Below, one piece after another: positions 1 to 64,000 of a DNA stretch of 64,000 nt (within the stretch, counting starts at the first letter, position 1; the number at the start of each line of letters is the position of its first letter). A model generated the notes under the pieces. It was not told the DNA's origin and ran no database searches. It saw only the letters and a list, made by a program, of their open reading frames with translations. Source of the DNA: Pseudomonadota bacterium. GTDB lineage: Bacteria; Desulfobacterota; Binatia; UBA1149. The position numbers were made by a program, and so were the translations under genes. The stretch spans positions 174 to 64,173 of the forward strand of contig JACNKC010000057.1 in assembly GCA_014382245.1 (NCBI GenBank), given 5' to 3'.

Positions 1-14
1 GCGTTCGGGGGGGG

Positions 15-917
15 TCAAGCCCCGCGGATGAACGAAGAGATCGCTCGCAGCGGCTGCCGAGGGTAGACCTGCCCCTGCTTGGGCGGCATGGAATTGTAAA
101 CGTAATCGAGCTCCAGGTCGGATAGCAGTCGACCCCGGTGCCGCCAGGTACCCCGTACGAGTACGCTCTCCATGTCGAGATTGATGGCAAACACTGACAA
201 TTGCTGACCGGGTCGAGGGGGGCCTGAGCTTGCCCCTGCCGGTGTACCCGACATCAACAGCCGGCCGCTATTGGCGGCGGTGCATGGCAGGGGAAGTGAT
301 AGGCGGGGGTAGCCGTTGTCGGCTATCCAGGATGCGAACTTGAGTGTTCGTGGAGATCGTAGCAGTCGCTGTGCCCAGTTAGACAAGGCCGGGACGCTGC
401 CGGCGTCGCTCACCCGTAGTGTTCGAGCAGCGGCCAGCGCGCCGGCACCAAGCGCCAGGCGCAGCCTGGGCAGCGCGTGGTTCCCGGCGTAGTGAACGAG
501 GTCCAGGTAGTGGACAGTGTGCACGCCGAAGTAGGCGTTGTAGCGAAACATGGGTTTACTGTTGTAAGCGTCGAGGTCGGCGCCCCCGCTTGCCTTCTCC
601 GCCCAGTGCGCCGTACCGCTCCAGCAGCGGCCCCTGCTGTTTACTATCATGAAGGCCGCGCGCGGGTCCGATTGCAGGTGACTCTTGCCCAGCCCCTCGC
701 AGAACTGACCGAACATGAGCCGCGTGGGATCCTTGGCGTTGAGCGAGGTGATGAGCGTCACGTGGGGCAGCCCCTCGGGATCGCGGGTGGCCAGCAGCCC
801 GATTTTGGCGTCGACGCCAAACGCGGCCATGGCGGCTTGGTCCAGGGCGAGAGGGGGAGTAAGCCCGTCGCGGTCGCCGTTACGTGTGGGCACAGTCTTG
901 TTGCTCCTGTTCATCAT
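15..917 (-). CDS. PNPOx-like FMN-binding split-barrel family protein (about 300 aa), last gene of the GRE operon
   Basis: ORF 15..917. The internal segment GLLATRDPEGLPHVTLITSL is typical of pyridoxamine-5'-phosphate-oxidase-like flavin-binding proteins. Its ATG overlaps the stop of the upstream activase (ATGA coupling at 914-917). It is long for this family, so the start or domain structure is uncertain. Confidence 0.45.
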   Translation of the reverse strand: MMNRSNKTVPTRNGDRDGLTPPLALDQAAMAAFGVDAKIGLLATRDPEGLPHVTLITSLNAKDPTRLMFGQFCEGLGKSHLQSDPRAAFMIVNSRGRCWSGTAHWAEKASGGADLDAYNSKPMFRYNAYFGVHTVHYLDLVHYAGNHALPRLRLALGAGALAAARTLRVSDAGSVPALSNWAQRLLRSPRTLKFASWIADNGYPRLSLPLPCTAANSGRLLMSGTPAGASSGPPRPGQQLSVFAINLDMESVLVRGTWRHRGRLLSDLELDYVYNSMPPKQGQVYPRQPLRAISSFIRGA

Positions 918-2020
918 CGTGCTGCTGGTGGCCTGGGGGTTCTCGCTCCAGTCTGTTTGCCGCCCGGATCACAGGGTACTTTCACCGGGCCGGTCACAAC
1001 GATCTTGTCGCCGTCCAGGCCGCACGAATGTGCCACCTGCTGCAGGTTTTCGAGCTCCCCGGCTGCCATGGTCTCGACACCTTCGAGCTCCCACCGGTTT
1101 CCCAACCGTCGGTACTTGTCGCCGGCCATGTTGTTGAAAGCGAGCAGCTCCCAGCGAGTGACGACGTCACCCAGCTTGCCGGCGATGAACTCTCCCAGCC
1201 CGCGCAGGTTTTCTTCGTTGGCGGTGAGCCCCGGCACCAGCGGCGTACGAATCCACAGAGAATCCCGCCTTTGCTGCTCCCTGAATCGCTGTGCGAGGGC
1301 CAGCACGTTGCGTAGGATTTCGTGGTTGGAGCGGCCAGTGAAATCCGCGTGGCGCGCAGAATCTATTTCCTTGAGGTCGTAGAGCACCAGGTCGGCGTGT
1401 CGCGTTGACCGCTCCAGTGCCTGCCACGTGCACTGCCCGCAGGTGTCGATCGCGGTGTGAATGCCTCGCTCGCGGCAGAGCCGCAACAGCTCGGAAGTGA
1501 ACGCGGGTCTAAGCGAGGGTTCACCGCCCGAGACGGTAACCCCGCCGCCCGAGCAGCCGTACCAGGCCAGGTCGCGGACGACCTCGTCGAAAACGTCGGC
1601 AGCCGATCTCCGTTGTCCCAGCAGTTCGAGCGCTGCCCAGGGGCAGGCGTCTGTGCACGCGGCGTTGCAGCCGTTGCCAGCGCTGCAAAGGGCGTGATCG
1701 ATGTGGATGGTGCCGCCCGTCGCTGTTAGTGCCCCTTTCAAACAGGCATCCTGGCACGGTGTAAGCGCTGGCCTGGCGTCGCCGTTGCTCCCGGTCGTGT
1801 TCTCCCGGGGTATGCACCCGCTGCACCTGGATTCGTGCCACGCCACGCACGTGGCCGACTCCACGCTCTCGGGGTTATGACACCACGTGCACTCCAGGCT
1901 GCAACCCTTGAGAAACACGGTCGTGCGTATGCCCGGACCGTCCTCGGTGGACATTCGCTGCAGGTTGAGCACCGTGGCCTCCGTGTTGTCACGGGCGGTC
2001 GACTGCCGGGAAACCATCAC
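914..2020 (-). CDS. Glycyl radical enzyme activating enzyme (radical SAM, with two auxiliary ferredoxin-like clusters)
   Basis: N-terminus VLNLQRMSTEDGPGIRTTVFLKGCSLECTWCHNPES carries the C-x3-C-x2-C radical-SAM motif and the GRE-activase DGPGIRTTVF box. It is followed by CSGC...CQDAC...CSAGNGCNAACTDAC auxiliary cluster motifs. It lies 10 bp downstream of the GRE gene. Confidence 0.85.
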   Translation of the reverse strand: MMVSRQSTARDNTEATVLNLQRMSTEDGPGIRTTVFLKGCSLECTWCHNPESVESATCVAWHESRCSGCIPRENTTGSNGDARPALTPCQDACLKGALTATGGTIHIDHALCSAGNGCNAACTDACPWAALELLGQRRSAADVFDEVVRDLAWYGCSGGGVTVSGGEPSLRPAFTSELLRLCRERGIHTAIDTCGQCTWQALERSTRHADLVLYDLKEIDSARHADFTGRSNHEILRNVLALAQRFREQQRRDSLWIRTPLVPGLTANEENLRGLGEFIAGKLGDVVTRWELLAFNNMAGDKYRRLGNRWELEGVETMAAGELENLQQVAHSCGLDGDKIVVTGPVKVPCDPGGKQTGARTPRPPAAR

Positions 2021-2030
2021 CGGGTCTACG

Positions 2031-4550
2031 CTAGGAATGCGCCTCCCTGGCTATGACTTCGTCCTGCAGTTCGCGGCCTATGCTGGTGAAGTAGGCGTTG
2101 TAGCCGGTGACGCGTACCAGCAGGTGGCGGTACTCGCCGGGGTTGAGCTGGGCGTCGCGCAGGGTGTCGGTGTCGATCACGTTGACCTGCAGGGCAGTGC
2201 CCCCGTTTTCGCAGTAGCCACGAAGAAACCCCTTGAACTTTTCGCGGTGCTCTGCGTCGCGCAGCAGCGATGGACTGAAGCTCATGGTATGGCTGGCGCC
2301 GTTGGGCAACGAGTTGCGGTAGTCCTGCCAATCTCCGTCGCTGCCCCGTCCACCCAGCGCCTGGCCAACCGAGTTGACGTTGGCCGTGGGGCCACTGGTA
2401 TCGGCGCCGTTGGACGGGCAAATGGCGTTGGACAGGAACCTGCCCCGCGGTCTTCCGTCGGCGCTCGCCGCCATGACGTAGCCGCCGTCCACCCAGTAGT
2501 TCCAGCTGAGCATGCCGGGACGAAAGCGCCGGCCGGTGCTGACCGTGCTGTGCTTCCAGGTTTCATCGGTCCACAGGTCCATCACGGCGCAGGCCATGGC
2601 GTCGGCCTCCTGTTGGTCGCGGCCGTACTTGGGCGCGCGCCAGCGGGCCCAGGCCTGCAGGGTCTCGTGCCCGTCCCAGTTGTCGCGCAGGGCCGCGGTC
2701 AGCTCCTCCATCGAGCACAGACCGCGGTCGTAGACCAGGTACTTTATCGCGCACAGCGAGTCCACGGTGGTGGCGAAGGTTACGCCCTCGAGCGTGGTAA
2801 GGTTGATCTCGGCGCCGCCGCGGGTGACGTCGGTGGCCGTTTCGGCGCAGCCGCCCACGAGGCAGGACAAGTAGGGCGTGGGGCTGAAGCGGGCGCGCAG
2901 GCTCTCGGTACGTTCGTAGAGGTCAACGCAACGTTGCACGATGAACTCGTTCTGCCTGCTGTAGGCCGCCCAGAAGTCTTCCCAGCGATCGAACTTCCCG
3001 GCGTCACCCGTGCGCGGGCCGTCTCGGCTGATTTCGCGGGACTCGCCGGTCACGGCGTCCATCGCGGGGGCGAGATCCTCGCCGCCTGTAAGCGCGAGTT
3101 CAACGGCCTTGAGCAGGTTGAGGTTACTGTCAACGGTTCCTGAACGGTCGTTGCCCACCATGGTGTTTTCCAGGCAGCCAACCGGCGCGTACTCGTGGAC
3201 GTTGTCCTCGTTTACGAGGTGCTGGTAGCCGGCCTCGGCGGCTTCGCGCATCATACCGGCCATGGATCTCTCGTCGAAGTTGAGCAGGAAGGGCGATCCG
3301 TGGCTGCGCGAGATCATGTCGACCACGGTGTCGAGCAGGCGGTTGGGAGAACCGCGGTGCAGCCGTACACTCGGCTTGGGCTCCAGTATGGGGCTCATCT
3401 CGTCGATGACCTCGAGGATGGCGTAGGTCAGGTCGTTGGTCGTGTCGACGCCCTCGGCTCCAATGCCCGAAAGCGTTATGAGCTGGCCGAAGCCGGAGGT
3501 GATTCCCTGGTTGCCGCCGATTTTTATCATGGCGTCGTAAGCCGTGTTGGCGTGTACCCAGAAGCAGCGCAGGATTTCTTTGCCGAACTCGCGATCCATT
3601 CCGTTCTCGATCGAGCGGCGCCAGCAGGGGTAGAGGTACTGGTCTACGCGGCCGAAGCTCAGGCCGGGGCCGGGGTAGTTTTCGTCGCTCATCACCAGCA
3701 TGTGGGTGAGCCACAGGGATTGTACTGCCTCCCAGAAGTTACGCGCGGGAAGCCAGGGCACGCGTTCCAGGTTGCGGGCCATGTTCTCGAGCTCCGCCCG
3801 GCGAGCCGGGTCGGCTTCGTCGCGGGCCTCGTCGCGGCAGCACCCGGCGTATTTTCCGGCCAATTCCCCGGGCATGAGAGCAGCAGTCATCATGGCGCGC
3901 AGTTGCGAGCCGGGTTGGCCGTTTTTAGCAGCGTGGTCGAGTGCGTCGTAGCGTTGTTCGAGGTCGCGGTGGATGGCTCCCCAGCCATGCTCGATCACCC
4001 GTGGGTAGTCGGGTAGCAAATGGCCGGAGGTAGCACCCGTGTTGCCGTAGCCGTGCTCGTGGAAATCCTTGATCGCGGCTCTCGTGCCGCGCGGGCCGTT
4101 GACCTCGGCATCGCGTCGACGGGCTTCCTCGCGGTTCCAGCAGCGCGAGGCGAGCAGGTTGAAGCGGGCCCCGGCTATGAGATCACCGGGCAGTATTTCC
4201 CGCGGCAACCTGTTGACCATTATTTCGCGGATCAGCCACGCGCGGCGCTCGGCGAGCCCCCGTTGCCAGAAGTCATCGGGCAGATCGACCCTGCGCGCAG
4301 CCTGCAGGGTGGAAGAGCGGAACGGTTGAAAGAACGCGTAGGTCTCCGGGACGATGTAGTAGGTGGTCTCGTCGTAGACCACGTCCCAGTCGGTACCGGT
4401 TGTCCAGCAACTGAACTCGTTGTTCCACTCGCGGTCTACGCCGCGAAAGTAGTAGTCGCGCAGCCACTGTGCGCGTGGGGACAACGCGCGGGGCGCGGGT
4501 ACAGCGGGTTGCTGTTCGCGGTGATTCGTTGCGTGTGCTGATCCTGCCAT
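2031..4550 (-). CDS. Glycyl radical enzyme (839 aa), eliminase/dehydratase-type rather than PFL-type; substrate unknown
   Basis: C-terminal glycyl radical motif LLVRVTGYNAYFTSI. Single-Cys thiyl loop PVGCLENTMVG (Cys-x-Glu, as in glycerol dehydratase/CutC/HypD/IslA-type GREs, not the CC of PFL). The size is typical of this class. An activase gene lies immediately downstream. Confidence 0.9.
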   Translation of the reverse strand: MAGSAHATNHREQQPAVPAPRALSPRAQWLRDYYFRGVDREWNNEFSCWTTGTDWDVVYDETTYYIVPETYAFFQPFRSSTLQAARRVDLPDDFWQRGLAERRAWLIREIMVNRLPREILPGDLIAGARFNLLASRCWNREEARRRDAEVNGPRGTRAAIKDFHEHGYGNTGATSGHLLPDYPRVIEHGWGAIHRDLEQRYDALDHAAKNGQPGSQLRAMMTAALMPGELAGKYAGCCRDEARDEADPARRAELENMARNLERVPWLPARNFWEAVQSLWLTHMLVMSDENYPGPGLSFGRVDQYLYPCWRRSIENGMDREFGKEILRCFWVHANTAYDAMIKIGGNQGITSGFGQLITLSGIGAEGVDTTNDLTYAILEVIDEMSPILEPKPSVRLHRGSPNRLLDTVVDMISRSHGSPFLLNFDERSMAGMMREAAEAGYQHLVNEDNVHEYAPVGCLENTMVGNDRSGTVDSNLNLLKAVELALTGGEDLAPAMDAVTGESREISRDGPRTGDAGKFDRWEDFWAAYSRQNEFIVQRCVDLYERTESLRARFSPTPYLSCLVGGCAETATDVTRGGAEINLTTLEGVTFATTVDSLCAIKYLVYDRGLCSMEELTAALRDNWDGHETLQAWARWRAPKYGRDQQEADAMACAVMDLWTDETWKHSTVSTGRRFRPGMLSWNYWVDGGYVMAASADGRPRGRFLSNAICPSNGADTSGPTANVNSVGQALGGRGSDGDWQDYRNSLPNGASHTMSFSPSLLRDAEHREKFKGFLRGYCENGGTALQVNVIDTDTLRDAQLNPGEYRHLLVRVTGYNAYFTSIGRELQDEVIAREAHS

Positions 4551-4566
4551 CGTCGTTGTTTCCTTG

Positions 4567-7479
4567 TCAGGCCGAGGCCATCTCGATCCGTGTCTCGCGG
4601 TCGCTCTGCCCGGGTTGCAGCGAGGCTGGTACCGGTCTCAAGTGATTGTAGCCGCCGGCCAGCTCCACCGGGTTGAGCGGGCTCGGTAGTACGTTGCGGT
4701 AGCCCTTGCCGCCGGGAAACTGGTAGTCCTCCCAGGCGTGGTAGAGGATCACCATGCCCGGGCGCACCGCGTTCGATAGCCGGGCCTTAACGCGGAACTC
4801 GCCCAGGTCGTTGAAGAGGCGCACCGTGTCGCCGTCCTTGATGCCGCGGCTGCGCGCGTCGGGTGCCGCTACGAAGGCGGCCGCTTCTCCGCGCTGCAGT
4901 TGCAGCAGCAGGTCGAGGTTGCGCCAGCCGGCGTGGATGCTCCAGCGGGTGTGGCCGCCGCTGAGCACCAGCGGGTAGTCTCCCCCCGGTCGGGGTACGG
5001 GCAGGTGGGCAGGCAGTTCCTGTCCGAGTTCGAGGTACAAGGGGTGGTCGATGTAAAACTGCACCCTGCGGGTGAGCGTGGGCCAGGGGCCGGGATTGCT
5101 GCGACGCCAACCGCGGTTGACCACCGGTTGGTCGGGCGTCACGTCCGTGGCATTGCCCAGGTTGAAAGGGTGCGTGCCTATTCCGGTTATTCTTTTGAAG
5201 CCATCGTGCCGGAGTTCTTCGAAACCGCCGTCCACGAAGCCGGTCTGTTTTACTATTTCGTGTGCGACCTGCGATTGGGCATGTTCGTCGAAGCGGCCGT
5301 TGAAGGTAAAGCGATGGCCGAAATCATCGAGTCTCTGCTCGTTGCCGTGGCGGTCGCGAAAAGAGGAGACGCCCCGTTCGCGCGCGCGTCGTTCCACCCA
5401 CCGGGCCAGCTCCGCGTGCATGTTCCACTCGGGCTTGCACTCGCCCAGGGGTTCGACGGCCGCCTGGGTGATGTGCAGGTAAGGTGAAAGCAGCGTGAAC
5501 CAGTTGGGTACGTCGTCTTTTTCGTAAGAAGACGCGCCTGGCAGCAGTATGTCGGACTGCAGGCAGGTGGTCGACATGCGCAGGTCGCAGGTGACTACCA
5601 GTTTTATTTTCGGCCAGGCCGTTTCGAGCAGGCGTTGCGCGCTACGCAGGCGCCTCAGTAAATTGCTGCCCGCGACCACGAGCACCCGCGGGGGATCTGC
5701 CGGCGGGCGCTTCTGCCAGTTGTTGTTGTAGGACTCCTCGACGTACTCGTCGATGGGGCGGGGCAGTCGCCTGCCGTGCTCGCCGTCGGTCACCCGGGAC
5801 AAACCGCCGTGGCGTCGCCAGTAAAGCACCGACGATACCACCGACGAATCGTTCATGTAGTCGCGAAAGGCGTCGTATACATAGCGCTCGGTACTGTCGC
5901 CCGCCAGTCGCCGGCCGAGCAGCGCGGGTAGGTGCTTGAGCTTGGCGGCCAGTCCCTCCCACTGGCTGGCGCCGACGGAATCCATGCCCTGCGTCCACAG
6001 GAACGGAGTTGTGTCGAAGCCGGCGCCCGGCTTTCCCACGTGCCCGCCCAGCATGAAAAGCAGCAGTTGCGCCCGCATGATGATGTCGCCGTTGTAGAGC
6101 TTGGGAATAGACGAACCGGCTACGCCGGCCATGGCGCGTGCCCCGGCCACCATATCGGCGAAACGGTGGATGGTTTCAGCCGAGCAGCCGCACAGCTCTG
6201 CCGCTTTTTTGGGCGTGTAGTCCGCGTCGAGTCGCTGGCGCAGGATTTCGAGTACCGGGCGCACGCGGACCGGTCCGTTGTTGGTGCTTACCGTGTAGTT
6301 GCCCTCGAGCGCGGGCGTAACCCCTGCCCAGTCCAGGTCGAAGGGAGCGGGGGAGGGCAGGCCGAGCGAGGGATCCCAGGCGTAGAACTGTTCCTGGCGG
6401 CCGCCTGTGACGAGATCGCTTTCGCGCAGGTAGTGGCCGTCGTCTTTTACCAGCAGTACGAGGTCGGTCTGCGAGCGTACGAAGTCAGCGTCTATGCTGC
6501 CTCGTTCCAATAGTACCTGGCAGGCGGCCAGGGCCAACGCGGCGTCGGTCCCGGGGCGCACGCCTATGAACAGGTCGCTGTGGATGCTCGAGGCCGAGTA
6601 GTCGGTGGCGATGGTGACCACGCGGGTGCCGTTGTAACGGGCCTCGTTGATGAAGTGGGCATTGGGAATCTGCGTGTAAACGGGGTTCGCACCCCAGACC
6701 AGTATGAGATCGGAGTGGAAGAAGTCGTCGGCCGAGCGTGACGATACCGGTGTGCCCATGGTCACCGCTGCGCCGGCCTGCCCGTCGTCGAGCTCGGTGT
6801 TGGTGTCGAGCTCTATGCCGTCGAGCATGTCGACCAGGCGCTGCACGCCCAGCCTCCACGTGGCCGACGCCAGGCTGCCACCGGGCTCAAGGGCCACCGA
6901 GTCGGGACCGGCGAGGGTCACCGCGTCGATGAGCTGGTCGGCGGTCTCGCGGTAGGCTTCGTCCCAGCTGATGCGCTTCCATTTGCCCGAGCCTCTGGGC
7001 CCGACACGTCGCAGCGGGTAGCGCAGGCGGTCGGGCGCGTACATGAGCGCGGAGTAGCAGGCGCCTTTCTGGCAGCCGCGGGGATTGAAGTCGGGTACCT
7101 CGTCGTTTACCGCGGGGTACTCGCCGGCCTGTTCCTCGCGCACGACCACCCCGTCGCGCACGTAGACGTCCCAGGAGCAGTTGCGCTGGTACCAGCAGTT
7201 GACGACGTGCGTACAGCGCACGCGCTTGTCCCAGGCAAGCCGTTGCAGGTAGACGTCCTTCCAGTCGCCGTAGCCCCTTGCTGGAGCGTGGGGCGCGACC
7301 GTACTCGCGGTTGACGTTTCGTATTGGCCGGCATCGCGGTGGCAAGCCGGGACCAGCCCGCCCAGCACGAGGATTGCTGCGCCGCTGCTGCCGCGCCTTA
7401 CGAATTCACGCCTGCTTATTGTTGTTGCCACGCTCGCATCCGTGCCACGTCGGCGCGGGGTGTCGCACACCCCACGCAT
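4567..7479 (-). CDS. TAT-exported molybdopterin (bis-PGD) oxidoreductase alpha subunit, type II DMSO-reductase/NarG-like clade
   Basis: Twin-arginine signal SRREFVRRGSSGAAILVLGG. N-terminal FS0 region GDWKDVYLQRLAWDKRVRCTHVVNCWYQRNCSWDVYVRDG closely parallels the NarG/EbdA/SerA block (W.D.YR..W.WDK.VRSTHGVNCTGSCSW.IYVK.G) and is followed by PRGCQKGACYS (NarG PRGCPRGAS-like). At 970 aa it matches the Mo-bisPGD catalytic subunit. No beta/gamma/delta subunit genes are nearby. Confidence 0.8.
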   Translation of the reverse strand: MRGVCDTPRRRGTDASVATTISRREFVRRGSSGAAILVLGGLVPACHRDAGQYETSTASTVAPHAPARGYGDWKDVYLQRLAWDKRVRCTHVVNCWYQRNCSWDVYVRDGVVVREEQAGEYPAVNDEVPDFNPRGCQKGACYSALMYAPDRLRYPLRRVGPRGSGKWKRISWDEAYRETADQLIDAVTLAGPDSVALEPGGSLASATWRLGVQRLVDMLDGIELDTNTELDDGQAGAAVTMGTPVSSRSADDFFHSDLILVWGANPVYTQIPNAHFINEARYNGTRVVTIATDYSASSIHSDLFIGVRPGTDAALALAACQVLLERGSIDADFVRSQTDLVLLVKDDGHYLRESDLVTGGRQEQFYAWDPSLGLPSPAPFDLDWAGVTPALEGNYTVSTNNGPVRVRPVLEILRQRLDADYTPKKAAELCGCSAETIHRFADMVAGARAMAGVAGSSIPKLYNGDIIMRAQLLLFMLGGHVGKPGAGFDTTPFLWTQGMDSVGASQWEGLAAKLKHLPALLGRRLAGDSTERYVYDAFRDYMNDSSVVSSVLYWRRHGGLSRVTDGEHGRRLPRPIDEYVEESYNNNWQKRPPADPPRVLVVAGSNLLRRLRSAQRLLETAWPKIKLVVTCDLRMSTTCLQSDILLPGASSYEKDDVPNWFTLLSPYLHITQAAVEPLGECKPEWNMHAELARWVERRARERGVSSFRDRHGNEQRLDDFGHRFTFNGRFDEHAQSQVAHEIVKQTGFVDGGFEELRHDGFKRITGIGTHPFNLGNATDVTPDQPVVNRGWRRSNPGPWPTLTRRVQFYIDHPLYLELGQELPAHLPVPRPGGDYPLVLSGGHTRWSIHAGWRNLDLLLQLQRGEAAAFVAAPDARSRGIKDGDTVRLFNDLGEFRVKARLSNAVRPGMVILYHAWEDYQFPGGKGYRNVLPSPLNPVELAGGYNHLRPVPASLQPGQSDRETRIEMASA

Positions 7480-7600
7480 CTACGTGGCGGGCAAGGGCAA
7501 CAAGGGCAGCGGAGCGGAAGCCAGTATATTCGACCTGGCCGGCTATGACAACGCTGAATGGGTGACAGTCTTCCCCCGCGATATACGGCCCGGCCAGTTG

Positions 7601-8848
7601 TCAGCGCAGGTTGGCCAGGTCGATGCTCTTGGGGAAAATCCCGCGGTTGGCGCGGTCGCGCTCCTCCAATCGCTCAATTTCAGCTTCGGGCAGGCCGGCT
7701 TCGGCCATCAGTTCACGGGCGTGCTCTCCTAGCACTGGAGAGGCTGAGCCCAGCCCGGGCTCCTGCCCGTCGAAGGCCAGCGGCGGTCGCGGCAAGCGGC
7801 AGCTTCCGCCCTCGGGGTGCTCGGCTTCGACCAGGGTGTTGCCGTGTCGGACCTGGGGATCCTCGTGAACGCGGTTCACCGGGTTCACCCGGGCCGAGGG
7901 CACGTCAAGCTCGTCGAGCAAGCGGCACAGCGATTCGGTGTCGCGGTCGGCGAGTACGGCGTCCATCTCCTCGGCCAGCTGCTGCCTGTTGGCCACGCGC
8001 CCCCCGAAATTGGCAAACCTGGGATCGGCGTGCAGCTGGCAGCCAAGCGCCTCGCACAGGGCGGCAAAGTCGCTGTCGACTATCAGTATGGTCGACACGT
8101 GGCCGTCGCTGGTGGCAAACAACGGGAAGTAATCGGCAAGTGCCCCCTGTTCGTTTATCTCGTCGCCCAGCAGGGTGTGCTGCCACATGGCGTCGGGCCA
8201 CAGGAAGTACAGCCCCGCGTCCATCATCGACACGGGCAGGAACTGGCCCCGGCCGGTACGCTCGCGCTGAAGCAGCGCTGCGGTTACGGCCTGGGCGGCC
8301 GTCATGCCCGAAACCTTGTCGAACAGCACTGTGCGCACGTTGGCCGGCCTGTCGCCGCCGCCCTGCGCCCCGGCCATGCCGATGGTGGCCTGTACCAGGG
8401 GATCGTACACGCGGCGGTGGACGTAGGGCCCCGACTGCCCGTAGCCAGTGATAGACCCGTAGACGAGGCGGGGATTGACGGCTGCCAGCGACTCGTAGTC
8501 GACACCCAGCTTTGCCGTGACCCCGGGGCGGTAGTTTTCGATAAGCACGTCGGCGGTTTCTACCAGACGCCGCAGGATGGCCGCGTCGTCTGCCTGCTTG
8601 AGGTCCAGGGCTATCGAGCGCTTGTTGCGGTTGAGCACCGAGAACTGTGCGGCGACCCCGTTCCGGTTGTTGCCCATGAAACGCGCGAGGTCACCGGTAC
8701 CCGGCGGCTCAACCTTGACCACGTCGGCGCCCTGGTCGGCCAGTATCATGCCGGCAAGCGGACCAGACACAGTGGAGGTGAGTTCGATGACGCGGTAGCC
8801 GGCCAGCGGCCCAGCGACGGTACGTTGACCATATCCTTTATTCGCCAT
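7601..8848 (-). CDS. CoA-transferase family III (CaiB/BaiF/Frc-like) protein
   Basis: GPLAGYRVIELTSTVSGPLAGMILADQGADVVKVEPPG...IENYRPGV...GSITGYGQSGPY are family-III CoA-transferase hallmarks. Start set at internal ATG (MANKGYGQRTVAG, 416 aa) rather than the 603-aa ORF whose N-terminal extension is low-complexity. There is a 120 bp gap to the Mo-enzyme gene on the same strand. Confidence 0.8.
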   Translation of the reverse strand: MANKGYGQRTVAGPLAGYRVIELTSTVSGPLAGMILADQGADVVKVEPPGTGDLARFMGNNRNGVAAQFSVLNRNKRSIALDLKQADDAAILRRLVETADVLIENYRPGVTAKLGVDYESLAAVNPRLVYGSITGYGQSGPYVHRRVYDPLVQATIGMAGAQGGGDRPANVRTVLFDKVSGMTAAQAVTAALLQRERTGRGQFLPVSMMDAGLYFLWPDAMWQHTLLGDEINEQGALADYFPLFATSDGHVSTILIVDSDFAALCEALGCQLHADPRFANFGGRVANRQQLAEEMDAVLADRDTESLCRLLDELDVPSARVNPVNRVHEDPQVRHGNTLVEAEHPEGGSCRLPRPPLAFDGQEPGLGSASPVLGEHARELMAEAGLPEAEIERLEERDRANRGIFPKSIDLANLR

Positions 8849-8933
8849 GGGGGTAATATTTTGACTCGCCCACGCTGTGTCCAATCCCGAAAGTGGGTTA
8901 TCGGACGCTTCCCCCTTTTGATAGGGTTCGCGC

Positions 8934-10700
8934 ATGCTCCACGCGATTCCGGGTTGGCGCCAGCATAAGCTGGCTGTTTCGGTGATCTGCGTGGCTCTTA
9001 CCGCCGCTGCTGCTTGCACGCGGACACCGGCTACCACGGTGTTCGTGGCCCGTAGTGTTGTGACCATGGACCCGGCGAATCCACGGGCCGAGGCCGTGGC
9101 GGTGGCCGAGGGAAAGATCCTCGCGGTGGGCAGTCGCGAGGAGCTCTCGCCGCTGGCCGGCTGCAAGGGCTGCGTGATCGACAAGCGCTTTGCCGACGAT
9201 GTGCTGTTGCCCGGCTTCGTGGAGAACCACCTGCACCCCGACATGGCAGCCATGCTGCTGGCGTTACCGATAACGGCACCGTTTGACTGGGAACTGCCGG
9301 GCGGAACGATCAAGGGCATACGCGGCAGGCAGGCTTTTCTCGACAGGTTGCGCGAACTCGATGCCGCTCTTGGCGACGGCTCTCTTGAAGACGGTGGCCA
9401 GCCGCTGATCACCTGGGGCTACCACGATTTCTTTCACGGTGCGGGACTCGACCGAGACGCGCTCGACGCGGTGTCGACCACGCGCGCAGTGGTGGCCTGG
9501 CACCGTTCGTTTCACGAGGTCATAGCCAATTCGGTCGCGCTCGAGTGGATGGGAGTCACCCGCGAGACGGCGGCGCGGCTGCCCGGTGTCGCTTTGCGCG
9601 CAGACGGCGAGCCCACCGGCCGCCTGTCGGAGCTGGGGCTGCTGGTCGCGCTCGGTACGCTGTCCCCGGTGGTGCTGGGCGAAGAGGCCATGGATCGCGG
9701 TCACTCCATCGTGCGGCAGATGATACACCGCGGCGGCATCACCACGGTTGTCGACATGGCCTACGGCATGTTCAGCGACGAGCGCGAGTGGCCGATTCTC
9801 AAGCGCAACCTCGACCGCGACGACGTGCCTTTTCGCACCCGCCTGGTGCCTCTGCCCTTCGCCCTGGGACGCGAGTGGGGCGAGGATCTGTTCGACAGGG
9901 TAGAGGCCCTGCCGCAACGCAACAGTGAGCGCCTGGCCTTCGTGCGGCAGGTCAAGATGATAGGAGACGGCGCGTTCTTTTCCCTGTTGATGCGAATGCA
10001 ACCGCCGGGATACCTGGAGGGGGGAGTGGGCGAGTGGAACACCGAGCCGGGGCGCATGGTCGAGGGTCTCGCGCCCTGGTGGAAAGCGGGCTACCAGCTG
10101 CACGTGCACAGCAACGGCGACGCGGCCCAGGTGGCGGTGCTCGACGCGCTCGATCAGCTGCAGGCCGAGCACCCGCGAGAGGATCACCGCTTTACCTTTC
10201 ATCACTTTGCGCAGGCGCGCCCGAACGAGCTGGATCGCATGGCCGCGGCCGGTGCGTTGGTGTCAGCCAACGTGTACTACAACTACTTCATGGCCGACAT
10301 TTACGCCGAGCGCGGGCTTGGCCTGCCGCGCGCCGAGAAGATCACGCCGCTGGGGTCGCTGGTCAAGCGCGGGGTGAAGGTGTCGCTGCATTCCGACCTG
10401 CCCATGGGGCCGGCGCGCCCGCTGCTCGCGGCCTGGGCCGCTGCCACTCGGCTGACCCATGAAGGCAAGACCCGTGGCGCCGACGAGGCGCTTACCCCGG
10501 GGCAGGCCCTGCTCGCGATCACCAGCGACGCGGCCTACGCGGTGGGTATGGAAGACGAGGTTGGCAGCATACGAGTGGGCCTCAGGGCCGACTTCGTGGC
10601 GTTGCCCGACGATCCGTTGTCGGTGGAGCTAGACGAGTGGCCCAACATTATCCCGGTGGCCACCGTGCTCTCGGGTAAAGTTTACCCGGTCAGGCAATAG
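8934..10700 (+). CDS. Amidohydrolase family (amidohydrolase-3-like) metallo-hydrolase, probable lipoprotein/secreted
   Basis: N-terminal hydrophobic signal ending LTAAAAC (lipobox-like). The metal-binding motif ENHLHPD and the overall layout match amidohydrolase-3-type enzymes. It is divergent from the CoA-transferase/GRE operon. Confidence 0.7.
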   Translation: MLHAIPGWRQHKLAVSVICVALTAAAACTRTPATTVFVARSVVTMDPANPRAEAVAVAEGKILAVGSREELSPLAGCKGCVIDKRFADDVLLPGFVENHLHPDMAAMLLALPITAPFDWELPGGTIKGIRGRQAFLDRLRELDAALGDGSLEDGGQPLITWGYHDFFHGAGLDRDALDAVSTTRAVVAWHRSFHEVIANSVALEWMGVTRETAARLPGVALRADGEPTGRLSELGLLVALGTLSPVVLGEEAMDRGHSIVRQMIHRGGITTVVDMAYGMFSDEREWPILKRNLDRDDVPFRTRLVPLPFALGREWGEDLFDRVEALPQRNSERLAFVRQVKMIGDGAFFSLLMRMQPPGYLEGGVGEWNTEPGRMVEGLAPWWKAGYQLHVHSNGDAAQVAVLDALDQLQAEHPREDHRFTFHHFAQARPNELDRMAAAGALVSANVYYNYFMADIYAERGLGLPRAEKITPLGSLVKRGVKVSLHSDLPMGPARPLLAAWAAATRLTHEGKTRGADEALTPGQALLAITSDAAYAVGMEDEVGSIRVGLRADFVALPDDPLSVELDEWPNIIPVATVLSGKVYPVRQ

Positions 10701-11775
10701 CAGCGGCAAGCGCGGCGGCGGCATCGGCCATGGCCTGGCGCGCCCCGCGGCTCACCTGGGTGGTGTTGGCAAAGCCGTGCACTTGGCCTTCGACACGGCA
10801 CAGCGTTACCGGCACTCCGGCCAGTTCGAGTCGCTCGGCGTATGCTTCGCCCTCGTCTCTGAGGGGGTCGAAGCCGGCCGTGGTGACGTAAGCCGGTGGC
10901 AGGCCCGAAAGGTCTTCTGCCAGCAGCGGCGAAGCCGAGGGGTCTTCGACGGCCTGCTGGCGGTCACCCGTGTAGTGGCGGATGTACCACTCCATCTGCG
11001 AGGCGGTCAGAAAAAAACCGTCGGCGAACAAGCGGTACGATTCGCTGCGGGCCGACAGGTCGGTGACCGGGTAGATTGGCAGCTGGAAGGCCGGCGAGGG
11101 TCCGCCGTCGCGCGTGGCGCGCAGCGAAACCGAGGCCGCCAGGTTGCCACCGGCGCTGTCGCCGCCAACCGCCACCCGCGATGCGTTGATGGCCAGGCGC
11201 TCGGCGTTTTCGAGCGCCCAGCGAAACGCCGCCAGGGCGTCGTCGGTCGCCGCCGGAAAGGGATGTTCGGGGGCCAGCCGGTAGTCCACCGATAATACCT
11301 TGACGCCGGCCTTCTCTGCGAGGAATCGGCAGGGCTGGTCATGGCTGTCGATGCTGCCCACCACCCATCCTCCACCGTGGTAGTAGACCAGCAGGCCGCC
11401 GCCATCGGCGCAAGCGTGGGGCACGTAGAGTCGCGCGGCGAGTTCGCCGTCCGCGCCAGCGCAGGAGAGTTCCTCGACGCGTTGCATGGCTATGGGTTCA
11501 CCGCTTGCGACAGCCGCGCCGCTTTCGATGTGCTGCCGTACCTCGGCCACGGTCAGGTCGTCGTATGATGGGTGATCGTCGAACGACATCGCGAGCAGCA
11601 GCAGTTGCACGTCTGCGTCCAGCGTGAGGCCATCCACGCGGGTGGAACTGCCACCGGCGAGCAGGAGCTGCAGGCGTTCGGGCAGAGCCATCATCGATCG
11701 CAGCAACAGGCGTTGGGCTTTTTCAGCGAGGCCGAGCGGGCGTGGTTCCATGGTGGTCATCCTCCGCGGCAACAC
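10690..11775 (-). CDS. Alpha/beta hydrolase, HSL-family esterase/lipase (Aes-like)
   Basis: Contains the HGGG oxyanion motif (LLVYYHGGGWVVGS) and the nucleophile elbow GDSAGG, both typical of hormone-sensitive-lipase-family esterases. Confidence 0.8.
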   Translation of the reverse strand: MLPRRMTTMEPRPLGLAEKAQRLLLRSMMALPERLQLLLAGGSSTRVDGLTLDADVQLLLLAMSFDDHPSYDDLTVAEVRQHIESGAAVASGEPIAMQRVEELSCAGADGELAARLYVPHACADGGGLLVYYHGGGWVVGSIDSHDQPCRFLAEKAGVKVLSVDYRLAPEHPFPAATDDALAAFRWALENAERLAINASRVAVGGDSAGGNLAASVSLRATRDGGPSPAFQLPIYPVTDLSARSESYRLFADGFFLTASQMEWYIRHYTGDRQQAVEDPSASPLLAEDLSGLPPAYVTTAGFDPLRDEGEAYAERLELAGVPVTLCRVEGQVHGFANTTQVSRGARQAMADAAAALAAAIA

Positions 11776-11852
11776 GATTACGATATCGCGGAGGGCGAGA
11801 CCAGGGCCGGCGGGTAGTTACATATCGGGGACAAGATGATAAAAGGCTTGGG

Positions 11853-12674
11853 GTGGAAGTTCTTCTTACAGGCGCGGCCCTCGGGGCCGAAGTAAGGGGG
11901 CTTGATCTCACCCGCGAATTGACGGGTACAGAGTTAGCAGCGGTGACGGCGGCGCTGGTCGAACACAAGGTGCTGTTTTTTCGCGACCAGCCTCTTGGGC
12001 CGGCCGACCACCACCGCTTTGCGTCATACTTCGGGCCGCTGCAACGCCACCCCGCGTTTCCGCACGTGGACGACTACCCCGAGCTCACCATACTCGAAAG
12101 CGACCGCGCGCGTCCTTCAAAAATAGACAAGTGGCACTGCGACATGACTTACCTCGAGTGCCCACCGCTGGGCAGCGTGCTCAGGGCTACCGTCATTCCT
12201 GACAAGGGCGGCGACACGATGTGGATGAATCTCGAGGCGGCCTGGCAGGCGCTGCCCCTGGACTTGCAGCAAAGGTTGGCCCAAATGCAGGCCGAGCACA
12301 GCTTTGCGCATGGCTACCGAGAGAGCCTGGCCGAACCCGGCGGCAGGGACCGTCTCGCGCGGGCCGTGGCCGACAACCCGCCCGTGCTGCACCCGGTGAT
12401 GCGTCGTCACCCGGTCAGCAAGCGGCCCTGCTTGTTCGTCAACAGCCTGTTCACCACGCGCCTGCTTGGCATGGAAGAACGCGAGAGCGAGCAACTGCTG
12501 GCGCGGCTGTACGCGCACATCGAGAAGCCGGAGTTTCGGTACCGCTTCAGTTGGGAGGTCGACTCGATCGCTTTCTGGGACAACCGAGCCACGCAGCATA
12601 AGCCGGTACAGGATTGGTGGCCGGCGCGGCGTTGTCACCAGCGCATTACCATAGAGGGCGACAGACCGGTGTGA
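11853..12674 (+). CDS. TauD/TfdA-family Fe(II)/2-oxoglutarate dioxygenase (taurine dioxygenase-like)
   Basis: Aligns by eye along its length with E. coli TauD, including WHCDMTYLECPP (TauD WHTDVTF), the GGDTMW metal-binding region and C-terminal WDNRATQHK. Start moved to in-frame GTG at 11853 (MEVLLTGAALGAEVRGLDLT matches the TauD N-terminus, with an AAGG RBS). The ORF finder start was 11742. Confidence 0.8.
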   Translation: MEVLLTGAALGAEVRGLDLTRELTGTELAAVTAALVEHKVLFFRDQPLGPADHHRFASYFGPLQRHPAFPHVDDYPELTILESDRARPSKIDKWHCDMTYLECPPLGSVLRATVIPDKGGDTMWMNLEAAWQALPLDLQQRLAQMQAEHSFAHGYRESLAEPGGRDRLARAVADNPPVLHPVMRRHPVSKRPCLFVNSLFTTRLLGMEERESEQLLARLYAHIEKPEFRYRFSWEVDSIAFWDNRATQHKPVQDWWPARRCHQRITIEGDRPV

Positions 12675-12676
12675 AG

Positions 12677-13414
12677 TCAGTCGCTGTCGGCGGCGCTGCG
12701 AAAAAACTCTAGCGCCCACCGGGCGATGACCCCGCCGTCGGTGTCCTCGGCCAGCGAAGCCAGTGACCGGTTCCACAGATCATCCGCGTACAACCCGCGC
12801 CTGCTTTCGTACAAGCCCAGCGCGTACTCGGGGCTGAACTCGGGATGGCCCTGGCAACTCATCACGTGCTTGCCGATGCGGTACATCGAAACAGGGCAGG
12901 AGTCACTGGAGCCCACGAGGCTGGCACCGTCAGGCAGGCGCGTCACCTGGTCCCGGTGGCTGTGTATGAGCTGCAGCTTGCCGTGCGTGCCGGCAACGGA
13001 ATCTCCGCCGGCAGCGGCCCAGGGAAACGGCGACTCGATGCGCGTGCTGTGCACACCGAGCGTCCACCCCTGCTCGGCCAGCTCAGCGCGGCCGCCCAGT
13101 GCGCGGGCTACCAACTGGTGGCCAAAGCATACGGCGAACAGCGGTCGGCTCGCTTCGGCCAGCCGTACGACGTAGCTCTCGAGCGGAGCAATCCACTCCA
13201 ATTCGTCGTAAACACTGTGCCGGCCGCCGGTCATCAGGTAGCCATCGCAATCATCGATCGAGTCGGGAAACTCGCCGAGCCGCACATCCCAGCAAGCGAA
13301 TTGCAGAGAGGGATCCACGCCACCGAGCAGGCGGGCGAACATGTCGCTATACTGGCCGTGCGTGGCGGCGAGCGCGGGCTGGACTGAGTCGGTGAGAAGT
13401 ATGCCTATCTTCAT
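12677..13414 (-). CDS. Class I glutamine amidotransferase-like protein (GATase1 domain)
   Basis: Nucleophile motif FAVCFGHQ and a downstream His/Glu (SCQGHPEF) match the GATase1 Cys-His-Glu triad. Its size is typical of standalone GATase1/GMP-synthase-like domains. Confidence 0.7.
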   Translation of the reverse strand: MKIGILLTDSVQPALAATHGQYSDMFARLLGGVDPSLQFACWDVRLGEFPDSIDDCDGYLMTGGRHSVYDELEWIAPLESYVVRLAEASRPLFAVCFGHQLVARALGGRAELAEQGWTLGVHSTRIESPFPWAAAGGDSVAGTHGKLQLIHSHRDQVTRLPDGASLVGSSDSCPVSMYRIGKHVMSCQGHPEFSPEYALGLYESRRGLYADDLWNRSLASLAEDTDGGVIARWALEFFRSAADSD

Positions 13415-13426
13415 GGGGGGAACAGT

Positions 13427-14848
13427 TTGAACAGCATAGACGCTACGGTCAACGAAGTCCTTGGTCCCCTGGCCGACGCCATGGCCGCGGTAGTTTTCTA
13501 CGCTGTACCCATAGGCGACGCGCAGGTGCCGCTCATCGTGGCCTGGTTGATAGGCGCGGGCCTGTTTTTCACCTTCTACCTGCGCTTCATCAATTTTCGT
13601 GGCATGGCCGAGGGCCTGCGCATAGTTAGCGGCAAGCGCCGCTCTCCGGGTTCGAGCGGGGAGATCAGTCCCTGGGGAGCGCTTTCGACGGCAGTGTCGG
13701 GCACCGTGGGCATTGGCAACATAGGCGGCGTGGCCGTGGCGATTTCAATGGGTGGCCCCGGGGCCACCTTCTGGCTGCTGGTGGCCGGGCTGCTGGGCAT
13801 GGCCAGCAAGTGTGCCGAGTGCGTGCTGGGGGTACGCTACCGCCAGGTCGACGAGAACGGCCAGGTGTCGGGCGGCCCGATGTACTACCTGCGCGAGGGG
13901 TTCGGCGAGCGCGGCTGGCCGCTGGTGGGCCGAGCCCTGGGTGGGTTCTACGCGGTGGCCATCGTGCAGGGCTGCCTGGGCGCGGGCAACATGTTCCAGA
14001 GCAACCAGGTTTTCGAACAACTGCTGGTCGTGACCGGCGGTGCCGACGGCCCCATGGCCGGGCACTCACTGGAGGTGGGCCTGCTGCTGGCCGTGGCCGT
14101 GGGCCTGGTGCTGGTGGGCGGCATACAATCCATAGCCCGTGTCACCACTCGCCTGGTGCCGTTCATGGCCTTGTTCTACTGCCTGGGCGCGCTGTTGGTC
14201 ATCGGCCTTAACTTCGACAAGGTCCCGGGCGCGTTTGCTTCGATATGGCACGGGGCGTTCTCGCCCGAGGGCATAAGCGGCGGCGTGCTGGGCGTGATGA
14301 TGCTCGGGTTTCGCCGCGCGGCTTTCTCAAACGAGGCTGGACTCGGCTCGGCAGCCATCGCCCACTCGGCGGTAAACACCCACCACCCTGCTACCGAGGG
14401 CCTGGTCGGCTTGCTCGAACCGTTTATCGACACTGTCGTGATCTGCACCATGACGGCGCTGGTTATTCTCACCACGGTGTACGAACCATCGCTGGCGGGC
14501 AGCGGCGTGCAGGGCGTGGCGCTTACGTCGCGTGCTTTTGAGAGCACGCTGTCGTGGGCGCCGGCAGCCGTTGGCCTGGCCGCGCTGCTGTTCGCGTACT
14601 CCACGATGATCGCCTGGGGTTACTACGGGCTCAAGGGTTGGACCTACCTGGTGGGCGACTCGCGCGTGGCCGATCTTTCTTTCAAGCTGGTCTACTGCGC
14701 TTTCGTCGTGCTGGGCTGTGTGCTCGATCTTGACGCCGTGCTTACCATGTCCGACGCGCTGTTGTTCGTAGTGGCAGTGCCTAACGTCATAGGACTGTAC
14801 GTGTTGGCGCCGCGCATACGCGAGAGCCTCGACGACTACTTCTCCTGA
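13427..14848 (+). CDS. Alanine/glycine:cation symporter (AGCS family) transporter
   Basis: Polytopic membrane protein. The N-terminus (VNEVLGPLADAMAAVVFYAVPIG...VAWLIGAGLFFTFYLRFINFR) and the GIGNIGGVAVAI segment match AGCS/AlsT-like transporters. It has a TTG start with a GGGGGG RBS. Confidence 0.8.
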   Translation: MNSIDATVNEVLGPLADAMAAVVFYAVPIGDAQVPLIVAWLIGAGLFFTFYLRFINFRGMAEGLRIVSGKRRSPGSSGEISPWGALSTAVSGTVGIGNIGGVAVAISMGGPGATFWLLVAGLLGMASKCAECVLGVRYRQVDENGQVSGGPMYYLREGFGERGWPLVGRALGGFYAVAIVQGCLGAGNMFQSNQVFEQLLVVTGGADGPMAGHSLEVGLLLAVAVGLVLVGGIQSIARVTTRLVPFMALFYCLGALLVIGLNFDKVPGAFASIWHGAFSPEGISGGVLGVMMLGFRRAAFSNEAGLGSAAIAHSAVNTHHPATEGLVGLLEPFIDTVVICTMTALVILTTVYEPSLAGSGVQGVALTSRAFESTLSWAPAAVGLAALLFAYSTMIAWGYYGLKGWTYLVGDSRVADLSFKLVYCAFVVLGCVLDLDAVLTMSDALLFVVAVPNVIGLYVLAPRIRESLDDYFS

Positions 14849-14904
14849 GTGTTGCTGGCGGGTTTGCCTGAGGGTCGCGGGCGGGCTGTGCCCGTCCGCC
14901 GTGG

Positions 14905-16653
14905 CTACTTTGCCTGCAGCGCGAGGTCCTCGATGTCGTTGGTAGAGGCAGCCGACAAGCGGGCGAGCGCAGCCGTGTCGCCAGCCAGTGCTGCGTCGAA
15001 AAAATTGAGCAGCAGGTAGTTGATGATGTCGTGGCCGTGGCGCCAGGGCAGGTGCAGGGGCGAGCATGCGTCGCCGTCACCGGTGAGCAGGTTACCCAGC
15101 GGCCCCGGTATGTCGCAGGCGTGGCTGAAAGCCAGGTGGCCGCCGTCCAGCAGGGTGCCCAGTGCCGTGAAGGGAGCGTTGGCCGGCAGGTTGTCGAAGG
15201 GGCGCTGCTGGTTGTCGGCCAGGGGCGTAGTCTGGTCGAGCGTACCTGCCATCAACATTGTGGGAACGGTGATTCCCGTGAAGAAGGCGTCGTCAAACAT
15301 GAAAGCCGCCGGCGCCAGTGGGGCTATGGCTTTCACCCGCGTGTCGGTGAAGGTTCCGCCGAAGGGGTCAATTTCAAAGCCAGCCACGATGAGCGGCTCG
15401 TCGTAGAAAAAGGCGCCGCCGGCGATCGCCAGGGTCGTGTATCCGCCGAACGAATGGCCGCTCATGCCTATGCGTGTCGCGTCGATGGCGCCTTCGAGAA
15501 AGTCCCCGGGCGTGGCGTTGGCCGCCAGCAGTTCATCGAGCAGGAAGCTGATGTCCACGGGGCGATTGACGGCCGAATCAAAATCAACGACCCCGTTGAG
15601 CAGGTCGGGCAGGGTGTTGCCGTGGTGGTCGGGGGAAGCCACCACGTAGCCGTGGCTGGCGAGGTGGGTGACGAGGTAGATAGACTGGTTGCGCGTACCC
15701 GCGAAGCCGTGCGAGAACACCAGCAAGGGAAAGCTGCCGGTCGCCATGGCCACGTCGCGGTAGGCGGGAGAGGGTGGCATCTGTCCGCCCATCAGCGTGG
15801 TAGCATCCAGTGGTATACCGGCGGTGGCCGCTGCAGTTGAGGGGTAGAACAGTTCCACGGCGACCGGCCTCGCGGACAGTCCATCGACGTCGAGCCGGGA
15901 GACGTCCGCCATCTGCAAGGTGGTGACTCCCACCGGCCACTGGCCGAGCGCAGCCGTGGCATCGAGATCGTTGGGCGGGTAAGTCGCTTGTGCGTAGTGG
16001 CGCCAGCGCGTCAGCAGCGAGTCGACGAAGGCGGCCGTGCGCTCGCCGATGTCGACTCCCGGCGCGCTCACAACAGCGTCGAGATCGTCGCCACAGGACC
16101 GGGAGGCGCGATCTACGGCCCACTGCCTCCGGTCGGCCACGGCCAGGTCCCGCGCAAGCCTGTCGCAGCCACTCCCCGTGTAGTTCACAAGCAGGCAGTC
16201 GCGACCCGTGGTTTGCACCAGGCGGTCGGCCAGTTTACCGGCCACGCGGGCCAGTCGGTTGCGGCAGCGCAGCTGCTTGCGCGAAAGCAGCGAGTCGTCG
16301 ACTGCGCGGATGGTGTCGTCGAGCTCAGTGGCGTAGGTGGTGCAGGTGCGGGGTACCTGCGAGGCCATGTTGACGAGTCCGGGGTATCCCAGTGCCCAGG
16401 CGTCGTCGTCGTCGCAGTTGTCGGTGACGGCACGGCGAGTGCGCAGCAGGATGTTACCCTCGCTGCTCCCCCGCCGCCGGGATCGATTCGCCCGTTTGAG
16501 GCAGCGCTCGGCTTCCCTGCCCGAGCTGCTGACGCAGGTGGCGGTATCGGCGCCAGCGGGCCCCGGGGGCAGCAACAAGGCCGCCGTCAGCAGGGCCACG
16601 GCAATTGCCGTGGCAGGAACGATCGCCGCCTGTTGGTAGTAAGAGCAGGTCAT
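14905..16653 (-). CDS. Secreted alpha/beta hydrolase (lipase/PAF-acetylhydrolase-like, GHSFGG nucleophile elbow)
   Basis: Start placed at the internal Met giving the signal peptide MTCSYYQQAAIVPATAIAVALLTAALLLPPGPAGA. Catalytic motif GMSGHSFGG is typical of PAF-AH/lipase-like serine hydrolases. It is Cys-rich in the N-terminal third. Confidence 0.65.
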   Translation of the reverse strand: MTCSYYQQAAIVPATAIAVALLTAALLLPPGPAGADTATCVSSSGREAERCLKRANRSRRRGSSEGNILLRTRRAVTDNCDDDDAWALGYPGLVNMASQVPRTCTTYATELDDTIRAVDDSLLSRKQLRCRNRLARVAGKLADRLVQTTGRDCLLVNYTGSGCDRLARDLAVADRRQWAVDRASRSCGDDLDAVVSAPGVDIGERTAAFVDSLLTRWRHYAQATYPPNDLDATAALGQWPVGVTTLQMADVSRLDVDGLSARPVAVELFYPSTAAATAGIPLDATTLMGGQMPPSPAYRDVAMATGSFPLLVFSHGFAGTRNQSIYLVTHLASHGYVVASPDHHGNTLPDLLNGVVDFDSAVNRPVDISFLLDELLAANATPGDFLEGAIDATRIGMSGHSFGGYTTLAIAGGAFFYDEPLIVAGFEIDPFGGTFTDTRVKAIAPLAPAAFMFDDAFFTGITVPTMLMAGTLDQTTPLADNQQRPFDNLPANAPFTALGTLLDGGHLAFSHACDIPGPLGNLLTGDGDACSPLHLPWRHGHDIINYLLLNFFDAALAGDTAALARLSAASTNDIEDLALQAK

Positions 16654-16869
16654 GCTGCAGCCGTTTCGTGCGTGCCAGGGTCGGGCGGTGCGACGCCGGG
16701 CCACGGGCAGGAGCATGACCCACCGGGCGGAGGCTTGTCAAGGTTGTATCGTTAGGTGGTGGGTGGCTTTGTTGCCTTTACCGCCAATGAAGGTGACATT
16801 CTCCTGGCCGGGTATATTCCGGGTACCCGGGTCGCGAGCTCACGTGGCCCGGCGCAACTGGGGGAGCAC

Positions 16870-17865
16870 GTGGAGTATGCAGTAGTAGTCGGGGGAGGGC
16901 AGGTCGAGCAGGAAGGGCACGGCCTGGAGGCCTTTGTTGGGCAGGCCCAGCTGGCCGAGTCGCTGGGTTATACGACCGTCTTCGTGCCCGACCATTATCT
17001 TTTTGAACAGATGGGCGAGCTCAAGACCGAGCAGCCAACCTACGAGTTGTTTGCGCTGCTTGGTGCCATCGCCCAGCGCACGCGCAGCATCAAGCTGGGC
17101 AGCCACGTGGCCTGCACGCTGTTTCGTCACCCGGCCATGCTCGCTCGCCAGTTTGCCCAGCTCGACGAGCTCAGTGGAGGTCGCGTGATTGCCGGCGTGG
17201 GTGCGGGCTGGACGAGGTCCGAGTTCGAGATGTTCGGACTGGACTTTCCGCCGGTGTCCGAGCGCCTGCGTATGATGGACGAGGCGGTGGAGATCATGCA
17301 GGCACTGTGGACCGGCGAGCCCTGCAGTTTTGACGGCGAGCACTATCGCCTGCGCGACGCCGTGGCCAGGCCGACCCCGACGCAACAGCCGCGACCACCG
17401 CTGATGCTGGGCGGCGGTGGCAAGGGCATACTCCGGCGCGCCGGGCGCTGGGCCGACATCCTCCACATGGTGCCCGAGATCGGCAAGGCCGGTACGACCA
17501 CGATGGAGAACGTGTCCGCCTTTCACGACGACGTGGTGGCAGAAAAGCTAGCACTGGTGCGAGAGGAGGCCAAGGATGCCGGCCGGCCGGACGGTGCCGT
17601 GCGCTACGCTACGACGATTTTCGTTTACCAGCCCGCCGACAGTGAGAAGCAGGCCGCCGAGACCGCCGAGGGCGCGGCTGCCATGTTCGGGCTCACGGCC
17701 GAGCAGTTCTGCCGTCACCCGGCCGTGCTCGCGGGAACTACCGATCAGATGGTCGAGGAACTGCAGCGTCGTGAGCGCGTGCACGGATTGTCCATCGTTG
17801 CGCTGGAGGCGACCGGGCTCGACAGTATCCGCAATTTCGCCGAGCGTATAATCGCCAACGGCTAA
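16870..17865 (+). CDS. LLM-class (luciferase-like) flavin/F420-dependent oxidoreductase
   Basis: GSHVACTLFRHPAMLARQFAQLDELSGGRVIAGVGAGW...FDGEHYRL and C-terminal LMLGGGGKG are signatures of the luciferase-like monooxygenase family. Start moved to in-frame GTG at 16870 (331 aa, typical size). Confidence 0.75.
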   Translation: MEYAVVVGGGQVEQEGHGLEAFVGQAQLAESLGYTTVFVPDHYLFEQMGELKTEQPTYELFALLGAIAQRTRSIKLGSHVACTLFRHPAMLARQFAQLDELSGGRVIAGVGAGWTRSEFEMFGLDFPPVSERLRMMDEAVEIMQALWTGEPCSFDGEHYRLRDAVARPTPTQQPRPPLMLGGGGKGILRRAGRWADILHMVPEIGKAGTTTMENVSAFHDDVVAEKLALVREEAKDAGRPDGAVRYATTIFVYQPADSEKQAAETAEGAAAMFGLTAEQFCRHPAVLAGTTDQMVEELQRRERVHGLSIVALEATGLDSIRNFAERIIANG

Positions 17866-17875
17866 CAGGGTGGAC

Positions 17876-18664
17876 TCAGGCCGCCGGCCAGGCCGTGCCA
17901 CCGTCCACCTTTATTACGGCGCCGGTGGTGTAACTCGAAGCGTCGCTGGCCAGGTACAACGCCGCTCCCACGATCTCGTCGGGTCGGCCGCCGCGCTGCA
18001 ACGGTATGTGGGCGGCGGCGCTCTGTTCGAAGGCATCCATGTCCCAGGCCTTGGCTATGTCGGTGAGAAACGGCCCGGGCATGATGCAGTTGACCCTGAC
18101 CGAGGGAGCGTAGGCTCTGGCTAAGCCCAGGCTGAGCGCGTTGAGCCCGGCCTTGGCCGTGGCGTAGGGTAGCTCGTTGGGCGTGGGCTGCACCGCGGCG
18201 ATGCTGCTCACGTTGATAATAGACCCACCGTCGCCCGCCGCCATGCGCTCGCCCACGAGCGCCGACAGCCTGAAGGGCCCCTTGAGGTTTACTCCTATGA
18301 CCTTGTCGAAGAGTTCTTCGCTGACCTCGGCGAGCGAAGGGTACAGCGGCGACATGCCGGCGTTGTTTACCAGCACGTCCACGCGGCCGAAGTGCTTGTA
18401 GGCCGTGTCGACCAGCTCCTGGCACTGCTGCCAGTGGCCGGCGTGAAAGCCTACCCCCAGCGCGTGTCGACCGGTGAGCTCGGTGAGCTGCGTGGCCAGC
18501 TCCTCGCATGCCTTCTCCTTGCGGCTGGCGACCACCACCTCGGCGCCCGCGCGGGCGAAAGCCATCGCCATCTCCCTGCCCATGCCGCGGCTGCCGCCGG
18601 TGACCAGAGCCACGCGGCCCTCGAGATTGAAGAGATCGTTTGCCTGCGAGTCGTTTCTTTTCAC
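17876..18664 (-). CDS. SDR family NAD(P)-dependent oxidoreductase
   Basis: Cofactor motif VALVTGGSRGMG, NNAG motif VLVNNAG and a YATAK catalytic Tyr/Lys. Start set to in-frame GTG at 18664 (AGGAAAA RBS-like), trimming the ORF finder N-terminal extension. Confidence 0.8.
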   Translation of the reverse strand: MKRNDSQANDLFNLEGRVALVTGGSRGMGREMAMAFARAGAEVVVASRKEKACEELATQLTELTGRHALGVGFHAGHWQQCQELVDTAYKHFGRVDVLVNNAGMSPLYPSLAEVSEELFDKVIGVNLKGPFRLSALVGERMAAGDGGSIINVSSIAAVQPTPNELPYATAKAGLNALSLGLARAYAPSVRVNCIMPGPFLTDIAKAWDMDAFEQSAAAHIPLQRGGRPDEIVGAALYLASDASSYTTGAVIKVDGGTAWPAA

Positions 18665-18789
18665 GATTTTTCCTGTTTTCACGGGTGGAGTGACTGTCTT
18701 TCTGCCTGATGTGCAAGGCTGATACGAGGCATTTGCCGTTGCCTTTCGGTCGGCAGCGAGCAGCACGGCCGCAGGCGCGCTACAATGGC

Positions 18790-19005
18790 CCGATGAACAA
18801 TGTCATCAACGGTCGTCGTGCTGCCTGGATGTGGGTCGTCTTGCTGCTCGGCTGTTTCATGAGCTCCGGCTGCCTGCTGACCAAGATCGTTTCGGTGCCA
18901 CTGCGGGTCGTCGGTGCGGTGGTTTCCATAGTCCCGATCGCGGGCAACCAGGCCCACGACGCCATCGACGCCACGGCCGACACCCTCGACGAACTGCCGT
19001 TTTGA
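18790..19005 (+). CDS. Small hypothetical lipoprotein/membrane protein (about 71 aa)
   Basis: Internal Met gives MNNVINGRRAAWMWVVLLLGCFMSSGC: a positive n-region, a hydrophobic core and an LLGC lipobox-like site. It ends exactly at the start of the next gene. Weakly supported. Confidence 0.3.
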   Translation, partial: PMNNVINGRRAAWMWVVLLLGCFMSSGCLLTKIVSVPLRVVGAVVSIVPIAGNQAHDAIDATADTLDELPF

Positions 19006-20148
19006 TTGCCGCGGGGTACCTGGGTGGCTGATGATTACGAAGCGGTGATGGCGGCCGCGGTGGGCCCGCTGCTTGCCAGTCTTGACGGCTTCGAGCAGCT
19101 GCAGCGCCGGCTGCATCCGCCCGAGCTGCCCGCCCTGCGCGCAGCCATGAAACCGGTGGGACAGCGCCTGGCCTCGGGGCTTGACGGCATTGCGGCTGCC
19201 AGCCCGCCCGAGGCCTTGCGCGGCTTTAATGACCAGCTGTTGGCCGGTGGCCGATCGCTTGCCGAGGCCTTCGATCTTTTCTGCTCAGAGGCGGCGGCCG
19301 AGCAGGCCATCATGCAGGTGCTCGCGTCGATGGGTGCCTTCACCCGTTCGCTCGAACAACTCTACCCACTGCGCACCTTCCCGCCGCTCGGGCGATTCTT
19401 TGTCGAACAGGAGTTTCACGATCGCCTCGACGAGCTTGATCCCGAGTCGCGCGAGGGCGTGGCCACGGGGGTGCACCTGGGCGGTGACGCCAACGATCGC
19501 AAGGCCCGCGGTGGCTTCGCGCTCTACGTTCCCGAGTGGTGGGACGGCAGCGCCGAGATGCCGCTCGTGGTAGCCCTGCACGGAGGCTCGGGCGACGGGC
19601 GCGGTTTCATGTGGAGCTGGCTGAGAGAGGCCCGCGGCCGTGGGTTTTTTCTGCTCGCCCCCACCGCCCAGGGCTCGACCTGGTCGATGATGGGCGAAGA
19701 CATCGACGGCCCGGCCCTGCGGGCCATGGTAGAGCTGGTCGCCGAGCGCTGGCCGGTAAAGCGCTCGAGTATCCTGCTCACCGGCCTGTCCGACGGTGCG
19801 ACTTACTCGCTGCTCACCGGCCTTGCCGAAGACTCACCCTTTACCGCGTTTGCTCCGATGTCGGGGGTACTGCACCCCGGAAATCTCGAGCGAGGCAACA
19901 TGCAGCGCGCCGCGGGCAGGCGTATTTATCTCGTGCATGGCGCCTTGGACTGGATGTTCCCGGTGGAAACAGCGCGCTGGGCGGCCGGGCAGCTGGGCGA
20001 TGCCGGCGCCGAGCTGGTGTACCGCGAAATAGAGGACCTGTCGCATACCTATGCCCGCGACGAAAACGACCGTATACTGGATTGGTTCGATGCTTCGCTG
20101 GCCCTGCCCGGCGACGGCGAGAAGAACAAGGGAGGAAACGAAACATGA
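19006..20148 (+). CDS. Alpha/beta hydrolase, esterase/PHB-depolymerase-like family
   Basis: VVALHGGSGDGRGFMWSW... and the nucleophile elbow LTGLSDGA are typical of phospholipase/carboxylesterase/PHB-depolymerase-type esterases. Its stop overlaps the next gene's start (ATGA). Confidence 0.65.
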   Translation: MPRGTWVADDYEAVMAAAVGPLLASLDGFEQLQRRLHPPELPALRAAMKPVGQRLASGLDGIAAASPPEALRGFNDQLLAGGRSLAEAFDLFCSEAAAEQAIMQVLASMGAFTRSLEQLYPLRTFPPLGRFFVEQEFHDRLDELDPESREGVATGVHLGGDANDRKARGGFALYVPEWWDGSAEMPLVVALHGGSGDGRGFMWSWLREARGRGFFLLAPTAQGSTWSMMGEDIDGPALRAMVELVAERWPVKRSSILLTGLSDGATYSLLTGLAEDSPFTAFAPMSGVLHPGNLERGNMQRAAGRRIYLVHGALDWMFPVETARWAAGQLGDAGAELVYREIEDLSHTYARDENDRILDWFDASLALPGDGEKNKGGNET

Positions 20149-20534
20149 CTATCGATCTATGGATGCTGGTTTACTGTTGTACCCTGGCGCTGCTTAGCCC
20201 CGCGTTGTACCTGGTCGGACGTTTCGGAGCGGCCGGTGGCATGGAGTGGCTGCTGGGCAACCGCGACAGCTCGCTCGGTGTGCCAGCGTGGACCGACCGT
20301 GCCGTGCGTGCCCACTACAACCTCATCGAGAGCCTGGTACCGTTTGCCGCTCTCGTGCTGGTGGCCCACACGGCGGGCCTGGCCAACGAGACCACGGCCC
20401 TGGGCGCCACGGTGTTTTTCTGGGCCCGCGTTCTTTACGTGCCAGTGTATACGGCCGGCCTTCGGCCCTGGCGCACGCTGGTCTGGTTCGTGGGCCTGGG
20501 CGGGCAGATCATGATACTGGGCGAGTTGCTCTGA
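20145..20534 (+). CDS. MAPEG-family membrane protein (130 aa)
   Basis: About 130 aa, four predicted TM segments, with the Arg/Tyr-rich loop (RAVRAHYNLIESLVPF...FWARVLYVPVY) typical of MAPEG/MGST-like proteins. Strong RBS GGAGGA and ATGA overlap with the esterase stop. Confidence 0.65.
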   Translation: MTIDLWMLVYCCTLALLSPALYLVGRFGAAGGMEWLLGNRDSSLGVPAWTDRAVRAHYNLIESLVPFAALVLVAHTAGLANETTALGATVFFWARVLYVPVYTAGLRPWRTLVWFVGLGGQIMILGELL

Positions 20535-20544
20535 AGCGTAGCGA

Positions 20545-20922
20545 TCAGTCGCGCCAGGCCAGCAGTTGCAGCATGGATCTGCCAGTGACGCGCAGGGTGC
20601 CGAAGACATAAACCAGGCCGATCATGCCGTCGAAGACCACCAGCCCGTAGAGCTCCTCGCCCGCCAATCCAGCGGGTACCGCGTAAAGGACCGCGGCGGC
20701 GGCCGACAGTCTGACCAGGCCTTGCCAGACGATGACCGGCGCGCGTCCAGCTATGTCTTTTGACGCCCACACCAGGCATGCCGCAGCCATCATCAAGAAC
20801 ATGCCCAGTGTCAACAGCGGTACGAAGTGCTGGGGCACCGGGTCGGAGACTGCCCCGTACCAGGTACCCAGCCCCACCAGGTAGTCCAGGGCACCGGTGA
20901 TAAGAACAAATTTCTGCAACAT
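20545..20922 (-). CDS. Hypothetical small integral membrane protein (125 aa)
   Basis: Three to four hydrophobic segments with no recognisable motif. Coding-like codon usage in an otherwise unassigned gap. Confidence 0.35.
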   Translation of the reverse strand: MLQKFVLITGALDYLVGLGTWYGAVSDPVPQHFVPLLTLGMFLMMAAACLVWASKDIAGRAPVIVWQGLVRLSAAAAVLYAVPAGLAGEELYGLVVFDGMIGLVYVFGTLRVTGRSMLQLLAWRD

Positions 20923-20981
20923 GCTTGTCTCTCCTTTATTTCGGTTCGTGGTCCTTTCCGCCCCTTGCCTCGCGCAGGGGA

Positions 20982-22244
20982 TCAGTCCTCACCCGCGGCC
21001 TCGGCGTCAAATTCAATGTACATCTCTTTTACGCCCGAGATGAAATTGGACACCAGCTGACGGTGCTCGCCCAGCAGGCGGGGGTTGCGCAGGCGCGGTA
21101 TCATTTCTTCGAACATAACGGTCAGCTCCTTGCGCGCCAGGTGTGAGCCCAGGCAGAAGTGCTGGCCTATGCCGAAGGTGCGGTGCTCGCTTTTGAGCTC
21201 GGGCATACGCTGCGCGCGGGTCACGTCGAAGGCTTCCGAATCGGGTCCGAACACCGACTGCTCGTGGTTGGCCGAAGGGTAATACATGCGCAGGATGTCG
21301 CCTTTTTTTACCTGCTTGTCGCCCACGGTGACGTCGCGGGTGGCGGTGCGCTGCATGTAGTTGAAGGACGGATGATAGCGCAGGATTTCTTCTACCGCGC
21401 CTGGTATCAGCGAGGGGTCGTCTACCAGCAGTTGCAGTTGCTCGGGGTGCTCGATGAGCAGGCGCATGCCCTGGCTGGTGGCCGTTCTCGTGGTCTCGAT
21501 TCCGCCGGCGATCAGTATCAGGAAGAAGGCGCAAAACTCGAATTCGTCGAGGGCCTCGCCTTCGACCACGCCGTTGAGCAGGGCGTCGAGCACGGTGCCC
21601 TCCCTGGGATTGGTCTTGTGCTCGGCGGCCAGGCCCATGGCGATTTCGAACAGGCGCGCTGCAGCCAACTGGCCGTCTTCCGAGCTCACGTTGAGCTCGG
21701 GGTCGTCCATGCCGATCATCACGTCCACCAGGTCCGAGAATTCCTTGCGTTTTTCTGAGGGCATTTCCATGAGTGCGCAGATGACGAACAAGGGCATCTC
21801 GGCAGCCACCTCCGAGGCGAACTCGCAGCGTCCCCTCGCCGCGATCTTGTCGATGATCTCGCGGGCGCGTTCTCGCATCATGGGCTCGAGCGCATCGACA
21901 GCGCGCAAGGTGAAGGCGTTGCGTACAACCTTGCGGTACTGGTTGTGGTCGGGGGGATCCATGTTGATGATCAGCCGCCGCATGATTTCCTGCTCTGCCG
22001 GGTCGTCGCCGGCGGGATGCGGGTGCGCCATGTTTATCGACGACGAGAACAGGCCGGGGTTCTTGGAGACAAAATCTATCTCCTCTCGCCTGGTGAGCGC
22101 CCAGAACTCGCCCGAGTGCTCGGTCGCATCCTGCCTTGAGACCGGGCACTGGCTCCTGAGCGTGGCCAGGTCTTCAAACGGTATGCCGTGGCTCATGCGC
22201 TCGGGGTCCATGAGGTTGAACTGGTAGGGGCATTCGTCGTTCAT
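20982..22244 (-). CDS. Cytochrome P450 monooxygenase
   Basis: Canonical heme-thiolate signature FGIGQHFCLGSHLARKE (FxxGxHxCxG), the EEILRY (ExxR) motif and the AGGIETT I-helix oxygen-binding motif. 420 aa. Confidence 0.9.
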   Translation of the reverse strand: MNDECPYQFNLMDPERMSHGIPFEDLATLRSQCPVSRQDATEHSGEFWALTRREEIDFVSKNPGLFSSSINMAHPHPAGDDPAEQEIMRRLIINMDPPDHNQYRKVVRNAFTLRAVDALEPMMRERAREIIDKIAARGRCEFASEVAAEMPLFVICALMEMPSEKRKEFSDLVDVMIGMDDPELNVSSEDGQLAAARLFEIAMGLAAEHKTNPREGTVLDALLNGVVEGEALDEFEFCAFFLILIAGGIETTRTATSQGMRLLIEHPEQLQLLVDDPSLIPGAVEEILRYHPSFNYMQRTATRDVTVGDKQVKKGDILRMYYPSANHEQSVFGPDSEAFDVTRAQRMPELKSEHRTFGIGQHFCLGSHLARKELTVMFEEMIPRLRNPRLLGEHRQLVSNFISGVKEMYIEFDAEAAGED

Positions 22245-22324
22245 GTTATCTCCAGGGGGGTATCAGACGCCTCCCCCTTTTAGCGGGGCGGGGTTGGCTT
22301 GGCCAGCCCCGCGGTGCAGGGTGG

Positions 22325-23569
22325 TTGGCCATGGCTGACCTGCTTTTCACCAACGCGACCGTGCTCGACCTGGTCGCGGGCGAGCCGCGGCCAGGAATGA
22401 CCGTGCGCTGCGAGGGCGAACGCATAGTCGAGCTGACTGAGAGGGGCGCCCGGGCTGCCGGCGGCGACCTGCGCAGTATCGACTGCCGCGGTCGCACGCT
22501 GATGCCCGGTCTCATCGACGCCCACGTGCACGCGTCCATCACCACGCTCGACCTTTCCTCCATGCAGAACAAGCCGGCCACCCTGGTGGCTCACGAGGCC
22601 GCTGCGGTGTTGGGCGGTATGCTTGACCGTGGTTTTACCACCGTGCGCGACGCCGGCGGCAGCGACTGGGGCCTGGCCCAGGCCGTGGACAAGGGGCTGG
22701 TAAGGGGCCCGAGGATTTTTTACTCGGGCAGGGTGCTCAGCCAGACCGGCGGCCATGGCGATTTCCGTCCACGCACCGATGACGTGCCCGTCTGCGCGTG
22801 CAGCATTTATTCCGGCGGTTTTTCGCACGTGGCAGATGGCGTAACGGCGGTGAGAAAAGCGGCGCGCGAGGAGCTGCGGCGTGGCGCTACGCAGGTCAAG
22901 ATCATGGCCTCTGGCGGTGTGGCTTCGCCTACCGACCCGGTGTGGAACGTCCAGTACTCGCCCGAGGAAATGCGCGCCATAGTCGAGGAGGCCCGGGGCT
23001 GGCGCACTTATGCCATGGCCCACGCCTACACGCCCGAGGCTGTGACCCGGGCCGTTCAAGCCGGCGTGCGCACCATTGAGCACGGCAACCTGATAGACGC
23101 TGACACGGCGAGGTTGATGGCCGAACACGGTGCCTTCCTGGTTCCCACGCTGGTCATCTACCACGCGGCTGCCGAGACGGGTAGGCAGTTCGGTTTTCCC
23201 GAGACGAGTATGCGTAAGCTCGACGACGTGCTGCAAGCCGGTACGCGTTCATTGGAGCTCGCCCGCGAAGCTGGTGTAGAGATGGGCTTTGGCACCGACC
23301 TGCTGGGCGAAGTACACGACCAGCAGCTGCGCGAGTTCAGCTTGCGCGCCGAGGTGCTGCCGCCGATCGAAGTGCTGAGGTCGGCCACCACGGTGAACGC
23401 CCGTATACTCGACCGCGAGGGCGAGCTGGGAGTAGTGGCCGAGGGGGCGCTGGCTGACTTGCTGCTGGTGGACGGCAACCCGCTCGATGACCTGTCGTTG
23501 TTCGCCGACCCGTCCCGCGTACCGCTGGTAGTAAAGGCAGGGCAGGTGGCCGTGGAGAGGGACGCCTGA
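22325..23569 (+). CDS. Amidohydrolase family metallo-dependent hydrolase
   Basis: GLIDAHVHAS His-x-His metal-binding motif near residue 60 and the overall amidohydrolase-1 layout. 414 aa. Confidence 0.8.
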   Translation: MAMADLLFTNATVLDLVAGEPRPGMTVRCEGERIVELTERGARAAGGDLRSIDCRGRTLMPGLIDAHVHASITTLDLSSMQNKPATLVAHEAAAVLGGMLDRGFTTVRDAGGSDWGLAQAVDKGLVRGPRIFYSGRVLSQTGGHGDFRPRTDDVPVCACSIYSGGFSHVADGVTAVRKAAREELRRGATQVKIMASGGVASPTDPVWNVQYSPEEMRAIVEEARGWRTYAMAHAYTPEAVTRAVQAGVRTIEHGNLIDADTARLMAEHGAFLVPTLVIYHAAAETGRQFGFPETSMRKLDDVLQAGTRSLELAREAGVEMGFGTDLLGEVHDQQLREFSLRAEVLPPIEVLRSATTVNARILDREGELGVVAEGALADLLLVDGNPLDDLSLFADPSRVPLVVKAGQVAVERDA

Positions 23570-24669
23570 TGGGCACCGCGCCGAGGGGCTGCCGGCTGAC
23601 GACGGAAGGCGGTCTACCACTGCTGGTCGAGCCCGAACTGCCGGGGGCTGGCGAATTGGGCAAAAGCGAAGCCGCCGGTGGCGGCGTAGCTACGGCCGTG
23701 GGTCTGGCCGCTTGGCTCAGCGAGAACAGCGACTGGGTGCAGGCGCGCCTGCTGGAGCACGGCGCGCTGTTATTCCGTGGCTTTCGGGTTACCGCCGCAC
23801 CCGACTTTGAGTCCGTGGCGCGCGCGTTAGAGCCCGAACTTGGCACCGAGTATCTCGGCACTTCGCCACGCGAGCCGCTTCAGGGTAGCCGCTACGTGTT
23901 TTCGGCAAGTGAGCTGCCCTCGCATTATCCCATCGCCCAGCACGCCGAGATGAGCTTCGTGGCCAGGCCACCGCGACGCTTGTTTTTTTGTTGCTTCCAG
24001 GAGCCCGCCGATGGCAGTGGTGAAACCCCGGTCACGGATTTGCGCAGGGTCTGGAGTGAGCTCGACGCTGATCTCAAGCGGCGGCTGCTGGCCGGCGGCC
24101 TGCGCATAGTGCGCAACTACTGCGGCCCGGCGGCGAAATCGCGCAGCCCGTTCCAACTCAAGGGCTGGCACGAGATGTTTGGCACCACCGATCGAGGGGC
24201 GGTGGAGACAAAGTGCCGCCTGGAGGGCTTCGAAGTGAGCTGGCTCGAGGGCGACGCGCTGCGCCTGGTCCACACCCAGTCGCTTGTGCGCGACCATTCC
24301 GACACCGGCGAAACCGCGTGGCACAATCACCTGCAGGTCTTTCATCTATCCTCGGCCGCCGGTGAATACCGACGTATTTTCGCCTTGCGACCCACGTTGC
24401 GTAACTTTGCGGTCTGGCAGTTGGCGCGTTTGCTTACCTTGCTGCAGCGCCTGACACGCAGCAGTGAAGAGCAGGCTATGCACTGCACACGTCTCGATGG
24501 TGGTGAGATTGCGACCGCCGACGTGGAGGCGGTGCGCGACGCCATCTGGCGCAACATGGTGGTGACGCCGTGGCGACTTGGCGACGTCCTGGTGATCGAC
24601 AACCAGTCTACGGCGCACGGTAGGTTGCCTTACCGAGGCCGTCGCGAAATCGCCGTGGCCTGGGCTTGA
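23569..24669 (+). CDS. TauD/TfdA-like Fe(II)/2OG dioxygenase family protein (SyrP-like clade)
   Basis: HAEMSF (His-x-Glu/Asp facial triad), C-terminal NQSTAHGR second His and WLSENSDWVQARLLEHGALLFRGF resemble TfdA/TauD-like hydroxylases. TGATG overlap with the upstream amidohydrolase. Confidence 0.65.
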   Translation: MGTAPRGCRLTTEGGLPLLVEPELPGAGELGKSEAAGGGVATAVGLAAWLSENSDWVQARLLEHGALLFRGFRVTAAPDFESVARALEPELGTEYLGTSPREPLQGSRYVFSASELPSHYPIAQHAEMSFVARPPRRLFFCCFQEPADGSGETPVTDLRRVWSELDADLKRRLLAGGLRIVRNYCGPAAKSRSPFQLKGWHEMFGTTDRGAVETKCRLEGFEVSWLEGDALRLVHTQSLVRDHSDTGETAWHNHLQVFHLSSAAGEYRRIFALRPTLRNFAVWQLARLLTLLQRLTRSSEEQAMHCTRLDGGEIATADVEAVRDAIWRNMVVTPWRLGDVLVIDNQSTAHGRLPYRGRREIAVAWA

Positions 24670-24675
24670 CAGCAG

Positions 24676-25872
24676 TCAGGCGCCCTGGGCCGGCAGGGGC
24701 GTGTAACCGGCCTCGCGTATCGCTTCGCGGACCGTTTGCTCGTTGACATCACCCCATACGCTGGCACCGCCCGGCTCGAGCACGACGACCGCCGATTTGA
24801 CGCCCGGTGTCGCCAGCAGCGCTGTCTCCAGCCGCGTGCGGCAGTTGTTGCAGGTCATGCCTTCGACGGCCAGCTCGAGGTCGGCCGTCCTGCGCGAGGT
24901 CATGGCCCGGGTAAGCGCCGTGCGCAGTTCGCCCAGGGCAAAGCACGCGAGCGTGGCCGTGAGCAACAACGCTGAGCCCAGCTCCCACCAGGCCGGTCCG
25001 TTGCCGTGGTGGGGCAAGGCGCCGGTTCCCACGGGAAGCAGCGAGTCGAACAGCAGGCCGGCTGCAATGGATCCGACAACGATGGTACTCAGGTACACGC
25101 CCAGCGTGCGCCCACCCAGTGCGCGGTAGACGGCACCGATGGTGGCCACGTTGGTAGCCGGGCCAGCCATGAGAAACACCAGCGCGCTACCGGCCGGCAG
25201 GCCACCGGCAACCAGGGCCGCGGCTATGGGCACCGAGCCGGTCGCGCACACGTACAGCGGAACCGACACGGCCAGCACCGCCAGCATAGAGGCCATGCTG
25301 CCCAGCCCGGCCAGTGAGCCCGGCGGTACCCAGGTCGAGATTGCGGCCGACGCCAGCACGCCCACCGCGATCCAGCGCCATATGGTGCGAAGGATACTGA
25401 TCGAGTGTGACGCCATTCCCCGCAGGCTGCGCTCGACCTGTTCGTCGGGCGACTGTTGTTCGTCGCCTTGTACGGCTCCCGGCGAAACCGAGCCCGCCAG
25501 GTAACCGCCGGCTATGCCCGTGACCGCGGCCGCCGCTATTTTGAACAGGGCAAAGGGCCAGCCGAGGAACGACGCGCTCACCAGGGCCGAGTCAACACCG
25601 GTCTGCGGCGTGCTTATCAGGAATCCAACCGTGGCACCGCGATCGGCGCCGTCGCGACGTAAGCCCAGCGCGGCGGGGATGACCCCGCAGGAACAAAGCG
25701 GCAGCGGCACGCCCAGCGCGACGGCCTTGAGAACGCCCAGCCGCCCGCCCAGCTCGCGGTGTACGAAGCCGGCCGGGAGCGCGACGTGCAGCAGGCCGGC
25801 CACGACGGCGCCCAGCAGCAGCCAGGGTGCCAGCGAGAGCATCACGCCCCAGGCCTCGACCAGGAAAACCAT
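24676..25872 (-). CDS. Permease-family metal efflux/uptake protein with C-terminal heavy-metal-associated (HMA) domain
   Basis: Polytopic membrane protein with a conserved CSCG motif (PLPLCSCGVIPAALGL). C-terminal ferredoxin-like HMA domain has the GMTCNNC metal-binding site. It overlaps the CsoR-like gene by 1 nt. Confidence 0.75.
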   Translation of the reverse strand: MVFLVEAWGVMLSLAPWLLLGAVVAGLLHVALPAGFVHRELGGRLGVLKAVALGVPLPLCSCGVIPAALGLRRDGADRGATVGFLISTPQTGVDSALVSASFLGWPFALFKIAAAAVTGIAGGYLAGSVSPGAVQGDEQQSPDEQVERSLRGMASHSISILRTIWRWIAVGVLASAAISTWVPPGSLAGLGSMASMLAVLAVSVPLYVCATGSVPIAAALVAGGLPAGSALVFLMAGPATNVATIGAVYRALGGRTLGVYLSTIVVGSIAAGLLFDSLLPVGTGALPHHGNGPAWWELGSALLLTATLACFALGELRTALTRAMTSRRTADLELAVEGMTCNNCRTRLETALLATPGVKSAVVVLEPGGASVWGDVNEQTVREAIREAGYTPLPAQGA

Positions 25873-26159
25873 CAGCGCGCCCCTATGCGGCTGTAGCGCG
25901 AAAACACTTCCATCAGCTCGTCGACCTTGGCCGCGCGGTCGTCGGAACTGCCGCTTTCAAACGCGTGGCTGACGCAGGTCTCGATGTGGTTCGACAGTAT
26001 CATCTCGCCTGCGCGCCCGAGCGCGCCCTGGGCGGCCGCGACCTGGGTGAGCACGTCCACGCAGTAGGTGTCCTGCTCCACCATGCGCCGCAGGGCCGCC
26101 ACCTGCCCCTCGGCCCGGTTGAGCCGGGTCAGAACCTTCTTACGGGTCTCATCGTCCAT
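25872..26159 (-). CDS. CsoR/RcnR/FrmR-family metal-sensing transcriptional repressor
   Basis: About 95 aa from the internal Met (MDDETRKKVLTRLNRAEGQVAALRRMVEQDTYCVDVLTQ...HIETC). LxRLxRIEGQ-like helix, Y-C and H-x3-C fingerprint residues (CsoR-like Cys...His...Cys). It sits immediately upstream of the HMA permease. Confidence 0.75.
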   Translation of the reverse strand: MDDETRKKVLTRLNRAEGQVAALRRMVEQDTYCVDVLTQVAAAQGALGRAGEMILSNHIETCVSHAFESGSSDDRAAKVDELMEVFSRYSRIGAR

Positions 26160-26251
26160 GCCGTGAATATACCCCCAGGGGGTATATAGGTCAAGGGCTT
26201 GTTTCAGTGCTCGCATTGGCACGTGTCTCCCCTTTAGGTAACTAAGACCCC

Positions 26252-27829
26252 GTGGGCTGGGACAAGGAAACCGAGGGGATACGCGCGCGCCGCGAGGCCG
26301 CGCTGGCCATGGGTGGCGCCGAGGCCGTTGACCGTCAGCACGGCAAGGGCCGCCTGACGGTGCGCGAGCGTATTGACGTGCTGGTCGACGAGGGGAGCTT
26401 TGCCGAGCAGGGCCCGATGGCCGGTCACTCCGAGATCGACGACGAGGGACGCCTGGTCGAATTCACGCCGGGCAACTACGTGCTGGGCATGGCGCGCCTG
26501 GACGGTCGGCCCTGCGTGGTAGGGGGTGAGGATTTCACGCTCAAGGGCGGATCGCCCACGCCGGCCGGCCTGCGCAAGAGCGTCTACGCCGAGCAACTGG
26601 CCGTGCAGTACCGGGTGCCCCTGGTGCGCCTGCTCGAGGGTGGCGGCGGCAGCGTGGCCGGAACACGTGGCGGCAAGAACGCGGGCAAGGGTGGCGGCGG
26701 AGCCCACGCCGGCGATCCGGTTTACGTTACGCCCAGGTTCATGTCCTTTGCCGAGGCCATGGCGGCGGTGCCCGTGGTGTCGGTGGCACTGGGGCCGGTG
26801 GCGGGTTTCCCGGCTGCGCGCCTGGTGTCATCTCATTTCTCGATAATGGTGCGCGACACCTCGCAGGTGCTCATCGCCGGGCCGGCCGTCGTGGAGCGCG
26901 CGCTGGGCGAGAAGAAAACCAAGGAAGAACTCGGCGGCGCGGCCGTGCACATGCACAGCGGCGTGGTGGACAACCGGGCCGACGACGAAGCGGGTGCGCT
27001 GGCGCAGGTAAGGCGCTTTCTTTCCTACCTGCCCACCAACGTCTGGGAGCCGGCGCCCCGGGTGGCCCGCGACGACGATCCCGCCCGCGCCGAAAGCGAA
27101 CTCAACTCGATCATCCCGCGCGACCGTCGCAAGGCCTTCGACATCAGGCGGGTGTTGGAACTGGTATTTGACGCGGGCAGTTTCTTCGAGATGTCGGCCG
27201 GCTACGGGCCTTCGCAGGTCACCGGCCTGGCGCGGCTGGACGGACAGGCGGTGGGCGTGTGGGCCAACGACTGCCGCTTCTGGGCCGGCGCGATGGACGC
27301 CGACGGGGCGCAGAAGGCCAGGCGTTTCATTGACCTCTGTGACAGCTTTCACCTGCCTATTATCAGCCTGGTCGACGAACCCGGTTTCATGATTGGTACC
27401 GGGTCAGAGGCGGCCGGCACCATACGCTACGGCGCGCAGACCATATTTGCGGCCAACCAGTCATCGGTACCCTGGGCGGCGGTTCACCTGCGCAAGGCCT
27501 TCGGCGTGGCGGCCGCGGCCCATTTCGGCCCGGAGTCGTACGTGCTGACGTGGCCCTCGGCCGAAAGCGGTGCGCTGCCCGTCGAGGGTGGCGTGGCGGT
27601 GGCCTTCGGACGCGAGATAGCCGCCGCTGATGATCCCGACGCCCTTCGCAGCGAGCTGGAGGAACAGTTCGCCGCCTCGCGCACGCCGTTTCCCCGCGCC
27701 GAGTCTTTCGGAGTACACGATCTCATCGAGCCCGCCGAAACCCGCAGTCGCCTGTGCCGCTGGGTGGAGTGGATACAGCCACGCCTGGCCACGCTGGTGG
27801 GGCCCACCAGCCATTCGGTTCGACCCTAG
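26252..27829 (+). CDS. Acyl-CoA carboxylase carboxyltransferase (beta) subunit, PccB/AccD-like
   Basis: 525 aa, two carboxyltransferase half-domains. N-terminal RARREAALAMGGAEAVDRQHGKGRLTVRERIDVLVDEGSF is the classic propionyl-CoA carboxylase beta N-terminus. Confidence 0.85.
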   Translation: MGWDKETEGIRARREAALAMGGAEAVDRQHGKGRLTVRERIDVLVDEGSFAEQGPMAGHSEIDDEGRLVEFTPGNYVLGMARLDGRPCVVGGEDFTLKGGSPTPAGLRKSVYAEQLAVQYRVPLVRLLEGGGGSVAGTRGGKNAGKGGGGAHAGDPVYVTPRFMSFAEAMAAVPVVSVALGPVAGFPAARLVSSHFSIMVRDTSQVLIAGPAVVERALGEKKTKEELGGAAVHMHSGVVDNRADDEAGALAQVRRFLSYLPTNVWEPAPRVARDDDPARAESELNSIIPRDRRKAFDIRRVLELVFDAGSFFEMSAGYGPSQVTGLARLDGQAVGVWANDCRFWAGAMDADGAQKARRFIDLCDSFHLPIISLVDEPGFMIGTGSEAAGTIRYGAQTIFAANQSSVPWAAVHLRKAFGVAAAAHFGPESYVLTWPSAESGALPVEGGVAVAFGREIAAADDPDALRSELEEQFAASRTPFPRAESFGVHDLIEPAETRSRLCRWVEWIQPRLATLVGPTSHSVRP

Positions 27830-28854
27830 GGAATCAGCGCCAGGCGGATGGGCGAGTTTCGGCGAGAGTCGAGGTCGGCGAAGGCCGAGGCGGCGTCCTC
27901 GAGCGGGTAGCGTTCGGTTATCGATCGCGAAAGATCCAGCGTGCCCGCCGCCGCCATCTCTACCACGCGGTCAAGTTCGGTACGGGTGTAGCCCATCGAG
28001 CCGGTGATCGAGATCTCCTTGCCTATGAACGAGACCAGCGGTGGCAGGCGAGGGCGGTCGATGCCCACGCCGCCGAGCACCACGCGGCCGCTTCTTGCCA
28101 CGCAACGCAAGGCCAGCGAAACGGTGGCTTCGCCGCCTACGAATTCGATCACGCAGGCCGGTCCCTCGCCGCCCGCTGCCCTGCGAACCTGCCGATGGGC
28201 GTCGTCGGCGCGACCGTCCACGCAGACATTGGCACCGGCAGCGCGCGCTTTTTCCAGCGCGCCTTCGCTGGCGTCGATCGCTACCACGGTGCCTGCTCCC
28301 AGTATGCGAGCGAGCAACAAAACGTGGTAGCCAACGCCGCCGCAGCCTATTACGGCCAGGCTCTCGCCAGGCTGCAAGGCGCCGCGCGTAGCAACGGCGT
28401 GGTAGGCAGTGGCCACCGCGTCGGCCAGTATGGCCCCGTGTTCAAAGGGGAGGGTGTCGGGCAGCGGCAGCGTGCAGGAGGCCGAAGCGACTACGCGCTG
28501 AGCAAAAGTACCGTCGCGTGCCATGCCGAAAATCTGCGCGCTCGCGCACAGGCCCAGGTGCCCGTCAAGGCAGGGACCGCACTCGCCGCAGGTCTCGCTG
28601 GGCAACAACAACACGCGGTCGCCCACCGTGCGGTCGGTAACCCCGTCGCCGACCGCGGACACGACGCCGGCACCCTCGTGTCCCATGACTACCGGAAGGC
28701 CAGGCAGCGGTAAACGGCCGTGCACGGCGTGCAGGTCGGTGCCACACACGCCGGCGGCTTTTATATCTACGAGCACTTCGCCCGGGCCAGCGACGGGCTC
28801 GTCTACTTCTTCTACTTCGACCCTGTTTTCCGGGTGCAGTCTTACCGCTTTCAT
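27826..28854 (-). CDS. Zinc-dependent alcohol dehydrogenase (MDR family)
   Basis: Catalytic zinc motif GVCGTDLHAVHG, the MGHEGAGVV region, a structural-zinc Cys cluster (CGECGPC) and the Rossmann GCGGVG. Confidence 0.85.
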   Translation of the reverse strand: MKAVRLHPENRVEVEEVDEPVAGPGEVLVDIKAAGVCGTDLHAVHGRLPLPGLPVVMGHEGAGVVSAVGDGVTDRTVGDRVLLLPSETCGECGPCLDGHLGLCASAQIFGMARDGTFAQRVVASASCTLPLPDTLPFEHGAILADAVATAYHAVATRGALQPGESLAVIGCGGVGYHVLLLARILGAGTVVAIDASEGALEKARAAGANVCVDGRADDAHRQVRRAAGGEGPACVIEFVGGEATVSLALRCVARSGRVVLGGVGIDRPRLPPLVSFIGKEISITGSMGYTRTELDRVVEMAAAGTLDLSRSITERYPLEDAASAFADLDSRRNSPIRLALIP

Positions 28855-28877
28855 GTTCCTGTCTCCGCTGCCTGTTT

Positions 28878-30455
28878 TTACTCGGCGCCGTGTACGCCGC
28901 CTTCGGCGTTCTTCCAGTGGGGCTCGCGCAGGGCACGGCGCATGATCTTGCCGACCGGTGTCCTGGGAAGTTCGTCCATGATGTCGATTGCCTTGGGTAC
29001 CTTGAATCGCGCGAGACGCTCCTTGCAGAAGGCCAGAAGCTCTGCCTCGCTGGCGCTGGCCCCGGGCCTCAGCGAAACGGCAGCACGTATGGCCTCACCC
29101 CACTTGGGGTCCGGTATCGCGAAGACCGCGCAGTCGGCTACCGCGGGGTGCTCGGCGAGCTCACTCTCTACTTCGGCGGGGTATACGTTGAAGCCACCGG
29201 TTATGATCTTGTCTTCCTTGCGGTCGTCCAGGTAAAGGTAGCCACGTTGGTCGGTGTGTCCGAGGTCACCGGTGTAAAGCCAGCCGTTGCGGAGGCGGGC
29301 CTCGTCGAGTTCCGGGCGTTTCCAGAAACCCGGTGTCGTCCACGGCGCACTTACGCAGATCTCGCCGGTTTCGCCCACTTCCGCTTCCGCACCCGACTCG
29401 TCAACCACGCGCACCTGCGCGAAGGCCGGCCGCTCGCGTCCCACCGACCTGAGCCACTCGCCTTCCTGTTCGAGTGCCGCCGCGTGCTCGTCGGGGCCCA
29501 TGAAGGTGTTGAGTGCGTAGGCTTCGGTTTGTCCGAAGCCGGTGTAGAGCACGGGCCCCACGCGTTCGAAGGCGCGCTTGACCAGCGCCGGTGCCGCCGG
29601 CGCAGCGGCGTATACTATCGCCCGCAGGCTCGAAAGGTCGGCCTGCTCGGCGCCCGGGTGGTCGAGCAGCATGCGCAGCAGGGTGGGAATGATGAGCACC
29701 ATCGTTACCCGGTGTTTCTCGATGGCGGCTATCATCTCTTCGAGGTCGGGGGTGGGCAGGATGACCAGGGTAGCGCCACCCATCCAGCAGGTGTCCATGG
29801 CGCGGCCGCCGAAGTGGCTCAGGGCCAGCTGTCCGAGCAAGCGGTCGTCGGGGTTGACGTCGAAGCTGGTCTGCCAGGAACTCATGGCCGCGGCCACGCT
29901 TCCGTAACTGTGGGTCACTCCCTTGGGGTGGCCGGTGGTGCCCGAGGTATACAGTATCTGCGCGAGCGACGTTGCCGGGCGGTCCAGCGAGGGACGTTCG
30001 AAGGTTTCCTTGTTGGCCAGGGCCGACAGGTCGTGATCGGCCGCAGTGCTGGCGCCCGCGGTCGCATCGCCGGCCACCGATAGAACCGACGCTCCCCCGG
30101 CGGCCGCCCGTGCCCGCTCCACCCCCCTGGCCGACAGGCCGACCACGAAACTGGCCTCGGAGTCGTTGACCATGAAAGAGTGCTCGCTTTCGGTGAGCGC
30201 GCCCAGCAGCGGGACGATAGCTCCACCTGCGCGCGCGATGGCGATCACCGTCCGCACGTACTCTATCGTGTTCTCCTGCACCAGTGCCACGCGCTGGCCG
30301 GGTTCGAGCCCCAGGCCGATCAGTGCGCGCGAAAGTTGGGTGGCGCGTTCGTCGAGCTCGCGGTAGTCCACGCGGCGGTCGCCGTCGATGACGGCGGTTT
30401 GCTCGGGCCAGCTTCGCGCGGCGCGGGCTGGGTAATGGGAGTAGGGCGCTATCAC
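28878..30455 (-). CDS. AMP-dependent synthetase/ligase (acyl-CoA synthetase)
   Basis: AMP-binding motif I LYTSGTTGHPKGV, motif II YTGD and a C-terminal Lys region (PRTPVGKIMR). Confidence 0.85.
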   Translation of the reverse strand: MIAPYSHYPARAARSWPEQTAVIDGDRRVDYRELDERATQLSRALIGLGLEPGQRVALVQENTIEYVRTVIAIARAGGAIVPLLGALTESEHSFMVNDSEASFVVGLSARGVERARAAAGGASVLSVAGDATAGASTAADHDLSALANKETFERPSLDRPATSLAQILYTSGTTGHPKGVTHSYGSVAAAMSSWQTSFDVNPDDRLLGQLALSHFGGRAMDTCWMGGATLVILPTPDLEEMIAAIEKHRVTMVLIIPTLLRMLLDHPGAEQADLSSLRAIVYAAAPAAPALVKRAFERVGPVLYTGFGQTEAYALNTFMGPDEHAAALEQEGEWLRSVGRERPAFAQVRVVDESGAEAEVGETGEICVSAPWTTPGFWKRPELDEARLRNGWLYTGDLGHTDQRGYLYLDDRKEDKIITGGFNVYPAEVESELAEHPAVADCAVFAIPDPKWGEAIRAAVSLRPGASASEAELLAFCKERLARFKVPKAIDIMDELPRTPVGKIMRRALREPHWKNAEGGVHGAE

Positions 30456-31336
30456 TTGTTCCTGCCGCCTCCCTTGCCGCGGCCCGTAGGAGCAGCGCCA
30501 CCGGGCAGCTCCCTGTCGGCCGGGCCCGTGTAACTCGCGCCCAGTTCGGGCGTGATGATGCGCAGTGGCACGCCGTCGCGTATTTCTTCGACCACGTGGG
30601 CGAGCAGCGCCATGCCGTAACTGAGTGCGCCCAGGCCACCGGTCATCAGCGGATCAAAGCCGAGGTCTGACAGTACGGCGCCCAGCGCACCGGCAAGGTT
30701 TATGGGGATGAGCCTGCCCTTGCGCCGTGCCATTTCTTCTTCCACCGCGTCGAGCAGTTGCCCGTGCTCGTTCCAACCACCCAGCTCGCCCGCCAGCCGC
30801 CTGAGGGCCAGGACCCTGGGCTCGCCTTGCTTGTGCACGGGATGGCCCAGTCCGGGTACAGCGCCTCGGCGTTCGATCCAGGTGTCGATCAACTGCGCCG
30901 CGGCAGCCGCCGGTTCGAGCTCCAGGGCTACGCCTTCGATGAGCATCTCGGCGGGTTCCTGGGGTGAGCCGGTGACTGATCCACTGGCCAGCATGCCGCT
31001 CGCCAGCGCCGGTACGGGCGAATCGGGGGTGGCCGAGGCCGTGTAGCGAGCCGCGCAGGCCGCCGAGTTTATGAACTGCTGGTCCATGCCGCTGCGCAGC
31101 ACGAGGTCGAACAGGGCGGTTTCGCGTTCGTCGGCCAGCTCACCCCTGAGCAGCAGCCACGCGCTCTCGGTGTAAGACAGCCGCTCGATGAGTTCTTCTA
31201 TGCGGTAACCCCTCACTCGTATGTTGCCCTGCTCGGCACGGCTGATCGAAGTGCTCCAGTAGTCGCTCCAGTCGCCCGATGCCACGTACTGGCCGACGTG
31301 TCGTTTTGGTTTTTTGCCGCTTTTACCGTTGCCCAT
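30452..31336 (-). CDS. Citrate-synthase-family protein, short form (citryl-CoA lyase-like)
   Basis: GLGHPVHKQGEPR resembles the citrate synthase catalytic-His motif (GHRVYK..DPR). At about 290 aa it lacks the large N-terminal domain, as in citryl-CoA lyase-like proteins. Overlaps the CoA-ligase gene by 4 nt. Confidence 0.55.
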   Translation of the reverse strand: MGNGKSGKKPKRHVGQYVASGDWSDYWSTSISRAEQGNIRVRGYRIEELIERLSYTESAWLLLRGELADERETALFDLVLRSGMDQQFINSAACAARYTASATPDSPVPALASGMLASGSVTGSPQEPAEMLIEGVALELEPAAAAAQLIDTWIERRGAVPGLGHPVHKQGEPRVLALRRLAGELGGWNEHGQLLDAVEEEMARRKGRLIPINLAGALGAVLSDLGFDPLMTGGLGALSYGMALLAHVVEEIRDGVPLRIITPELGASYTGPADRELPGGAAPTGRGKGGGRNK

Positions 31337-31357
31337 GTTGGTCTCTCCCGCTGCCGG

Positions 31358-32149
31358 TTATCTGCCCTTGAAAACGGGTTTACGTTTATCGAGAAAAGCC
31401 CGCGGTCCTTCCTGCGCGTCTTCGCTCTGCCGCACGGGTTCGGCCAGCAGTTGCTCCAGGCGCAGGCCTTCTTCCAGGGGAAGGTCGAGCCCACGCAACA
31501 CCGCCGCCCGCGCGGCCTGTACGGCCAACGGCGCGTTGGCGGCTACGAGTCCGGCCAGCTCGGTGGCCTGTTCGAGCAGGTCGGCGGCATCCACCACGCG
31601 GCTCACCAGTCCTACCCGCAGCGCTTCTTCGGCGTCCAGGCGTCGCCCGCTCATGATCATGTCCAGGGCGACCGACGGTCCTACCAGCCGCGGCAGGCGC
31701 TGGGTGCCGCCGGCGCCTGGTATGAGCCCGTGCGTGACCTCGGGCAGGCCGAAGCTGGCCGTGTCGGCGGCCAGGCGAATGTCGCAGGACAACGCGAGCT
31801 CGAGCCCACCGGCCAGGCAGGCCCCGTTTATCGCGGCGATGATGGGTTTCTCGATTCGCATGTTACGCGTCAGTCCGCCCAAGCCGGGCTGTTGCTCTGA
31901 GCGGCGCAGTCGTTCGGTCGGGCCCAGGTTCCGGTAGAACTCGCCCACGCCCCTCATGTCGGCGCCCGAGCAGAAGGCCTTGTCGCCGGCCCCCGTGAGC
32001 ACGGCTACGCGCAGGTCCGGGTCGTCGTTGAAGCGTCGCCAGGTAGCCACCAGCTCGTCGCTGGCATCGAAGTCGAGCGCGTTGCGCACTTCGGGGCGGT
32101 CGATCGTGACAAGCGCCACGCCGCCTGTTGTTTCAAAGAGTATGCTCAT
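31358..32149 (-). CDS. Enoyl-CoA hydratase/isomerase (crotonase family)
   Basis: ALVTIDRPEVRNAL, AINGACLAGGLELALSCDIRLA and the oxyanion-hole residues are typical of the crotonase fold. Confidence 0.85.
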   Translation of the reverse strand: MSILFETTGGVALVTIDRPEVRNALDFDASDELVATWRRFNDDPDLRVAVLTGAGDKAFCSGADMRGVGEFYRNLGPTERLRRSEQQPGLGGLTRNMRIEKPIIAAINGACLAGGLELALSCDIRLAADTASFGLPEVTHGLIPGAGGTQRLPRLVGPSVALDMIMSGRRLDAEEALRVGLVSRVVDAADLLEQATELAGLVAANAPLAVQAARAAVLRGLDLPLEEGLRLEQLLAEPVRQSEDAQEGPRAFLDKRKPVFKGR

Positions 32150-32607
32150 GTCTTTTTCCCCGTGCTGGCCTCGCTTGTGCCGGTGGTTCCTCCGCTGGTC
32201 GGTTCGAAGCGGGGAATTTTCCGGTCGCCCGCCTGTTCAAACACCAGCTGCACTCTCATGCCGGTGCGCACTGCGTCGGAATCGAGCCCCGTTACGTTCG
32301 ATACCATGCGCGGGCCCTCGTCCAACTCTATGACCGCCACGACGTAGGGCGGTGGTATCGCGGGGTGGTAGCCGTGGCGGTAGACGGTGTACGTCACGAC
32401 CTGTCCGCGGCCGCTCGCCGCGTGCTGGTCGATATAGCTTGACCAGCAGCGCGGACAGCAGGGGCCGGGGGGCAGGAAGTAGTGCCCGCAGTCGCGGCAG
32501 TGCGTCATCATCAGCGATCCGTGTTGGCAGGCTTCCCAGAACGACGCCGTCAGTTGGTCATCTGCGGGCGCGGGGTGCGCGGTTTTCGTGGCTGCCTTTT
32601 CCTCCAT
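32146..32607 (-). CDS. DUF35 OB-fold/zinc-ribbon protein (thiolase partner)
   Basis: Zn-ribbon Cys pairs CRDCGHYFLPPGPCCPRC followed by an OB-fold region. It is 4-nt coupled between the crotonase and SCPx-type thiolase, the canonical DUF35 context. Confidence 0.75.
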   Translation of the reverse strand: MEEKAATKTAHPAPADDQLTASFWEACQHGSLMMTHCRDCGHYFLPPGPCCPRCWSSYIDQHAASGRGQVVTYTVYRHGYHPAIPPPYVVAVIELDEGPRMVSNVTGLDSDAVRTGMRVQLVFEQAGDRKIPRFEPTSGGTTGTSEASTGKKT

Positions 32608-33746
32608 CAGCGATCTGCTCCCAGCAGAAGTCCGGTGTGTGTGTTCATGCCGAGTCCGTGGCCCGAAACCAGGGCCACGCTCGCGTCAGCTACCTGTCGC
32701 TCACCGGCCTCGCCTCGCAACTGCCGCACGGCCTCGATTACGTGCATCATGCCGCCGCCGTAGCACTCGGCCAGCAGGCCGCCGCTGGTATTCACCGGCA
32801 GGCGGCCGCCGGGAGCGATGCCGCCGTTTTCTACGAACGAACCTGCCTCGCCGCGTGCGCAGAACCCGTAGTCTTCCAACTGCATGAGCAGAACTATGCT
32901 GAAGCAGTCGTACAACAGCGCGAGGTCGACGTCCGACGGCTCGAGGCCCGCCCGCTCGAACAAGCGTGGCGCAGAGCGCGCGGCGGGCAGTTGGTCAAAG
33001 TGCGTGCCATTGCCCATGGTCTGAAGGCTGTGGGCCTGGGCCTGCGAAAGCACGCGCACGGTACTTCGTTCGAGTCGCGCGGCGCGTTCGGCCGACAGCA
33101 CGAGCACGGCGGCCGCACCGTCAGACACCATGCAACAGTCCAACGCCCGCAGCGGTTCGGCCACCGGCTTGCTAGCCAGGTAATCGTCCATGCTGAGCAA
33201 CTCCCTCTTCAGGGCATGGGGCGTGAGCGCTGCGTGGGCGCGTGCGGCCAGCACCACTTCGCCCAGCTGTTCGGGCCGGGTACCGTAGTTATGCGCGTGG
33301 CGGCGCGCGGCCAACGCGTGCATTCCCACTGCACCGAAAAACCCGAAAACCGCGTCGTCGCCGCGGCCGTAGCCGAAGGCGGCGGGCTGCGACAGTGGGC
33401 TGTCTCCATACACGCACAGGCAGGCCGAGCACAGGCCGGCCTCAACGGCCAGCACCGCGCGGCCCACTATGCCCACGCTACCGGCTCCGCCCAGGATCTC
33501 GGAGCCGGCGTAGTCCGGGTCCAGCCCGAGCTGGGCCCCGAGGCGCAAAAAATGCGGAGTTATCCCGTCCAGTATTCCCTGCGCGGGCCCCGGATCGGTA
33601 AGCAGGCCGTCAACGTCGCCGGGCTCCAGCCCGGCATCGGCCACCGCCGCCCTCGCCGCGGTGGTTTCGAGCTGCCACGGTGTGAGGCCGGGCAGGCGGC
33701 CGAATTCGCTGTGCCCCACGCCTGCTATGACCGCGCCTCTGCTCAA
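32607..33746 (-). CDS. Thiolase-fold SCP-x/lipid-transfer-protein-type ketoacyl-CoA thiolase
   Basis: Thiolase-like fold with GAVIAGVGHSEFGRL N-terminus, typical of non-condensing SCPx thiolases paired with DUF35. Start assigned to TTG at 33746, overlapping the ACAD stop (TTGA); the ORF finder extension upstream is Arg-rich low complexity. Confidence 0.7.
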   Translation of the reverse strand: MSRGAVIAGVGHSEFGRLPGLTPWQLETTAARAAVADAGLEPGDVDGLLTDPGPAQGILDGITPHFLRLGAQLGLDPDYAGSEILGGAGSVGIVGRAVLAVEAGLCSACLCVYGDSPLSQPAAFGYGRGDDAVFGFFGAVGMHALAARRHAHNYGTRPEQLGEVVLAARAHAALTPHALKRELLSMDDYLASKPVAEPLRALDCCMVSDGAAAVLVLSAERAARLERSTVRVLSQAQAHSLQTMGNGTHFDQLPAARSAPRLFERAGLEPSDVDLALLYDCFSIVLLMQLEDYGFCARGEAGSFVENGGIAPGGRLPVNTSGGLLAECYGGGMMHVIEAVRQLRGEAGERQVADASVALVSGHGLGMNTHTGLLLGADR

Positions 33747-34900
33747 GCGACCCCCGCCGGCATGCGTCGCTTGGCAATTATTTCGCGCATGATCTCGCTC
33801 GTGCCCGCTCCCACTCCCCAGTTCTGAACGCCGCGGGCGCAGCGGGCCACGTAGTTTTCTTTCATGAAGCCGTAGCCACCGTGGGCCTGGGCGCATTCGA
33901 GCACGAGGTCGCGCGTGAGTTCAGCGCCGTAAAGCTTGGCCATGCTCACGGTGGTTTCTCCCTGCGGATCTCCCTCGCAGAGTTCTTCGGCGGCGCGGTA
34001 ACTGAGCAGCTCGGAGGCTTCGAGTCGGGTCATGAGATCGGCCATGCGGTGGCGCCACACCTGCATCGAGGCCAGCGGACGACCGAAGGCCTTGCGCTGG
34101 GCCATGTAGTCAAGCGTTTCTTCGAGTACGTCACGGCACAGCGAGTTCATCATTGCCGACAGCACCAGGCGTTCCCCCTGGAAGGCCTGCATGATGTAGC
34201 CGAAGCCCGCGCCTTCTTCGCCCACGAGGTAGCGCCGCGGAACGCGCACGTTGTCGAAGAACAGCTCGGCGGTGTCGCCCGAGTGCAGGTCCACTTTTTC
34301 CAGCGGGCTGCCGACCTGGTAGCCCGGCGAGTCGGTGGGGCACACCAGTATGCTCACTCCGCGCGGGCCCGGGCCGCCGGTGCGCACGGCGAGGGTAACG
34401 AAGTCGGCGCGTACGCCGTTGGATATGAAGATCTTCGATCCGTTTATGATGTAGTCGTCGCCGTCGGCGACCGCAGAGGTAGTGAGGGCCGCCACGTCAG
34501 AGCCGCCGCCGGGCTCGGAAACGCCCAGCGCAGCTATTTTTTCGCCCTTGATGGCGGGCAGGAGCCACTGGTCGCGCAGCTGGTCGCTGCCGTGCGCGTG
34601 GATTATCCCCGTGGCCATTTCGCACTGCACGAGCAGGCCCACCACGCTACCCATGTCGCGGCCACGGGCCAGTTCTTCGACCAGGATCACCGTGTACCAG
34701 TAGTCCAGTTCGCTGCCGCCCCAGCGCGCGGAGTAGCGCACTCCGAGCAATCCCAGGTCGCCGGCCTTGCGAATCAGCTCGTCTGGAAAACGGCCTTGCT
34801 GTTGCCACTGCTCGGCGTTGGGCAGGATCTCGTCGCGCGTGAATCGTCGCACCGTTTGCCTGAATGCCTCGTGTTCTTCGGTCCACCGGGGAAAACTCAT
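33743..34900 (-). CDS. Acyl-CoA dehydrogenase
   Basis: 385 aa. N-terminal MSFPRWTEEHEAFRQTVRRFTRDEILPNAEQW and C-terminal AQAHGGYGFMKENYVARCARGVQNWGVGAGTSEIMREIIAKR match the ACAD N- and C-domain patterns. Confidence 0.85.
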   Translation of the reverse strand: MSFPRWTEEHEAFRQTVRRFTRDEILPNAEQWQQQGRFPDELIRKAGDLGLLGVRYSARWGGSELDYWYTVILVEELARGRDMGSVVGLLVQCEMATGIIHAHGSDQLRDQWLLPAIKGEKIAALGVSEPGGGSDVAALTTSAVADGDDYIINGSKIFISNGVRADFVTLAVRTGGPGPRGVSILVCPTDSPGYQVGSPLEKVDLHSGDTAELFFDNVRVPRRYLVGEEGAGFGYIMQAFQGERLVLSAMMNSLCRDVLEETLDYMAQRKAFGRPLASMQVWRHRMADLMTRLEASELLSYRAAEELCEGDPQGETTVSMAKLYGAELTRDLVLECAQAHGGYGFMKENYVARCARGVQNWGVGAGTSEIMREIIAKRRMPAGVA

Positions 34901-34930
34901 CGTTTGTTCCTCTTGTCCGGGTTGGCTCGC

Positions 34931-35569
34931 CTAGCGCGCTGCCTTGCCGGGTAGCAATATGCCGCGGGCGAAAACGTCGTCCATGAGTGGCAGCATTTCA
35001 TCGAGATCGTAGTCGTGGGTGTCGAGCATCTCGCGTTCAACCAGCACACGGCCGAGGTGGAACATCAGGTAGGCCACCCGCTCGGGGTCAACGCGACGCA
35101 GAACCTTCTGCCTGATGCCTTCTTCGATCACTCGCTGCAACAGGCCGATGATGCGCGATTCCTGGTCACGGGTAAACGCGTGTGCCGCGGTTTCGAGGGT
35201 CATCTCGGGGTCGCCGGCCAGTGCGTGACCGAGTACGTTGTCGCGGCGGTAGTTCTGCCTGGTGAGTTCTACTACGGTGCGCATTTTTTTGCGTGCGCTG
35301 TTTCCGCCGGCGTTGCCGCTCACAATTTTCTCGGCCTTCGCGATGAAGAACTCGGCGTCGCGCTCAAGCAGGCTGATGTAAAGGTCTTCCTTGTTGCGGA
35401 AGTGTGCGTAGAGGGTAGTGCGCGAGCAGCCGGCCTCGCGGGCGATCTCGTCCATGGTGGTCTTGCGCGGCCCGAAGCGCAGAAACCGCCGGTTAGCCGC
35501 TTCGAGTATCGCTTGGCGTGCGCCGGCGGTGTCCGCGCCGGTCCTGCTGCCCGTTCCTGTCGTCGCCAT
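34931..35569 (-). CDS. TetR/AcrR family transcriptional regulator
   Basis: N-terminal HTH RQAILEAANRRFLRFGPRKTTMDEIAREAGCSRTTLYAHFRNKEDLY is the TetR signature. It is divergent from the amidohydrolase-2 gene. Confidence 0.85.
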   Translation of the reverse strand: MATTGTGSRTGADTAGARQAILEAANRRFLRFGPRKTTMDEIAREAGCSRTTLYAHFRNKEDLYISLLERDAEFFIAKAEKIVSGNAGGNSARKKMRTVVELTRQNYRRDNVLGHALAGDPEMTLETAAHAFTRDQESRIIGLLQRVIEEGIRQKVLRRVDPERVAYLMFHLGRVLVEREMLDTHDYDLDEMLPLMDDVFARGILLPGKAAR

Positions 35570-35574
35570 GCCAG

Positions 35575-35610
35575 CAACTTAACATTTGACGTTTGTTTGT
35601 CAAGTTGTTA
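35575..35610. promoter_or_regulatory. Nested inverted repeat (AACTT..TTGACgtttgtttGTCAA..AAGTT) in the TetR/amidohydrolase-2 divergent intergenic region; candidate operator
   Basis: TTGAC at 35586-35590 and GTCAA at 35599-35603, with flanking AACTT/AAGTT arms. Located between TetR (ends 35569) and the amidohydrolase-2 start (35679). Confidence 0.35.
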
Positions 35611-35678
35611 GGGTAGCGTCCGGCTGGAGGCGGTTGGCCACAAGCACCGCCGCAGTGAACGGGGAGAAGAACAACGAC

Positions 35679-36533
35679 ATGGCAGAAAAAGCAGGAGCAA
35701 TTGACGCGTGGGCAACACTGATGCTGCCGGGCAGGTTTGACCGCTGGCCCGAGGAGTTCAAGCACATCTTCCGCCGTTACAGCAGCATAGACCTGTTCGA
35801 AAAGGGTATGACCCCCGAGCAGATGATAGAGCACATGGACGCTGCCGGTGTCGATAAGGTTATGTTCTCGGCCTTTGGCTACGGCGACCTCGAGTTGTTG
35901 AGCAACCAGGAGGTGGCCGAGATATGCGCGAAGTATCCGGATCGCTTCGTAGGCGTGGGCACGGTGGACCCGCGCGGTAAGCCGATGGACGTGGCCCGCG
36001 AAGTTGAAAAACTTGGACGCGAGTACGGCATGAAGGGTGTTCGCCTGGAACCCTACGCCTACGGTGACGGTATGACCGGCGCGCCGCCGAACGGCAAGAT
36101 GTACTGGCCCGTGTACATGAAGTGCGTGGAGCTGGACATGGCCGTGTGCATGCAGGTAGGCCACACCGGCCCGCTGCTGCCATCGGAGGCCGGGCGTCCG
36201 ATCTACATCGACGAGATCGCGCTGTCGTTTCCCGAATTGACCATCGTTGGCTGTCACCTGGGCCAACCGTGGCACGAGGAGATGATGATACTGGCGTGGA
36301 AGCACCCCAACGTTTATGTCGAGACCAGCGCGCGCACGCCCAAGCACTGGCCGCCGTCTTTCGTTGACTTCGTCAAGGGCTGGGGCCGCGACAAGGTGTT
36401 GTGGGCCACCGATTACCCGCTGCTGACCTTTGAGCGCACGCTCAAGGAACTACGCGATCTTGGAATCGACGACGAGATCTACAACAAGGTGGTGCGCGAA
36501 AACTGCGTGCGCGCTTTCAAGCTGGACAAGTGA
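35679..36533 (+). CDS. Amidohydrolase-2 family protein (ACMSD/LigW-like TIM-barrel metal-dependent hydrolase/decarboxylase)
   Basis: DKVMFSAFGYGD...GVRLEPYAYGD...VCMQVGHTG...IVGCHLGQPWHEEMM...WATDYPL are amidohydrolase-2 motifs. Start set at ATG 35679 with a GGGGAGAAG RBS. Confidence 0.75.
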   Translation: MAEKAGAIDAWATLMLPGRFDRWPEEFKHIFRRYSSIDLFEKGMTPEQMIEHMDAAGVDKVMFSAFGYGDLELLSNQEVAEICAKYPDRFVGVGTVDPRGKPMDVAREVEKLGREYGMKGVRLEPYAYGDGMTGAPPNGKMYWPVYMKCVELDMAVCMQVGHTGPLLPSEAGRPIYIDEIALSFPELTIVGCHLGQPWHEEMMILAWKHPNVYVETSARTPKHWPPSFVDFVKGWGRDKVLWATDYPLLTFERTLKELRDLGIDDEIYNKVVRENCVRAFKLDK

Positions 36534-36564
36534 GCAGGGCCCCGCGGAAGAAGAGAGCTTGAGC

Positions 36565-37014
36565 GTGGACGCGGCGGCGATGGGAGCCAACCTGGAGCGT
36601 ATTCCCTTTACGCTGGAGATGGGCCTGGTCATAGAGCGACTGCAGGACGGCGAAACGCACATGCTGCTGCCGGCTGGACGGGGCAATCACAACCTGGTGG
36701 GCACGGTACACGCCGGGGCGGTGTTCACCTTTGCAGAAACCGTGGCCGGCGTAGCTGCCGGTGCCGACACGCTCGAGCACGGGTTTCCCTTCGTGCGCAG
36801 CGCCCGGGTGCGCTACCTGAGACCGGGTGACGGCGAGTTGCACGGGCACGCGAGCGTGGAGGCCGAAGACGTAGCGCGGGTGCTGGCCGAGTTGAGCGAG
36901 TACGGTCGTTCGAGACTCAGCGTGTCAGTCAAGATCGAAGACACCGAAGGGCGGCTGGTGGCCGAGCTCGACGTCGACTACGCCTTCAGACCGATAGCGG
37001 GGGAGAAAAAATGA
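36565..37014 (+). CDS. Hotdog-fold thioesterase (PaaI/YiiD-like)
   Basis: About 150 aa; NLVGTVHAGAVFTFAETVAGVAAG is the PaaI-type thioesterase core. The start is ambiguous between GTG 36565 and ATG 36580. Its stop overlaps the crotonase start. Confidence 0.6.
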   Translation: MDAAAMGANLERIPFTLEMGLVIERLQDGETHMLLPAGRGNHNLVGTVHAGAVFTFAETVAGVAAGADTLEHGFPFVRSARVRYLRPGDGELHGHASVEAEDVARVLAELSEYGRSRLSVSVKIEDTEGRLVAELDVDYAFRPIAGEKK

Positions 37015-37793
37015 ACGAACTACTGAGAAGCGAAATCAACGACGGCGTGGTGACCATAACGCTGACGCAACCCGGCAACATGAACGCGCTCAGCCTGGGC
37101 ATGCTCGACGTCCTGATGGAGGCCCTCGACCGGGCCGCCGCCGATGACAGCGTGAGAGTGGTCGTGCTTGCCGCCGAGGGCAAGGTGTTTTGTGCGGGTG
37201 CCGATCGGGCCGAGATGATAGAGCGCGAACCCGCCGAGTGGGAACCCATCGTGGATCGTTATCTCGATCCCGTGCGCGCGATAGCGGGCATGGACAAGCC
37301 GGTGGTGGCGCGCCTGCACGGCGACACGGTCGGGGGCGGATTCGGACTGGCGATGGCCTGCGACTTCAGGGTGGCCGTGGAGGGCATACGGCTGGGCGCG
37401 CCGTTTGTTCGCATTGGACTGGCCGGTTGTGACATGTCGGCCGGGTATTTTCTTCCACGCTTGATCGGCCTGGGCGCGGCCACCGAGATGATGATGACCG
37501 GCCGCCTGGTCAAGGCCGAAGAGGCCCTGGCCATGGGCCTGGTTCACCGCGCGGTCGCGGTTGACCAGCTGGACGATGAACTGGCCGAGCTCGTGGGGCG
37601 GCTGAGGAACGGGCCGCCGATAGCGTTGGCGTTTACCAAGCGCGCGATCAGGCGTTCGCTGGATCGCGACATGAATTCGGAGTTCGACTACGAGGTATTT
37701 GCCCAGGTGCAGTGCATACAGACCGAGGATCATCGCGAGGGGGTGAAGGCGTTTTTCGACGAGAAGCGCGCGCCGATTTTTCGTGGAAAGTAG
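37011..37793 (+). CDS. Enoyl-CoA hydratase/isomerase (crotonase family)
   Basis: VVTITLTQPGNMNALS...VVARLHGDTVGGGFGLAMACDFRVA is the crotonase signature. Confidence 0.85.
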   Translation: MNELLRSEINDGVVTITLTQPGNMNALSLGMLDVLMEALDRAAADDSVRVVVLAAEGKVFCAGADRAEMIEREPAEWEPIVDRYLDPVRAIAGMDKPVVARLHGDTVGGGFGLAMACDFRVAVEGIRLGAPFVRIGLAGCDMSAGYFLPRLIGLGAATEMMMTGRLVKAEEALAMGLVHRAVAVDQLDDELAELVGRLRNGPPIALAFTKRAIRRSLDRDMNSEFDYEVFAQVQCIQTEDHREGVKAFFDEKRAPIFRGK

Positions 37794-37816
37794 CAGGCAG
37801 GACGGGAGCAGGGTTC

Positions 37817-38965
37817 ATGGCTGAAGCAGATTTTTACTTGAGCGAGGAGCAACGGTCGTTGCAGTCGACCTTGCGCGACTTTGTCGCTGCCGAGGTGGAG
37901 CCGCTCGCCCAGGGGGCCGACGATGACGAGCGCTTTCCGGTGCAGGTGTTGCGCAAACTGGGTGGGCTTGGCTATCTCGGACTGCGTTTCCCCGTTGAGG
38001 TGGGCGGGGCGGGGGGTAGCAACCTCGACTACGCGGTCATGTGCGAGGAGATGGCGCGCGGCTCGGCCGGTATAGCGCTGGGAGTGTACGTCCACACGGC
38101 GCTGGCCTGTTCGGCCTTGACGGAGTTCGCGTCCGATGATTTGCGCGAACGCTGGCTCGCCCCGGCACTGCGCGGCGAGGCCATCGGCGGCTGGGCTTTT
38201 GCCGAGGCCGGGGCCGGGTCTGACGCCGCGTCGATTACTACCAGCGCCGCCGTCGATGGCGATGACTACGTTCTCAACGGCGCCAAGATGTACATCACCA
38301 ATGGCACCATAGCCGACTTCCTGGTGGTGGTCGCCTCCACGACGCCGGGGCAGGGGCTCAAGGGTCTGTCGTTGTTTCTCGTGGAGGCCGACCGTCCCGG
38401 TTTCAAGGTCGCTCGCCCCTTGTCCAAGCTTGGGGTTCGGGCTTCGGAGATGGCCGAGCTTGTTTTCGAAGACTGCCGGGTGCCGCGTGAAAACCTGCTG
38501 GGAAGAGAGGACAAGGGTTTCCTCGACGCGCTCAGGGTGCTGGTGTTCGGTCGCATAGCGTCGGCGGCTTTCGCCGTAGGGATCTCTCGTGCGGCGTTGG
38601 AGGCCACGGTCGAGCATGTGCGCGAGCGGCGGCAGTTCGGTGTGTCGGTCGGTAGCTTCCAGGCGGTGCGCTTCGGGGTCGCCGACATGGCCATGCAGAT
38701 AGAGGCGGCCCGCCTGCTTTGTCACCGGGCAGCCATCGCTGCCGACCGGGGTTTGCCTCACGGCCGTGAAGCGTCGATGGCCAAGCTTTTTGCCACCGAG
38801 ACATGCACGCGCGTGGTCGAGCGAGCGTTGCATTACCACGGGGCAACGGGATTCATGTCGGACTCCCCGGTGCAGCGTTACTACCGCGACTGCAAAGTGT
38901 TCGAATTCGGCGAAGGCTCAAGCGAACTGCAGCGCGAGATGATCGCGCGCGAGCTGGGTCTCTGA
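37817..38965 (+). CDS. Acyl-CoA dehydrogenase
   Basis: Start at ATG 37817 (MAEADFYLSEEQRSLQSTLRDFVAAEV). ACAD domains include the C-terminal YHGATGFMSDSPVQRYYRDCKVFEFGEGSSELQREMIAREL. Confidence 0.85.
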   Translation: MAEADFYLSEEQRSLQSTLRDFVAAEVEPLAQGADDDERFPVQVLRKLGGLGYLGLRFPVEVGGAGGSNLDYAVMCEEMARGSAGIALGVYVHTALACSALTEFASDDLRERWLAPALRGEAIGGWAFAEAGAGSDAASITTSAAVDGDDYVLNGAKMYITNGTIADFLVVVASTTPGQGLKGLSLFLVEADRPGFKVARPLSKLGVRASEMAELVFEDCRVPRENLLGREDKGFLDALRVLVFGRIASAAFAVGISRAALEATVEHVRERRQFGVSVGSFQAVRFGVADMAMQIEAARLLCHRAAIAADRGLPHGREASMAKLFATETCTRVVERALHYHGATGFMSDSPVQRYYRDCKVFEFGEGSSELQREMIARELGL

Positions 38966-39014
38966 GCCGAGGGGGAGTATCCCCCTCGGGCTTTCTTTCT
39001 GATAGAGGGGAAGC

Positions 39015-39992
39015 ATGAACGTGGAATACGGAACCTTCGTACCGCAGGGCTGGCGCATGGAGATGCAGCATCTCCAGGGCGGCCAATCCCAGTGGAATGT
39101 CTTGACCGCGAGCGCGCGCGCGCTTGAAGACGCTGGCTACGACTCGTTGTGGTTGTACGACCACTTTCACACCGTGCCGCGTCCGGCCATGGAGCCGACC
39201 TTCGAGTGCTGGAGTACGATGGCCGCTCTGTCGCAGGTGACAAGCCGAGTGCGCCTGGGCCAGCTGGTGACCTGCAGCGCCTATCGCAACCCGGCTTACC
39301 TCGCCAAGCTGGCCAGCTGCGTTGACGTGATGAGCGGCGGCAGGGTCGACCTTGGAATAGGCGCCGGCTGGAAGACCGAGGAGTTCGAAGCCTACCAGTA
39401 CCCGTTTGCCGGCATACGCGAGCGCCTCGACCGCATGGCCGACACGGCGCGTATCTGCCGCGCGATGTTCACGGACGAGAAAGCCACCGTAGAGGGAGTG
39501 TACCACCGGGTGACCGACGCCATCAACGAGCCAAAGCCCGTGCAGGCCGGGGGGCCCCCGATCTGGATAGGCACGCAGGGCGAAAAAGTCGGCCTGCGCA
39601 TGGTGGCCGAAGTGGCCGACGGCTGGAACCATAACCGTGGGCCCGACGAGTACGAGCGCAAGCGCGAGATCCTTGCAGGGCATTGTCGCGACCGCGGCCG
39701 CGACCCCGACAGCGTGCGCATATCAGTGGAGAACACCTGCGTGATCTACGAGAGCGAAGCCGAGCTACGTGATTTTGCCGCTCGCTGGTGGCCGCACTAC
39801 AACGAGAAACAACTCACCAGGTTCCTGGCCAACTGCTGGACCGGGAGGGCCGAGGATATCGCGGCCGAGATAAGGTTTTTTACCGAGCGGGGAGCGTCGC
39901 TGGTGATCTGCTGGTTCCAGGACCTCTGTGACGCCGGCAATGAGGATTCGCAGGCGCAGCGATTTATGCGCGAGGTCGTGCCGCTGGTCTGA
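39015..39992 (+). CDS. LLM-class F420/flavin-dependent oxidoreductase
   Basis: MNVEYGTFVPQGWRMEM...LWLYDHF...GRVDLGIGAGWKTEEFEAYQYPF...GGPPIWIGTQGEK match the luciferase-like monooxygenase family. Confidence 0.8.
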   Translation: MNVEYGTFVPQGWRMEMQHLQGGQSQWNVLTASARALEDAGYDSLWLYDHFHTVPRPAMEPTFECWSTMAALSQVTSRVRLGQLVTCSAYRNPAYLAKLASCVDVMSGGRVDLGIGAGWKTEEFEAYQYPFAGIRERLDRMADTARICRAMFTDEKATVEGVYHRVTDAINEPKPVQAGGPPIWIGTQGEKVGLRMVAEVADGWNHNRGPDEYERKREILAGHCRDRGRDPDSVRISVENTCVIYESEAELRDFAARWWPHYNEKQLTRFLANCWTGRAEDIAAEIRFFTERGASLVICWFQDLCDAGNEDSQAQRFMREVVPLV

Positions 39993-40094
39993 GCGACAGG
40001 GCTGGCCATACGAGTTTGCCGTGCCTGCACCTGGGGTACAGCCCGCCACCCGTCACGGTCAAATGAAGGGTGGCGGGCCTGCGGTTTGCATGCT

Positions 40095-43000
40095 TCAGCT
40101 CCCGGCCGGCTCGCACACGAACTTCAGTGAATCGGAATCCCGTGTGCCTCGTCCGTTCGTGCCTGGGGTTGAGATCGCCTGCACTTTCAGCTTACCCTTG
40201 CCGGCCCGCGTACCGTCGTTCCTCAGCGGAACCTGAAATTCTACCAGGTCACTGCAGTCACCCTCGACAGTGACCGGCGAGGAGTAGGTTATTTCAGATC
40301 CTGCTCTTCCGCCCAGCGTTGCCTGTCCAGCTGGATCCAGGGACGCTATGGCGTCACGGAGCGCGGTGCCGTTGGCTGCGTCGTGGGGCTTGCGACTGTC
40401 AGGCCTGGGCTTTTTAACCCGTAGCGAATCCACGCCGCTCACCGAGCATGCTAGATCGCCGGTCTTGGGGTCTACGAGGCGAGAGTCATCAAGATTCAGG
40501 CAGGCCGCAAGGCGGAAGACACATACTCCGTTGGCCTGGCCATCTCCGTCGCACACCGGATCACCGTCGCGGCAGGTCTGTTCCGGGTTTATGTAACCTC
40601 TTCTATCGAAGAAGGGGCGGTTGAGGGGGTTGCGTATAGACCACTCCAGCACGCAGTTCTTTTTTGCTGATCCCTTGCCGGGCACGAGGTCACCCGCGGT
40701 TTCGCCCATGTACATGTCGCTGAACTTGCATGTCTCGAACGGCCACACTCCTGTCCCCGATACGGAGGCTGGATCAACGGGGTCAGCATTGTTGTCGTCG
40801 CAGCAGAGCGGCACCGGCGTATCCGGGTCGGCTACACAATCGGCCGTTCTCAGTGAGCAACCGCTTCCAGTGTAGTTGTGTTTACACTTCTTGGTCGCAG
40901 CGGGGAGCATGGGAGTGCTGTTCCGCTTGAGCACCAGGTTCTGCTCCTGCAGGCTCGAGCTGCTCGAGCAGGTACCACCGGCGGGGCAGTTGTCTGGGTT
41001 TTTCTTGCTGCACGGTAGGCCGTCCATGGTGCCGCCCGAGCAGGTGCCCTTGTCTACGAAGCCGTCGTTGATACGATCATCCCAGCACATGCTAACGGTT
41101 ATCGCCGACGCGAACTGGGTGACGCCGGGGGCGGTCGTGTCTTCGGGGGTCAGAATTGCCCGCATGCCAACACCCGCTCCCGCCTCTACCTTGAACTTGT
41201 CACTGCCCGAGCTGTGATCGAAGCCGGTAATGGAAAAACTGGTGTCGGTGGCAATGGCACCAGCTGGTACATCAATGGTAACGCAGCCGTCAGTCGTGGT
41301 GAGCGTGCCTCCGGCAACACCGATGTTCACGCCACCGGACCTAGCCACGGTGCAGTTCTGGTCAGAAAAAGCAGGGCAGTCGTCGCATACATCGCCACCG
41401 TCGCAGCAGCCCTCCTTGCCGACGGGGACCACGCCCGAGCAGCCACCCGAAACCCAGAAAGCGGGGTCGGTACAGTCGTAGTCAGCCTGGTCCGGGTTGT
41501 ACTCGGCGGCGCAGTTGTCATCGGGGTCGCACACGCCGTCGGCGTCTGGATCGGTGCTGTCGCAGGTGTCGGTGGCTTCTTCGCAGTTGTAACAGGTACC
41601 CAGGGCCAGGCAGGGGTCGCCGCCGCTGGTGCAGGCCGCGGCCTGGCAGGTCTCAATGCCCGTGCAGTAAAGCCCGTCGTCCGAGCAGGCCGTTCCGTTG
41701 GCCAGGGCCGGATGCGCGCAGGCGCCCGCGCCATCGCACTGGTCGTCGGTGCATTCGTTGCCGTCGTTCGTGCAGGCTGTTCCCGCACTCACGTCGCAGC
41801 TGTTGGCCGCCTCGTCGCAACTGTCGGCGCACTCGGCGCCACCGACGCAGGGGTCGCCGCCGCTGGTGCAGGCCGCGGCCTGGCAGGTCTCAGCGCCCGT
41901 GCAGTAAAGCCCGTCGTCGGTGCAGGCAGTGTCGTTGGCCACGGCCGGATGCGCGCAGGCGCCCGTGCCGTCGCACACGTCGTCGGTGCATTCGTTGCCG
42001 TCGCTCGTGCAGGCTGTATTCGCCGCCACCGCGCAGCTGTTAGCCGCTTCGTTGCAACTGTCGTCGCATTCGGCGCCACCCACGCAGGGGTCGCCGCCGC
42101 TGGTGCAGGCTCCAGCCTGGCAGGATTCTGAACCAGTACAGTAAAGTCCGTCGTCGGTGCAGACAGTGTCGTTGGCCACCGGCGTGAACACGCAGGCGCC
42201 CAGCGCGCAGGAGTCCGAGGTGCACTCGTTGCCGTCATTGCACACCAGGGTCAGGCAGGGGTCGGGGGCAGGTTCTTTTATTACGTGAGTGGTGCCGTTG
42301 GGGTCGCCTATTCCCGAGCCGCCAACCGATAGATCCAGGGTGCCGTCGCCATCGAGGTCGCCGAGGTCTACGCCCCAGCCGAGATTGCCGTCGTTGACCT
42401 TGCCGTACCAGACCGCCGGTGCGGTGTTTATCGAGGTGTTCAGTCCACTGTAAGTGCCGCCCGAGAGTACAAATACGCCGCCGTTCTGGGCCATTCCGCC
42501 TCCGGAATACAAGGGCGCCCCGATGTAGAGTTCGAGCTTGCCGTCGGCGTCGTAGTCGGCGGCAGCCAGGTCGGTGCCCAGGCGGTCAAACACCGCGTCG
42601 CCGTCTCCTATGCAGCTGTCGGCGCTGGTGTAGGGCGAGGGGTAGTCCACCGGGTAGACCGCGGGCGAAGCCCCTATGGGTCCGTACTTGATGTACACGC
42701 GCGATTCCACCGCCACCCCGTCGCTGGGAGACCCGACCACGAGGTCGTCGATGCCATCGGTGTTGACGTCGGCCACGTCAAGGCCCTGGCCGAACCAGGC
42801 GTCGTCTTTCTTCATGTCGATGCAGGCCGAAGCGACGCAGGAACAGGAGCCGCCACAGGCCGGCGCGCCGTCCATGATGCTCAAGGGCTGGGAGACTGGA
42901 TTGTTGATGGGGCCGTTGGCGCAGAAATTGAACTCGACCACGGCCGCGGTTCCAAGCAGGTATACGCGTCCCGCCCGGGCGAACCCGTGGCGGTGTATGG

Positions 43001-43733
43001 GTGCGCCGACCACGAGATCGACCAGTCCGTCGTTGTCTATGTCGCCGGCTGCCGGGTAGCCGAACATTTCGAGTTGCGCGCCACCGCTCATTATCGAGTA
43101 GCCGTTGCCCCCGGTGTACAGGCGCCAGTTGTCGGCAAATATTTCCTGTCCCCACACGAGTCCCGCCGACTTGTGCAGCACGTGGATGGCACCGCCATCA
43201 ACCTTTACTCCACCCGCTAGGCCGGCCACCGGATCGGCCAGTGGGTCACCGATGATGAGGTCGTTCTGCCCGTCGCAGTCGATGTCGGCAATCTCAAGGC
43301 CCAGGCCGAAACCGCCGCTGCCCGTCAAGGCCGTGGGTGCGTTGATGCGGAAGGCGTTGGGGGCGACGGCGCCGGCTTTGCAAAGCACGCTCACGTCTTC
43401 GGGCGCTGCTCCCATGGCGATGGCCCCGCGTACAAGGCACACGTGGTCGCTGCCGGGCACGCCTATGGCGATGTCGTCAATGCCGTCAGCGTCAAGATCG
43501 CCCACGGCCACGCCGCGGCCCGAATCGGTGGCCAGCGCAGCACCGCCGAGGTAATCGTGGCCGCTCACGGCCTGGGCCGAGACCTCGGCCGGTACCGCCC
43601 AGGCCTGCTGGGCTGTAAGCGTGATGGTGAGCACTGCCAGCGCGAGCAAGGAAAAACCTCGCACTGCGACGCAAGCGCTGCCTGTGCACCCGGGAGCGCT
43701 GCGGTGAATCGACGAATGGTATTCAGTGGTCAT
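40095..43733 (-). CDS. Large secreted FG-GAP (integrin-alpha-like beta-propeller) repeat protein with tandem Cys-rich repeats and a TSP3-like Ca-binding motif (1212 aa)
   Basis: Signal peptide SLLALAVLTITLTAQQAWA. At least six FG-GAP/Ca-binding repeats (e.g. GDLDADGIDDIAIGVPG, GDIDNDGLVDLVVGAP, GDLDGDGTLDLSVGG). About 2.75 near-identical 79-aa Cys-rich modules (ANDTxCTDDGLYCTGxExCQAxACTSGGDPCVGGAEC...GNECTDDxCDGxGACAHPA). A DPDADGVCDPDDNC thrombospondin-type-3-like motif. No recognisable C-terminal sorting tag. Confidence 0.8.
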   Translation of the reverse strand: MTTEYHSSIHRSAPGCTGSACVAVRGFSLLALAVLTITLTAQQAWAVPAEVSAQAVSGHDYLGGAALATDSGRGVAVGDLDADGIDDIAIGVPGSDHVCLVRGAIAMGAAPEDVSVLCKAGAVAPNAFRINAPTALTGSGGFGLGLEIADIDCDGQNDLIIGDPLADPVAGLAGGVKVDGGAIHVLHKSAGLVWGQEIFADNWRLYTGGNGYSIMSGGAQLEMFGYPAAGDIDNDGLVDLVVGAPIHRHGFARAGRVYLLGTAAVVEFNFCANGPINNPVSQPLSIMDGAPACGGSCSCVASACIDMKKDDAWFGQGLDVADVNTDGIDDLVVGSPSDGVAVESRVYIKYGPIGASPAVYPVDYPSPYTSADSCIGDGDAVFDRLGTDLAAADYDADGKLELYIGAPLYSGGGMAQNGGVFVLSGGTYSGLNTSINTAPAVWYGKVNDGNLGWGVDLGDLDGDGTLDLSVGGSGIGDPNGTTHVIKEPAPDPCLTLVCNDGNECTSDSCALGACVFTPVANDTVCTDDGLYCTGSESCQAGACTSGGDPCVGGAECDDSCNEAANSCAVAANTACTSDGNECTDDVCDGTGACAHPAVANDTACTDDGLYCTGAETCQAAACTSGGDPCVGGAECADSCDEAANSCDVSAGTACTNDGNECTDDQCDGAGACAHPALANGTACSDDGLYCTGIETCQAAACTSGGDPCLALGTCYNCEEATDTCDSTDPDADGVCDPDDNCAAEYNPDQADYDCTDPAFWVSGGCSGVVPVGKEGCCDGGDVCDDCPAFSDQNCTVARSGGVNIGVAGGTLTTTDGCVTIDVPAGAIATDTSFSITGFDHSSGSDKFKVEAGAGVGMRAILTPEDTTAPGVTQFASAITVSMCWDDRINDGFVDKGTCSGGTMDGLPCSKKNPDNCPAGGTCSSSSSLQEQNLVLKRNSTPMLPAATKKCKHNYTGSGCSLRTADCVADPDTPVPLCCDDNNADPVDPASVSGTGVWPFETCKFSDMYMGETAGDLVPGKGSAKKNCVLEWSIRNPLNRPFFDRRGYINPEQTCRDGDPVCDGDGQANGVCVFRLAACLNLDDSRLVDPKTGDLACSVSGVDSLRVKKPRPDSRKPHDAANGTALRDAIASLDPAGQATLGGRAGSEITYSSPVTVEGDCSDLVEFQVPLRNDGTRAGKGKLKVQAISTPGTNGRGTRDSDSLKFVCEPAGS
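41611..42265. repeat. Tandem direct repeat, period about 237 bp, about 2.75 copies, high identity; encodes the Cys-rich modules of the FG-GAP protein
   Basis: The 30-mer caggggtcgccgccgctggtgcaggccgcg recurs at 41611, 41849 and (with 2 mismatches) 42084. Flanking sequence is near-identical across copies, and the six-frame ORF track shows mirrored overlapping ORFs over this span. Confidence 0.8.
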
Positions 43734-44252
43734 GTTATCTGTCCCCCCGGCAGGATCCCCTGTAAGGCTCCGGCCGCCGTAATCCTTATTCCTTCAACGA
43801 TGCAATCCCTGTGCCGCATCCGACACAAGCGCTGCGAGGCGCTATTACCCGCTGCGCGTCCTTGCTCCGGCGCTGCAGCCGCTAAGCTGGGTTTTCACCT
43901 GCCGTAGCATCCGGCTGCTTGCTGCCAAGCCTGGTTTGCAGTGGGCGTGGGAGGGCCGGCTGGAGATTCTCCCGCTTCGGCCCTCGTAGACCCCGCTCAT
44001 TGTCCAACTGAGCGGCAGCAACCGGCACTTGTCAACGGGCGCCGGTTCGTGGAGGGCGAATGAGATGGGCAGCGGGTGGCAAAGGGGAGTCTTTTTCGAT
44101 GACCACAAGGCGTTGGCTGTGTATCAGCCGCATAGTCTCGACCCCTGCACAAGGGGGTGAAAGTGGCGCGGTTGACGGGCAACGGCTGAGCGTATAACCA
44201 CTTGGCGGACGGTTGCGGCTCAACGGCTGCGGCGGGCAGAGAGCCTGAGAAG

Positions 44253-45104
44253 ATGAACTACAGGGGAAAGGTGGCGGTGGTTACGGGCGCTTCGTCGGGA
44301 ATAGGCTACCAGGCGGCCCTGGCACTGGCCGAGCGTGGTTGCACCGTGGTGGGTGTCGCGCGCCGGCAGGCCGAACTCGAGGAACTCACCAGCCGCTGCC
44401 GGCGGCACGCGTCGGATTCCACCTTCATGGTCGGCGATCTCGGTGAGCGCGCCTTCGCCGAGCACGTGGTAAACGACAGCGCTCGGCGCTTCGGTCGCCT
44501 CGACATCCTGGTCAACAACGCGGGCATTCCCATTCACAAGCATATCTACGACGTGACTCCCGACGACGTGGAGAGAGTGATGCGTGTTAACTTCATGTCG
44601 AGCGTGTGGACCACGCTGGCGGCGATTCCCCACATGCTGCTGCTGGGCGAGGCGTGGATAGTAAACGTGTCTTCGTTTGCCGCCCAGGTCGCGCCGCCGC
44701 GCGAGACTGCCTACACGGCTTCGAAGGCGGCAATGGATGGTTTTACCGAGGGGCTATGGACCGACCTCGCGGGGTCGGGCATACACGCGGGCCTGGTCAT
44801 CCCGGGGCCCATCGACACCGAGATCTGGGACAAGGACGACAGTCCCAGTGCCTACAGCGGCAACCTGCACCCGCCGTCGATAGTGGTGGACGCCATCCTC
44901 GAGTGCATAGAGAACAAGCTGCGCGAGGTGGTCGCTCCGCGCTACAGTCCGCAGTTGCTCGCCGCCCGCTGGATGAGGTTTCTCACCCCGTCGCTCATGC
45001 TCAAGGGCATGAGCTGGATGGAGCCGGTACCCGAAGAGGTCGTGTCGCGCGCCCGCGCCGCGGCCCGGCGAAAGCGCGACGGTGAAGGGGGGGGCATGGG
45101 ATGA
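44253..45104 (+). CDS. SDR family oxidoreductase
   Basis: Start at ATG 44253 (MNYRGKVAVVTGASSGIGYQ). Contains the NNAG motif and a YTASKAA catalytic Tyr-x3-Lys. Confidence 0.8.
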   Translation: MNYRGKVAVVTGASSGIGYQAALALAERGCTVVGVARRQAELEELTSRCRRHASDSTFMVGDLGERAFAEHVVNDSARRFGRLDILVNNAGIPIHKHIYDVTPDDVERVMRVNFMSSVWTTLAAIPHMLLLGEAWIVNVSSFAAQVAPPRETAYTASKAAMDGFTEGLWTDLAGSGIHAGLVIPGPIDTEIWDKDDSPSAYSGNLHPPSIVVDAILECIENKLREVVAPRYSPQLLAARWMRFLTPSLMLKGMSWMEPVPEEVVSRARAAARRKRDGEGGGMG

Positions 45105-45769
45105 GCCTTCTGCCGACGCCGCTCAGCGAGGGACTGTACGAATACCTGTGCGCACATCGCAGCGGGCACGACACCGGGCACCGCTCGCTGCTCGAAGAGC
45201 TCGCCGAGGAGACCCTGGGCATGGGCGACATCTCGATGATGCAGATAGCGCCCGACCAGGGAGCCCTGTTGACCATGCTCGTGAGCTTGATGGGTGCCCG
45301 CAAGGCGGTCGAGGTGGGTACCTTTACCGGCTACAGCGCGATTTGTATTGCCAGCGGGCTCGCGCCGGGGGGCAGCCTGCTGTGCTGCGACGTCAGCGAG
45401 GAGTGGACCTCGATGGCGCGACGCTATTTCACGCGCGCCGGGTTGGACGACACCATAGAGCTGTGCATCGCCCCTGCCGCCGAAACCCTGCGCGCGCTGT
45501 CCGAGCATGACGACATCGACTTTGCCTTCATCGATGCCGACAAGACCGGCTACCGCGACTACTACGAGCAGTTGCTCCCGCGCATGCGCGCGGGAGGGTT
45601 GATCGTGTTCGACAACGTGTTGTGGCTGGGGCAGGTGGTGCGCGAAGATGATCAATCCGAGAGCACGGTGGCCATGCGTCGTCTCAACGACGCCGTGGTC
45701 GCCGACCCGCGCGTTGAAGCAGTGATGATAAGCGTGGGCGACGGCCTGCTGCTGGCGCGCAAGCTCTGA
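45101..45769 (+). CDS. Class I SAM-dependent O-methyltransferase (family 3, CCoAOMT-like)
   Basis: VEVGTFTGYSAICIA (SAM-binding motif I) and DFAFIDADKTGYRDYYEQLLPRMRAGGLIVFDNVLW are characteristic of cation-dependent O-methyltransferases. ATGA overlap with the SDR gene. Confidence 0.8.
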   Translation: MSLLPTPLSEGLYEYLCAHRSGHDTGHRSLLEELAEETLGMGDISMMQIAPDQGALLTMLVSLMGARKAVEVGTFTGYSAICIASGLAPGGSLLCCDVSEEWTSMARRYFTRAGLDDTIELCIAPAAETLRALSEHDDIDFAFIDADKTGYRDYYEQLLPRMRAGGLIVFDNVLWLGQVVREDDQSESTVAMRRLNDAVVADPRVEAVMISVGDGLLLARKL

Positions 45770-45774
45770 CCGGC

Positions 45775-48000
45775 TCAGCCGCCCGCCGGCGTAAGGAATA
45801 TCGGCGATGACCAGGCGCGGTGGGCGGCCGGCTCCAGGCAGTCGTCGTCGTAGTCGCTGCGGTAGTCGCCGTAGCAGGGGTCGGGCTTGCAGTCGCCCTG
45901 CTCGTCGAATTCGCAACGCGATCCGCCGGCGTTCACCGTGGGCGTGGGCTCTTCGATGGCGCGCGCGTAGTAGAGCGCCTCTCGTTCGCTGCCCAGGAAC
46001 TCGGGGTCGTCGAACTCCACCGTGCAGCCGTCGGCGTCGGCCGGGCAGTCAAAACTGCGCCAGGGGTCGTCGATGAGGTCAGCCACGTCTTCGTCCGGCG
46101 ATTCCTGCGGCCTGATGCGCACCACGTCTATGCGGGTTATCTGCCGGCGTTTTTCGCCCGGGTTGTAGCACTCGCCGCGGCAGAGGTAGGCCAGTCGCTC
46201 GGGTGACAGGCCCGACAGCGATTCTTCGGGGCAGCCCTCGGTCTGCTCAAAGCTGCCGGCCGCGCGTACGCGCAGGCGCGGGTTGTTGGCCAGCTCAAGC
46301 TCACTGCCCATGGGCAGCACCTCGCCGTCGGGGCCGTTGAGGAGGTCAAACCAGAGCAGTATGCGCGGGCCGCTGGTGCCGTAGATTTCGCGGCGTGCCA
46401 TCGAGTCCCAGATCGCTCCGCGATCACGCGCCGGGGAGTGCACCGCCACCAGTCCACCGGTCATGAAGAACGACGCCTGTCGCTCGAAGTCGACTATCTG
46501 TGTGCGCATGGCGGCGGGGTCGCCCGGTGTGACCTGTCGGGACCGGTTTCCCTGCGGCTCGAGGTAGCTGGGCATCAAGCGCTCGGCCCAGGTCTCGTCG
46601 CGGGCACCGGCGGCCTCGGTGTTGGCCTGCCGGTCAAATTCCTTGAAGCCGGTACCGGGGCGGGCGGTGTGGTTGTCGCTCGACGCCATGAAGCCGAAGC
46701 GAAATCGTCGTGGGTCCTTGTCTTCTTCCTCGAAGTTCGAGATCGCCAAGATGTACTGCACCGAGTTGCCCGGCCGGTACGCCATCGAGGGCAGGAAACA
46801 GTCGCTGCATTCGTCGCAGTTGCCCCACTCGACCAGCGGCGCCCACGGGATTGTCAGTCGCCCCGACGGGCTCGCGGCCAGGTAGTTGGCGCGGGCCTCG
46901 ACTATCTTCTCGCGGCACTCATCTGAATCCCGGTCATCGCAGAGATTGCCGATGATCTCACCCGCGCGCCAGCAGCAGGCCTCGAAGCCGGGTTCGGGCG
47001 CTGGGCAGGCATCGGCTCCCTGCTGTTCGAGATCCACGGCCCGCCAGCTGCGGTACTCTTCGCTGTTGCCGTGGCCCGAGAACACCTCGACCAGGGTCTG
47101 TCGTTCGGGATCGTGCATGGCGCCGGCCAGCTGCTTGTCCCAGGTTCCGCCCGGTGGCGAGTAGAGGCCCCAGGTGGTTCCGTGCGGTATGACGATCGAC
47201 TCGTGGCCCCACTGGGCGAGCTTTTCGTAGAGCACGTCGGGTGAGGCCGCTTCTTCCGAGCAGTCCAGGGGTAACTCGCGGGTGTCAACGCCGTCAGCGC
47301 AGATGGGAGTCTCGCCGATTTCTTCCTGGAAGGTGTTGGCGTTGAGGTAGCGCTGGGCGTTCTGCCAGTCGGCCACCACGGGGAACCAGCGCTGGAGGAA
47401 GGTCTGGCGGGTGCGCATGCCCTGTCCGGCCATGCCGCCGGCGTGTATGGGCCGCGCGGGGATCTTGTCGTCGTCGAGGTCGCGCAGGATGACGTTCTTG
47501 TGCCCGTAGTGGCTGTCGGGGGTCATTCCGATCTGCGTCCACTCCCAGCCGAGGTAGGCTACCACGTCGGGGTTGTCGGGGTCACCGGCCAGCTCGTTGC
47601 ACTGGCGAATGGTGTCGGTGGTTTCCTTCCAACGCAGGGGAGTTATGGCCTCTGCGTGGTCGTTGATGCTCCAGAAGTCGAGGTTGGAGCAGTAGCGCGC
47701 AAAGTCGCAGGCGTCGGCCACCGGGTGTGCGCCTTCGCCCTGGAGGATGGGCAGGCTCATCATGAAAGCGTCGGCCGAAAAGGTGGAGTGTACGTGCAGG
47801 TCGCCGAACAGGATCTGCTTGTCTGTTGCACCGGCTTTCGCACGGTTGGCCAGGACATCGGCGGTCGCCGCCTGGCGGGCCGTCTTGTCGGCTGCCATGG
47901 AGTCGGGCTGGCCCGCGCCTTCTATGTTGCCCGGGCCCTCGTGTTGCCCGCAGGCGGCAAGCAACAGGGCGCAGGCAATGGCTGTGTAGAATTTGTTCAT
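45775..48000 (-). CDS. Lipoprotein with PHP-like metal-binding N-terminus (DUF3604-like), 741 aa
   Basis: Start at ATG 48000 gives the lipoprotein signal MNKFYTAIACALLLAACGQ. A PHP-like HxH motif (LFGDLHVHSTFSADAF) follows shortly after. A large Cys-rich central region and the overall architecture fit DUF3604-family proteins. The ORF finder upstream extension is Arg-rich low complexity. Confidence 0.65.
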   Translation of the reverse strand: MNKFYTAIACALLLAACGQHEGPGNIEGAGQPDSMAADKTARQAATADVLANRAKAGATDKQILFGDLHVHSTFSADAFMMSLPILQGEGAHPVADACDFARYCSNLDFWSINDHAEAITPLRWKETTDTIRQCNELAGDPDNPDVVAYLGWEWTQIGMTPDSHYGHKNVILRDLDDDKIPARPIHAGGMAGQGMRTRQTFLQRWFPVVADWQNAQRYLNANTFQEEIGETPICADGVDTRELPLDCSEEAASPDVLYEKLAQWGHESIVIPHGTTWGLYSPPGGTWDKQLAGAMHDPERQTLVEVFSGHGNSEEYRSWRAVDLEQQGADACPAPEPGFEACCWRAGEIIGNLCDDRDSDECREKIVEARANYLAASPSGRLTIPWAPLVEWGNCDECSDCFLPSMAYRPGNSVQYILAISNFEEEDKDPRRFRFGFMASSDNHTARPGTGFKEFDRQANTEAAGARDETWAERLMPSYLEPQGNRSRQVTPGDPAAMRTQIVDFERQASFFMTGGLVAVHSPARDRGAIWDSMARREIYGTSGPRILLWFDLLNGPDGEVLPMGSELELANNPRLRVRAAGSFEQTEGCPEESLSGLSPERLAYLCRGECYNPGEKRRQITRIDVVRIRPQESPDEDVADLIDDPWRSFDCPADADGCTVEFDDPEFLGSEREALYYARAIEEPTPTVNAGGSRCEFDEQGDCKPDPCYGDYRSDYDDDCLEPAAHRAWSSPIFLTPAGG

Positions 48001-48095
48001 CGGCAAGGTAACCCCCTGTGGTTTCGCGGAGCGTGATTTCGCGCAGCGTGAGCCTGCGGAATCTAGCCGTGGCGCCGCGCTGAAAAAAGCGCGCG

Positions 48096-48386
48096 TTACA
48101 GCGCCTGGGGACGGGCTTGCGCCCAGGACTGGAGTTTCTTGATCTGCTCGAGGTCGCCATCCTTGCTGGCTATGCCCTCGTTGCGGGCGTCGTGTATGCA
48201 GTCGACCGGGCACAGCGGCACGCAGAGGTCGCAGTCTATGCACTCCTCCGCGACGATGGCGAAACGGCCCAGGAAATCGCCTGCTACTTCGTAGACCGCG
48301 TCCACCTTGCCGGGGCAGGCGTGATCGCAAGCCCCGCAACCAATGCAGGTGTCGTCTACGTAATAGTGTCCGTGTCGGCGGGCCAT
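48096..48386 (-). CDS. 2[4Fe-4S] ferredoxin
   Basis: 96 aa from ATG 48386 with two cluster motifs, CIGCGACDHACP and CIDCDLCVPLCP. Confidence 0.8.
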   Translation of the reverse strand: MARRHGHYYVDDTCIGCGACDHACPGKVDAVYEVAGDFLGRFAIVAEECIDCDLCVPLCPVDCIHDARNEGIASKDGDLEQIKKLQSWAQARPQAL

Positions 48387-48396
48387 GCCAGGCGGC

Positions 48397-48900
48397 TCAG
48401 GAGGTGGGAAAGCTGGTCGTGAAGGCCGCCGAGGCGTTGAAGAATTCCTGCAGGCTCTGGTTGAAACGAAAGTACATGTCGCGACGCAGCGGATCATCCG
48501 AGAGCAGGTGCAGGGGAGTGCCCATGTGGCTCAGCCGGTTGAGCGTCTGGTCCAGTGCCGGGCGACCGTTGCCCGCCGCGATGCTTTCTATCATTGCCTG
48601 CCAGGTCTCGAGCTCAGCCTCCAGCGTGAAGTCGGCGCGGTTGGAGTCTGTTTCGCCGGTAACGCGTACGTCGGTGGCCTCGAACTCGTCGAAGGTCACC
48701 TGCACGGCCAGCGCTCGGGTGCCGGTCACCGAGAAGCCGGCCACGCAATCCACGTAGCCGAGTTTTTCCTGCCGCGCGCGGTTGTCGTTCATCAGCGCAG
48801 CCAGGCGCTCGAACCACGCGAGCGAGGGGAACTCCAGGGGCTCGGCGTTCTTTCCTTGTACCGCGCTTTCTTCCTGCGCGTCGGCCACTACTGTAACCAC
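48397..48900 (-). CDS. Hypothetical protein, possibly SCP2-like lipid-binding domain
   Basis: 167 aa with no catalytic motifs. The C-terminal half (ADFTLEAELETWQAMIESIAAGNG...ALDQTLNRL) has the amphipathic pattern of SCP2 sterol-carrier domains. It is tightly packed between the ferredoxin and diiron-protein genes, overlapping the latter by 13 nt. Confidence 0.35.
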   Translation of the reverse strand: MVTVVADAQEESAVQGKNAEPLEFPSLAWFERLAALMNDNRARQEKLGYVDCVAGFSVTGTRALAVQVTFDEFEATDVRVTGETDSNRADFTLEAELETWQAMIESIAAGNGRPALDQTLNRLSHMGTPLHLLSDDPLRRDMYFRFNQSLQEFFNASAAFTTSFPTS

Positions 48901-50117
48901 GGGGCCTGCGTGGGGATACCGCAGCGTTCACTGCGATCAAAGCCGGCACGCCGGCAGCGGCCCAGGTACTCCTCTATGAAATTGCCCCACAGGGCTCCCG
49001 CCTGCTCCAGCCCCTGCTCTATGCGGTTGACTCCCCCTCCCAGTAGTATGGCCAGGGGCTCTATCAGTGCAGCCTCGGTAAACGCCGTCAGTATCACCAT
49101 CTCGCCAACGTCGGCAAAACGGTGCATGTCTTCGAGCGCCGCGTCGCGATCGGGCACGTTGTCGAGGTGGTTCTTGAGCTCCATGACGCCATAGCTCACG
49201 TGGCGGGCTTCGTCCTGCAGGCAGAGGCGAAAGATTTCCTTGTCCACGTGTGTCTTGGCTATCATTTCGCCCGAGCGGAAGATTGACAGTACCAGGCCTT
49301 CGCCGAGCAGGTTCAGCAGGAAGGTGCCCATGGTGTGCGACGGCGCTTCCATGATGGCCTTCAAGGCCCACTCGAAGCCCGGCGACGCGTGCAGCAGGCC
49401 GCCGCCGGCGATGGCGCGCTTGCGAAACACCTCCTGGTGACGGGCCTCGTCCATCAACTGGGTGGCGAGAAAACTCTTCACCTCGAGAAAGTCCTGGGGG
49501 ATGCGGTACAACCACTTGGCCGGAAAGTCACCGGCCACGAACTCGACCTCGGTAAGAAAGGTACACAACTGGCAGGTGGCCTTCTCGAGGTCCTCGGGCA
49601 GGGATTTGAGTTCATCCCAGGGTATGTCGCGGGTAGCGTTCCACTGCCTGGCCTTGGCTTCTTCGTAAAGCGTGATGACGTTCTCGGCCCATAGTTCGTT
49701 GCGATCAACGACGTCGTAGGCTGACAGTACCGGCATACGTTGGGCGTAGGGGTCGCGCACCGAACCACGCGGGGCGAAGTTGAGCCACTCGGCTTTCTCG
49801 GGCATCTGCCCGTAGGGCTCCACCCGGTTTGTGTCGGCGTAGGTCATGCCGCGCGACGACGGCTTGGCGCGTCGTCCCCAGTTGGCCTTGTCGGTCTCCA
49901 TCCAGTGCAGCGAGAACCTGCCGGCCTGCAGGCGCTCACCGTTGTCATTCAGTATCTCGGCCCAGGTGGTCATCTGCTGCCCGAAGGCCAGCTCGTAAGA
50001 TTCCAGGCTTTCTTCGGGCACGGCGTGTTCGGGGGGCAGGGGGCTGAGGTCAGTGGGACTGGCGGCTGGCTTGCTCATGGCGGCTTCGCTTACAACAACT
50101 ATTGACAAATCACTCAA
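48888..50117 (-). CDS. Ferritin-like diiron-carboxylate oxygenase/desaturase family protein (acyl-ACP-desaturase/AurF-like)
   Basis: Two E-x28-34-DEARH units (TEVEF...MDEARHQ and GEGL...QDEARHV, about 83 aa apart) reproduce the Glu/Glu-x-x-His ligand spacing of soluble diiron desaturases/oxygenases. A ferredoxin gene lies downstream in the same operon. Confidence 0.55.
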   Translation of the reverse strand: MSDLSIVVVSEAAMSKPAASPTDLSPLPPEHAVPEESLESYELAFGQQMTTWAEILNDNGERLQAGRFSLHWMETDKANWGRRAKPSSRGMTYADTNRVEPYGQMPEKAEWLNFAPRGSVRDPYAQRMPVLSAYDVVDRNELWAENVITLYEEAKARQWNATRDIPWDELKSLPEDLEKATCQLCTFLTEVEFVAGDFPAKWLYRIPQDFLEVKSFLATQLMDEARHQEVFRKRAIAGGGLLHASPGFEWALKAIMEAPSHTMGTFLLNLLGEGLVLSIFRSGEMIAKTHVDKEIFRLCLQDEARHVSYGVMELKNHLDNVPDRDAALEDMHRFADVGEMVILTAFTEAALIEPLAILLGGGVNRIEQGLEQAGALWGNFIEEYLGRCRRAGFDRSERCGIPTQAPWLQ

Positions 50118-50150
50118 TAGCGCTAAGAGTGTAGCTCACTGGAAGCTGTC

Positions 50151-50768
50151 GTGTCAAGGAACACAACTAGCAATAAAAAAAAACGCCGCCGGCTTTCGCC
50201 CGAACAGCGCAGTGAAGAGCTCATAGAGGCGGCCGTGGCGGTGTTCGCCCGCCTGGGATTGGGGCGGGCGGGCCACGCCCAGGTGGCCGAAGAGGCGGGT
50301 TGCGCGGTGTCGACGGTGTTCGTGTACTTTCCGAGCCGCGAAAGCCTGGTCGACGCGGTGATCGCCGAGGTGGCCGGCTTTCTCCTGGAGATGGCCGAGA
50401 GCGTCCACGGCTCCGGTGGCCCGGCGCCGGAGGTCGTGCGCCGTCATGCTCGCGCGTTCGTAGAAGGCGTCAATCGCCGTCCCGACGTGGCGCGGGTGTG
50501 GCTCGACTACAGCACGGCCGTGGGCGAGGACACCTGGCCGCGCTACCTCGAGCTGCAGGAAAAGATCGTGGCCATCATGCGTGACACCATTGAGCGCGGG
50601 CAGGGCGAGGGCAGCGTCGCAGCCGACGTTGACGCTGACGACGACGCCAGGCTGGTGGTAGGCTCGGCCCACATGCTCGCGCAGATGAAGTTCGCCGGCC
50701 GGCCGGACGACCAGGTTGAACATTTTCTCAACACGCTGGTGGGCCTGACCATGCGACCGCCGGCGTAG
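50151..50768 (+). CDS. TetR/AcrR family transcriptional regulator
   Basis: HTH ELIEAAVAVFARLGLGRAGHAQVAEEAGCAVSTVFVYFPSRESLVDAVI. GTG start. Divergent from the diiron oxygenase operon across a 33-bp gap. Confidence 0.8.
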   Translation: MSRNTTSNKKKRRRLSPEQRSEELIEAAVAVFARLGLGRAGHAQVAEEAGCAVSTVFVYFPSRESLVDAVIAEVAGFLLEMAESVHGSGGPAPEVVRRHARAFVEGVNRRPDVARVWLDYSTAVGEDTWPRYLELQEKIVAIMRDTIERGQGEGSVAADVDADDDARLVVGSAHMLAQMKFAGRPDDQVEHFLNTLVGLTMRPPA

Positions 50769-50810
50769 CTTGACCGATGGCCCCCACGGGAGTGCAGGTG
50801 TCATCGGCGC

Positions 50811-51614
50811 TTGCACTGGGCGCGGGGGGACAGGATGCTGGCCGCCATGCTGGCTCAGGGTAGTGCTGCCGCTGAACTTGCCGGCCGCGTGGCGGTCGTC
50901 ACCGGGGCCTCGCGCGGAATTGGCGAAGCCGTTGCCCGTTGTCTTGTTGATGCCGGCGCCAGGGTAGCCTTGCTGGCCCGAGGACGTGAGCGACTCGAGC
51001 GCGTCGCCGCCGGGCTGGGCGCGCAGGCGCTGGCCGTACCGACCGATGTTGCCGATGCGGACAGCGTGCGCGCTGCTTTTGTTACCGTAGCGCGTGAGTT
51101 CGGCCGGCTGGACCTGCTGGTCAACAACGCTGCCATCGGCCGCCTGCACTCTATCGAAGAGGCCTCCGACGCGGATCTGCGTGAGACCGTCTACACCAAC
51201 CTCGGCGGCCCGCTGTTGTGCAGCCGCGAGGCCGTGCCTCTCATGAAGAAATCGGGTGGAGGGCAGATCGTCAACATAGGCTCGGAGGCGGTGCTCAATC
51301 CTTTTCCGTTGTTGTCGACCTACACCGCCACCAAGGCCGGCCTGGAGTTGTTTAACCGTGGGCTGCGGGCCGAGTTACGCGGCGACAACATCCGGGTGAC
51401 CCTGCTAAGGTCGGGGGCGACCAGCGGCGGCTTCATGGAAGACTGGGATCCCGACGAAGCCGCGCGCGCGATCGGGCTGTGGGACGAGCAAGGCTACCTC
51501 GCCTTCGCGGGCGCGCCCATGCAGCCCTCGACCGTGGCCGAGTCGCTGTTGCACGCCGTCACCCGCCCGGCAGGCGCGAGCGTGGATACCCTCGAACTCA
51601 GGTCGGCTGGCTGA
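50811..51614 (+). CDS. SDR family oxidoreductase
   Basis: VAVVTGASRGIGEAV, LVNNAAIG and YTATKAGLE are SDR motifs. The exact start is uncertain (several in-frame Met between 50811 and 50850). Confidence 0.8.
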   Translation: MHWARGDRMLAAMLAQGSAAAELAGRVAVVTGASRGIGEAVARCLVDAGARVALLARGRERLERVAAGLGAQALAVPTDVADADSVRAAFVTVAREFGRLDLLVNNAAIGRLHSIEEASDADLRETVYTNLGGPLLCSREAVPLMKKSGGGQIVNIGSEAVLNPFPLLSTYTATKAGLELFNRGLRAELRGDNIRVTLLRSGATSGGFMEDWDPDEAARAIGLWDEQGYLAFAGAPMQPSTVAESLLHAVTRPAGASVDTLELRSAG

Positions 51615-51617
51615 CGG

Positions 51618-52250
51618 TCAGTGGGTGGCCTTGAGGCCGCCGAGCAGCAGGTCAAGCCAGCGGTCGAGCAGGGGGCCGTCCAGGGGCTCCTTGAACACGC
51701 CCTTGTTGGTGGCCATCTGTATGACACCGTTCAGGCCCGCCCAGAACAGCGCCGTAGTTTCCCTGATGTCGAGGTCGCGAAGCAGTCCCTGGTCGACGCC
51801 GTCGGCGATCACCCTGGCAACAGTGCCCATGGCGTGCCTCGTTCCGGTGTAGGCTCGCTCAACCAGTGCCTGCTCTTCTTCGTTCGCAGGCGCGAGCGTC
51901 TGGCTCTGAAGGCAGTGGATGATGGCCTGGGCCTCCGGGTGCGCCTCGATGAAACGGCAGTAGGTGAGCGAGATGCGCTGCAGTCTCTGCAGCGGGTCTC
52001 CGTTGCCTGACGATACGCTCTCGAGTTCGGGCAGGATCAACTCTATCGCGCGCACCAGTACCGCCAGGTAGAGGATCTCCTTGCTGGAGAAGTAGTAGTA
52101 GAGCGTGGCTATGTTGAGCTCGCTGCGATCGGCGATGTCCTGCATGGAGGTGGTGTTGTAGTCCCTGTCGGTGAACAGCTCGGTGGCGGCGCTGACGATG
52201 GCGTATTTTCGCGCTTCGCGCTCGCGACTCCTTCTTTCCTGTATTCCCAT
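51618..52250 (-). CDS. TetR/AcrR family transcriptional regulator
   Basis: HTH AIVSAATELFTDRDYNTTSMQDIADRSELNIATLYYYFSSKEILY. Divergent from the acylase gene. Confidence 0.85.
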   Translation of the reverse strand: MGIQERRSREREARKYAIVSAATELFTDRDYNTTSMQDIADRSELNIATLYYYFSSKEILYLAVLVRAIELILPELESVSSGNGDPLQRLQRISLTYCRFIEAHPEAQAIIHCLQSQTLAPANEEEQALVERAYTGTRHAMGTVARVIADGVDQGLLRDLDIRETTALFWAGLNGVIQMATNKGVFKEPLDGPLLDRWLDLLLGGLKATH

Positions 52251-52337
52251 TGCTGCTGTTCCCCCGGGTGGGGGTGGCCGTCACCGTGGCGATAGACCTC
52301 CCACCGGGGCCAAGTCTATCAAGTGTCAATTGAAGTG

Positions 52338-52395
52338 CAAGTCTGACTTGACAAAGGGGGTAGGGAGGGGTTATTTATGATTCAAGTGAGACTTG
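52338..52395. promoter_or_regulatory. Two 13-bp palindromes (CAAGTCTGACTTG at 52338-52350, CAAGTGAGACTTG at 52383-52395) plus extra CAAGT half-sites in the TetR/acylase divergent intergenic region; candidate TetR operators
   Basis: Read directly from the sequence. Both are perfect or near-perfect palindromes sharing half-site CAAGT, lying between the divergent TetR (51618..52250) and the acylase start (52495). Confidence 0.45.
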
Positions 52396-52494
52396 AGAAG
52401 CCGTGGCGGTGCCCGTGGGGCCGTCACCGACCGGCACCGCGACGCGCCGGCCGAAATTGGCTATGCTACTGAAAACACTGGAGGAAAGGGCATC

Positions 52495-54705
52495 ATGGCG
52501 AGAACAGGTAAACAAGGAGTGGTGGCTCTGCTGTCGGAATTGCTGCTTGCCGGAAGCGCGCAGGCCTGGCAGGCCGAAATCGCCAGGGATCGCTACGGGG
52601 TGCCCTACATTATCGCCGATACCATGGCCGATGCCGCCTTCGGCGACGGCTACGCCCAGGCGGCCGACCGGGGCAAGGAGGCCTTCGAGCTCATACTGGC
52701 GGCTACCGGCACCAGCGCGGCCAGCCTGGGCGCTGGAAACACCTCCAGTGCGTGCCCCGAGGGCAAGAACGTCTGCAACGACATGCAGGCACGGCTGACC
52801 GGGGTCTATCGCACGGCCTACGCCCAGTGGACCGCCATACCCGCCGAGGTTCAGGAGATCGCGTCGGCCTTTGCGGCAGGTGCCAATCTCTGGGGTCTCG
52901 AGAACGCCGGTGAGCTTCCACCCGGCGCCCGTCCGCTGACCGGCCAGGACATAATAGCCTACGCCCAGTACACCGGCGTGGCCCGCCAGTTGCTGCAGGC
53001 CACAAAAGAGAAAGCCCAGGAAGGCCAGGACACCGAGTGCGGTGAGGGCTCAAACGGCGTCGTGCTGGCCAACTCGCTCACGGGCAACAAGGGCGTGATC
53101 CTGCAGGTGGATCCGCACACGCCCTGGTCGGGCTTCAACCGCTGGTACGAGAAGGCCTACGTTACACCGGACACCGTTATTCACGGGGGAGGCCCCACTG
53201 GCCTGCCCTTGTTCCTGTTTGCCACCTCGGATCGCGTGGGATGGGCGCTGACCCGTAACTCGGGTGACCGGGGCGACTGTTTCTATGTAACCCCGGACCC
53301 CGCCGACCCCTTGCGTTACATGTACGATGGCGCGTCGCTGCCGCTTTCGAGCGTAACTGAAACCATCGAGGTAAAGGATTCGTCGTCGGTTCAGTTCGAG
53401 GTGCTGTCAACGCAGCACGGACCGATATTCGCCAAGGAGGGGGGGCTCTACTACGCGGCCGCCATGAGCATGGAAAACCGCACGGGAGTGTTGGGGCAGA
53501 TGCTGGCCATGGCCGGGGCCGACAGCGCAACGGAACTGGATGCCGCGTTTTCGATGATGGAGATCGATGGCGCCCAGGCAATGTACGGTGACGTCGATGG
53601 CAACATCGGCTACGCCTGGCTCAATCGCTTGCGCGATCGCGACGACTCTTACTACTGGGAGTACTGCGTGGATGGCAGCATATCGGCCACTGCCCTGGGT
53701 GCCGTGCTCGACTTCGCCAGCCTTCCCGGTTCCACCAACGACCCGGGCGGTTACTACCAGGCGTGCAACCAGCCCGACTGGCTGGTCAACGGCGGAGCCT
53801 GGGGGATAGACCCATGGAGCTATCCCGGTTGGCTGCGCGGCAGGGATTTTGTCCGCGACTATCTCGGCGCGAGAGCGCAGCGCGTGGTGGACCTCATACA
53901 GTCCAGGCAGCGGCACTCGCATGGCCGCGCGCGCAAGAGTTCGCTGGACACCGCGCTGCTGGGCGCGGTGTGGATGATTCCGGTGCTGGAACGGGCAATG
54001 GCACAGTACGGTGACGGCGGAGATCCGCTGGTGCAGAACGCATTTTCGGAGCTATTGCGCTTCAAGCGCAAACCGCGGGCCACGGCCAGGTCACGTGGCT
54101 ATGCCCTGTGGCACGAATGGAACGGCTACTGGGTGCAGGACGCGGTGCTCGGCAGCGCACCACCCGCCTCGCCCGAGGTTTCGCGCATACGCGAATTCTA
54201 CGACCTGCCCGATCATCCCGAAACCGTGAGCGATCTCGACCTGCAGCGAGCCCACCAGGCCTTTCTCGACGCTGTCGCCCACCTGAACAGTTACTACCTG
54301 GCCGGGCACTACGATTCGCCGCTGCCGCGCTGGGGAGACATTAACTTCATACAGTTGGCCGACGGGTCGAAGTACGGCTTCGGCGGCTCCGACGGCGAGT
54401 TGCAGGGTATATGGCAGGGTAGCCACGGCGGTGGTTCCTGCGGGGCCTTTCCTAATCCCTCTGCCGATGGCACCTGGACCATTAACGCCGGGTCGGACTT
54501 CATGATGTCGTCGCAACTGCGCACCCTGCCCAGGCTGCCGAAGGTCTACACGCTTGTCCCCTACGGAGTGAGCAACGACCCGGCCTCGCCTCATTTTGCC
54601 GACCAGACGCGGCGCTACGTGAAGGGCAAGTACAAGAAGGTGCCTTTCGGCGAGAAAGATGTCCGTCGCAAGGCCAAGTCGATAGTGACCGTGAGCGGCA
54701 GCTGA
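52495..54705 (+). CDS. Penicillin-amidase/acylase family Ntn-hydrolase (S45; PGA/AHL-acylase-like)
   Basis: Start at ATG 52495 with a GGAGGAAAGGG RBS gives the signal peptide MARTGKQGVVALLSELLLAGSAQA. RDRYGVPYIIADTMADAAFGDGYAQAADR is the classic S45 N-terminal block, and there is an internal SNG (SNGVVLANS) autoprocessing/nucleophile site. 736 aa. Confidence 0.8.
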   Translation: MARTGKQGVVALLSELLLAGSAQAWQAEIARDRYGVPYIIADTMADAAFGDGYAQAADRGKEAFELILAATGTSAASLGAGNTSSACPEGKNVCNDMQARLTGVYRTAYAQWTAIPAEVQEIASAFAAGANLWGLENAGELPPGARPLTGQDIIAYAQYTGVARQLLQATKEKAQEGQDTECGEGSNGVVLANSLTGNKGVILQVDPHTPWSGFNRWYEKAYVTPDTVIHGGGPTGLPLFLFATSDRVGWALTRNSGDRGDCFYVTPDPADPLRYMYDGASLPLSSVTETIEVKDSSSVQFEVLSTQHGPIFAKEGGLYYAAAMSMENRTGVLGQMLAMAGADSATELDAAFSMMEIDGAQAMYGDVDGNIGYAWLNRLRDRDDSYYWEYCVDGSISATALGAVLDFASLPGSTNDPGGYYQACNQPDWLVNGGAWGIDPWSYPGWLRGRDFVRDYLGARAQRVVDLIQSRQRHSHGRARKSSLDTALLGAVWMIPVLERAMAQYGDGGDPLVQNAFSELLRFKRKPRATARSRGYALWHEWNGYWVQDAVLGSAPPASPEVSRIREFYDLPDHPETVSDLDLQRAHQAFLDAVAHLNSYYLAGHYDSPLPRWGDINFIQLADGSKYGFGGSDGELQGIWQGSHGGGSCGAFPNPSADGTWTINAGSDFMMSSQLRTLPRLPKVYTLVPYGVSNDPASPHFADQTRRYVKGKYKKVPFGEKDVRRKAKSIVTVSGS

Positions 54706-54775
54706 ACCCGGCGTTGTTGCTGCATCGTTTCTGCCGTACGACTGTCGGCATGAATGGTGGCATGGAGCAGCGGCG

Positions 54776-55270
54776 ATGAAGCGTAGCCAGCAGGAAGTAG
54801 ACGCCCTACTCGCCGAGCTGGAGCAGGCCCACGGGTTGGGCGGCATTAATCCTGACCGGGGCCAGCTGCTCGAACTGTTGTCAGACGACAGCGACAGGGC
54901 AGACGGGACGAGACCGCTGCTGTACGTCAACCTGCTTCGCTTCTACGACCACGCTCGCTATCCCGCCGGCCATGAACTGGCCGAGGCGGGCATGAGCGGT
55001 GAGCAGGCCTACACCCTGTATGGCATCGCCGCCCTGGCCGAGGTCGAGAAACGCGGAGGCTGTCTTCCCCTATGGGGCACTGCCGAGCAGCTCGTCATCG
55101 GCGAGACCGACCACTGGGACCAGGTGGCTGTCATGCAGTACCCCGACCGCGAGGCTTTCATCGACATGATACGCGACCCCGACTACCAGGCATCGCTGGT
55201 ACATCGCAGGGCCGGACTGGAAAAGACCGTGGTCATCATCACCCGTTCCCTGTTACACGGCGCCGCCTGA
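54776..55270 (+). CDS. Hypothetical protein (possible Dabb/DUF1330-like C-terminal domain)
   Basis: 164 aa with coding-like codon usage and a GGAG RBS. Only weak resemblance to stress-responsive dimeric alpha+beta barrel proteins. Confidence 0.4.
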   Translation: MKRSQQEVDALLAELEQAHGLGGINPDRGQLLELLSDDSDRADGTRPLLYVNLLRFYDHARYPAGHELAEAGMSGEQAYTLYGIAALAEVEKRGGCLPLWGTAEQLVIGETDHWDQVAVMQYPDREAFIDMIRDPDYQASLVHRRAGLEKTVVIITRSLLHGAA

Positions 55271-55454
55271 CCGCGGAGGGCGCCCGCTTGCTGCGTTCCG
55301 GATACGGGAACGTCACCCCTGCTTGTCGATGTTGCGAACCGCTGTGCTGCTTTCCCGGTTCTGCTCACAAACCTTGTTATTCTGGAGGCCTGGGTAACGG
55401 CAAGCGCACAGAAAGCTATTGACAGCAGTACTCCTGCGGGCTTAGCTTAAGCCG

Positions 55455-56636
55455 TTGGGAAACTACCTGGACAACCTTGCCCTGTCGGCCCGGTCTGCCG
55501 CCAACACCCTCAGCGACACCTGGAAGGGTTACCGCGAAAGCGACCTGCGCCTGCGGGTCCCGCGGCCCGGCCCGTCGTTGGGCGCGATGGCGGAAGCCGC
55601 CCTCGACAGGGGATTTGCGCTGGCCGCCAACCTGGCGGCGGGGCGTAACCTTGAAGAACGAATCTCCAAGGGCTTCGCCCAGCTGGCAGACGCCGAGCAG
55701 TTGTTTGAGCAACGAGGTTGGCTGGCCGACCCGTCCGGCTACCATCGCGACCCGCCGCCGGTCGAAGAAGTATCACTGGGACGCGCCGTGTCTCAGCAGG
55801 GGCTCCGGCGGTTGCAGTACCAGCAGCTGAGTTACCCCAGCCTCTACGAGCCCTGGCCGAGCGAGCCGGGCCGCGAGCGCTGGCAGGCGCTGGAGCCCAA
55901 CCGTCGCTTTCACGCTTACGTGCTTCGCTACCCGGGCCCGCCGCGCCCGTGGCTGGTGTGTGTTCACGGCTTCGGCATGGGAGGACCGGCCACCGCGTTC
56001 ACCGGTTTCAACGCGCGCAAACTTCACAGCGAGCTCGGCTTGAATCTCGCGTTTCCCGTTTTGCCGCTGCACGGTCCACGCGCACCCGGCAGGGCCAGCG
56101 GTCGTGAACTGCTGGCCGCCGATTTCATGTCGATGGTCTACTGCTTCGCGCAGGCTGCCTGGGATCTGCGGCGACTGGTCGGTTGGCTCAAGAGCGAAGA
56201 CGGCCAGCCGGTGGGCTTGTACGGACTGTCGCTCGGCTCGCTCACTGCTTCACTCAGCAGCGGGCTGGAGTCGGCCGACTGCGTGATTGCCGGCATACCC
56301 GCCGTCGATTTTGCCGGCCTCGTGCGTGACAACGAGATCCCTATACCTGGCCGCAAGCCGCTCGCCAGCGAGCAGGGCTACCAGCGACTCGCGCGGGTGA
56401 CGAGCGTGGTCAACCCGCTGAGTTTCGCTCCGCAGGTGGCCAGGGACAAGCGTTTTATTTTTGCCGGCCTGGCCGACCGCCTGGCCCGGCCTTACCAGGC
56501 CGACGCGCTGTGGCGGCACTGGGGACGACCGCCGGTGCACTGGTTCGACGGTGCCCACGTTACCTACCTCATGAAGTCCAGCGTTCAACGCTTCGTGGAG
56601 TCGTCGCTGGCCACTGCCGGCCTGACCTGGCACTGA
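55455..56636 (+). CDS. Alpha/beta-fold hydrolase
   Basis: WLVCVHGFGMGG (HGxG-like oxyanion region) and the nucleophile elbow GLSLGS. Start uncertain: TTG at 55455 or ATG at 55587. Confidence 0.6.
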   Translation: MGNYLDNLALSARSAANTLSDTWKGYRESDLRLRVPRPGPSLGAMAEAALDRGFALAANLAAGRNLEERISKGFAQLADAEQLFEQRGWLADPSGYHRDPPPVEEVSLGRAVSQQGLRRLQYQQLSYPSLYEPWPSEPGRERWQALEPNRRFHAYVLRYPGPPRPWLVCVHGFGMGGPATAFTGFNARKLHSELGLNLAFPVLPLHGPRAPGRASGRELLAADFMSMVYCFAQAAWDLRRLVGWLKSEDGQPVGLYGLSLGSLTASLSSGLESADCVIAGIPAVDFAGLVRDNEIPIPGRKPLASEQGYQRLARVTSVVNPLSFAPQVARDKRFIFAGLADRLARPYQADALWRHWGRPPVHWFDGAHVTYLMKSSVQRFVESSLATAGLTWH

Positions 56637-56735
56637 CACTCCCGCTTTCTCCCCAGCTTTTGTTTCTTCTCGCCGACGCGTGTAGCGACGGTCACTGGCG
56701 CGTTGATTTTTCGTGGCGTGCCGCGGGGACCTGCT

Positions 56736-57602
56736 ATGAATTATAAAACCGAAACCCTGGTGTCGGGCCTGGCCTTTGCCGAAGGCCCACGGTGGAAGGA
56801 CGGCCGCCTCTACTATTCTGACATGCACCGTTGCGTGGTGGAGTCGGTGGACGAAAGCGGTTCTGTCGAACTGGTGTGCCGGGTGGAGCAGTCGCCCTCG
56901 GGCTTAGGCTGGTTGCCCGACGACGGTGCGGCCGACGCGGGTCGCATGCTGGTGGTTTCCATGCGCGACCGGCGCTTGCTGCGCCTGGACCCCGACGGCC
57001 TGGTCGAGGTGGCCGACCTGTCGGGCCTGGCCACCTGGCACTGCAACGACATGGTGGTCGATGAGCAGGGGCGCGCCTACGTGGGCAACTTCGGCTCGGA
57101 CATCTACGGTGACGATCCCACGCCCAGCGATGCGCTCCTGCTCATGGTAGAACGAGACGGCGCCGTCAGTGTAGCCGCCGACAAGATGAAATTTCCCAAC
57201 GGTGCCGTGATCACGCCCGACGGTAGTACCTTGATCATCTGCGAAACCTTTGCCGGCTGCTTGACGGCCTTCGACATAGCCGCCGATGGGTCGCTGTCGG
57301 GCCGCCGCAGCTGGGCCGAACTGGAGGGCGTGGCCCCCGACGGGTGTTGCCTGGACGCCGAGGGCGCCATCTGGGTGGCCACGGTATTCGGAAACCAGCT
57401 GTTGCGCGTGCACGAAGGGGGCCGCATCAGCGACCGCGTGGAGCTGGCCAGCGAATCGTTTGCCTGCATGCTGGGCGGTGAAGACGGGCGCACGTTGTTT
57501 ATCTGCGCGGCCCCGACCTCGGAACCCGAAGAAGCGCTTGAGCAGCTGGGTGGCAGCATTGAGCTGGTGCGCGTTGAGGTGCCCCGCGCGGGACGGCCGT
57601 AA
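56736..57602 (+). CDS. SMP-30/gluconolactonase/LRE-like beta-propeller protein
   Basis: Start at ATG 56736 (MNYKTETLVSGLAFAEGPRWKDGRLYYSD). The EGP..W and NDMVVDEQGRAYVGNFG blades are typical of the SMP-30/gluconolactonase family. Confidence 0.8.
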   Translation: MNYKTETLVSGLAFAEGPRWKDGRLYYSDMHRCVVESVDESGSVELVCRVEQSPSGLGWLPDDGAADAGRMLVVSMRDRRLLRLDPDGLVEVADLSGLATWHCNDMVVDEQGRAYVGNFGSDIYGDDPTPSDALLLMVERDGAVSVAADKMKFPNGAVITPDGSTLIICETFAGCLTAFDIAADGSLSGRRSWAELEGVAPDGCCLDAEGAIWVATVFGNQLLRVHEGGRISDRVELASESFACMLGGEDGRTLFICAAPTSEPEEALEQLGGSIELVRVEVPRAGRP

Positions 57603-57609
57603 AACCACG

Positions 57610-58569
57610 GTGGCATTGTTGTTGAAAGAGACGGTCGCGGTTGCCCTTTGCCTGCTGTTGGCGGGTTGCAGCCTGGGCACGGGCTGGCGCAGTGCCCACC
57701 ACCGCGATCATCCACTGGTGGGCAGTTGCTGGTCGGTGGACGCTGCCAAGGTGGTTGACTGCGGAGAGGTGAAGGAGGCTGCGCGAGGCGCACGGCTCGT
57801 GTTGCTCGGCGAGCAACACGATAACCCCGATCACCATCGCCTGCAGGCCGCGGTGCTTCGCGGGTTGGTGGACGCCGGTCGCCACCCGGCGCTGCTGCTC
57901 GAGATGCTCGGCCCCGCAGTGGCCGAGCAGGCCTGGGCCGCCTGTCGAGACCGAGGGCGGCGAGGCTGCACGGCGGCGGGGCTGAGGCGGGCGTTGGACT
58001 GGGACTCGAGTGGCTGGCCGGACTGGCAACTGTATCGCCCGATTTTTAACGTGGCGCTGGAGCGAGACCTGCAACTGGTCGGCGTAGGGATAAGCCGGGG
58101 CGAGGCCCGCGGGCTTTCGGCGCCGGTGGATACTCCGCTCGATGACAAGGCCGTTGCCGAACTCAGGCGCGAGATTATCGAATCGCACTGCGGCTACGCC
58201 AGTGGCCACATGGTCGACGCCATGCTCAATGTTCAGCAGTCGCGTGACTCGCGCATGGCCGGCGCGCTGGCCGACGCGCTGGCCGACGAAAACGGAGCTG
58301 GAGAAGACGGCGCGGTGTTGATCGCGGGCCTGGGGCACACCCGGCTCGACCGCGGCGTGGCCTGGCATCTTCCCGCGGGTACCCGCGAAGGGCTGTTCTC
58401 GGTCGCTTTCGTAGAGGTGACCATAGGCGAGCAGCACCCGGCCGACTACGCTGAGCACTTTGACGGCCGCCTGCCCTTTGACTACCTGTGGTTTACCCCC
58501 CGAGCCGATGATCTCGATCCCTGCGAGCGCTTCGAGCAGCAGTTGAAGGCCATGGGTAAACAGCCTTGA
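57610..58569 (+). CDS. ChaN-family (Tiki/TraB/ChaN superfamily) lipoprotein, putative heme/iron-associated
   Basis: GTG 57610 gives the lipoprotein signal ...VAVALCLLLAGCSLG. LVLLGEQHDNPDHHRLQAAVLRGL matches the ChaN GEQH motif. The ORF finder 5' extension overlaps the SMP-30 gene out of frame and is rejected. Confidence 0.6.
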   Translation: MALLLKETVAVALCLLLAGCSLGTGWRSAHHRDHPLVGSCWSVDAAKVVDCGEVKEAARGARLVLLGEQHDNPDHHRLQAAVLRGLVDAGRHPALLLEMLGPAVAEQAWAACRDRGRRGCTAAGLRRALDWDSSGWPDWQLYRPIFNVALERDLQLVGVGISRGEARGLSAPVDTPLDDKAVAELRREIIESHCGYASGHMVDAMLNVQQSRDSRMAGALADALADENGAGEDGAVLIAGLGHTRLDRGVAWHLPAGTREGLFSVAFVEVTIGEQHPADYAEHFDGRLPFDYLWFTPRADDLDPCERFEQQLKAMGKQP

Positions 58570-59459
58570 GCGATTCTCCCGGCGCGGTGCTGGTGGCCGG
58601 CTGTGGGCGCGTGGGGTCGCGCGTAGCAGGGCTGCTGGCCGACGGCGGGCGACAGGTGTACGCGCTCAGCCGCAAGCCCGCTGTCATGCCCGATAACGTA
58701 AGGCCGCTTATCGCTGATCTCACGGATGCGGCCTCGCTGTCGGGCTTGTTGGAGAGCGCGATACCGGTCGGCGTCGACCTCGTTGTTTTTACGGCCTCGC
58801 CTGATCGCGGCGACGAGCAGGCCTACCGCGCGGTGTATCTCGACGGGCTGGCCACGCTGCTGGCGACCCCGGCCTGCTCGGACTTGCGCCGCCTGGTTTT
58901 GGCTTCGAGTACCGCTGTATACGCGCAGGATGATGGCGGCTGGGTAGACGAACACGACGATACCAGGCCGCTGCGTTTCAACGGCGCGGTCATACTCGAA
59001 GCCGAGCAACTGGCCCGCACCCGAACGCGGGCCGAAGTGGTGGTGGCCAGGCTGGGGGGCATCTACGGCCCCGGCCCGGGCGCGTTCCTGCGCTCGGTCG
59101 CCGCGGGCGAGCTGCGTCTGCCTGACCGCCCGGCGTTTACCAACCGCGTGCAGGTAGGTGATGCCGCTCGCGCGCTGGTACACCTGGTTGGCCTCGCCCA
59201 ACCCGCGCCCGTGTACAACGTGGTCGACGACACACCGGCTACTCGCCACGAGGTCGCCGCGTGGGCGGCGGTGGAGCTGGGCCACGAGCTGGACGCGGCA
59301 GCTGTTTTATCGGCGGTGAGCGCGGGCACCGGCGGCAAGCGTTGCAGCAACGCGCTGCTGCGCGCCAGCGGATTCGACTTCCTATACCCCGGTTACCGTG
59401 AGGGCTACGTAAGGCGGTTGGCCGAACTGGCGGTGGGTGGAAAGGGCAACGGCGGTTGA
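58566..59459 (+). CDS. NAD(P)-binding epimerase/dehydratase-like (atypical SDR) protein
   Basis: N-terminal Rossmann VLVAGCGRVGSRVAGLLADGGRQVYALSR. About 300 aa with no classical SDR YxxxK in the usual place. ATGA-type overlap with the ChaN-like gene. Confidence 0.7.
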   Translation: MSDSPGAVLVAGCGRVGSRVAGLLADGGRQVYALSRKPAVMPDNVRPLIADLTDAASLSGLLESAIPVGVDLVVFTASPDRGDEQAYRAVYLDGLATLLATPACSDLRRLVLASSTAVYAQDDGGWVDEHDDTRPLRFNGAVILEAEQLARTRTRAEVVVARLGGIYGPGPGAFLRSVAAGELRLPDRPAFTNRVQVGDAARALVHLVGLAQPAPVYNVVDDTPATRHEVAAWAAVELGHELDAAAVLSAVSAGTGGKRCSNALLRASGFDFLYPGYREGYVRRLAELAVGGKGNGG

Positions 59460-59669
59460 CGATTCGGCAAGGGCCGGGGGCCTGCCCCCCCGGTCAGGGC
59501 CCCCCCCCCGAACGGGTATAAATCATTCATGTTACCCGGTAGATGCAGTGCTATCCCTTGACGGGGACGGGAGCGCAGTGGTTTACTTGAGCCTGCTGCC
59601 CGCCGCTGAGCGTGGCCGCAAGGGGGACTTTATCATGAATCATTTCTGCGGGCCGGCCTGGCCCTTCCT

Positions 59670-60704
59670 GTGCTGTACTTGTTTTCCGTGTGCGCGCTGA
59701 TCCTGCCGTCGTCGGCCGGTGCCAACCCCGCTTGTGGCGATACGCTGACAAGCGGGGTCACGACGATGGATGCCGCCCTTGTCTGCACCGACACCGGCGA
59801 TGGAACCGCGGCGCTTACACTTACCGGCTCGGCAACGCTTGATATGAACGGCTTCTATATCGTCTGCGGTGACCATGCAGACGACCTTACCGCGGTCCTG
59901 ATGGACGGCGTGTTTTTGAACGGAACCAAGAACACGCTGGCCAACGGCGCGATACGCAACTGCCAGGACGGCGTTGAGCTGGGCGGCGGGGGCGGCCACA
60001 CGGTCAGCATGGTGCACGCCACCGAGGGCTGGGACGACGGTTTTGACGTCAAGTCCGACGGCAACAAGCTCAGCCAGGTCACGTCCTGGGGCAACGACGA
60101 TGCCGGGGTTGTGCTGGTCGGGAACAAGAACCAGGTCACTAATTCTGTCGCTCGTTCAAACGATATCGATGGATTCGATATCGAGGGCGACGGAAACAAG
60201 CTGAAGTTCGTGACCTCCTACGGCAACCTCGACGATGGCTTCTGGATAGATGGTAACAAGAACTCGCTTTCTAATATTTCGGCTGCCGACAACGGCGACG
60301 AAGGTATTGATATCTCCAACACCGCTGACGGTAACAAGATCAAGTCAGCCCACACGGTCTCCAGCGGCGACAACGGCATCGAGCTCGAGGGCAACAAGAA
60401 CAAGTTGTCGGGCGTGGTGATCCTCGGACCCCCCGATGACGGTGTCGATCTGTGGGGCACTGCAACCGGCAATAAGCTATCGAAGGTGTTTGTCGCGGAG
60501 CCCTCCGGTGAAGGGATTGAGCTGGACACGGCGGGCAACTCTGTGCAGAAGTCGACCTCGGTCATGAGTCCCTCCACCGATGCCTACGACGAGGCGTCCG
60601 ATATCGCAGGTTCCTGTGTGAACAGCTGGAAGGGAAACCACTTCGCGAATGGGTGGCCCGCGGAGTGCGTGGGCAGCGTGTTGAACACGCCGCCGCTACC
60701 CTGA
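59670..60704 (+). CDS. Secreted right-handed parallel beta-helix repeat protein
   Basis: At least ten repeats of about 22 aa of the form GNKNxLSxV/TxxxNxDDGxD/xI (e.g. DGNKLSQVTSWGNDDAGVVLVG, GNKNQVTNSVARSNDIDGFDIEG, GDGNKLKFVTSYGNLDDGFWIDG). Hydrophobic N-terminus. GTG start at 59670 is the only in-frame start after an upstream stop. Confidence 0.6.
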   Translation: MLYLFSVCALILPSSAGANPACGDTLTSGVTTMDAALVCTDTGDGTAALTLTGSATLDMNGFYIVCGDHADDLTAVLMDGVFLNGTKNTLANGAIRNCQDGVELGGGGGHTVSMVHATEGWDDGFDVKSDGNKLSQVTSWGNDDAGVVLVGNKNQVTNSVARSNDIDGFDIEGDGNKLKFVTSYGNLDDGFWIDGNKNSLSNISAADNGDEGIDISNTADGNKIKSAHTVSSGDNGIELEGNKNKLSGVVILGPPDDGVDLWGTATGNKLSKVFVAEPSGEGIELDTAGNSVQKSTSVMSPSTDAYDEASDIAGSCVNSWKGNHFANGWPAECVGSVLNTPPLP

Positions 60705-60865
60705 GGGCCGAGCGTTTCGCCACTGAAGCGGGTCCGGTCGCGCAAGCAAGCGCGTCCGGACCTGTCTACAGGAAGGGAAAGCGGTTACTGATCCGGATGG
60801 ACGAATTGGTATCGTCGTTCGGCTGAGTTTTTGCTGGGCGGTTGCTTTCGGCTACCCTGTGGCGC

Positions 60866-61837
60866 ATGAAAATCGGCAGGGGGTCGAGATGTCTGTGCCT
60901 GGTGGCAGCGTTTTTGTTTTCGCTGTTGGTACTGCTGCCTGCGCAGGCTGTTGCCGGTGAAACCGTTCCGCTCGACGCGGCCGAGCGCGAGCGCCTGGGC
61001 GGCAGCTTTCTTGAGCTGCCTGACGGCTGGGTGCACTACCAGGTCAGCGGAGAAGAGAACGCTGACACGGTAATCCTCGTGCACGGGTTTTCTGTACCGT
61101 CTTTCGTCTGGCGCGGCGTCCTGCCTTACCTGCTCGATGCCGGCCTCCGGGTGGTCGTCTATGACAACTACGGCCGAGGCTTTTCTGATCGCCCCGGGCC
61201 GCCGTATAACATTGAGCTTTTCGATCGGCAGCTCGATGGCGTCATCAATGGACTCACGGCCGAGAGTGCGCGCGTGGCCCTGGTGGGCTATTCGATGGGT
61301 GGCGCCATCGTCACCGAGTATGCCGCGCGCAGGCCCGAGCGCGTGGCGGCCCTGGCGCTTATCGCTCCGGCTGGCTACCCGGTGGGCTTGCCGCTGGCGG
61401 CCAGGTTGACGCGCCTGCCGCTGGTGGGGGAGTGGTTGTTTTCGGTTTTCGCTCCGAGGGTGCTCAGTTCAAGGGTAGAGCAGATGGCGGCCCTGCCGGG
61501 TGCGCCCCGCGATTTCGTAGAGCGTTACAACGAGCAGCTCCGCTACCCGGGATACGTTGAGGCGCTGGCTTCCACGCTGGTCGAGTACCCGTTGAGCGAC
61601 CTGCGCGACAGCTACCGAGCGCTGGGCGCGAGCGGGCTGCCGGTTATGGCGCTGTGGGGCGACTCCGACAAGGTGGTGCCCTATTCGAGCTCAAAACTCC
61701 TGGCCGAAGACCTGCCGGGTCTCGAACTCAACACCATCGAGGGTGGTGCCCACGCCATAACCTTTACCCGCCCGCACGTGGTCGGCCCCCACCTTGTCTC
61801 GTTCTTTCGCAAGGGCGAGTGGCCCCTTTTGCGTTAA
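60866..61837 (+). CDS. Secreted alpha/beta-fold hydrolase
   Basis: Signal peptide MKIGRGSRCLCLVAAFLFSLLVLLPAQAVAG. Oxyanion motif VILVHGFS and nucleophile elbow GYSMGG. Confidence 0.8.
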   Translation: MKIGRGSRCLCLVAAFLFSLLVLLPAQAVAGETVPLDAAERERLGGSFLELPDGWVHYQVSGEENADTVILVHGFSVPSFVWRGVLPYLLDAGLRVVVYDNYGRGFSDRPGPPYNIELFDRQLDGVINGLTAESARVALVGYSMGGAIVTEYAARRPERVAALALIAPAGYPVGLPLAARLTRLPLVGEWLFSVFAPRVLSSRVEQMAALPGAPRDFVERYNEQLRYPGYVEALASTLVEYPLSDLRDSYRALGASGLPVMALWGDSDKVVPYSSSKLLAEDLPGLELNTIEGGAHAITFTRPHVVGPHLVSFFRKGEWPLLR

Positions 61838-61868
61838 AGGTAGCAGGGCTGCCTCTTGCTGCTTAGAG

Positions 61869-61917
61869 TAGGCAACAATGTTGCCTATTGACAACGATAT
61901 GGCTCATCGGCTATAAG
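61869..61917 (+). promoter_or_regulatory. Perfect 9-1-9 inverted repeat TAGGCAACAaTGTTGCCTA abutting a sigma70-like promoter (TTGACA-18bp-TATAAG) upstream of the XRE-cupin regulator
   Basis: The palindrome at 61869-61887 is read directly from the sequence. TTGACA is at 61888-61893 and TATAAG at 61912-61917, about 35 bp before the ATG at 61952. Confidence 0.5.
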
Positions 61918-61951
61918 CAACTCCGGTAGCCGGCGGGGTCGGGGGCGAGCG

Positions 61952-62566
61952 ATGGCCGTAGCAGAAAAGTCCAATGAAAAAACCGGTAGCGGGCACGAGA
62001 TTTCGGTGCGCCGGGCTGCCGACAAGTTCAGGCGCACCCGCGAGCAGGCGGGCCTGTCGGTGCGGCAACTGGCCGACAAGGCCGGCCTGTCACCGAGTAC
62101 GGTGCTCAAGCTGGAGCGCCACGAGCTCACCCCGTCCATAGCCGTGTGCATGCGCCTGGCCGGCGCTCTCAATCGTAAAATTTCGTACTTCGTAGAGGAC
62201 GAAGATCCCCGCGACGAAGTGCGTTATATCCCCGCCGGTTCGGGGCGTTGCAGCGGAGTGGGGATGCCGGTGGTCACCACGGTGCTGGCCGAGCCCCTGG
62301 TCAACCCGCGCATGGAATCGTTCCTGCTTGTCATAGAGGTGGGTGGCGATAGCGGGTCCGAGGGGCACATCACCTACCGTGGCGAAGAAATTGTCTACTG
62401 CTTGAAAGGGCGCGTGAGTTTCAGCATACGCGGTGAAGACTACGTGGTTGCCCCGGGCGACACGCTGCACTTCAAAGGCGACATACCTCACCGCTGGGCC
62501 AACGTGGGTCGTGGGCGCGCCGAGCTGCTGATGACCTGTGCCTTTGGCGACCAGGGCGGGGAGTAG
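61952..62566 (+). CDS. XRE-family HTH transcriptional regulator with C-terminal cupin domain
   Basis: HTH AGLSVRQLADKAGLSPSTVLKLERHELTPSIAVCMRLAGAL, plus a C-terminal cupin with GDTLHFKGDIPHRWAN. Confidence 0.8.
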   Translation: MAVAEKSNEKTGSGHEISVRRAADKFRRTREQAGLSVRQLADKAGLSPSTVLKLERHELTPSIAVCMRLAGALNRKISYFVEDEDPRDEVRYIPAGSGRCSGVGMPVVTTVLAEPLVNPRMESFLLVIEVGGDSGSEGHITYRGEEIVYCLKGRVSFSIRGEDYVVAPGDTLHFKGDIPHRWANVGRGRAELLMTCAFGDQGGE

Positions 62567-62577
62567 CGGGTAGGGTG

Positions 62578-64000
62578 ATGGTCGGAGATTCGAAAACAGA
62601 TTACCAGGCCGCGCTCGCCGCCACCGCGCGACCGGATCGCGATTGGCGCATGCTGCTTGGCGGGCAGCTGCGGGCAGCGTCCGGCGGTGCGACGATAGCC
62701 ACGATCAACCCTGCCACCGAGATGCAGCTGGCGGAGATACCCAGCGCCACTGCCGGCGACGTCGACGCGGCGGTCAAGGCGGCGCGCACCGCGTTCGACG
62801 AGACCGATTGGTCGTGCAATGCGGTGGCACGAAAGCTTGTCCTGCTCGAGCTGTCACGACTTGCCGGGCGTGACCGGGAGATTTTTGCTGCGCTCGACAC
62901 GCTCGACACCGGGCTCGCCACCCTGGTCTCGACTGGCGTGACATCCAAGGCCCTGCTGCGCAACCTCGAGTATTACTCGGGCTGGGCAGACAAGGTCTAC
63001 GGCGAGGTCGTTCCCGTGCCTTCGCAGCACACGCTGGACTACGCCCTGCGCGAACCGCTGGGAGTGGTGGCGGGTATCTACGCGTGGAACACGGCGTCGC
63101 TTTTTCTCGGCAGCAAGATCGGTCCGGCACTCGCGGCCGGCAACACGGTCGTGATCAAGCCGTCTGAGCTGGGCTCGCTGTCGGCCCTGCACCTGGCCAC
63201 CCTCTGCGAGGAGGCCGGCGTGCCACCCGGAGTGATCAATATCGTGAGCGGTGGCCCGGAGGCGGGGCGCGCGCTGGTGTCCCACCCCGGAGTGGACAAG
63301 ATCAGTTTTACCGGCGGCAGTGCCACCGGCGCCGCCGTGCAGGCCGCGGCCGCCGCCAACATAACCCCGTTGCATCTCGAGCTCGGTGGCAAGTCACCCC
63401 ACGTTGTTTTTGCAGACGCCGACCTCGGTCGTGCCATCGGTGGGCTGGTGAGCGGAGCGTTCATGCTTTCGGGGCAGGCCTGTGCGGCGGGCACACGCGT
63501 GCTGGCGGAGGCTTCGGTCTACGAGCAGGTGGTCGACGGCCTGGCGGCGGCGGTGGAAGGCATGCATACCGGTGACCCCGCCGACCCGGCTACCTTTCTC
63601 GGTCCGCTCATCAGTGCCGAACAGCGGCAGCGTGCCAATTCGTTTGTTGCCGACGCGGCCTCGCAGGGAGCGCGCCTGGTGGCCAGCGGTCACTCGGAAC
63701 ACGAACGCGGTTACTACGTGGCCCCCGTCGTGTTCGCCGACGTTGAGCCAGGTTCCAGCCTGTGGCGTGAAGAAGTGTTCGGGCCGGTGCTCGCGGTGAC
63801 CCGCTTTGAAGGCGAGCGCGAGGCGCTGTGCCTGGCCAACGACAGCGACTACGGCCTGGCCGCCGGCGCCTGGACGGCCGACCTTGGCCGCGCGCACCGC
63901 TTTGCCGCTGGCGTGAGAGCGGGCACGGTGTGGATCAACAGCTACGGCAGCATTCCGCACACCGCTCCCTTCGGCGGCCGGGGTCGTTCCGGTTACGGGC
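62578..64000 (+). CDS. Aldehyde dehydrogenase family protein (3' partial, runs off the window)
   Basis: Translated by hand from ATG 62578. Contains the ALDH Glu motif LELGGKSP and the Cys motif GQACAAGTR, plus the GxGxxG-like FTGGSATG NAD-binding region. No stop codon before position 64000. Confidence 0.85.
   Translation, partial: MVGDSKTDYQAALAATARPDRDWRMLLGGQLRAASGGATIATINPATEMQLAEIPSATAGDVDAAVKAARTAFDETDWSCNAVARKLVLLELSRLAGRDREIFAALDTLDTGLATLVSTGVTSKALLRNLEYYSGWADKVYGEVVPVPSQHTLDYALREPLGVVAGIYAWNTASLFLGSKIGPALAAGNTVVIKPSELGSLSALHLATLCEEAGVPPGVINIVSGGPEAGRALVSHPGVDKISFTGGSATGAAVQAAAAANITPLHLELGGKSPHVVFADADLGRAIGGLVSGAFMLSGQACAAGTRVLAEASVYEQVVDGLAAAVEGMHTGDPADPATFLGPLISAEQRQRANSFVADAASQGARLVASGHSEHERGYYVAPVVFADVEPGSSLWREEVFGPVLAVTRFEGEREALCLANDSDYGLAAGAWTADLGRAHRFAAGVRAGTVWINSYGSIPHTAPFGGRGRSGYG

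Follow-up and report, generated by a model that had tools for sequence, protein, structure and literature searches.

What kind of protein does this gene encode, and how has one part of it come to differ so sharply between genomes that are otherwise nearly identical? The gene lies on a 64,000-nt stretch of DNA (the window) whose host is probably an uncultured marine bacterium of the Binatota; to our knowledge, nothing is known of the cell surface of this uncultured group. We consider it likely that its product leaves the cytoplasm via Sec, is held stable by disulfides and Ca2+ and consists of a propeller, a Cys stalk and a three-part C-terminal module, and that the locus is polymorphic in two independent respects, repeat number and replacement of a cassette. 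The parts of the gene and its upstream region are as follows:

40095..43733, minus strand: whole gene, encoding a predicted exported multidomain protein of 1212 aa (NCBI MBC8292524.1; open reading frame call and NCBI match)
43596..43733, minus strand: N-terminal leader, aa 1-46 (translation read directly)
42258..43595, minus strand: FG-GAP (integrin-alpha-like) beta-propeller, aa ~47-492 (Pfam FG-GAP and FG-GAP_3)
41553..42257, minus strand: Cys-rich stalk, aa 493-727, 2.75 units of 79 aa (TRF array and in-register units)
41349..41552, minus strand: thrombospondin type-3-like (TSP3-like) Ca-binding loop (DPDADGVCDPDDNCAAEYNPDQ) and conserved CCDGGDVCDxCP knot, aa 728-795 (profile matches and family conservation)
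40692..41348, minus strand: ZU5-like beta-sandwich with Cys-rich insertions, aa ~796-1014 (AF2 model, Foldseek and profile matches)
40098..40691, minus strand: terminal domain, aa 1015-1212, ~190-198 aa (AF2 model, Foldseek and profile searches)
43734..44252, no strand: 519-bp intergenic region between the gene and a divergently transcribed short-chain dehydrogenase (SDR) gene (no feature found)

The reading frame begins with an ATG and equals MBC8292524.1, a 1212-aa product named 'FG-GAP repeat protein' at NCBI; the gene called in the first-pass annotation is thus real. Gene calls at NCBI and JGI place the start codon later, each of them keeping the signal peptide, and the frame from the ATG is conserved in a syntenic contig (L001). 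Read by eye, the leader shows a long n-region, a hydrophobic core (LLALAVLTITL) and a predicted signal-peptidase I site between AQQAWA and VP, in keeping with the earlier proposal of a secreted protein; on this reading, export is predicted to proceed via Sec. At the other end (...LKFVCEPAGS), the translation has no hydrophobic tail, and the NCBIfam and Pfam models for PEP-CTERM, MYXO-CTERM, GlyGly-CTERM, T9SS CTD and LPXTG sorting signals gave no match. The next gene on the 3' side, convergent and 102 nt away, encodes a TIGR03560-type F420-dependent oxidoreductase and is identical in the two haplotypes described below. On the 5' side, the long gap that had been suspected of carrying complex regulation is indeed present (519 bp), but the regulatory part of the proposal found no backing, as the region contains no Rfam match and no promoter-like site; it is 87-92% conserved in relatives that are 93-95% identical.

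The N-terminal assignment as an integrin-alpha-like FG-GAP propeller proved sound: PF01839 (FG-GAP) matched in six stretches at 97.4 bits against a cut-off of 22.1 (E 3.4e-28), and PF13517 (FG-GAP_3) matched at 46.2 bits against a cut-off of 26.9. Six DxDxDG Ca-binding loops were counted in the translation, a seventh blade is presumably present, and a Cys-rich insertion lies inside the propeller at aa ~270-306. The protein resembles bacterial integrin-alpha-type FG-GAP proteins in its apparent secretion and its N-terminal propeller with DxDxDG Ca-binding loops; however, the propeller here is only the head, and the C-terminal 720 aa fall outside that description.

Behind the propeller, TRF detected a tandem array at 41606-42206 (period 237, 2.5 copies, 86% overall identity, score 870) that is far above chance expectation, and the earlier description of a 237-bp repeat encoding in-register 79-aa units in about 2.5-2.75 copies is borne out. 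The units had also been called near-identical 16-Cys modules marked by recent duplication or ongoing concerted evolution, which the sequence does not support: copies 1 and 2 share 89% of their nucleotides and the third, partial copy 78%; at offset 237 no exact run exceeds 46 nt (96 nt in a version with 3.75 copies); and each 79-aa unit holds 12 Cys by count (38 in aa 493-735). The suggestion that the array lends itself to copy-number variation fared better: contigs syntenic with the window, with flanks 99.4-100% identical and all from metagenome assemblies, carry either 2.75 units (the window and L004, which has allele B, see below) or 3.75 (L003); the 93-95% identical relatives L023 and L024 also carry 3.75. 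The ancestral state is 3.75 units, against 2.75 in the window; in its composition the extra unit is a hybrid, as unequal crossing-over between units 2 and 3 would produce, and the stalk would have gained or lost one 237-bp unit in this way. The Myxococcus cysteine-rich repeat model (TIGR02232) did not match the protein in NCBIfam, Dicty_CTDC reached 23.8 bits, below the Pfam gathering score of 27, and DUF4215 is absent from this protein and present in other members of the C-terminal module family.

As had been stated, the C-terminal part is Cys-rich (29 Cys in aa 728-1212) and lacks a recognisable sorting tag; it matched nothing in Pfam or NCBIfam. Positions 1-38 of its profile (A5) match COMP at 2e-6 and thrombospondin-2 at 2e-3 among PDB sequences, which upholds the thrombospondin-type-3-like motif noted earlier. 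Of the domain models previously recommended for searching, FG-GAP matched, but the myxococcal repeat model did not and TSP_3 was not reported in the Pfam search. The loop shares the DxDxDGxxDxxDNC...NPDQ motif with the type-3 repeats of thrombospondins and COMP; thrombospondins carry a 'wire' of 7-13 repeats, whereas this protein has a single one, serving as a linker.

The next domain is probably ZU5-like, to judge from a medium-confidence model and marginal E-values. Its AF2 model has a pLDDT of 63.7 overall and 75-88 in the core; with this query, all of the top 12 Foldseek PDB matches were ZU5 domains (probability 0.75-1.0, E 2.5e-3 to 9e-2; target-normalised TM 0.18-0.53, the best, ~0.52, being stand-alone ZU5-ANK chains). 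Profile matches to the ZU5 domains of ankyrin and ZO-1 among PDB sequences were marginal (E ~0.02), and Pfam ZU5 did not match the protein. The domain ends with TCKF-S (F1004-S1005), located where PIDD/Nup98 have their HFS autocleavage motif; the window has K-F-S there, without the catalytic His. Across the C-terminal module family, the F at this site is invariant, S is common and His occurs in only a few members, the full HFS being found in P0141 and P0154.

The terminal domain has eight conserved Cys and the motifs PGxGSxxxDCxxEW and CxDGDxxCDxDG, and is confidently modelled (pLDDT 92.8, pTM 0.88). It matched no Pfam or NCBIfam model, a PDB sequence search and BFVD returned nothing, and Foldseek found no fold neighbour in the PDB (best E 7e-3, TM <= 0.33). 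A profile of the whole module, by contrast, recovered 1041 representatives at E <= 1e-3 and 391 at E <= 1e-10 (counts are of protein clusters at 50% identity); the window protein matches it end to end (780 bits, positions 2-502), with the eight Cys and both motifs present. The TSP3-like loop and the CCDGGDVCDxCP knot are kept across the family. The TSP3 loop, the ZU5-like sandwich and the 8-Cys domain are one widespread conserved module found in >1000 protein clusters. Its N-terminal partners are FG-GAP, DUF5122, SBBP/DUF7948, Sortilin/BNR, a lactonase-type propeller, a beta-helix, DUF11 and DUF4215. Because the terminal domain also occurs near the N-terminus in a few family members (P0213, P0217, P0218, P0236) and in short forms made of a signal peptide and this domain alone, it is not simply a C-terminal sorting tag.

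Comparison with syntenic contigs places a sharply bounded replacement over this module:

40001..41609, minus strand: replaced cassette ('allele A'), last ~505 codons and 3' untranslated region (comparison with syntenic contigs, GC3)
41487..41525, minus strand: 39-nt island within the diverged tract, identical at every position between alleles A and B and coding for PDDNCAAEYNPDQ (allele alignment)
40041..40078, minus strand: 11-bp GC-rich inverted repeat, GCCCGCCACCC ... GGGTGGCGGGC, in the 3' untranslated region of allele A only (probable terminator hairpin)

L001 and the window agree at 99.4% of nucleotides in the 12 kb upstream and at 99.7% in the 10 kb downstream, and fall to ~50% identity per 60-nt window between ~41610 and ~40001, with both breakpoints sharp. 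The two forms of the module, alleles A and B, can be aligned along their full length with 41-47% amino-acid identity, between flanks that are 99.4-100% identical. Allele A is 100% identical in L005, L006, L007, L009, L010 and L011, and allele B in L003, L004 and L008, each set drawn from different samples and assemblers; as with copy number, all allele comparisons rest on metagenome assemblies. The relatives L023 and L024, whose propellers are 93-95% identical, carry allele B at 98% amino-acid identity, and one relative with a 70% identical propeller carries it at ~80%. Allele B is the vertically inherited form. The window's allele A is the derived, compositionally foreign form, with a GC3 of 0.709 against 0.802 +/- 0.026 in 22 window ORFs (z = -3.6, below all 22). 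It is at most 45% identical to every other module recovered, and none of the collections searched yielded a donor or a paralog carrying an A-type module.

One junction of the cassette falls where the last Cys repeat closes with its conserved ...GDPC, and the other lies 8 nt beyond the convergent neighbour's stop codon; the 3' untranslated region of allele B has a terminator hairpin different from the probable one of allele A. These data indicate that homologous recombination with a very divergent homologue replaced the module together with its own terminator (40001-41609). In the relative L002, the adjacent paralogs P0003 and P0252 are 99-100% identical at the nucleotide level across ~1.4 kb of the module, and this identity breaks off abruptly at the NPDQ motif on one side and at the stop codon on the other, which indicates gene conversion; the site of the 39-nt island coincides with the start of this tract. 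As the module is homogenised between adjacent paralogs as well as replaced, it behaves as an exchangeable unit. The first-pass annotation did not include the cassette replacement, which is the strongest signal at the locus, nor the ZU5-like domain or the reading of a conserved module.

Could the A-type module stem from a paralog that the same genome carries but that has escaped sampling, rather than having been imported from another lineage or retained as an ancient balanced allele? The sharply ended tract shared by the adjacent genes of L002 shows a precedent for such conversion, and the window's 5' junction lies in sequence conserved throughout the family. We nevertheless regard this origin as unlikely: the replaced tract takes in ~95 nt of non-coding 3' sequence and a different terminator and ends beside the neighbour's stop codon, and since it includes 3' non-coding sequence, allelic exchange at the orthologous locus fits better than ectopic conversion; moreover, GC3 is under that of every tested window gene, and no second protein with an A-type module appeared in the full-length or representative search. 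That repeat collapse or chimeric joining produced the repeat number or the propeller-to-A junction is an explanation to which we give hardly any credence. The array does break assemblies, because six contigs stop within 27-100 nt of it and L005 has a 100-N gap there; six of the allele-A contigs terminate inside the repeat array, and allele A is joined to the propeller only in the window's contig and the gapped scaffold L005. However, exact identity between units extends over at most 46 nt (96 nt where there are 3.75 copies), less than the 141-mers to which several contig titles refer; the 2.75 form was assembled independently in the window and L004, and the 3.75 form in L003, L023 and L024; and allele A belongs to this locus, because it adjoins the same neighbour gene in seven assemblies.

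As to what the exchanged module does, TraA of Myxococcus is a polymorphic surface receptor with a Cys-rich repeat stalk, and a comparable strain-specific receptor could be envisaged here, in which the C-terminal module would mediate homotypic, allele-specific cell contact and paralogs would be homogenised to one specificity. Such a role would accord with two discrete, very divergent alleles in near-clonal backgrounds, with a module identical between paralogs of one genome, and with a likeness to TraA in predicted export, a Cys-rich repeat stalk and one domain sharply polymorphic between close strains. We judge it improbable all the same, given that the polymorphic part is C-terminal and is the conserved 'base' of a family rather than a distal head, that Pfam and NCBIfam revealed neither a PA14-like variable domain nor a MYXO-CTERM tag, that no TraB-like partner gene lies nearby, and that Binatota are not known to be social. 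Still less probable, in our view, is a polymorphic-toxin-like effector, with propeller and repeats for delivery, ZU5-like autoproteolysis for release and the terminal domain as a cassette-exchanged toxin. Polymorphic toxin systems undergo C-terminal replacement through recombination, and ZU5 has been described as an autopeptidase that acts in the processing of toxins and of other surface proteins of bacteria (Zhang et al. 2012, PMC3482391). The proteins of that study resemble ours in having a ZU5-like beta-sandwich beside a beta-propeller in a large secreted multidomain protein, an F-S dipeptide at the autocleavage position, as at the PIDD/Nup98 site, and a recombining C-terminal part, the sandwich here preceding the terminal domain. 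Unlike them, our domain escapes Pfam ZU5 and lacks the His of HFS (K-F-S), RHS, SpvB and an immunity gene are missing, and the exchange concerns a homologous module instead of unrelated toxins. Furthermore, the gene next door is the convergent oxidoreductase, identical in both haplotypes; alleles A and B are homologous over their full length; the ZU5-like and TSP3 parts are swapped as well; toxin families in Pfam and NCBIfam were unmatched; and the terminal domain is of an extracellular, 8-Cys type found in over 1000 clusters.

Our favoured reading remains a predicted exported protein altered by allelic replacement and repeat-number change. After export, disulfides and Ca2+ would stabilise a chain running from the integrin-alpha-like propeller through the 79-aa Cys-unit stalk to the TSP3 loop, ZU5-like and 8-Cys domains. 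The propeller may serve as a ligand-binding head, the Cys units as a rigid spacer, and the conserved module as a shared 'base' responsible for presenting, tethering or processing these proteins at the cell envelope. Variation in repeats and a swapped C-terminal half are typical of surface proteins under diversifying pressure, and from sequence we infer a surface location and function of this sort; the part in adhesion or predation that was proposed earlier would be equally putative. Replacement of the module may reflect diversifying or frequency-dependent selection on an exposed structure, through avoidance of phage or predator receptors or strain-specific recognition. Mosaic or dimorphic surface-protein genes maintained or exchanged through homologous recombination are a general phenomenon, and this locus shares with them two discrete diverged haplotypes with sharp breakpoints in near-identical genomes, as well as a variable tandem-repeat number; it differs in belonging to an uncultured environmental phylum and in involving a conserved, uncharacterised module. 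A bolder reading, which we hold only as a doubtful conjecture, is that the module is an undescribed, widespread base shared by a large class of surface proteins, both in Binatota and in related lineages that are likewise uncultured, and acts as an envelope-attachment or auto-processing device on a new fold. Gene conversion would keep it matched in type inside each genome, strains would exchange it as a cassette, and it would thereby define strain 'types' that serve cell-cell recognition or let cells evade phages for which it is the receptor.

In conclusion, the locus is a clear natural case of cassette-type allelic replacement combined with repeat-number change in an environmental population, and it defines a large uncharacterised C-terminal module whose terminal domain is confidently modelled and without detectable structural relative; a bacterial ZU5-like domain ahead of it makes an autoprocessing hypothesis testable. 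Should the module be neither an anchoring or processing device nor a recognition determinant, the gene would be an ordinary mosaic surface-protein gene; should it be one of these, there would be an explanation for how hundreds of large secreted 'hypothetical' proteins are built.

Our comparisons demonstrate the architecture of a large FG-GAP protein, polymorphism in the number of its Cys-rich repeats, replacement of its C-terminal cassette between defined breakpoints, and a modularity that extends through the whole family of such cassettes. The elements concerned lie in the window as follows:

40095–43733, reverse strand: ORF of 1212 aa, from the window translation
41606–42206, within the ORF: Cys-rich repeat array, the single array reported by Tandem Repeats Finder (period 237, 2.5 copies, 86% matches, score 870)
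40001–41609: C-terminal cassette, in the version here called allele A
39015–39992: gene for an F420-dependent oxidoreductase, whose protein sequence is identical on 13 contigs

The ORF proposed by the first-pass annotation is present, and its product is exactly that of NCBI MBC8292524.1 ("MAG: FG-GAP repeat protein [Proteobacteria bacterium]"); a second strain keeps the same ATG-start frame. The proposed propeller was borne out by Pfam FG-GAP (E 3.4e-28, six stretches), by a match to FG-GAP_3 and by six DxDxDG loops in the translation. Read by eye, the N-terminus has a hydrophobic core that ends AQQAWA/VPAEV, which we read as a predicted signal-peptidase I site. The window has a G+C content of ~65%. 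Proteins of the neighbour genes cluster at 90% identity with entries that, where named, come from Candidatus Binatota or "Deltaproteobacteria" MAGs, so that the host is probably a marine Binatota. In the annotation of the syntenic contig L001, the gene stands alone between window positions 30000 and 53600 among metabolic genes: acyl-CoA dehydrogenases, enoyl-CoA hydratases, TetR regulators, an F420-dependent LLM oxidoreductase, SDR, O-methyltransferase, DUF3604 and penicillin amidase. Homopolymer runs of 8–10 G or C occur at 7–14, at 45087–45094 (the SDR/methyltransferase gene junction) and at 59500–59509.

Alignment of L001 to the window gives 99.4% identity for 12 kb of upstream flank and 99.7% for 10 kb of downstream flank. 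Counted per 60 nt, 56–60 positions agree through the promoter region, the propeller and the repeats; the figure drops to ~50% from ~41610 to ~40001 and is back at 60/60 from 39989. At base level, the match breaks off after ...GGCGACCCCTGC (the final "GDPC" of the last Cys unit) and is restored 8 nt past the stop of the convergent oxidoreductase gene; the replaced tract thus comprises the last ~505 codons and the entire 3′ untranslated region, in which a GC-rich hairpin differs between haplotypes A and B. Over the tract, allele A and allele B, the other version, share 41–47% aa identity. Allele A recurs at 100% identity in six further assemblies (L005–L007, L009–L011), as does allele B in L003, L004 and L008. 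The samples with allele A include ERZ24794644/47, ERR13319542/43, ERR13319468 and SRR29139952; those with allele B include JGI 3300011013, ERZ27251151 and SRR6056610. Hypermutation of the DGR type was ruled out, as the divergence spans 1.6 kb including non-coding sequence. Upstream of the cassette, the 2.1-kb N-terminal part (41640–43733) carries 14 SNPs between the window and L001, 11 of them within 177 nt (43485–43661; aa 25–83, signal peptide and first blade), among which one codon differs at all three bases (R25 to A); this cluster may be a second small recombination tract.

The two alleles differ in their relationships. Allele B follows phylogeny, with 98% identity in L023 and in L024 and ~80% in P0003, an orthologue whose propeller is only 70% identical. 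Against 30 other modules retrieved from a library of 1.84 billion proteins, allele A never exceeds 45% identity. Its GC3 is 0.709, compared with 0.799 for the N-terminal part of the same gene and 0.806 for allele B; the 22 ORFs of the window have a mean of 0.802 (sd 0.026, minimum 0.749). Allele A is the outlier on three counts: module identity, absent relatives and GC3. Searches for a donor returned matches to the thrombospondin type-3 (TSP3) motif only from the scan of genome contigs, no match from the scan of metagenome contigs, and allele-B relatives only when the alignment was used as query. The simplest reading is that the ancestral module was replaced homologously by a foreign or long-diverged allele, after which the flanks would have been homogenised, unless they had never been different. 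Allele A might instead stem, by ectopic conversion, from a paralog of the same genome that was not sampled; this rival, which concerns its origin only, we consider unlikely, if far from negligible.

The module acts as an exchange unit not in the window alone, but also in L002, the locus that carries P0003. Right after P0003 lies its paralog P0252 (892 aa), with its own RBS and signal peptide and without a propeller. The C-terminal modules of the two are 95.7% aa identical, and nucleotide identity is 99–100% from just past an NPDQ motif to the stop codon, then collapses; the two tandem paralogs have recently undergone gene conversion. Along L002, the sharp-ended match joins 11941–13320 to 14641–16020, and the N-terminal parts of the two adjacent genes are unrelated. 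The ORF downstream of the L002 gene might have been an "orphan silent cassette"; we rejected this, since it has an RBS, a start codon and a signal peptide of its own and is the full paralog P0252. Within the window tract, a 39-nt island of perfect identity to L001 (41487–41525) lies at the TSP3 motif PDDNCAAEYNPDQ amid surroundings ~55% identical; the P0003/P0252 conversion tract begins at this same motif, which suggests a recurrent recombination junction. A 12-G run (L002 13334–13345) lies between the P0003 stop and the P0252 ATG, inside or beside its ribosome-binding site (AAAGGAGGGGGGGGGGGGATG), and could give rise to slipped-strand phase variation of the paralog or be a weakness of the assembly. 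L002 1–9083 holds three more very large genes without a firm Pfam match: one of 1665 aa (no match, cut by the locus end), one of 632 aa (no match) and one of 1840 aa (a faint Sortilin-Vps10 match only), the last with the same Cys-rich units (blastn matches, 7467–8301). Their presence suggests an island of related surface proteins.

The repeat array varies independently of the cassette. Copies 1 and 2 are 89% identical, the partial third copy 78%, and exact runs at offset 237 reach 46 nt at most, so the earlier description of "near-identical" repeats was overstated; likewise, each 79-aa unit contains 12 Cys by sequence count, not 16. No curated model matched the Cys units (Dicty_CTDC reached 23.8 bits against a cut-off of 27; NCBIfam gave nothing relevant). 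The predicted copy-number variation does occur among syntenic contigs: there are 2.75 units in the window and in L004 (ERZ27251151), whose array-and-propeller regions align gap-free, versus 3.75 in L003/L001 (JGI 3300011013). The additional unit is a hybrid, in which the first half corresponds to the last (partial) unit that follows it and the second half to unit 2; unequal crossing-over yields just such a product. The DDGLYCTG motif recurs four times at 79-aa spacing in each of the more distant syntenic relatives L023 and L024 (propellers 95% and 93% aa identical), so that 3.75 units is probably ancestral. Allele A also occurs with a 3.75-type array, in L005, whose left flank is 99.7% identical to the 3.75 structure versus 98.2% to the 2.75 structure; as allele A is found beside both array types, cassette type and copy number are independent.

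The module is widespread. A profile of the three C-terminal regions retrieved, among 50%-identity clusters, 1041 representatives at E ≤ 1e-3, of which 391 reach E ≤ 1e-10 and 72 reach E ≤ 1e-30. The match divides into separable pieces, the last of which (positions ~309–502) is at the extreme C-terminus in most matches, and the N-terminal partners vary widely: FG-GAP, DUF5122, SBBP/DUF7948, Sortilin/BNR and lactonase-type propellers, as well as beta-helix, DUF11 and DUF4215. The first ~40 residues are a TSP3 Ca-binding loop (profile, COMP 2e-6). The middle part was modelled with a pLDDT of 63.7 overall and 75–88 in the core of a sandwich; its top 12 PDB neighbours by Foldseek are all ZU5 domains, of ankyrin, UNC5b or ZO-1 (probability 0.75–1.0), and stand-alone ZU5-ANK chains give a target-normalised TM of ~0.52 (E 2.5e-3). 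Weak profile matches to the ankyrin and ZO-1 ZU5 domains (E ~0.02) agree with these neighbours, pointing to a ZU5-like fold for the predicted model. The domain closes with a conserved ...TC-x-F-S..., in which F is invariant in our alignment of the family; the motif falls where PIDD/Nup98 have their HFS autocleavage site, and reads KFS in the window protein (F1004, S1005) and HFS in few members only. Zhang et al. 2012 (PMC3482391) described ZU5 domains of large bacterial surface proteins as probable modules for autoprocessing.

The terminal domain (last 198 aa) was modelled with a pLDDT of 92.8 and a pTM of 0.88 from 22 sequences only, and has eight conserved Cys and the motifs PGxGSxxxDCxxEW and CxDGDxxCDxDG. 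In no member does Pfam or NCBIfam match it, and its profile matches no PDB sequence; Foldseek gave at best E 7e-3 with TM ≤ 0.33 in PDB, no neighbour in BFVD, and across both none with E ≤ 1e-3 or TM > 0.36. hhalign of this domain against the mid region shows no internal duplication.

The first-pass annotation had also thought complex regulation possible in the 519 bp that separate the gene from a divergent SDR gene; nothing points to it in the sequence. Rfam gave only two matches, both chance-level, over 39700–44500 at E ≤ 1; a sigma-70 scan found no sites and no consensus promoter in this stretch; and terminator-like sites are as numerous as in shuffled sequence. The stretch is identical or nearly so in close strains, 87–92% identical in the 93–95% relatives, and not detectable in the 70% relative. 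That annotation rested on a real observation; its details were imprecise and its interpretation right in part.

An assembly artefact is the least probable of the alternatives. Six contigs end inside the array and L005 has an N gap there; the six (L006–L011, independent short-read contigs of the allele-A strain, with ends near 41612–41710) stop 27–100 nt into it, and array and strain mixture evidently break assembly graphs at this point. Exact inter-unit runs are at most 96 nt and both repeat structures were assembled independently more than once, for which reasons we provisionally regard the copy-number difference as real. A polymorphic toxin is scarcely more credible: alleles A and B are homologous, no toxin family was matched, and an immunity gene is absent. 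In the L001 annotation, 30000–53600 shows no secretion-system, immunity or partner gene near the gene. A TraA-like role in strain recognition we hold to be improbable.

The account that we favour combines these observations with a putative function. The protein would be exported and, with its 77 Cys, oxidatively folded; the propeller would serve as a binding head, the Cys units as a spacer of variable length, and the conserved C-terminal module as a common base for the presentation, tethering or processing of such proteins, its replacement reflecting selection on exposed structure. We consider this account probable as a whole, its descriptive part considerably firmer than that and its functional part tentative and open to doubt. 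Mosaic surface-protein genes are of a kind already known; new here are the module, its ZU5-like domain and a terminal domain of unrecognised fold, and what is of most interest is that a widespread, uncharacterised C-terminal module was replaced in the manner of a cassette.

Follow-up and report, generated by a model that had tools for sequence, protein, structure and literature searches.

The window analysed here, a 64,000-nt stretch of DNA, contains a three-gene operon on the minus strand that encodes a ferritin-like enzyme, an SCP2-like protein and a ferredoxin, with a TetR-family regulator gene diverging from it (Table 1). On balance we favour reading this locus as a self-contained, three-component, ferredoxin-driven and O2-activating dimetal oxidase/oxygenase system, which would act on a hydrophobic substrate presented by the SCP2-like protein.

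All four open reading frames (ORFs) were found where the original prediction had placed them, and the starts of two were revised. The 409-aa enzyme ORF begins with TTG (50117). Since 120 listed homologues span 388–410 aa (mostly 395–397) and the first methionine of a 396-aa form is invariant in the homologue alignment, the start was moved to the ATG at 50078. The TetR gene, with its GTG start at 50151, then lies 72 bp from the enzyme start, correcting the 33 bp reported earlier from the TTG start. The ferredoxin ORF of 133 aa likewise has a true length of ∼96 aa from an ATG at 48386, its homologues being 93–95 aa long. With this start a 10-bp gap separates the ferredoxin gene from that of the 167-aa SCP2-like protein, which in turn overlaps the enzyme gene by 13 bp (48888–48900), in keeping with the overlapping or 10-bp-spaced genes first described. 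An Rfam scan of positions 47500–51000 (E up to 0.1) found no RNA family, and PADLOC gave no defence-system match except one marginal match to the ferredoxin.

Table 1. Features of the operon and its divergent regulator, in positions of the 64,000-nt window
Feature	Position	Strand	Evidence
Ferritin-like dimetal-carboxylate protein (FLP), 396 aa	48888..50078	-	ORF, homologue lengths, ligands, profile, AF2 model
Predicted ligand codons, helix B and first ExxH	E179 49542-49544; E211 49446-49448; H214 49437-49439	-
Predicted ligand codons, third Glu and second ExxH	E260 49299-49301; E290 49209-49211; H293 49200-49202	-
Predicted SCP2-fold partner, 167 aa, conserved core from F24	48397..48900	-	AF2 model, Foldseek, synteny
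2[4Fe-4S] ferredoxin (predicted), 96 aa	48096..48386	-	Pfam Fer4_21, cluster motifs, synteny
Ferredoxin cluster motifs	CIGCGACDHACP 48312-48347; CIDCDLCVPLCP 48207-48242	-
LuxR/HapR/SmcR-type TetR-family regulator (by sequence match), 205 aa	50151..50768	+	Pfam TetR_N, PDB matches, synteny
Predicted operator palindrome CTATTGA-N8-TCAATAG	50099..50120; core TATTGACAAATCACTCAATA 50100-50119	.	Inverted repeat, conservation
Promoter-like site of operon	50128..50157	-	-35 TTGACA 50157-50152, 18-nt spacer, -10 TACACT 50133-50128

The enzyme carries a complete E/ExxH/E/ExxH ligand set, formed by E179, E211, H214, E260, E290 and H293. The two Glu...DEARH units noticed originally are both present, with DEARH at residues 210–214 and 289–293, and neither motif varies among 30 homologues. 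On helix B the ligand is E179 (≥90% conserved), not the variable E177, and within the catalytic clade of the family the ligands are invariant or nearly so. A structural model had been proposed as a check for a four-helix-bundle diiron site. In the AF2 model the ligands map to four different helices predicted to form a ferritin-like bundle (E179 on 162–190, E211/H214 on 198–224, E260 on 248–268 and E290/H293 on 280–307), and both DEARH repeats thus fall on bundle helices. This model is of moderate quality (mean pLDDT 68; one of five models good; residues 1–150 poorly modelled). Its Foldseek matches, led by R2lox and including RNR R2, sMMO alpha and a PaaA-like protein, have weak E-values (2e-3 or worse), and the best 50 listed are solely to proteins of the dimetal-carboxylate superfamily. 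In a profile search of the PDB the E-values were 1.5e-11 for a VlmB homologue and 2e-9 for R2lox, and every motif position aligned; by phmmer VlmB is the best relative among solved structures (7e-5). The predicted bundle with its E...ExxH...E...ExxH ligands places the enzyme in the ferritin-like dimetal-carboxylate (class I diiron) superfamily. Of the original comparison with acyl-ACP desaturases and AurF, the dimetal type stands, while the nearest relatives are instead those of the R2lox/VlmB clade, and not a characterised family unrelated to oxygen activation.

The enzyme passes none of the curated family thresholds, and its family has no Pfam or NCBIfam model. We rejected an AurF/CmlI-type arylamine N-oxygenase, because the Pfam AurF match (PF11583) stays below threshold (19.5 bits against 29.6, E 6e-4) and because the position of the third His is occupied by a nearly invariant Cys286; the third His ligand of AurF is H223, four residues before the Glu of the second ExxH. 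A few relatives in the sister subfamily have a precomputed PF11583 match. Soluble acyl-ACP desaturases (PF03405) gave no Pfam or NCBIfam match at E up to 0.01, and their structures were absent among the best 50 fold matches listed and the 21 PDB profile matches. A class I RNR R2 was set aside since there is no Pfam R2 match, no nrd gene is adjacent and an invariant phenylalanine, F218, lies four residues past the first His, the position of the radical Tyr in class Ia R2. Acyl-ACP desaturases and soluble diiron monooxygenases (SDIMO) were rejected as well. In an SDIMO the alpha subunit of ∼500 aa works together with a reductase, a coupling protein and beta (and gamma) subunits; the enzyme resembles MMOH alpha at the fold level only, and genes for such partner subunits are absent from every locus. 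The enzyme has in addition a family-specific N-terminal region of ∼130 residues with invariant R104 and W130. Many of its remote relatives are without the metal ligands; a Pfam scan of these relatives returned no named family and found one (P0352) to be fused to a lycopene-cyclase-like domain.

The lipid-carrier pattern of SCP2 type that had been noticed in the 167-aa protein is borne out by its AF2 model (pLDDT 88.9), whose top Foldseek matches are the Thermus SCP2 structures 1wfr and 2cx7 (E 1e-6 to 8e-6, probability 1.00; target-normalised TM 0.71–0.76), with UbiJ-SCP2 (6h6p) at rank 16. The same two Thermus structures are matched by the family profile at E 0.004–0.005. Pfam SCP2 (PF02036) scores 15.4 bits on this protein against a gathering threshold of 21.3, and similar sub-threshold matches occur in 11 of 30 homologues. 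The Pfam and profile searches proposed for the two proteins thus returned a ferritin-like enzyme and, through sub-threshold Pfam and PDB profile matches, an SCP2 protein, to which the model allows the alpha/beta SCP2 fold to be confidently assigned. Conservation is unusually high for a lipid carrier, and the many invariant polar residues suggest that the protein does more than passive lipid carriage. Two homologues (P0503 and P0382) are apparent fusions of the enzyme with the SCP2-like protein, although either may be an artefact of assembly or of a frameshift.

The ferredoxin has two CxxCxxCxxxCP motifs (residues 14–25 and 49–60) and passes Pfam Fer4_21 (42.3 bits, threshold 35). By motif and by dicluster domain it is predicted to be of the bacterial 2[4Fe-4S] type. 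No ferredoxin reductase gene is encoded within the module.

Gene neighbourhoods were compared among 113 non-redundant related loci, counting for each gene the core loci with room for it. The gene for the SCP2-like protein lies directly downstream of the enzyme gene in 102/102 core loci, the ferredoxin gene is present in 94/95 and the divergent TetR gene in 75/100; the trio is also kept in sister subfamilies at ∼50% identity. This arrangement is far beyond chance, and these counts answer the co-occurrence check that had been suggested. Clustering the neighbours of related loci yielded no recurring gene besides the trio and TetR, so that the description as a self-contained module holds. Sparse recurrences of a luciferase-like monooxygenase (12 loci), an SDR (12) and a crotonase (8) are probably lineage effects. 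Occasional neighbours are lipid-related (acyl-CoA dehydrogenase, acyl-CoA ligase, thioesterase, crotonase), which could mirror common ancestry of the loci and not function. Extension of the operon to the downstream DUF3604 gene was rejected, this gene being common only to three relatives that are 91% identical (loci L006, L120 and L121).

The enzyme family is large. At 90% identity the sequences that match the enzyme form more than 2,000 clusters, and at 50% identity 880 clusters were classed as relatives. Members 70–78% identical to one another occur across Binatia, Myxococcota, Gamma- and Alphaproteobacteria, with sister groups in Acidimicrobiia. All 80 listed loci from species-representative genomes are metagenome-assembled, and the family has so far been found only in uncultured bacteria. 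A tblastn search of plasmids gave only a partial match (27% identity) in Xenorhabdus. Our literature search found no paper on the family or on the combination of ferritin-like, SCP2 and ferredoxin proteins, and nothing useful on Binatia ferritin-like proteins, on sterol carrier protein with diiron or on PDB entries 8zf2/8zf3.

The regulator matches Pfam TetR_N. Its best PDB matches are OpaR, HapR, LuxR and SmcR (2e-32 to 8e-22), the next TetR protein following at 2e-7; on the NCBIfam HapR family NF040929 it reaches E 1.5e-24 but does not pass (86.9 bits, cut-off 350). Judged by these matches, it belongs with the LuxR/HapR/SmcR subfamily, as a relative and not as an orthologue. The literature that we found on the HapR family is all on Vibrio species. 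Between the divergent genes lies the predicted operator, a perfect 7-nt inverted repeat that is unique in the window (0.14 expected by chance). A TATTGA-N8-TCAATA site (at most two mismatches) was found in all 75 of the TetR-linked intergenic regions but in only 3 of the 375 segments used as controls; it occurs in 4 of 26 core loci that lack the TetR gene and in none of 39 distant loci. Its half-sites, TATTGA and TCAATA, agree with the SmcR consensus TTATTGATWWRWTWNTNAATAA (PMC2859563). The promoter-like site, assigned from consensus match alone, agrees at 10 of 12 consensus positions (0.3 expected), and its -10/-35 placement would put the operator at about +2 to +21.

In the system that we propose, the 396-aa catalytic subunit would use its four Glu and two His residues to hold a pair of metal ions, either Fe/Fe or Mn/Fe. 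Electrons would come from the co-transcribed 2[4Fe-4S] ferredoxin and would reduce the metal site for O2 activation. The SCP2-fold protein would be an obligate partner that binds and presents a hydrophobic substrate, or that stabilises the complex. Of the two nearest relatives, R2lox binds long-chain (hydroxy) fatty acids, its function being likewise unknown (PMC9314684), and this is one lead toward a hydrophobic substrate; a fatty-acyl compound or another lipid-like molecule seems likeliest. The substrate may be hydroxylated or desaturated, or may undergo a related two-electron oxidation. We infer that the 20-bp palindrome, which follows closely on the -10 element, is where the SmcR/HapR-type regulator binds and so represses the operon, probably along with its own gene. 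Ordinary substrate induction cannot be assumed, because SmcR-type regulators have no known native ligand; density has been seen in the pocket of every ‘apo’ Vibrio master-regulator structure purified from E. coli (PMC12977469). A more speculative idea, which we regard as doubtful, is that the substrate or product of the diiron enzyme is the natural ligand of this non-Vibrio branch of LuxR/HapR/SmcR regulators, the module being its conserved local target.

Three other functions were weighed. One is a tailoring role in a natural-product pathway, in which the enzyme, similar to VlmB or AurF, would be an N-oxygenase or azoxy-type oxidase acting on an amine or hydrazine. VlmB being the top solved relative by both phmmer and profile, together with the weak AurF match, speaks for this, as does the acceptance of aliphatic substrates by VlmB-type enzymes (PMC11705231). 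However, no biosynthetic genes were found beside the module in ∼160 loci (no VlmO-like partner, NRPS or PKS), so we rejected membership in a biosynthetic gene cluster. The low AurF score and the Cys286 in place of the extra His of AurF also count against this function, and the degree of identity kept across phyla suits a common substrate better than a specialised metabolite. Because biosynthetic genes never accompany the module, the N-oxygenation included among the original options is disfavoured, and we consider it improbable as a pathway step.

It is equally hard to see the enzyme as a Coq7-like hydroxylase of isoprenoid quinones or carotenoids, with the SCP2-like protein as polyprenyl holder in the manner of UbiJ/UbiT. 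The match of the SCP2 fold to UbiJ-SCP2 would fit, as would the help that SCP2 proteins are reported to give to ubiquinone hydroxylases (bioRxiv 10.1101/587956). The lycopene-cyclase-like fusion points the same way, but it belongs to a distant relative. No ubi, men or crt gene lies near any locus, the enzyme has no detectable similarity to Coq7 in Pfam, NCBIfam or PDB profile searches, and a core respiratory cofactor step would be unexpected in a TetR-controlled accessory operon; we give this function little credence. A final possibility is that the protein is no oxygenase at all, acting instead as a ferredoxin-dependent, rubrerythrin-like scavenger of peroxide or oxygen, or in metal storage or sensing. 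The ferritin-like superfamily does include peroxidases and ferroxidases, a low-potential ferredoxin suits reductive detoxification, and the ligand loss in many remote relatives implies that the scaffold can be non-catalytic. Against this, the enzyme resembles R2lox, VlmB and RNR R2 and not rubrerythrin or ferritin, its N-terminal region with R104 and W130 is family-specific, its regulator is of the TetR family and not a redox sensor, and peroxide detoxification has no place for an obligate SCP2-fold partner. Such a role seems to us quite unlikely, and the ferredoxin-driven oxidase/oxygenase remains the reading that we favour.

Because the listed loci are all metagenome-assembled, an abundant and presumably oxygen-dependent activity of soil, groundwater and marine bacteria appears to await assignment. 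The obligate SCP2-fold partner suggests a route by which a soluble diiron centre is fed with insoluble substrates. What R2lox does has been an open question since 2009, and R2lox has no informative operon; as a close relative, the present enzyme may prove easier to approach. Through its SmcR-type regulator and the operator, the module is further tied to the question of which ligand the quorum-sensing master regulators of Vibrio bind. If the ligand idea were true, the operon substrate would be the first candidate ligand class for the whole regulator subfamily, and the module would represent a soluble lipid oxygenase of a new type, one equipped with a carrier subunit of its own.

Among known systems, R2lox (Geobacillus kaustophilus 4hr0; Mycobacterium tuberculosis Rv0233, 3ee4/4ac8) has the same ferritin-like fold with four Glu and two His. 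Its DEA(K/R)H and DE(G/A)RH motifs align with those of the enzyme, as does the N-terminal LYE..A...W motif. The enzyme nevertheless scores 29 bits against a cut-off of 194 on NCBIfam NF006200, and the residues of the R2lox Val-Tyr ether cross-link (V72 and Y162 in G. kaustophilus) correspond to conserved A182 and L255, placed by offset from the aligned ligands with a register uncertain by one residue near helix B. R2lox also lacks the additional N-terminal region, and no SCP2-like or ferredoxin partners are known for it. VlmB-type azoxy synthases (8wvr; homologue 6d9f) are the top sequence and profile match among solved structures, with both ExxH motifs and the helix-E Glu aligned, though only over the core (profile positions 143–289); 6d9f is also deposited as ‘Protein 60 with aldehyde deformylating oxidase activity’. 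VlmB, the nearest characterised relative, oxidises an N-N bond and not a lipid C-H bond, and it works with VlmO, a membrane protein, within a biosynthetic cluster (PMC11705231); the present module has no counterpart to either VlmO or such a cluster.

BoxAB, the phenylacetyl-CoA epoxidase PaaABCE and the bacterial multicomponent monooxygenases follow the same logic as the module, in that small accessory subunits and an iron-sulfur electron path of its own serve a soluble diiron oxygenase; in the benzoyl-CoA epoxidase BoxA/BoxB, electrons pass from a 2[4Fe-4S] centre to the diiron site. The resemblance extends to fold-level matches (sMMO alpha and the PaaA-like protein 4mud) but not to sequence-level membership, and the module has no reductase, beta/gamma subunit or coupling protein. 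Its accessory subunit has a predicted SCP2 fold; among the diiron oxygenase systems described, none is known to us in which a protein of this fold is an obligate partner. The regulator is ∼40–45% identical to Vibrio LuxR/HapR/SmcR/OpaR over ∼170–190 residues and shares their operator half-sites, whereas its hosts are uncultured and not Vibrio, it is local to one operon and it has no known tie to quorum sensing or Qrr sRNAs. A TetR regulator also diverges from an acyl-CoA desaturase and oxidoreductase operon in DesT-desCB of Pseudomonas aeruginosa. Although DesB is a membrane histidine-box desaturase of unrelated fold and that system has no SCP2-like partner, the two arrangements are alike, by analogy only, in setting a divergent TetR gene beside an oxygen-dependent diiron lipid enzyme, as ours would be, and its electron-transfer partner.

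All four open reading frames (ORFs) of the original prediction, which described an operon for a ferredoxin, an SCP2-like protein and a diiron-carboxylate oxygenase with a divergent TetR-family regulator, were found as described, and translation confirmed the two DEARH units of the oxygenase candidate (residues 210-214 and 289-293) and identified two CxxCxxCxxxCP motifs in the ferredoxin. Two gene starts are revised. Because all the best 120 homologues of the oxygenase candidate are 388-410 aa long, mostly 395-397 aa, with an invariant M1, we place its start at ATG 50078, giving a 396-aa ferritin-like dimetal-carboxylate protein (FLP). The ferredoxin starts at ATG 48386 and has ~96 aa (homologues 93-95 aa). 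With this ferredoxin start the proposed 10-bp gap before its gene stands, whereas the 33 bp proposed between the divergent genes becomes, with the new FLP start, an intergenic region of 72 bp.

Features of the module and of its surroundings in the window
Feature	Position	Strand	Remark
FLP ORF	48888-50117	-	409 aa as first listed; ORF call
SCP2-like ORF	48397-48900	-	167 aa; overlaps FLP ORF by 13 bp
Ferredoxin ORF	48096-48497	-	as first listed; ORF call
TetR-family ORF	50151-50768	+	205 aa; ORF call
Putative operator palindrome, CTATTGA-N8-TCAATAG	50099-50120		intergenic; perfect inverted repeat
Promoter-like site	-35 50157-50152, -10 50133-50128	-	operon strand; predicted
Potential GC-rich hairpin	48073-48095	-	T-run in loop
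DUF3604 gene	45775-47997	-	downstream of ferredoxin
SDR gene	50811-51614	+	adjoins regulator
Second TetR gene	51618-52250	-	unrelated to the first
Penicillin-amidase-family gene	52393-54705	+	770 aa; near regulator (region 50811-54705)
SDR gene	44202-45104		listed upstream of module
O-methyltransferase gene	45101-45769		listed upstream of module
ORF with FG-GAP repeats	40095-43733	-	1,212 aa; 4 kb from module, no bearing on it

FLP belongs to no curated family: it passes no Pfam or NCBIfam threshold, matching in Pfam AurF alone, sub-threshold (19.5 bits against 29.6), and in NCBIfam R2lox alone, far sub-threshold (29 against 194). Clusters at 90% identity that match it number over 2,000; the best 120 of them are 69-92% identical, lack a precomputed Pfam domain and have 'ferritin-like domain-containing protein' as their fullest name. 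When representatives at 50% identity were searched exhaustively, 880 related clusters came out. Throughout the catalytic clade, which reaches down to ~31% identity to the FLP of the window, the residues that never vary are E211, H214, E260, H293, D210, D289, R213 and R292; E179 and E290 reach at least 90% conservation and E177 is variable. From this pattern we assign E179, E211, H214, E260, E290 and H293 as the ligand set.

The AlphaFold model of FLP is moderate (mean pLDDT 68, pTM 0.75, one of five models good), with residues ~1-150 poorly modelled; at that confidence the ligands are predicted to be spread over four long helices (162-190, 198-224, 248-268 and 280-307), the two DEARH units accordingly on different ones. 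Foldseek against the PDB returned dimetal-carboxylate proteins exclusively (R2lox, class Ie RNR R2, sMMO alpha, a PaaA-like protein, VlmB and its homologue 6d9f), at probability 1.00 and weak E-values of 2e-3 to 2e-2, with target-normalised TM of 0.59-0.64 for the best (R2lox, PaaA-like) and lower for the others. Sharper than Foldseek was a profile of the FLP family, which found among PDB sequences a VlmB homologue (1.5e-11) and the R2lox proteins of Geobacillus (2e-9), Sulfolobus (5e-7) and M. tuberculosis (4e-4), aligning the motifs and an R2-type N-terminal 'LYE..A...W' segment. FLP is a ferritin-like dimetal protein that probably activates O2; it lies in the R2lox/VlmB neighbourhood and is a member of neither family. 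It has Ala182 and Leu255 in place of the cross-link residues of R2lox and, at the reference positions, an invariant Phe218 instead of the radical Tyr of class Ia R2 and Cys286 instead of the third His ligand of AurF. The diiron-carboxylate assignment originally made holds for the predicted fold and ligands; the resemblance to AurF noted with it does not extend to membership, the Pfam match being sub-threshold and the His a Cys.

Many remote relatives of FLP, below ~38% identity (P0256-P0370), have lost several metal ligands, with for example DAGRH or QDVGRW replacing DEARH and helix E devoid of Glu, and keep the D..R pairs along with R104, W130 and W154; several have N-terminal extensions of ~100 residues. 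Such ligand-poor proteins are probably non-catalytic paralogues. In P0261, P0277 and P0291 an N-terminal segment resembles, by eye only, a Cys-less TusA/SirA-like domain, and the remote relative P0352 (658 aa) has a lycopene-cyclase-like (FAD-type) domain fused at its C-terminus.

Sequence searches reveal almost nothing about the family of the 167-aa protein: the protein itself reaches 15.4 bits with Pfam SCP2, for which 21.3 are required, 11 of 30 homologues match that model below threshold, and the family profile finds Thermus SCP2 alone in the PDB (E 0.004-0.005). The AlphaFold model is confident (pLDDT 88.9), and only SCP2 proteins stand at the top of its structural matches: 1wfr and 2cx7 of Thermus first (E 1e-6 to 8e-6; target-normalised TM 0.71-0.76), then yeast, human and insect SCP2, then UbiJ-SCP2. 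This bears out the SCP2-like pattern originally noticed. Between phyla the members of the family keep 60-70% identity and many of their polar positions never vary, more conservation than is usual in a lipid carrier; we infer from this that the protein may be no free carrier but an obligate subunit whose interface with another protein is conserved. In two database proteins, P0503 (453 aa) and P0382 (199 aa), an FLP segment and an SCP2-like one form a single chain. If real, such fusions would argue for physical contact between the two proteins; alternatively, they could stem from a frameshift or an assembly error.

Linkage was surveyed in loci found by exact protein look-up (5) and in genome (80), metagenome (80) and sister-family (6) loci, duplicates then being removed and each denominator counting the loci whose sequence extends far enough to include the gene. 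Among the 113 loci of the core family (FLP identity of 60% or more), the SCP2-like gene lies directly downstream in 102/102, the ferredoxin gene next in 94/95 and a divergent TetR gene in 75/100. Among the 50 loci of subfamilies below 60%, mostly at 43-56% identity and, where taxonomy is given, mainly Acidimicrobiia or Actinomycetota, the corresponding counts are 35/38, 23/30 (by tblastn, further Fer4 genes being visible by Pfam) and 0/33; their 148-aa partner is homologous to the SCP2-like protein of the window (37% identity, E 3e-26). Clustering of all flanking ORFs gave no further widely recurrent neighbour of the three genes, only sparse ones (luciferase-like monooxygenase in 12 loci, SDR in 12, crotonase in 8), so the module is self-contained, as had been proposed. 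All 80 loci among the matches listed from 185,579 species-representative genomes are from metagenome-assembled genomes (Binatia, 'delta proteobacterium', Myxococcota, Gamma- and Alphaproteobacteria, Acidimicrobiia), and none of these matches is a cultured isolate with the core family. Closest to the window, with 91% identity in FLP, are a Binatia-labelled metagenome-assembled genome (L006) and two metagenome contigs (L120, L121).

The window and L006 share flanking DUF3604 and SDR genes. Among genome loci DUF3604 is syntenic only in L006, and we therefore place it outside the module. Its ORF as listed (854 aa) extends too far upstream, into the ferredoxin gene; the protein probably begins with MNKFYTAIACALLLAACGQ, which has the Cys lipobox of a lipoprotein-type signal. 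Immediately behind the stop codon of the ferredoxin gene lies CGCGCGC-TTTTTTCA-GCGCG, a potential hairpin on which the terminator scan made no call. The SDR, second TetR, penicillin-amidase and O-methyltransferase genes are conserved with the module in its closest relatives at most.

The best solved relatives of the regulator are OpaR, HapR, LuxR and SmcR, which match over the full length at E 2e-32 to 8e-22, whereas any other TetR protein scores 2e-7 at best; the NCBIfam HapR model matches at 1.5e-24, far below its equivalog cut-off. By sequence it is of LuxR/HapR/SmcR type, not a generic TetR protein, and is assigned to a non-Vibrio, local-regulator branch of this quorum-sensing master-regulator subfamily. 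The palindrome between the divergent genes, with the 20-bp putative operator TATTGACAAATCACTCAATA, occurs once in the 64-kb window. TATTGA-N8-TCAATA with at most two mismatches is found in 75/75 non-redundant TetR-FLP intergenic regions (no mismatch in 36, one in 30, two in 9) against 3/375 control segments, and is nearly absent where the TetR gene is missing (4/26 core loci, 0/39 distant loci). Its half-sites are those of the SmcR operator, consensus TTATTGATWWRWTWNTNAATAA (PMC2859563). Given the position of the promoter-like site, the putative operator would lie just downstream of the -10 element, a location that fits repression. The Vibrio literature knows no native ligand for SmcR-type proteins (PMC12977469).

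The original interpretation is upheld with these refinements. Electrons from the 2[4Fe-4S] ferredoxin would reduce the dimetal site of FLP, which would activate O2 and oxidise a hydrophobic substrate that the SCP2-fold subunit holds or supplies, and the SmcR-like regulator would repress the operon from the palindrome. A lipid-like substrate has indirect support in the SCP2 fold, the kinship with R2lox, with which long-chain hydroxy fatty acids co-purify (PMC9314684), and occasional acyl-CoA neighbours. The latter comprise acyl-CoA dehydrogenase, acyl-CoA ligase and thioesterase genes in one locus (L002) and an acyl-CoA dehydrogenase gene that immediately precedes the module on its strand in two Acidimicrobiia sister-subfamily loci (L086, L087), one of which has a cyclopropane-fatty-acid-synthase-type methyltransferase directly downstream (dehydrogenase and methyltransferase genes at 4681-5883 in L086, 1252-2454 and 4590-5954 in L087). 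The dehydrogenase and methyltransferase neighbours hint weakly at lipid metabolism.

A tailoring N-oxygenase akin to VlmB or AurF is a disfavoured reading of FLP, given the missing AurF-specific His and the loci, none of which has a biosynthetic context. For a hydroxylase of quinones or isoprenoids, on the model of Coq7 or UbiJ, the only arguments are the analogy of the SCP2 fold and the remote fusion protein P0352. A non-oxygenase redox or storage role would leave the obligate SCP2-like partner unexplained. Soluble dimetal-carboxylate oxygenases that have their own iron-sulfur electron donor and are controlled by a TetR-family regulator are a known kind of system. Neither Pfam nor NCBIfam has a model for the FLP family, and the literature searched contains no description of it; an obligate SCP2-fold subunit would be, to our knowledge, a new component for dimetal-carboxylate oxygenase systems.
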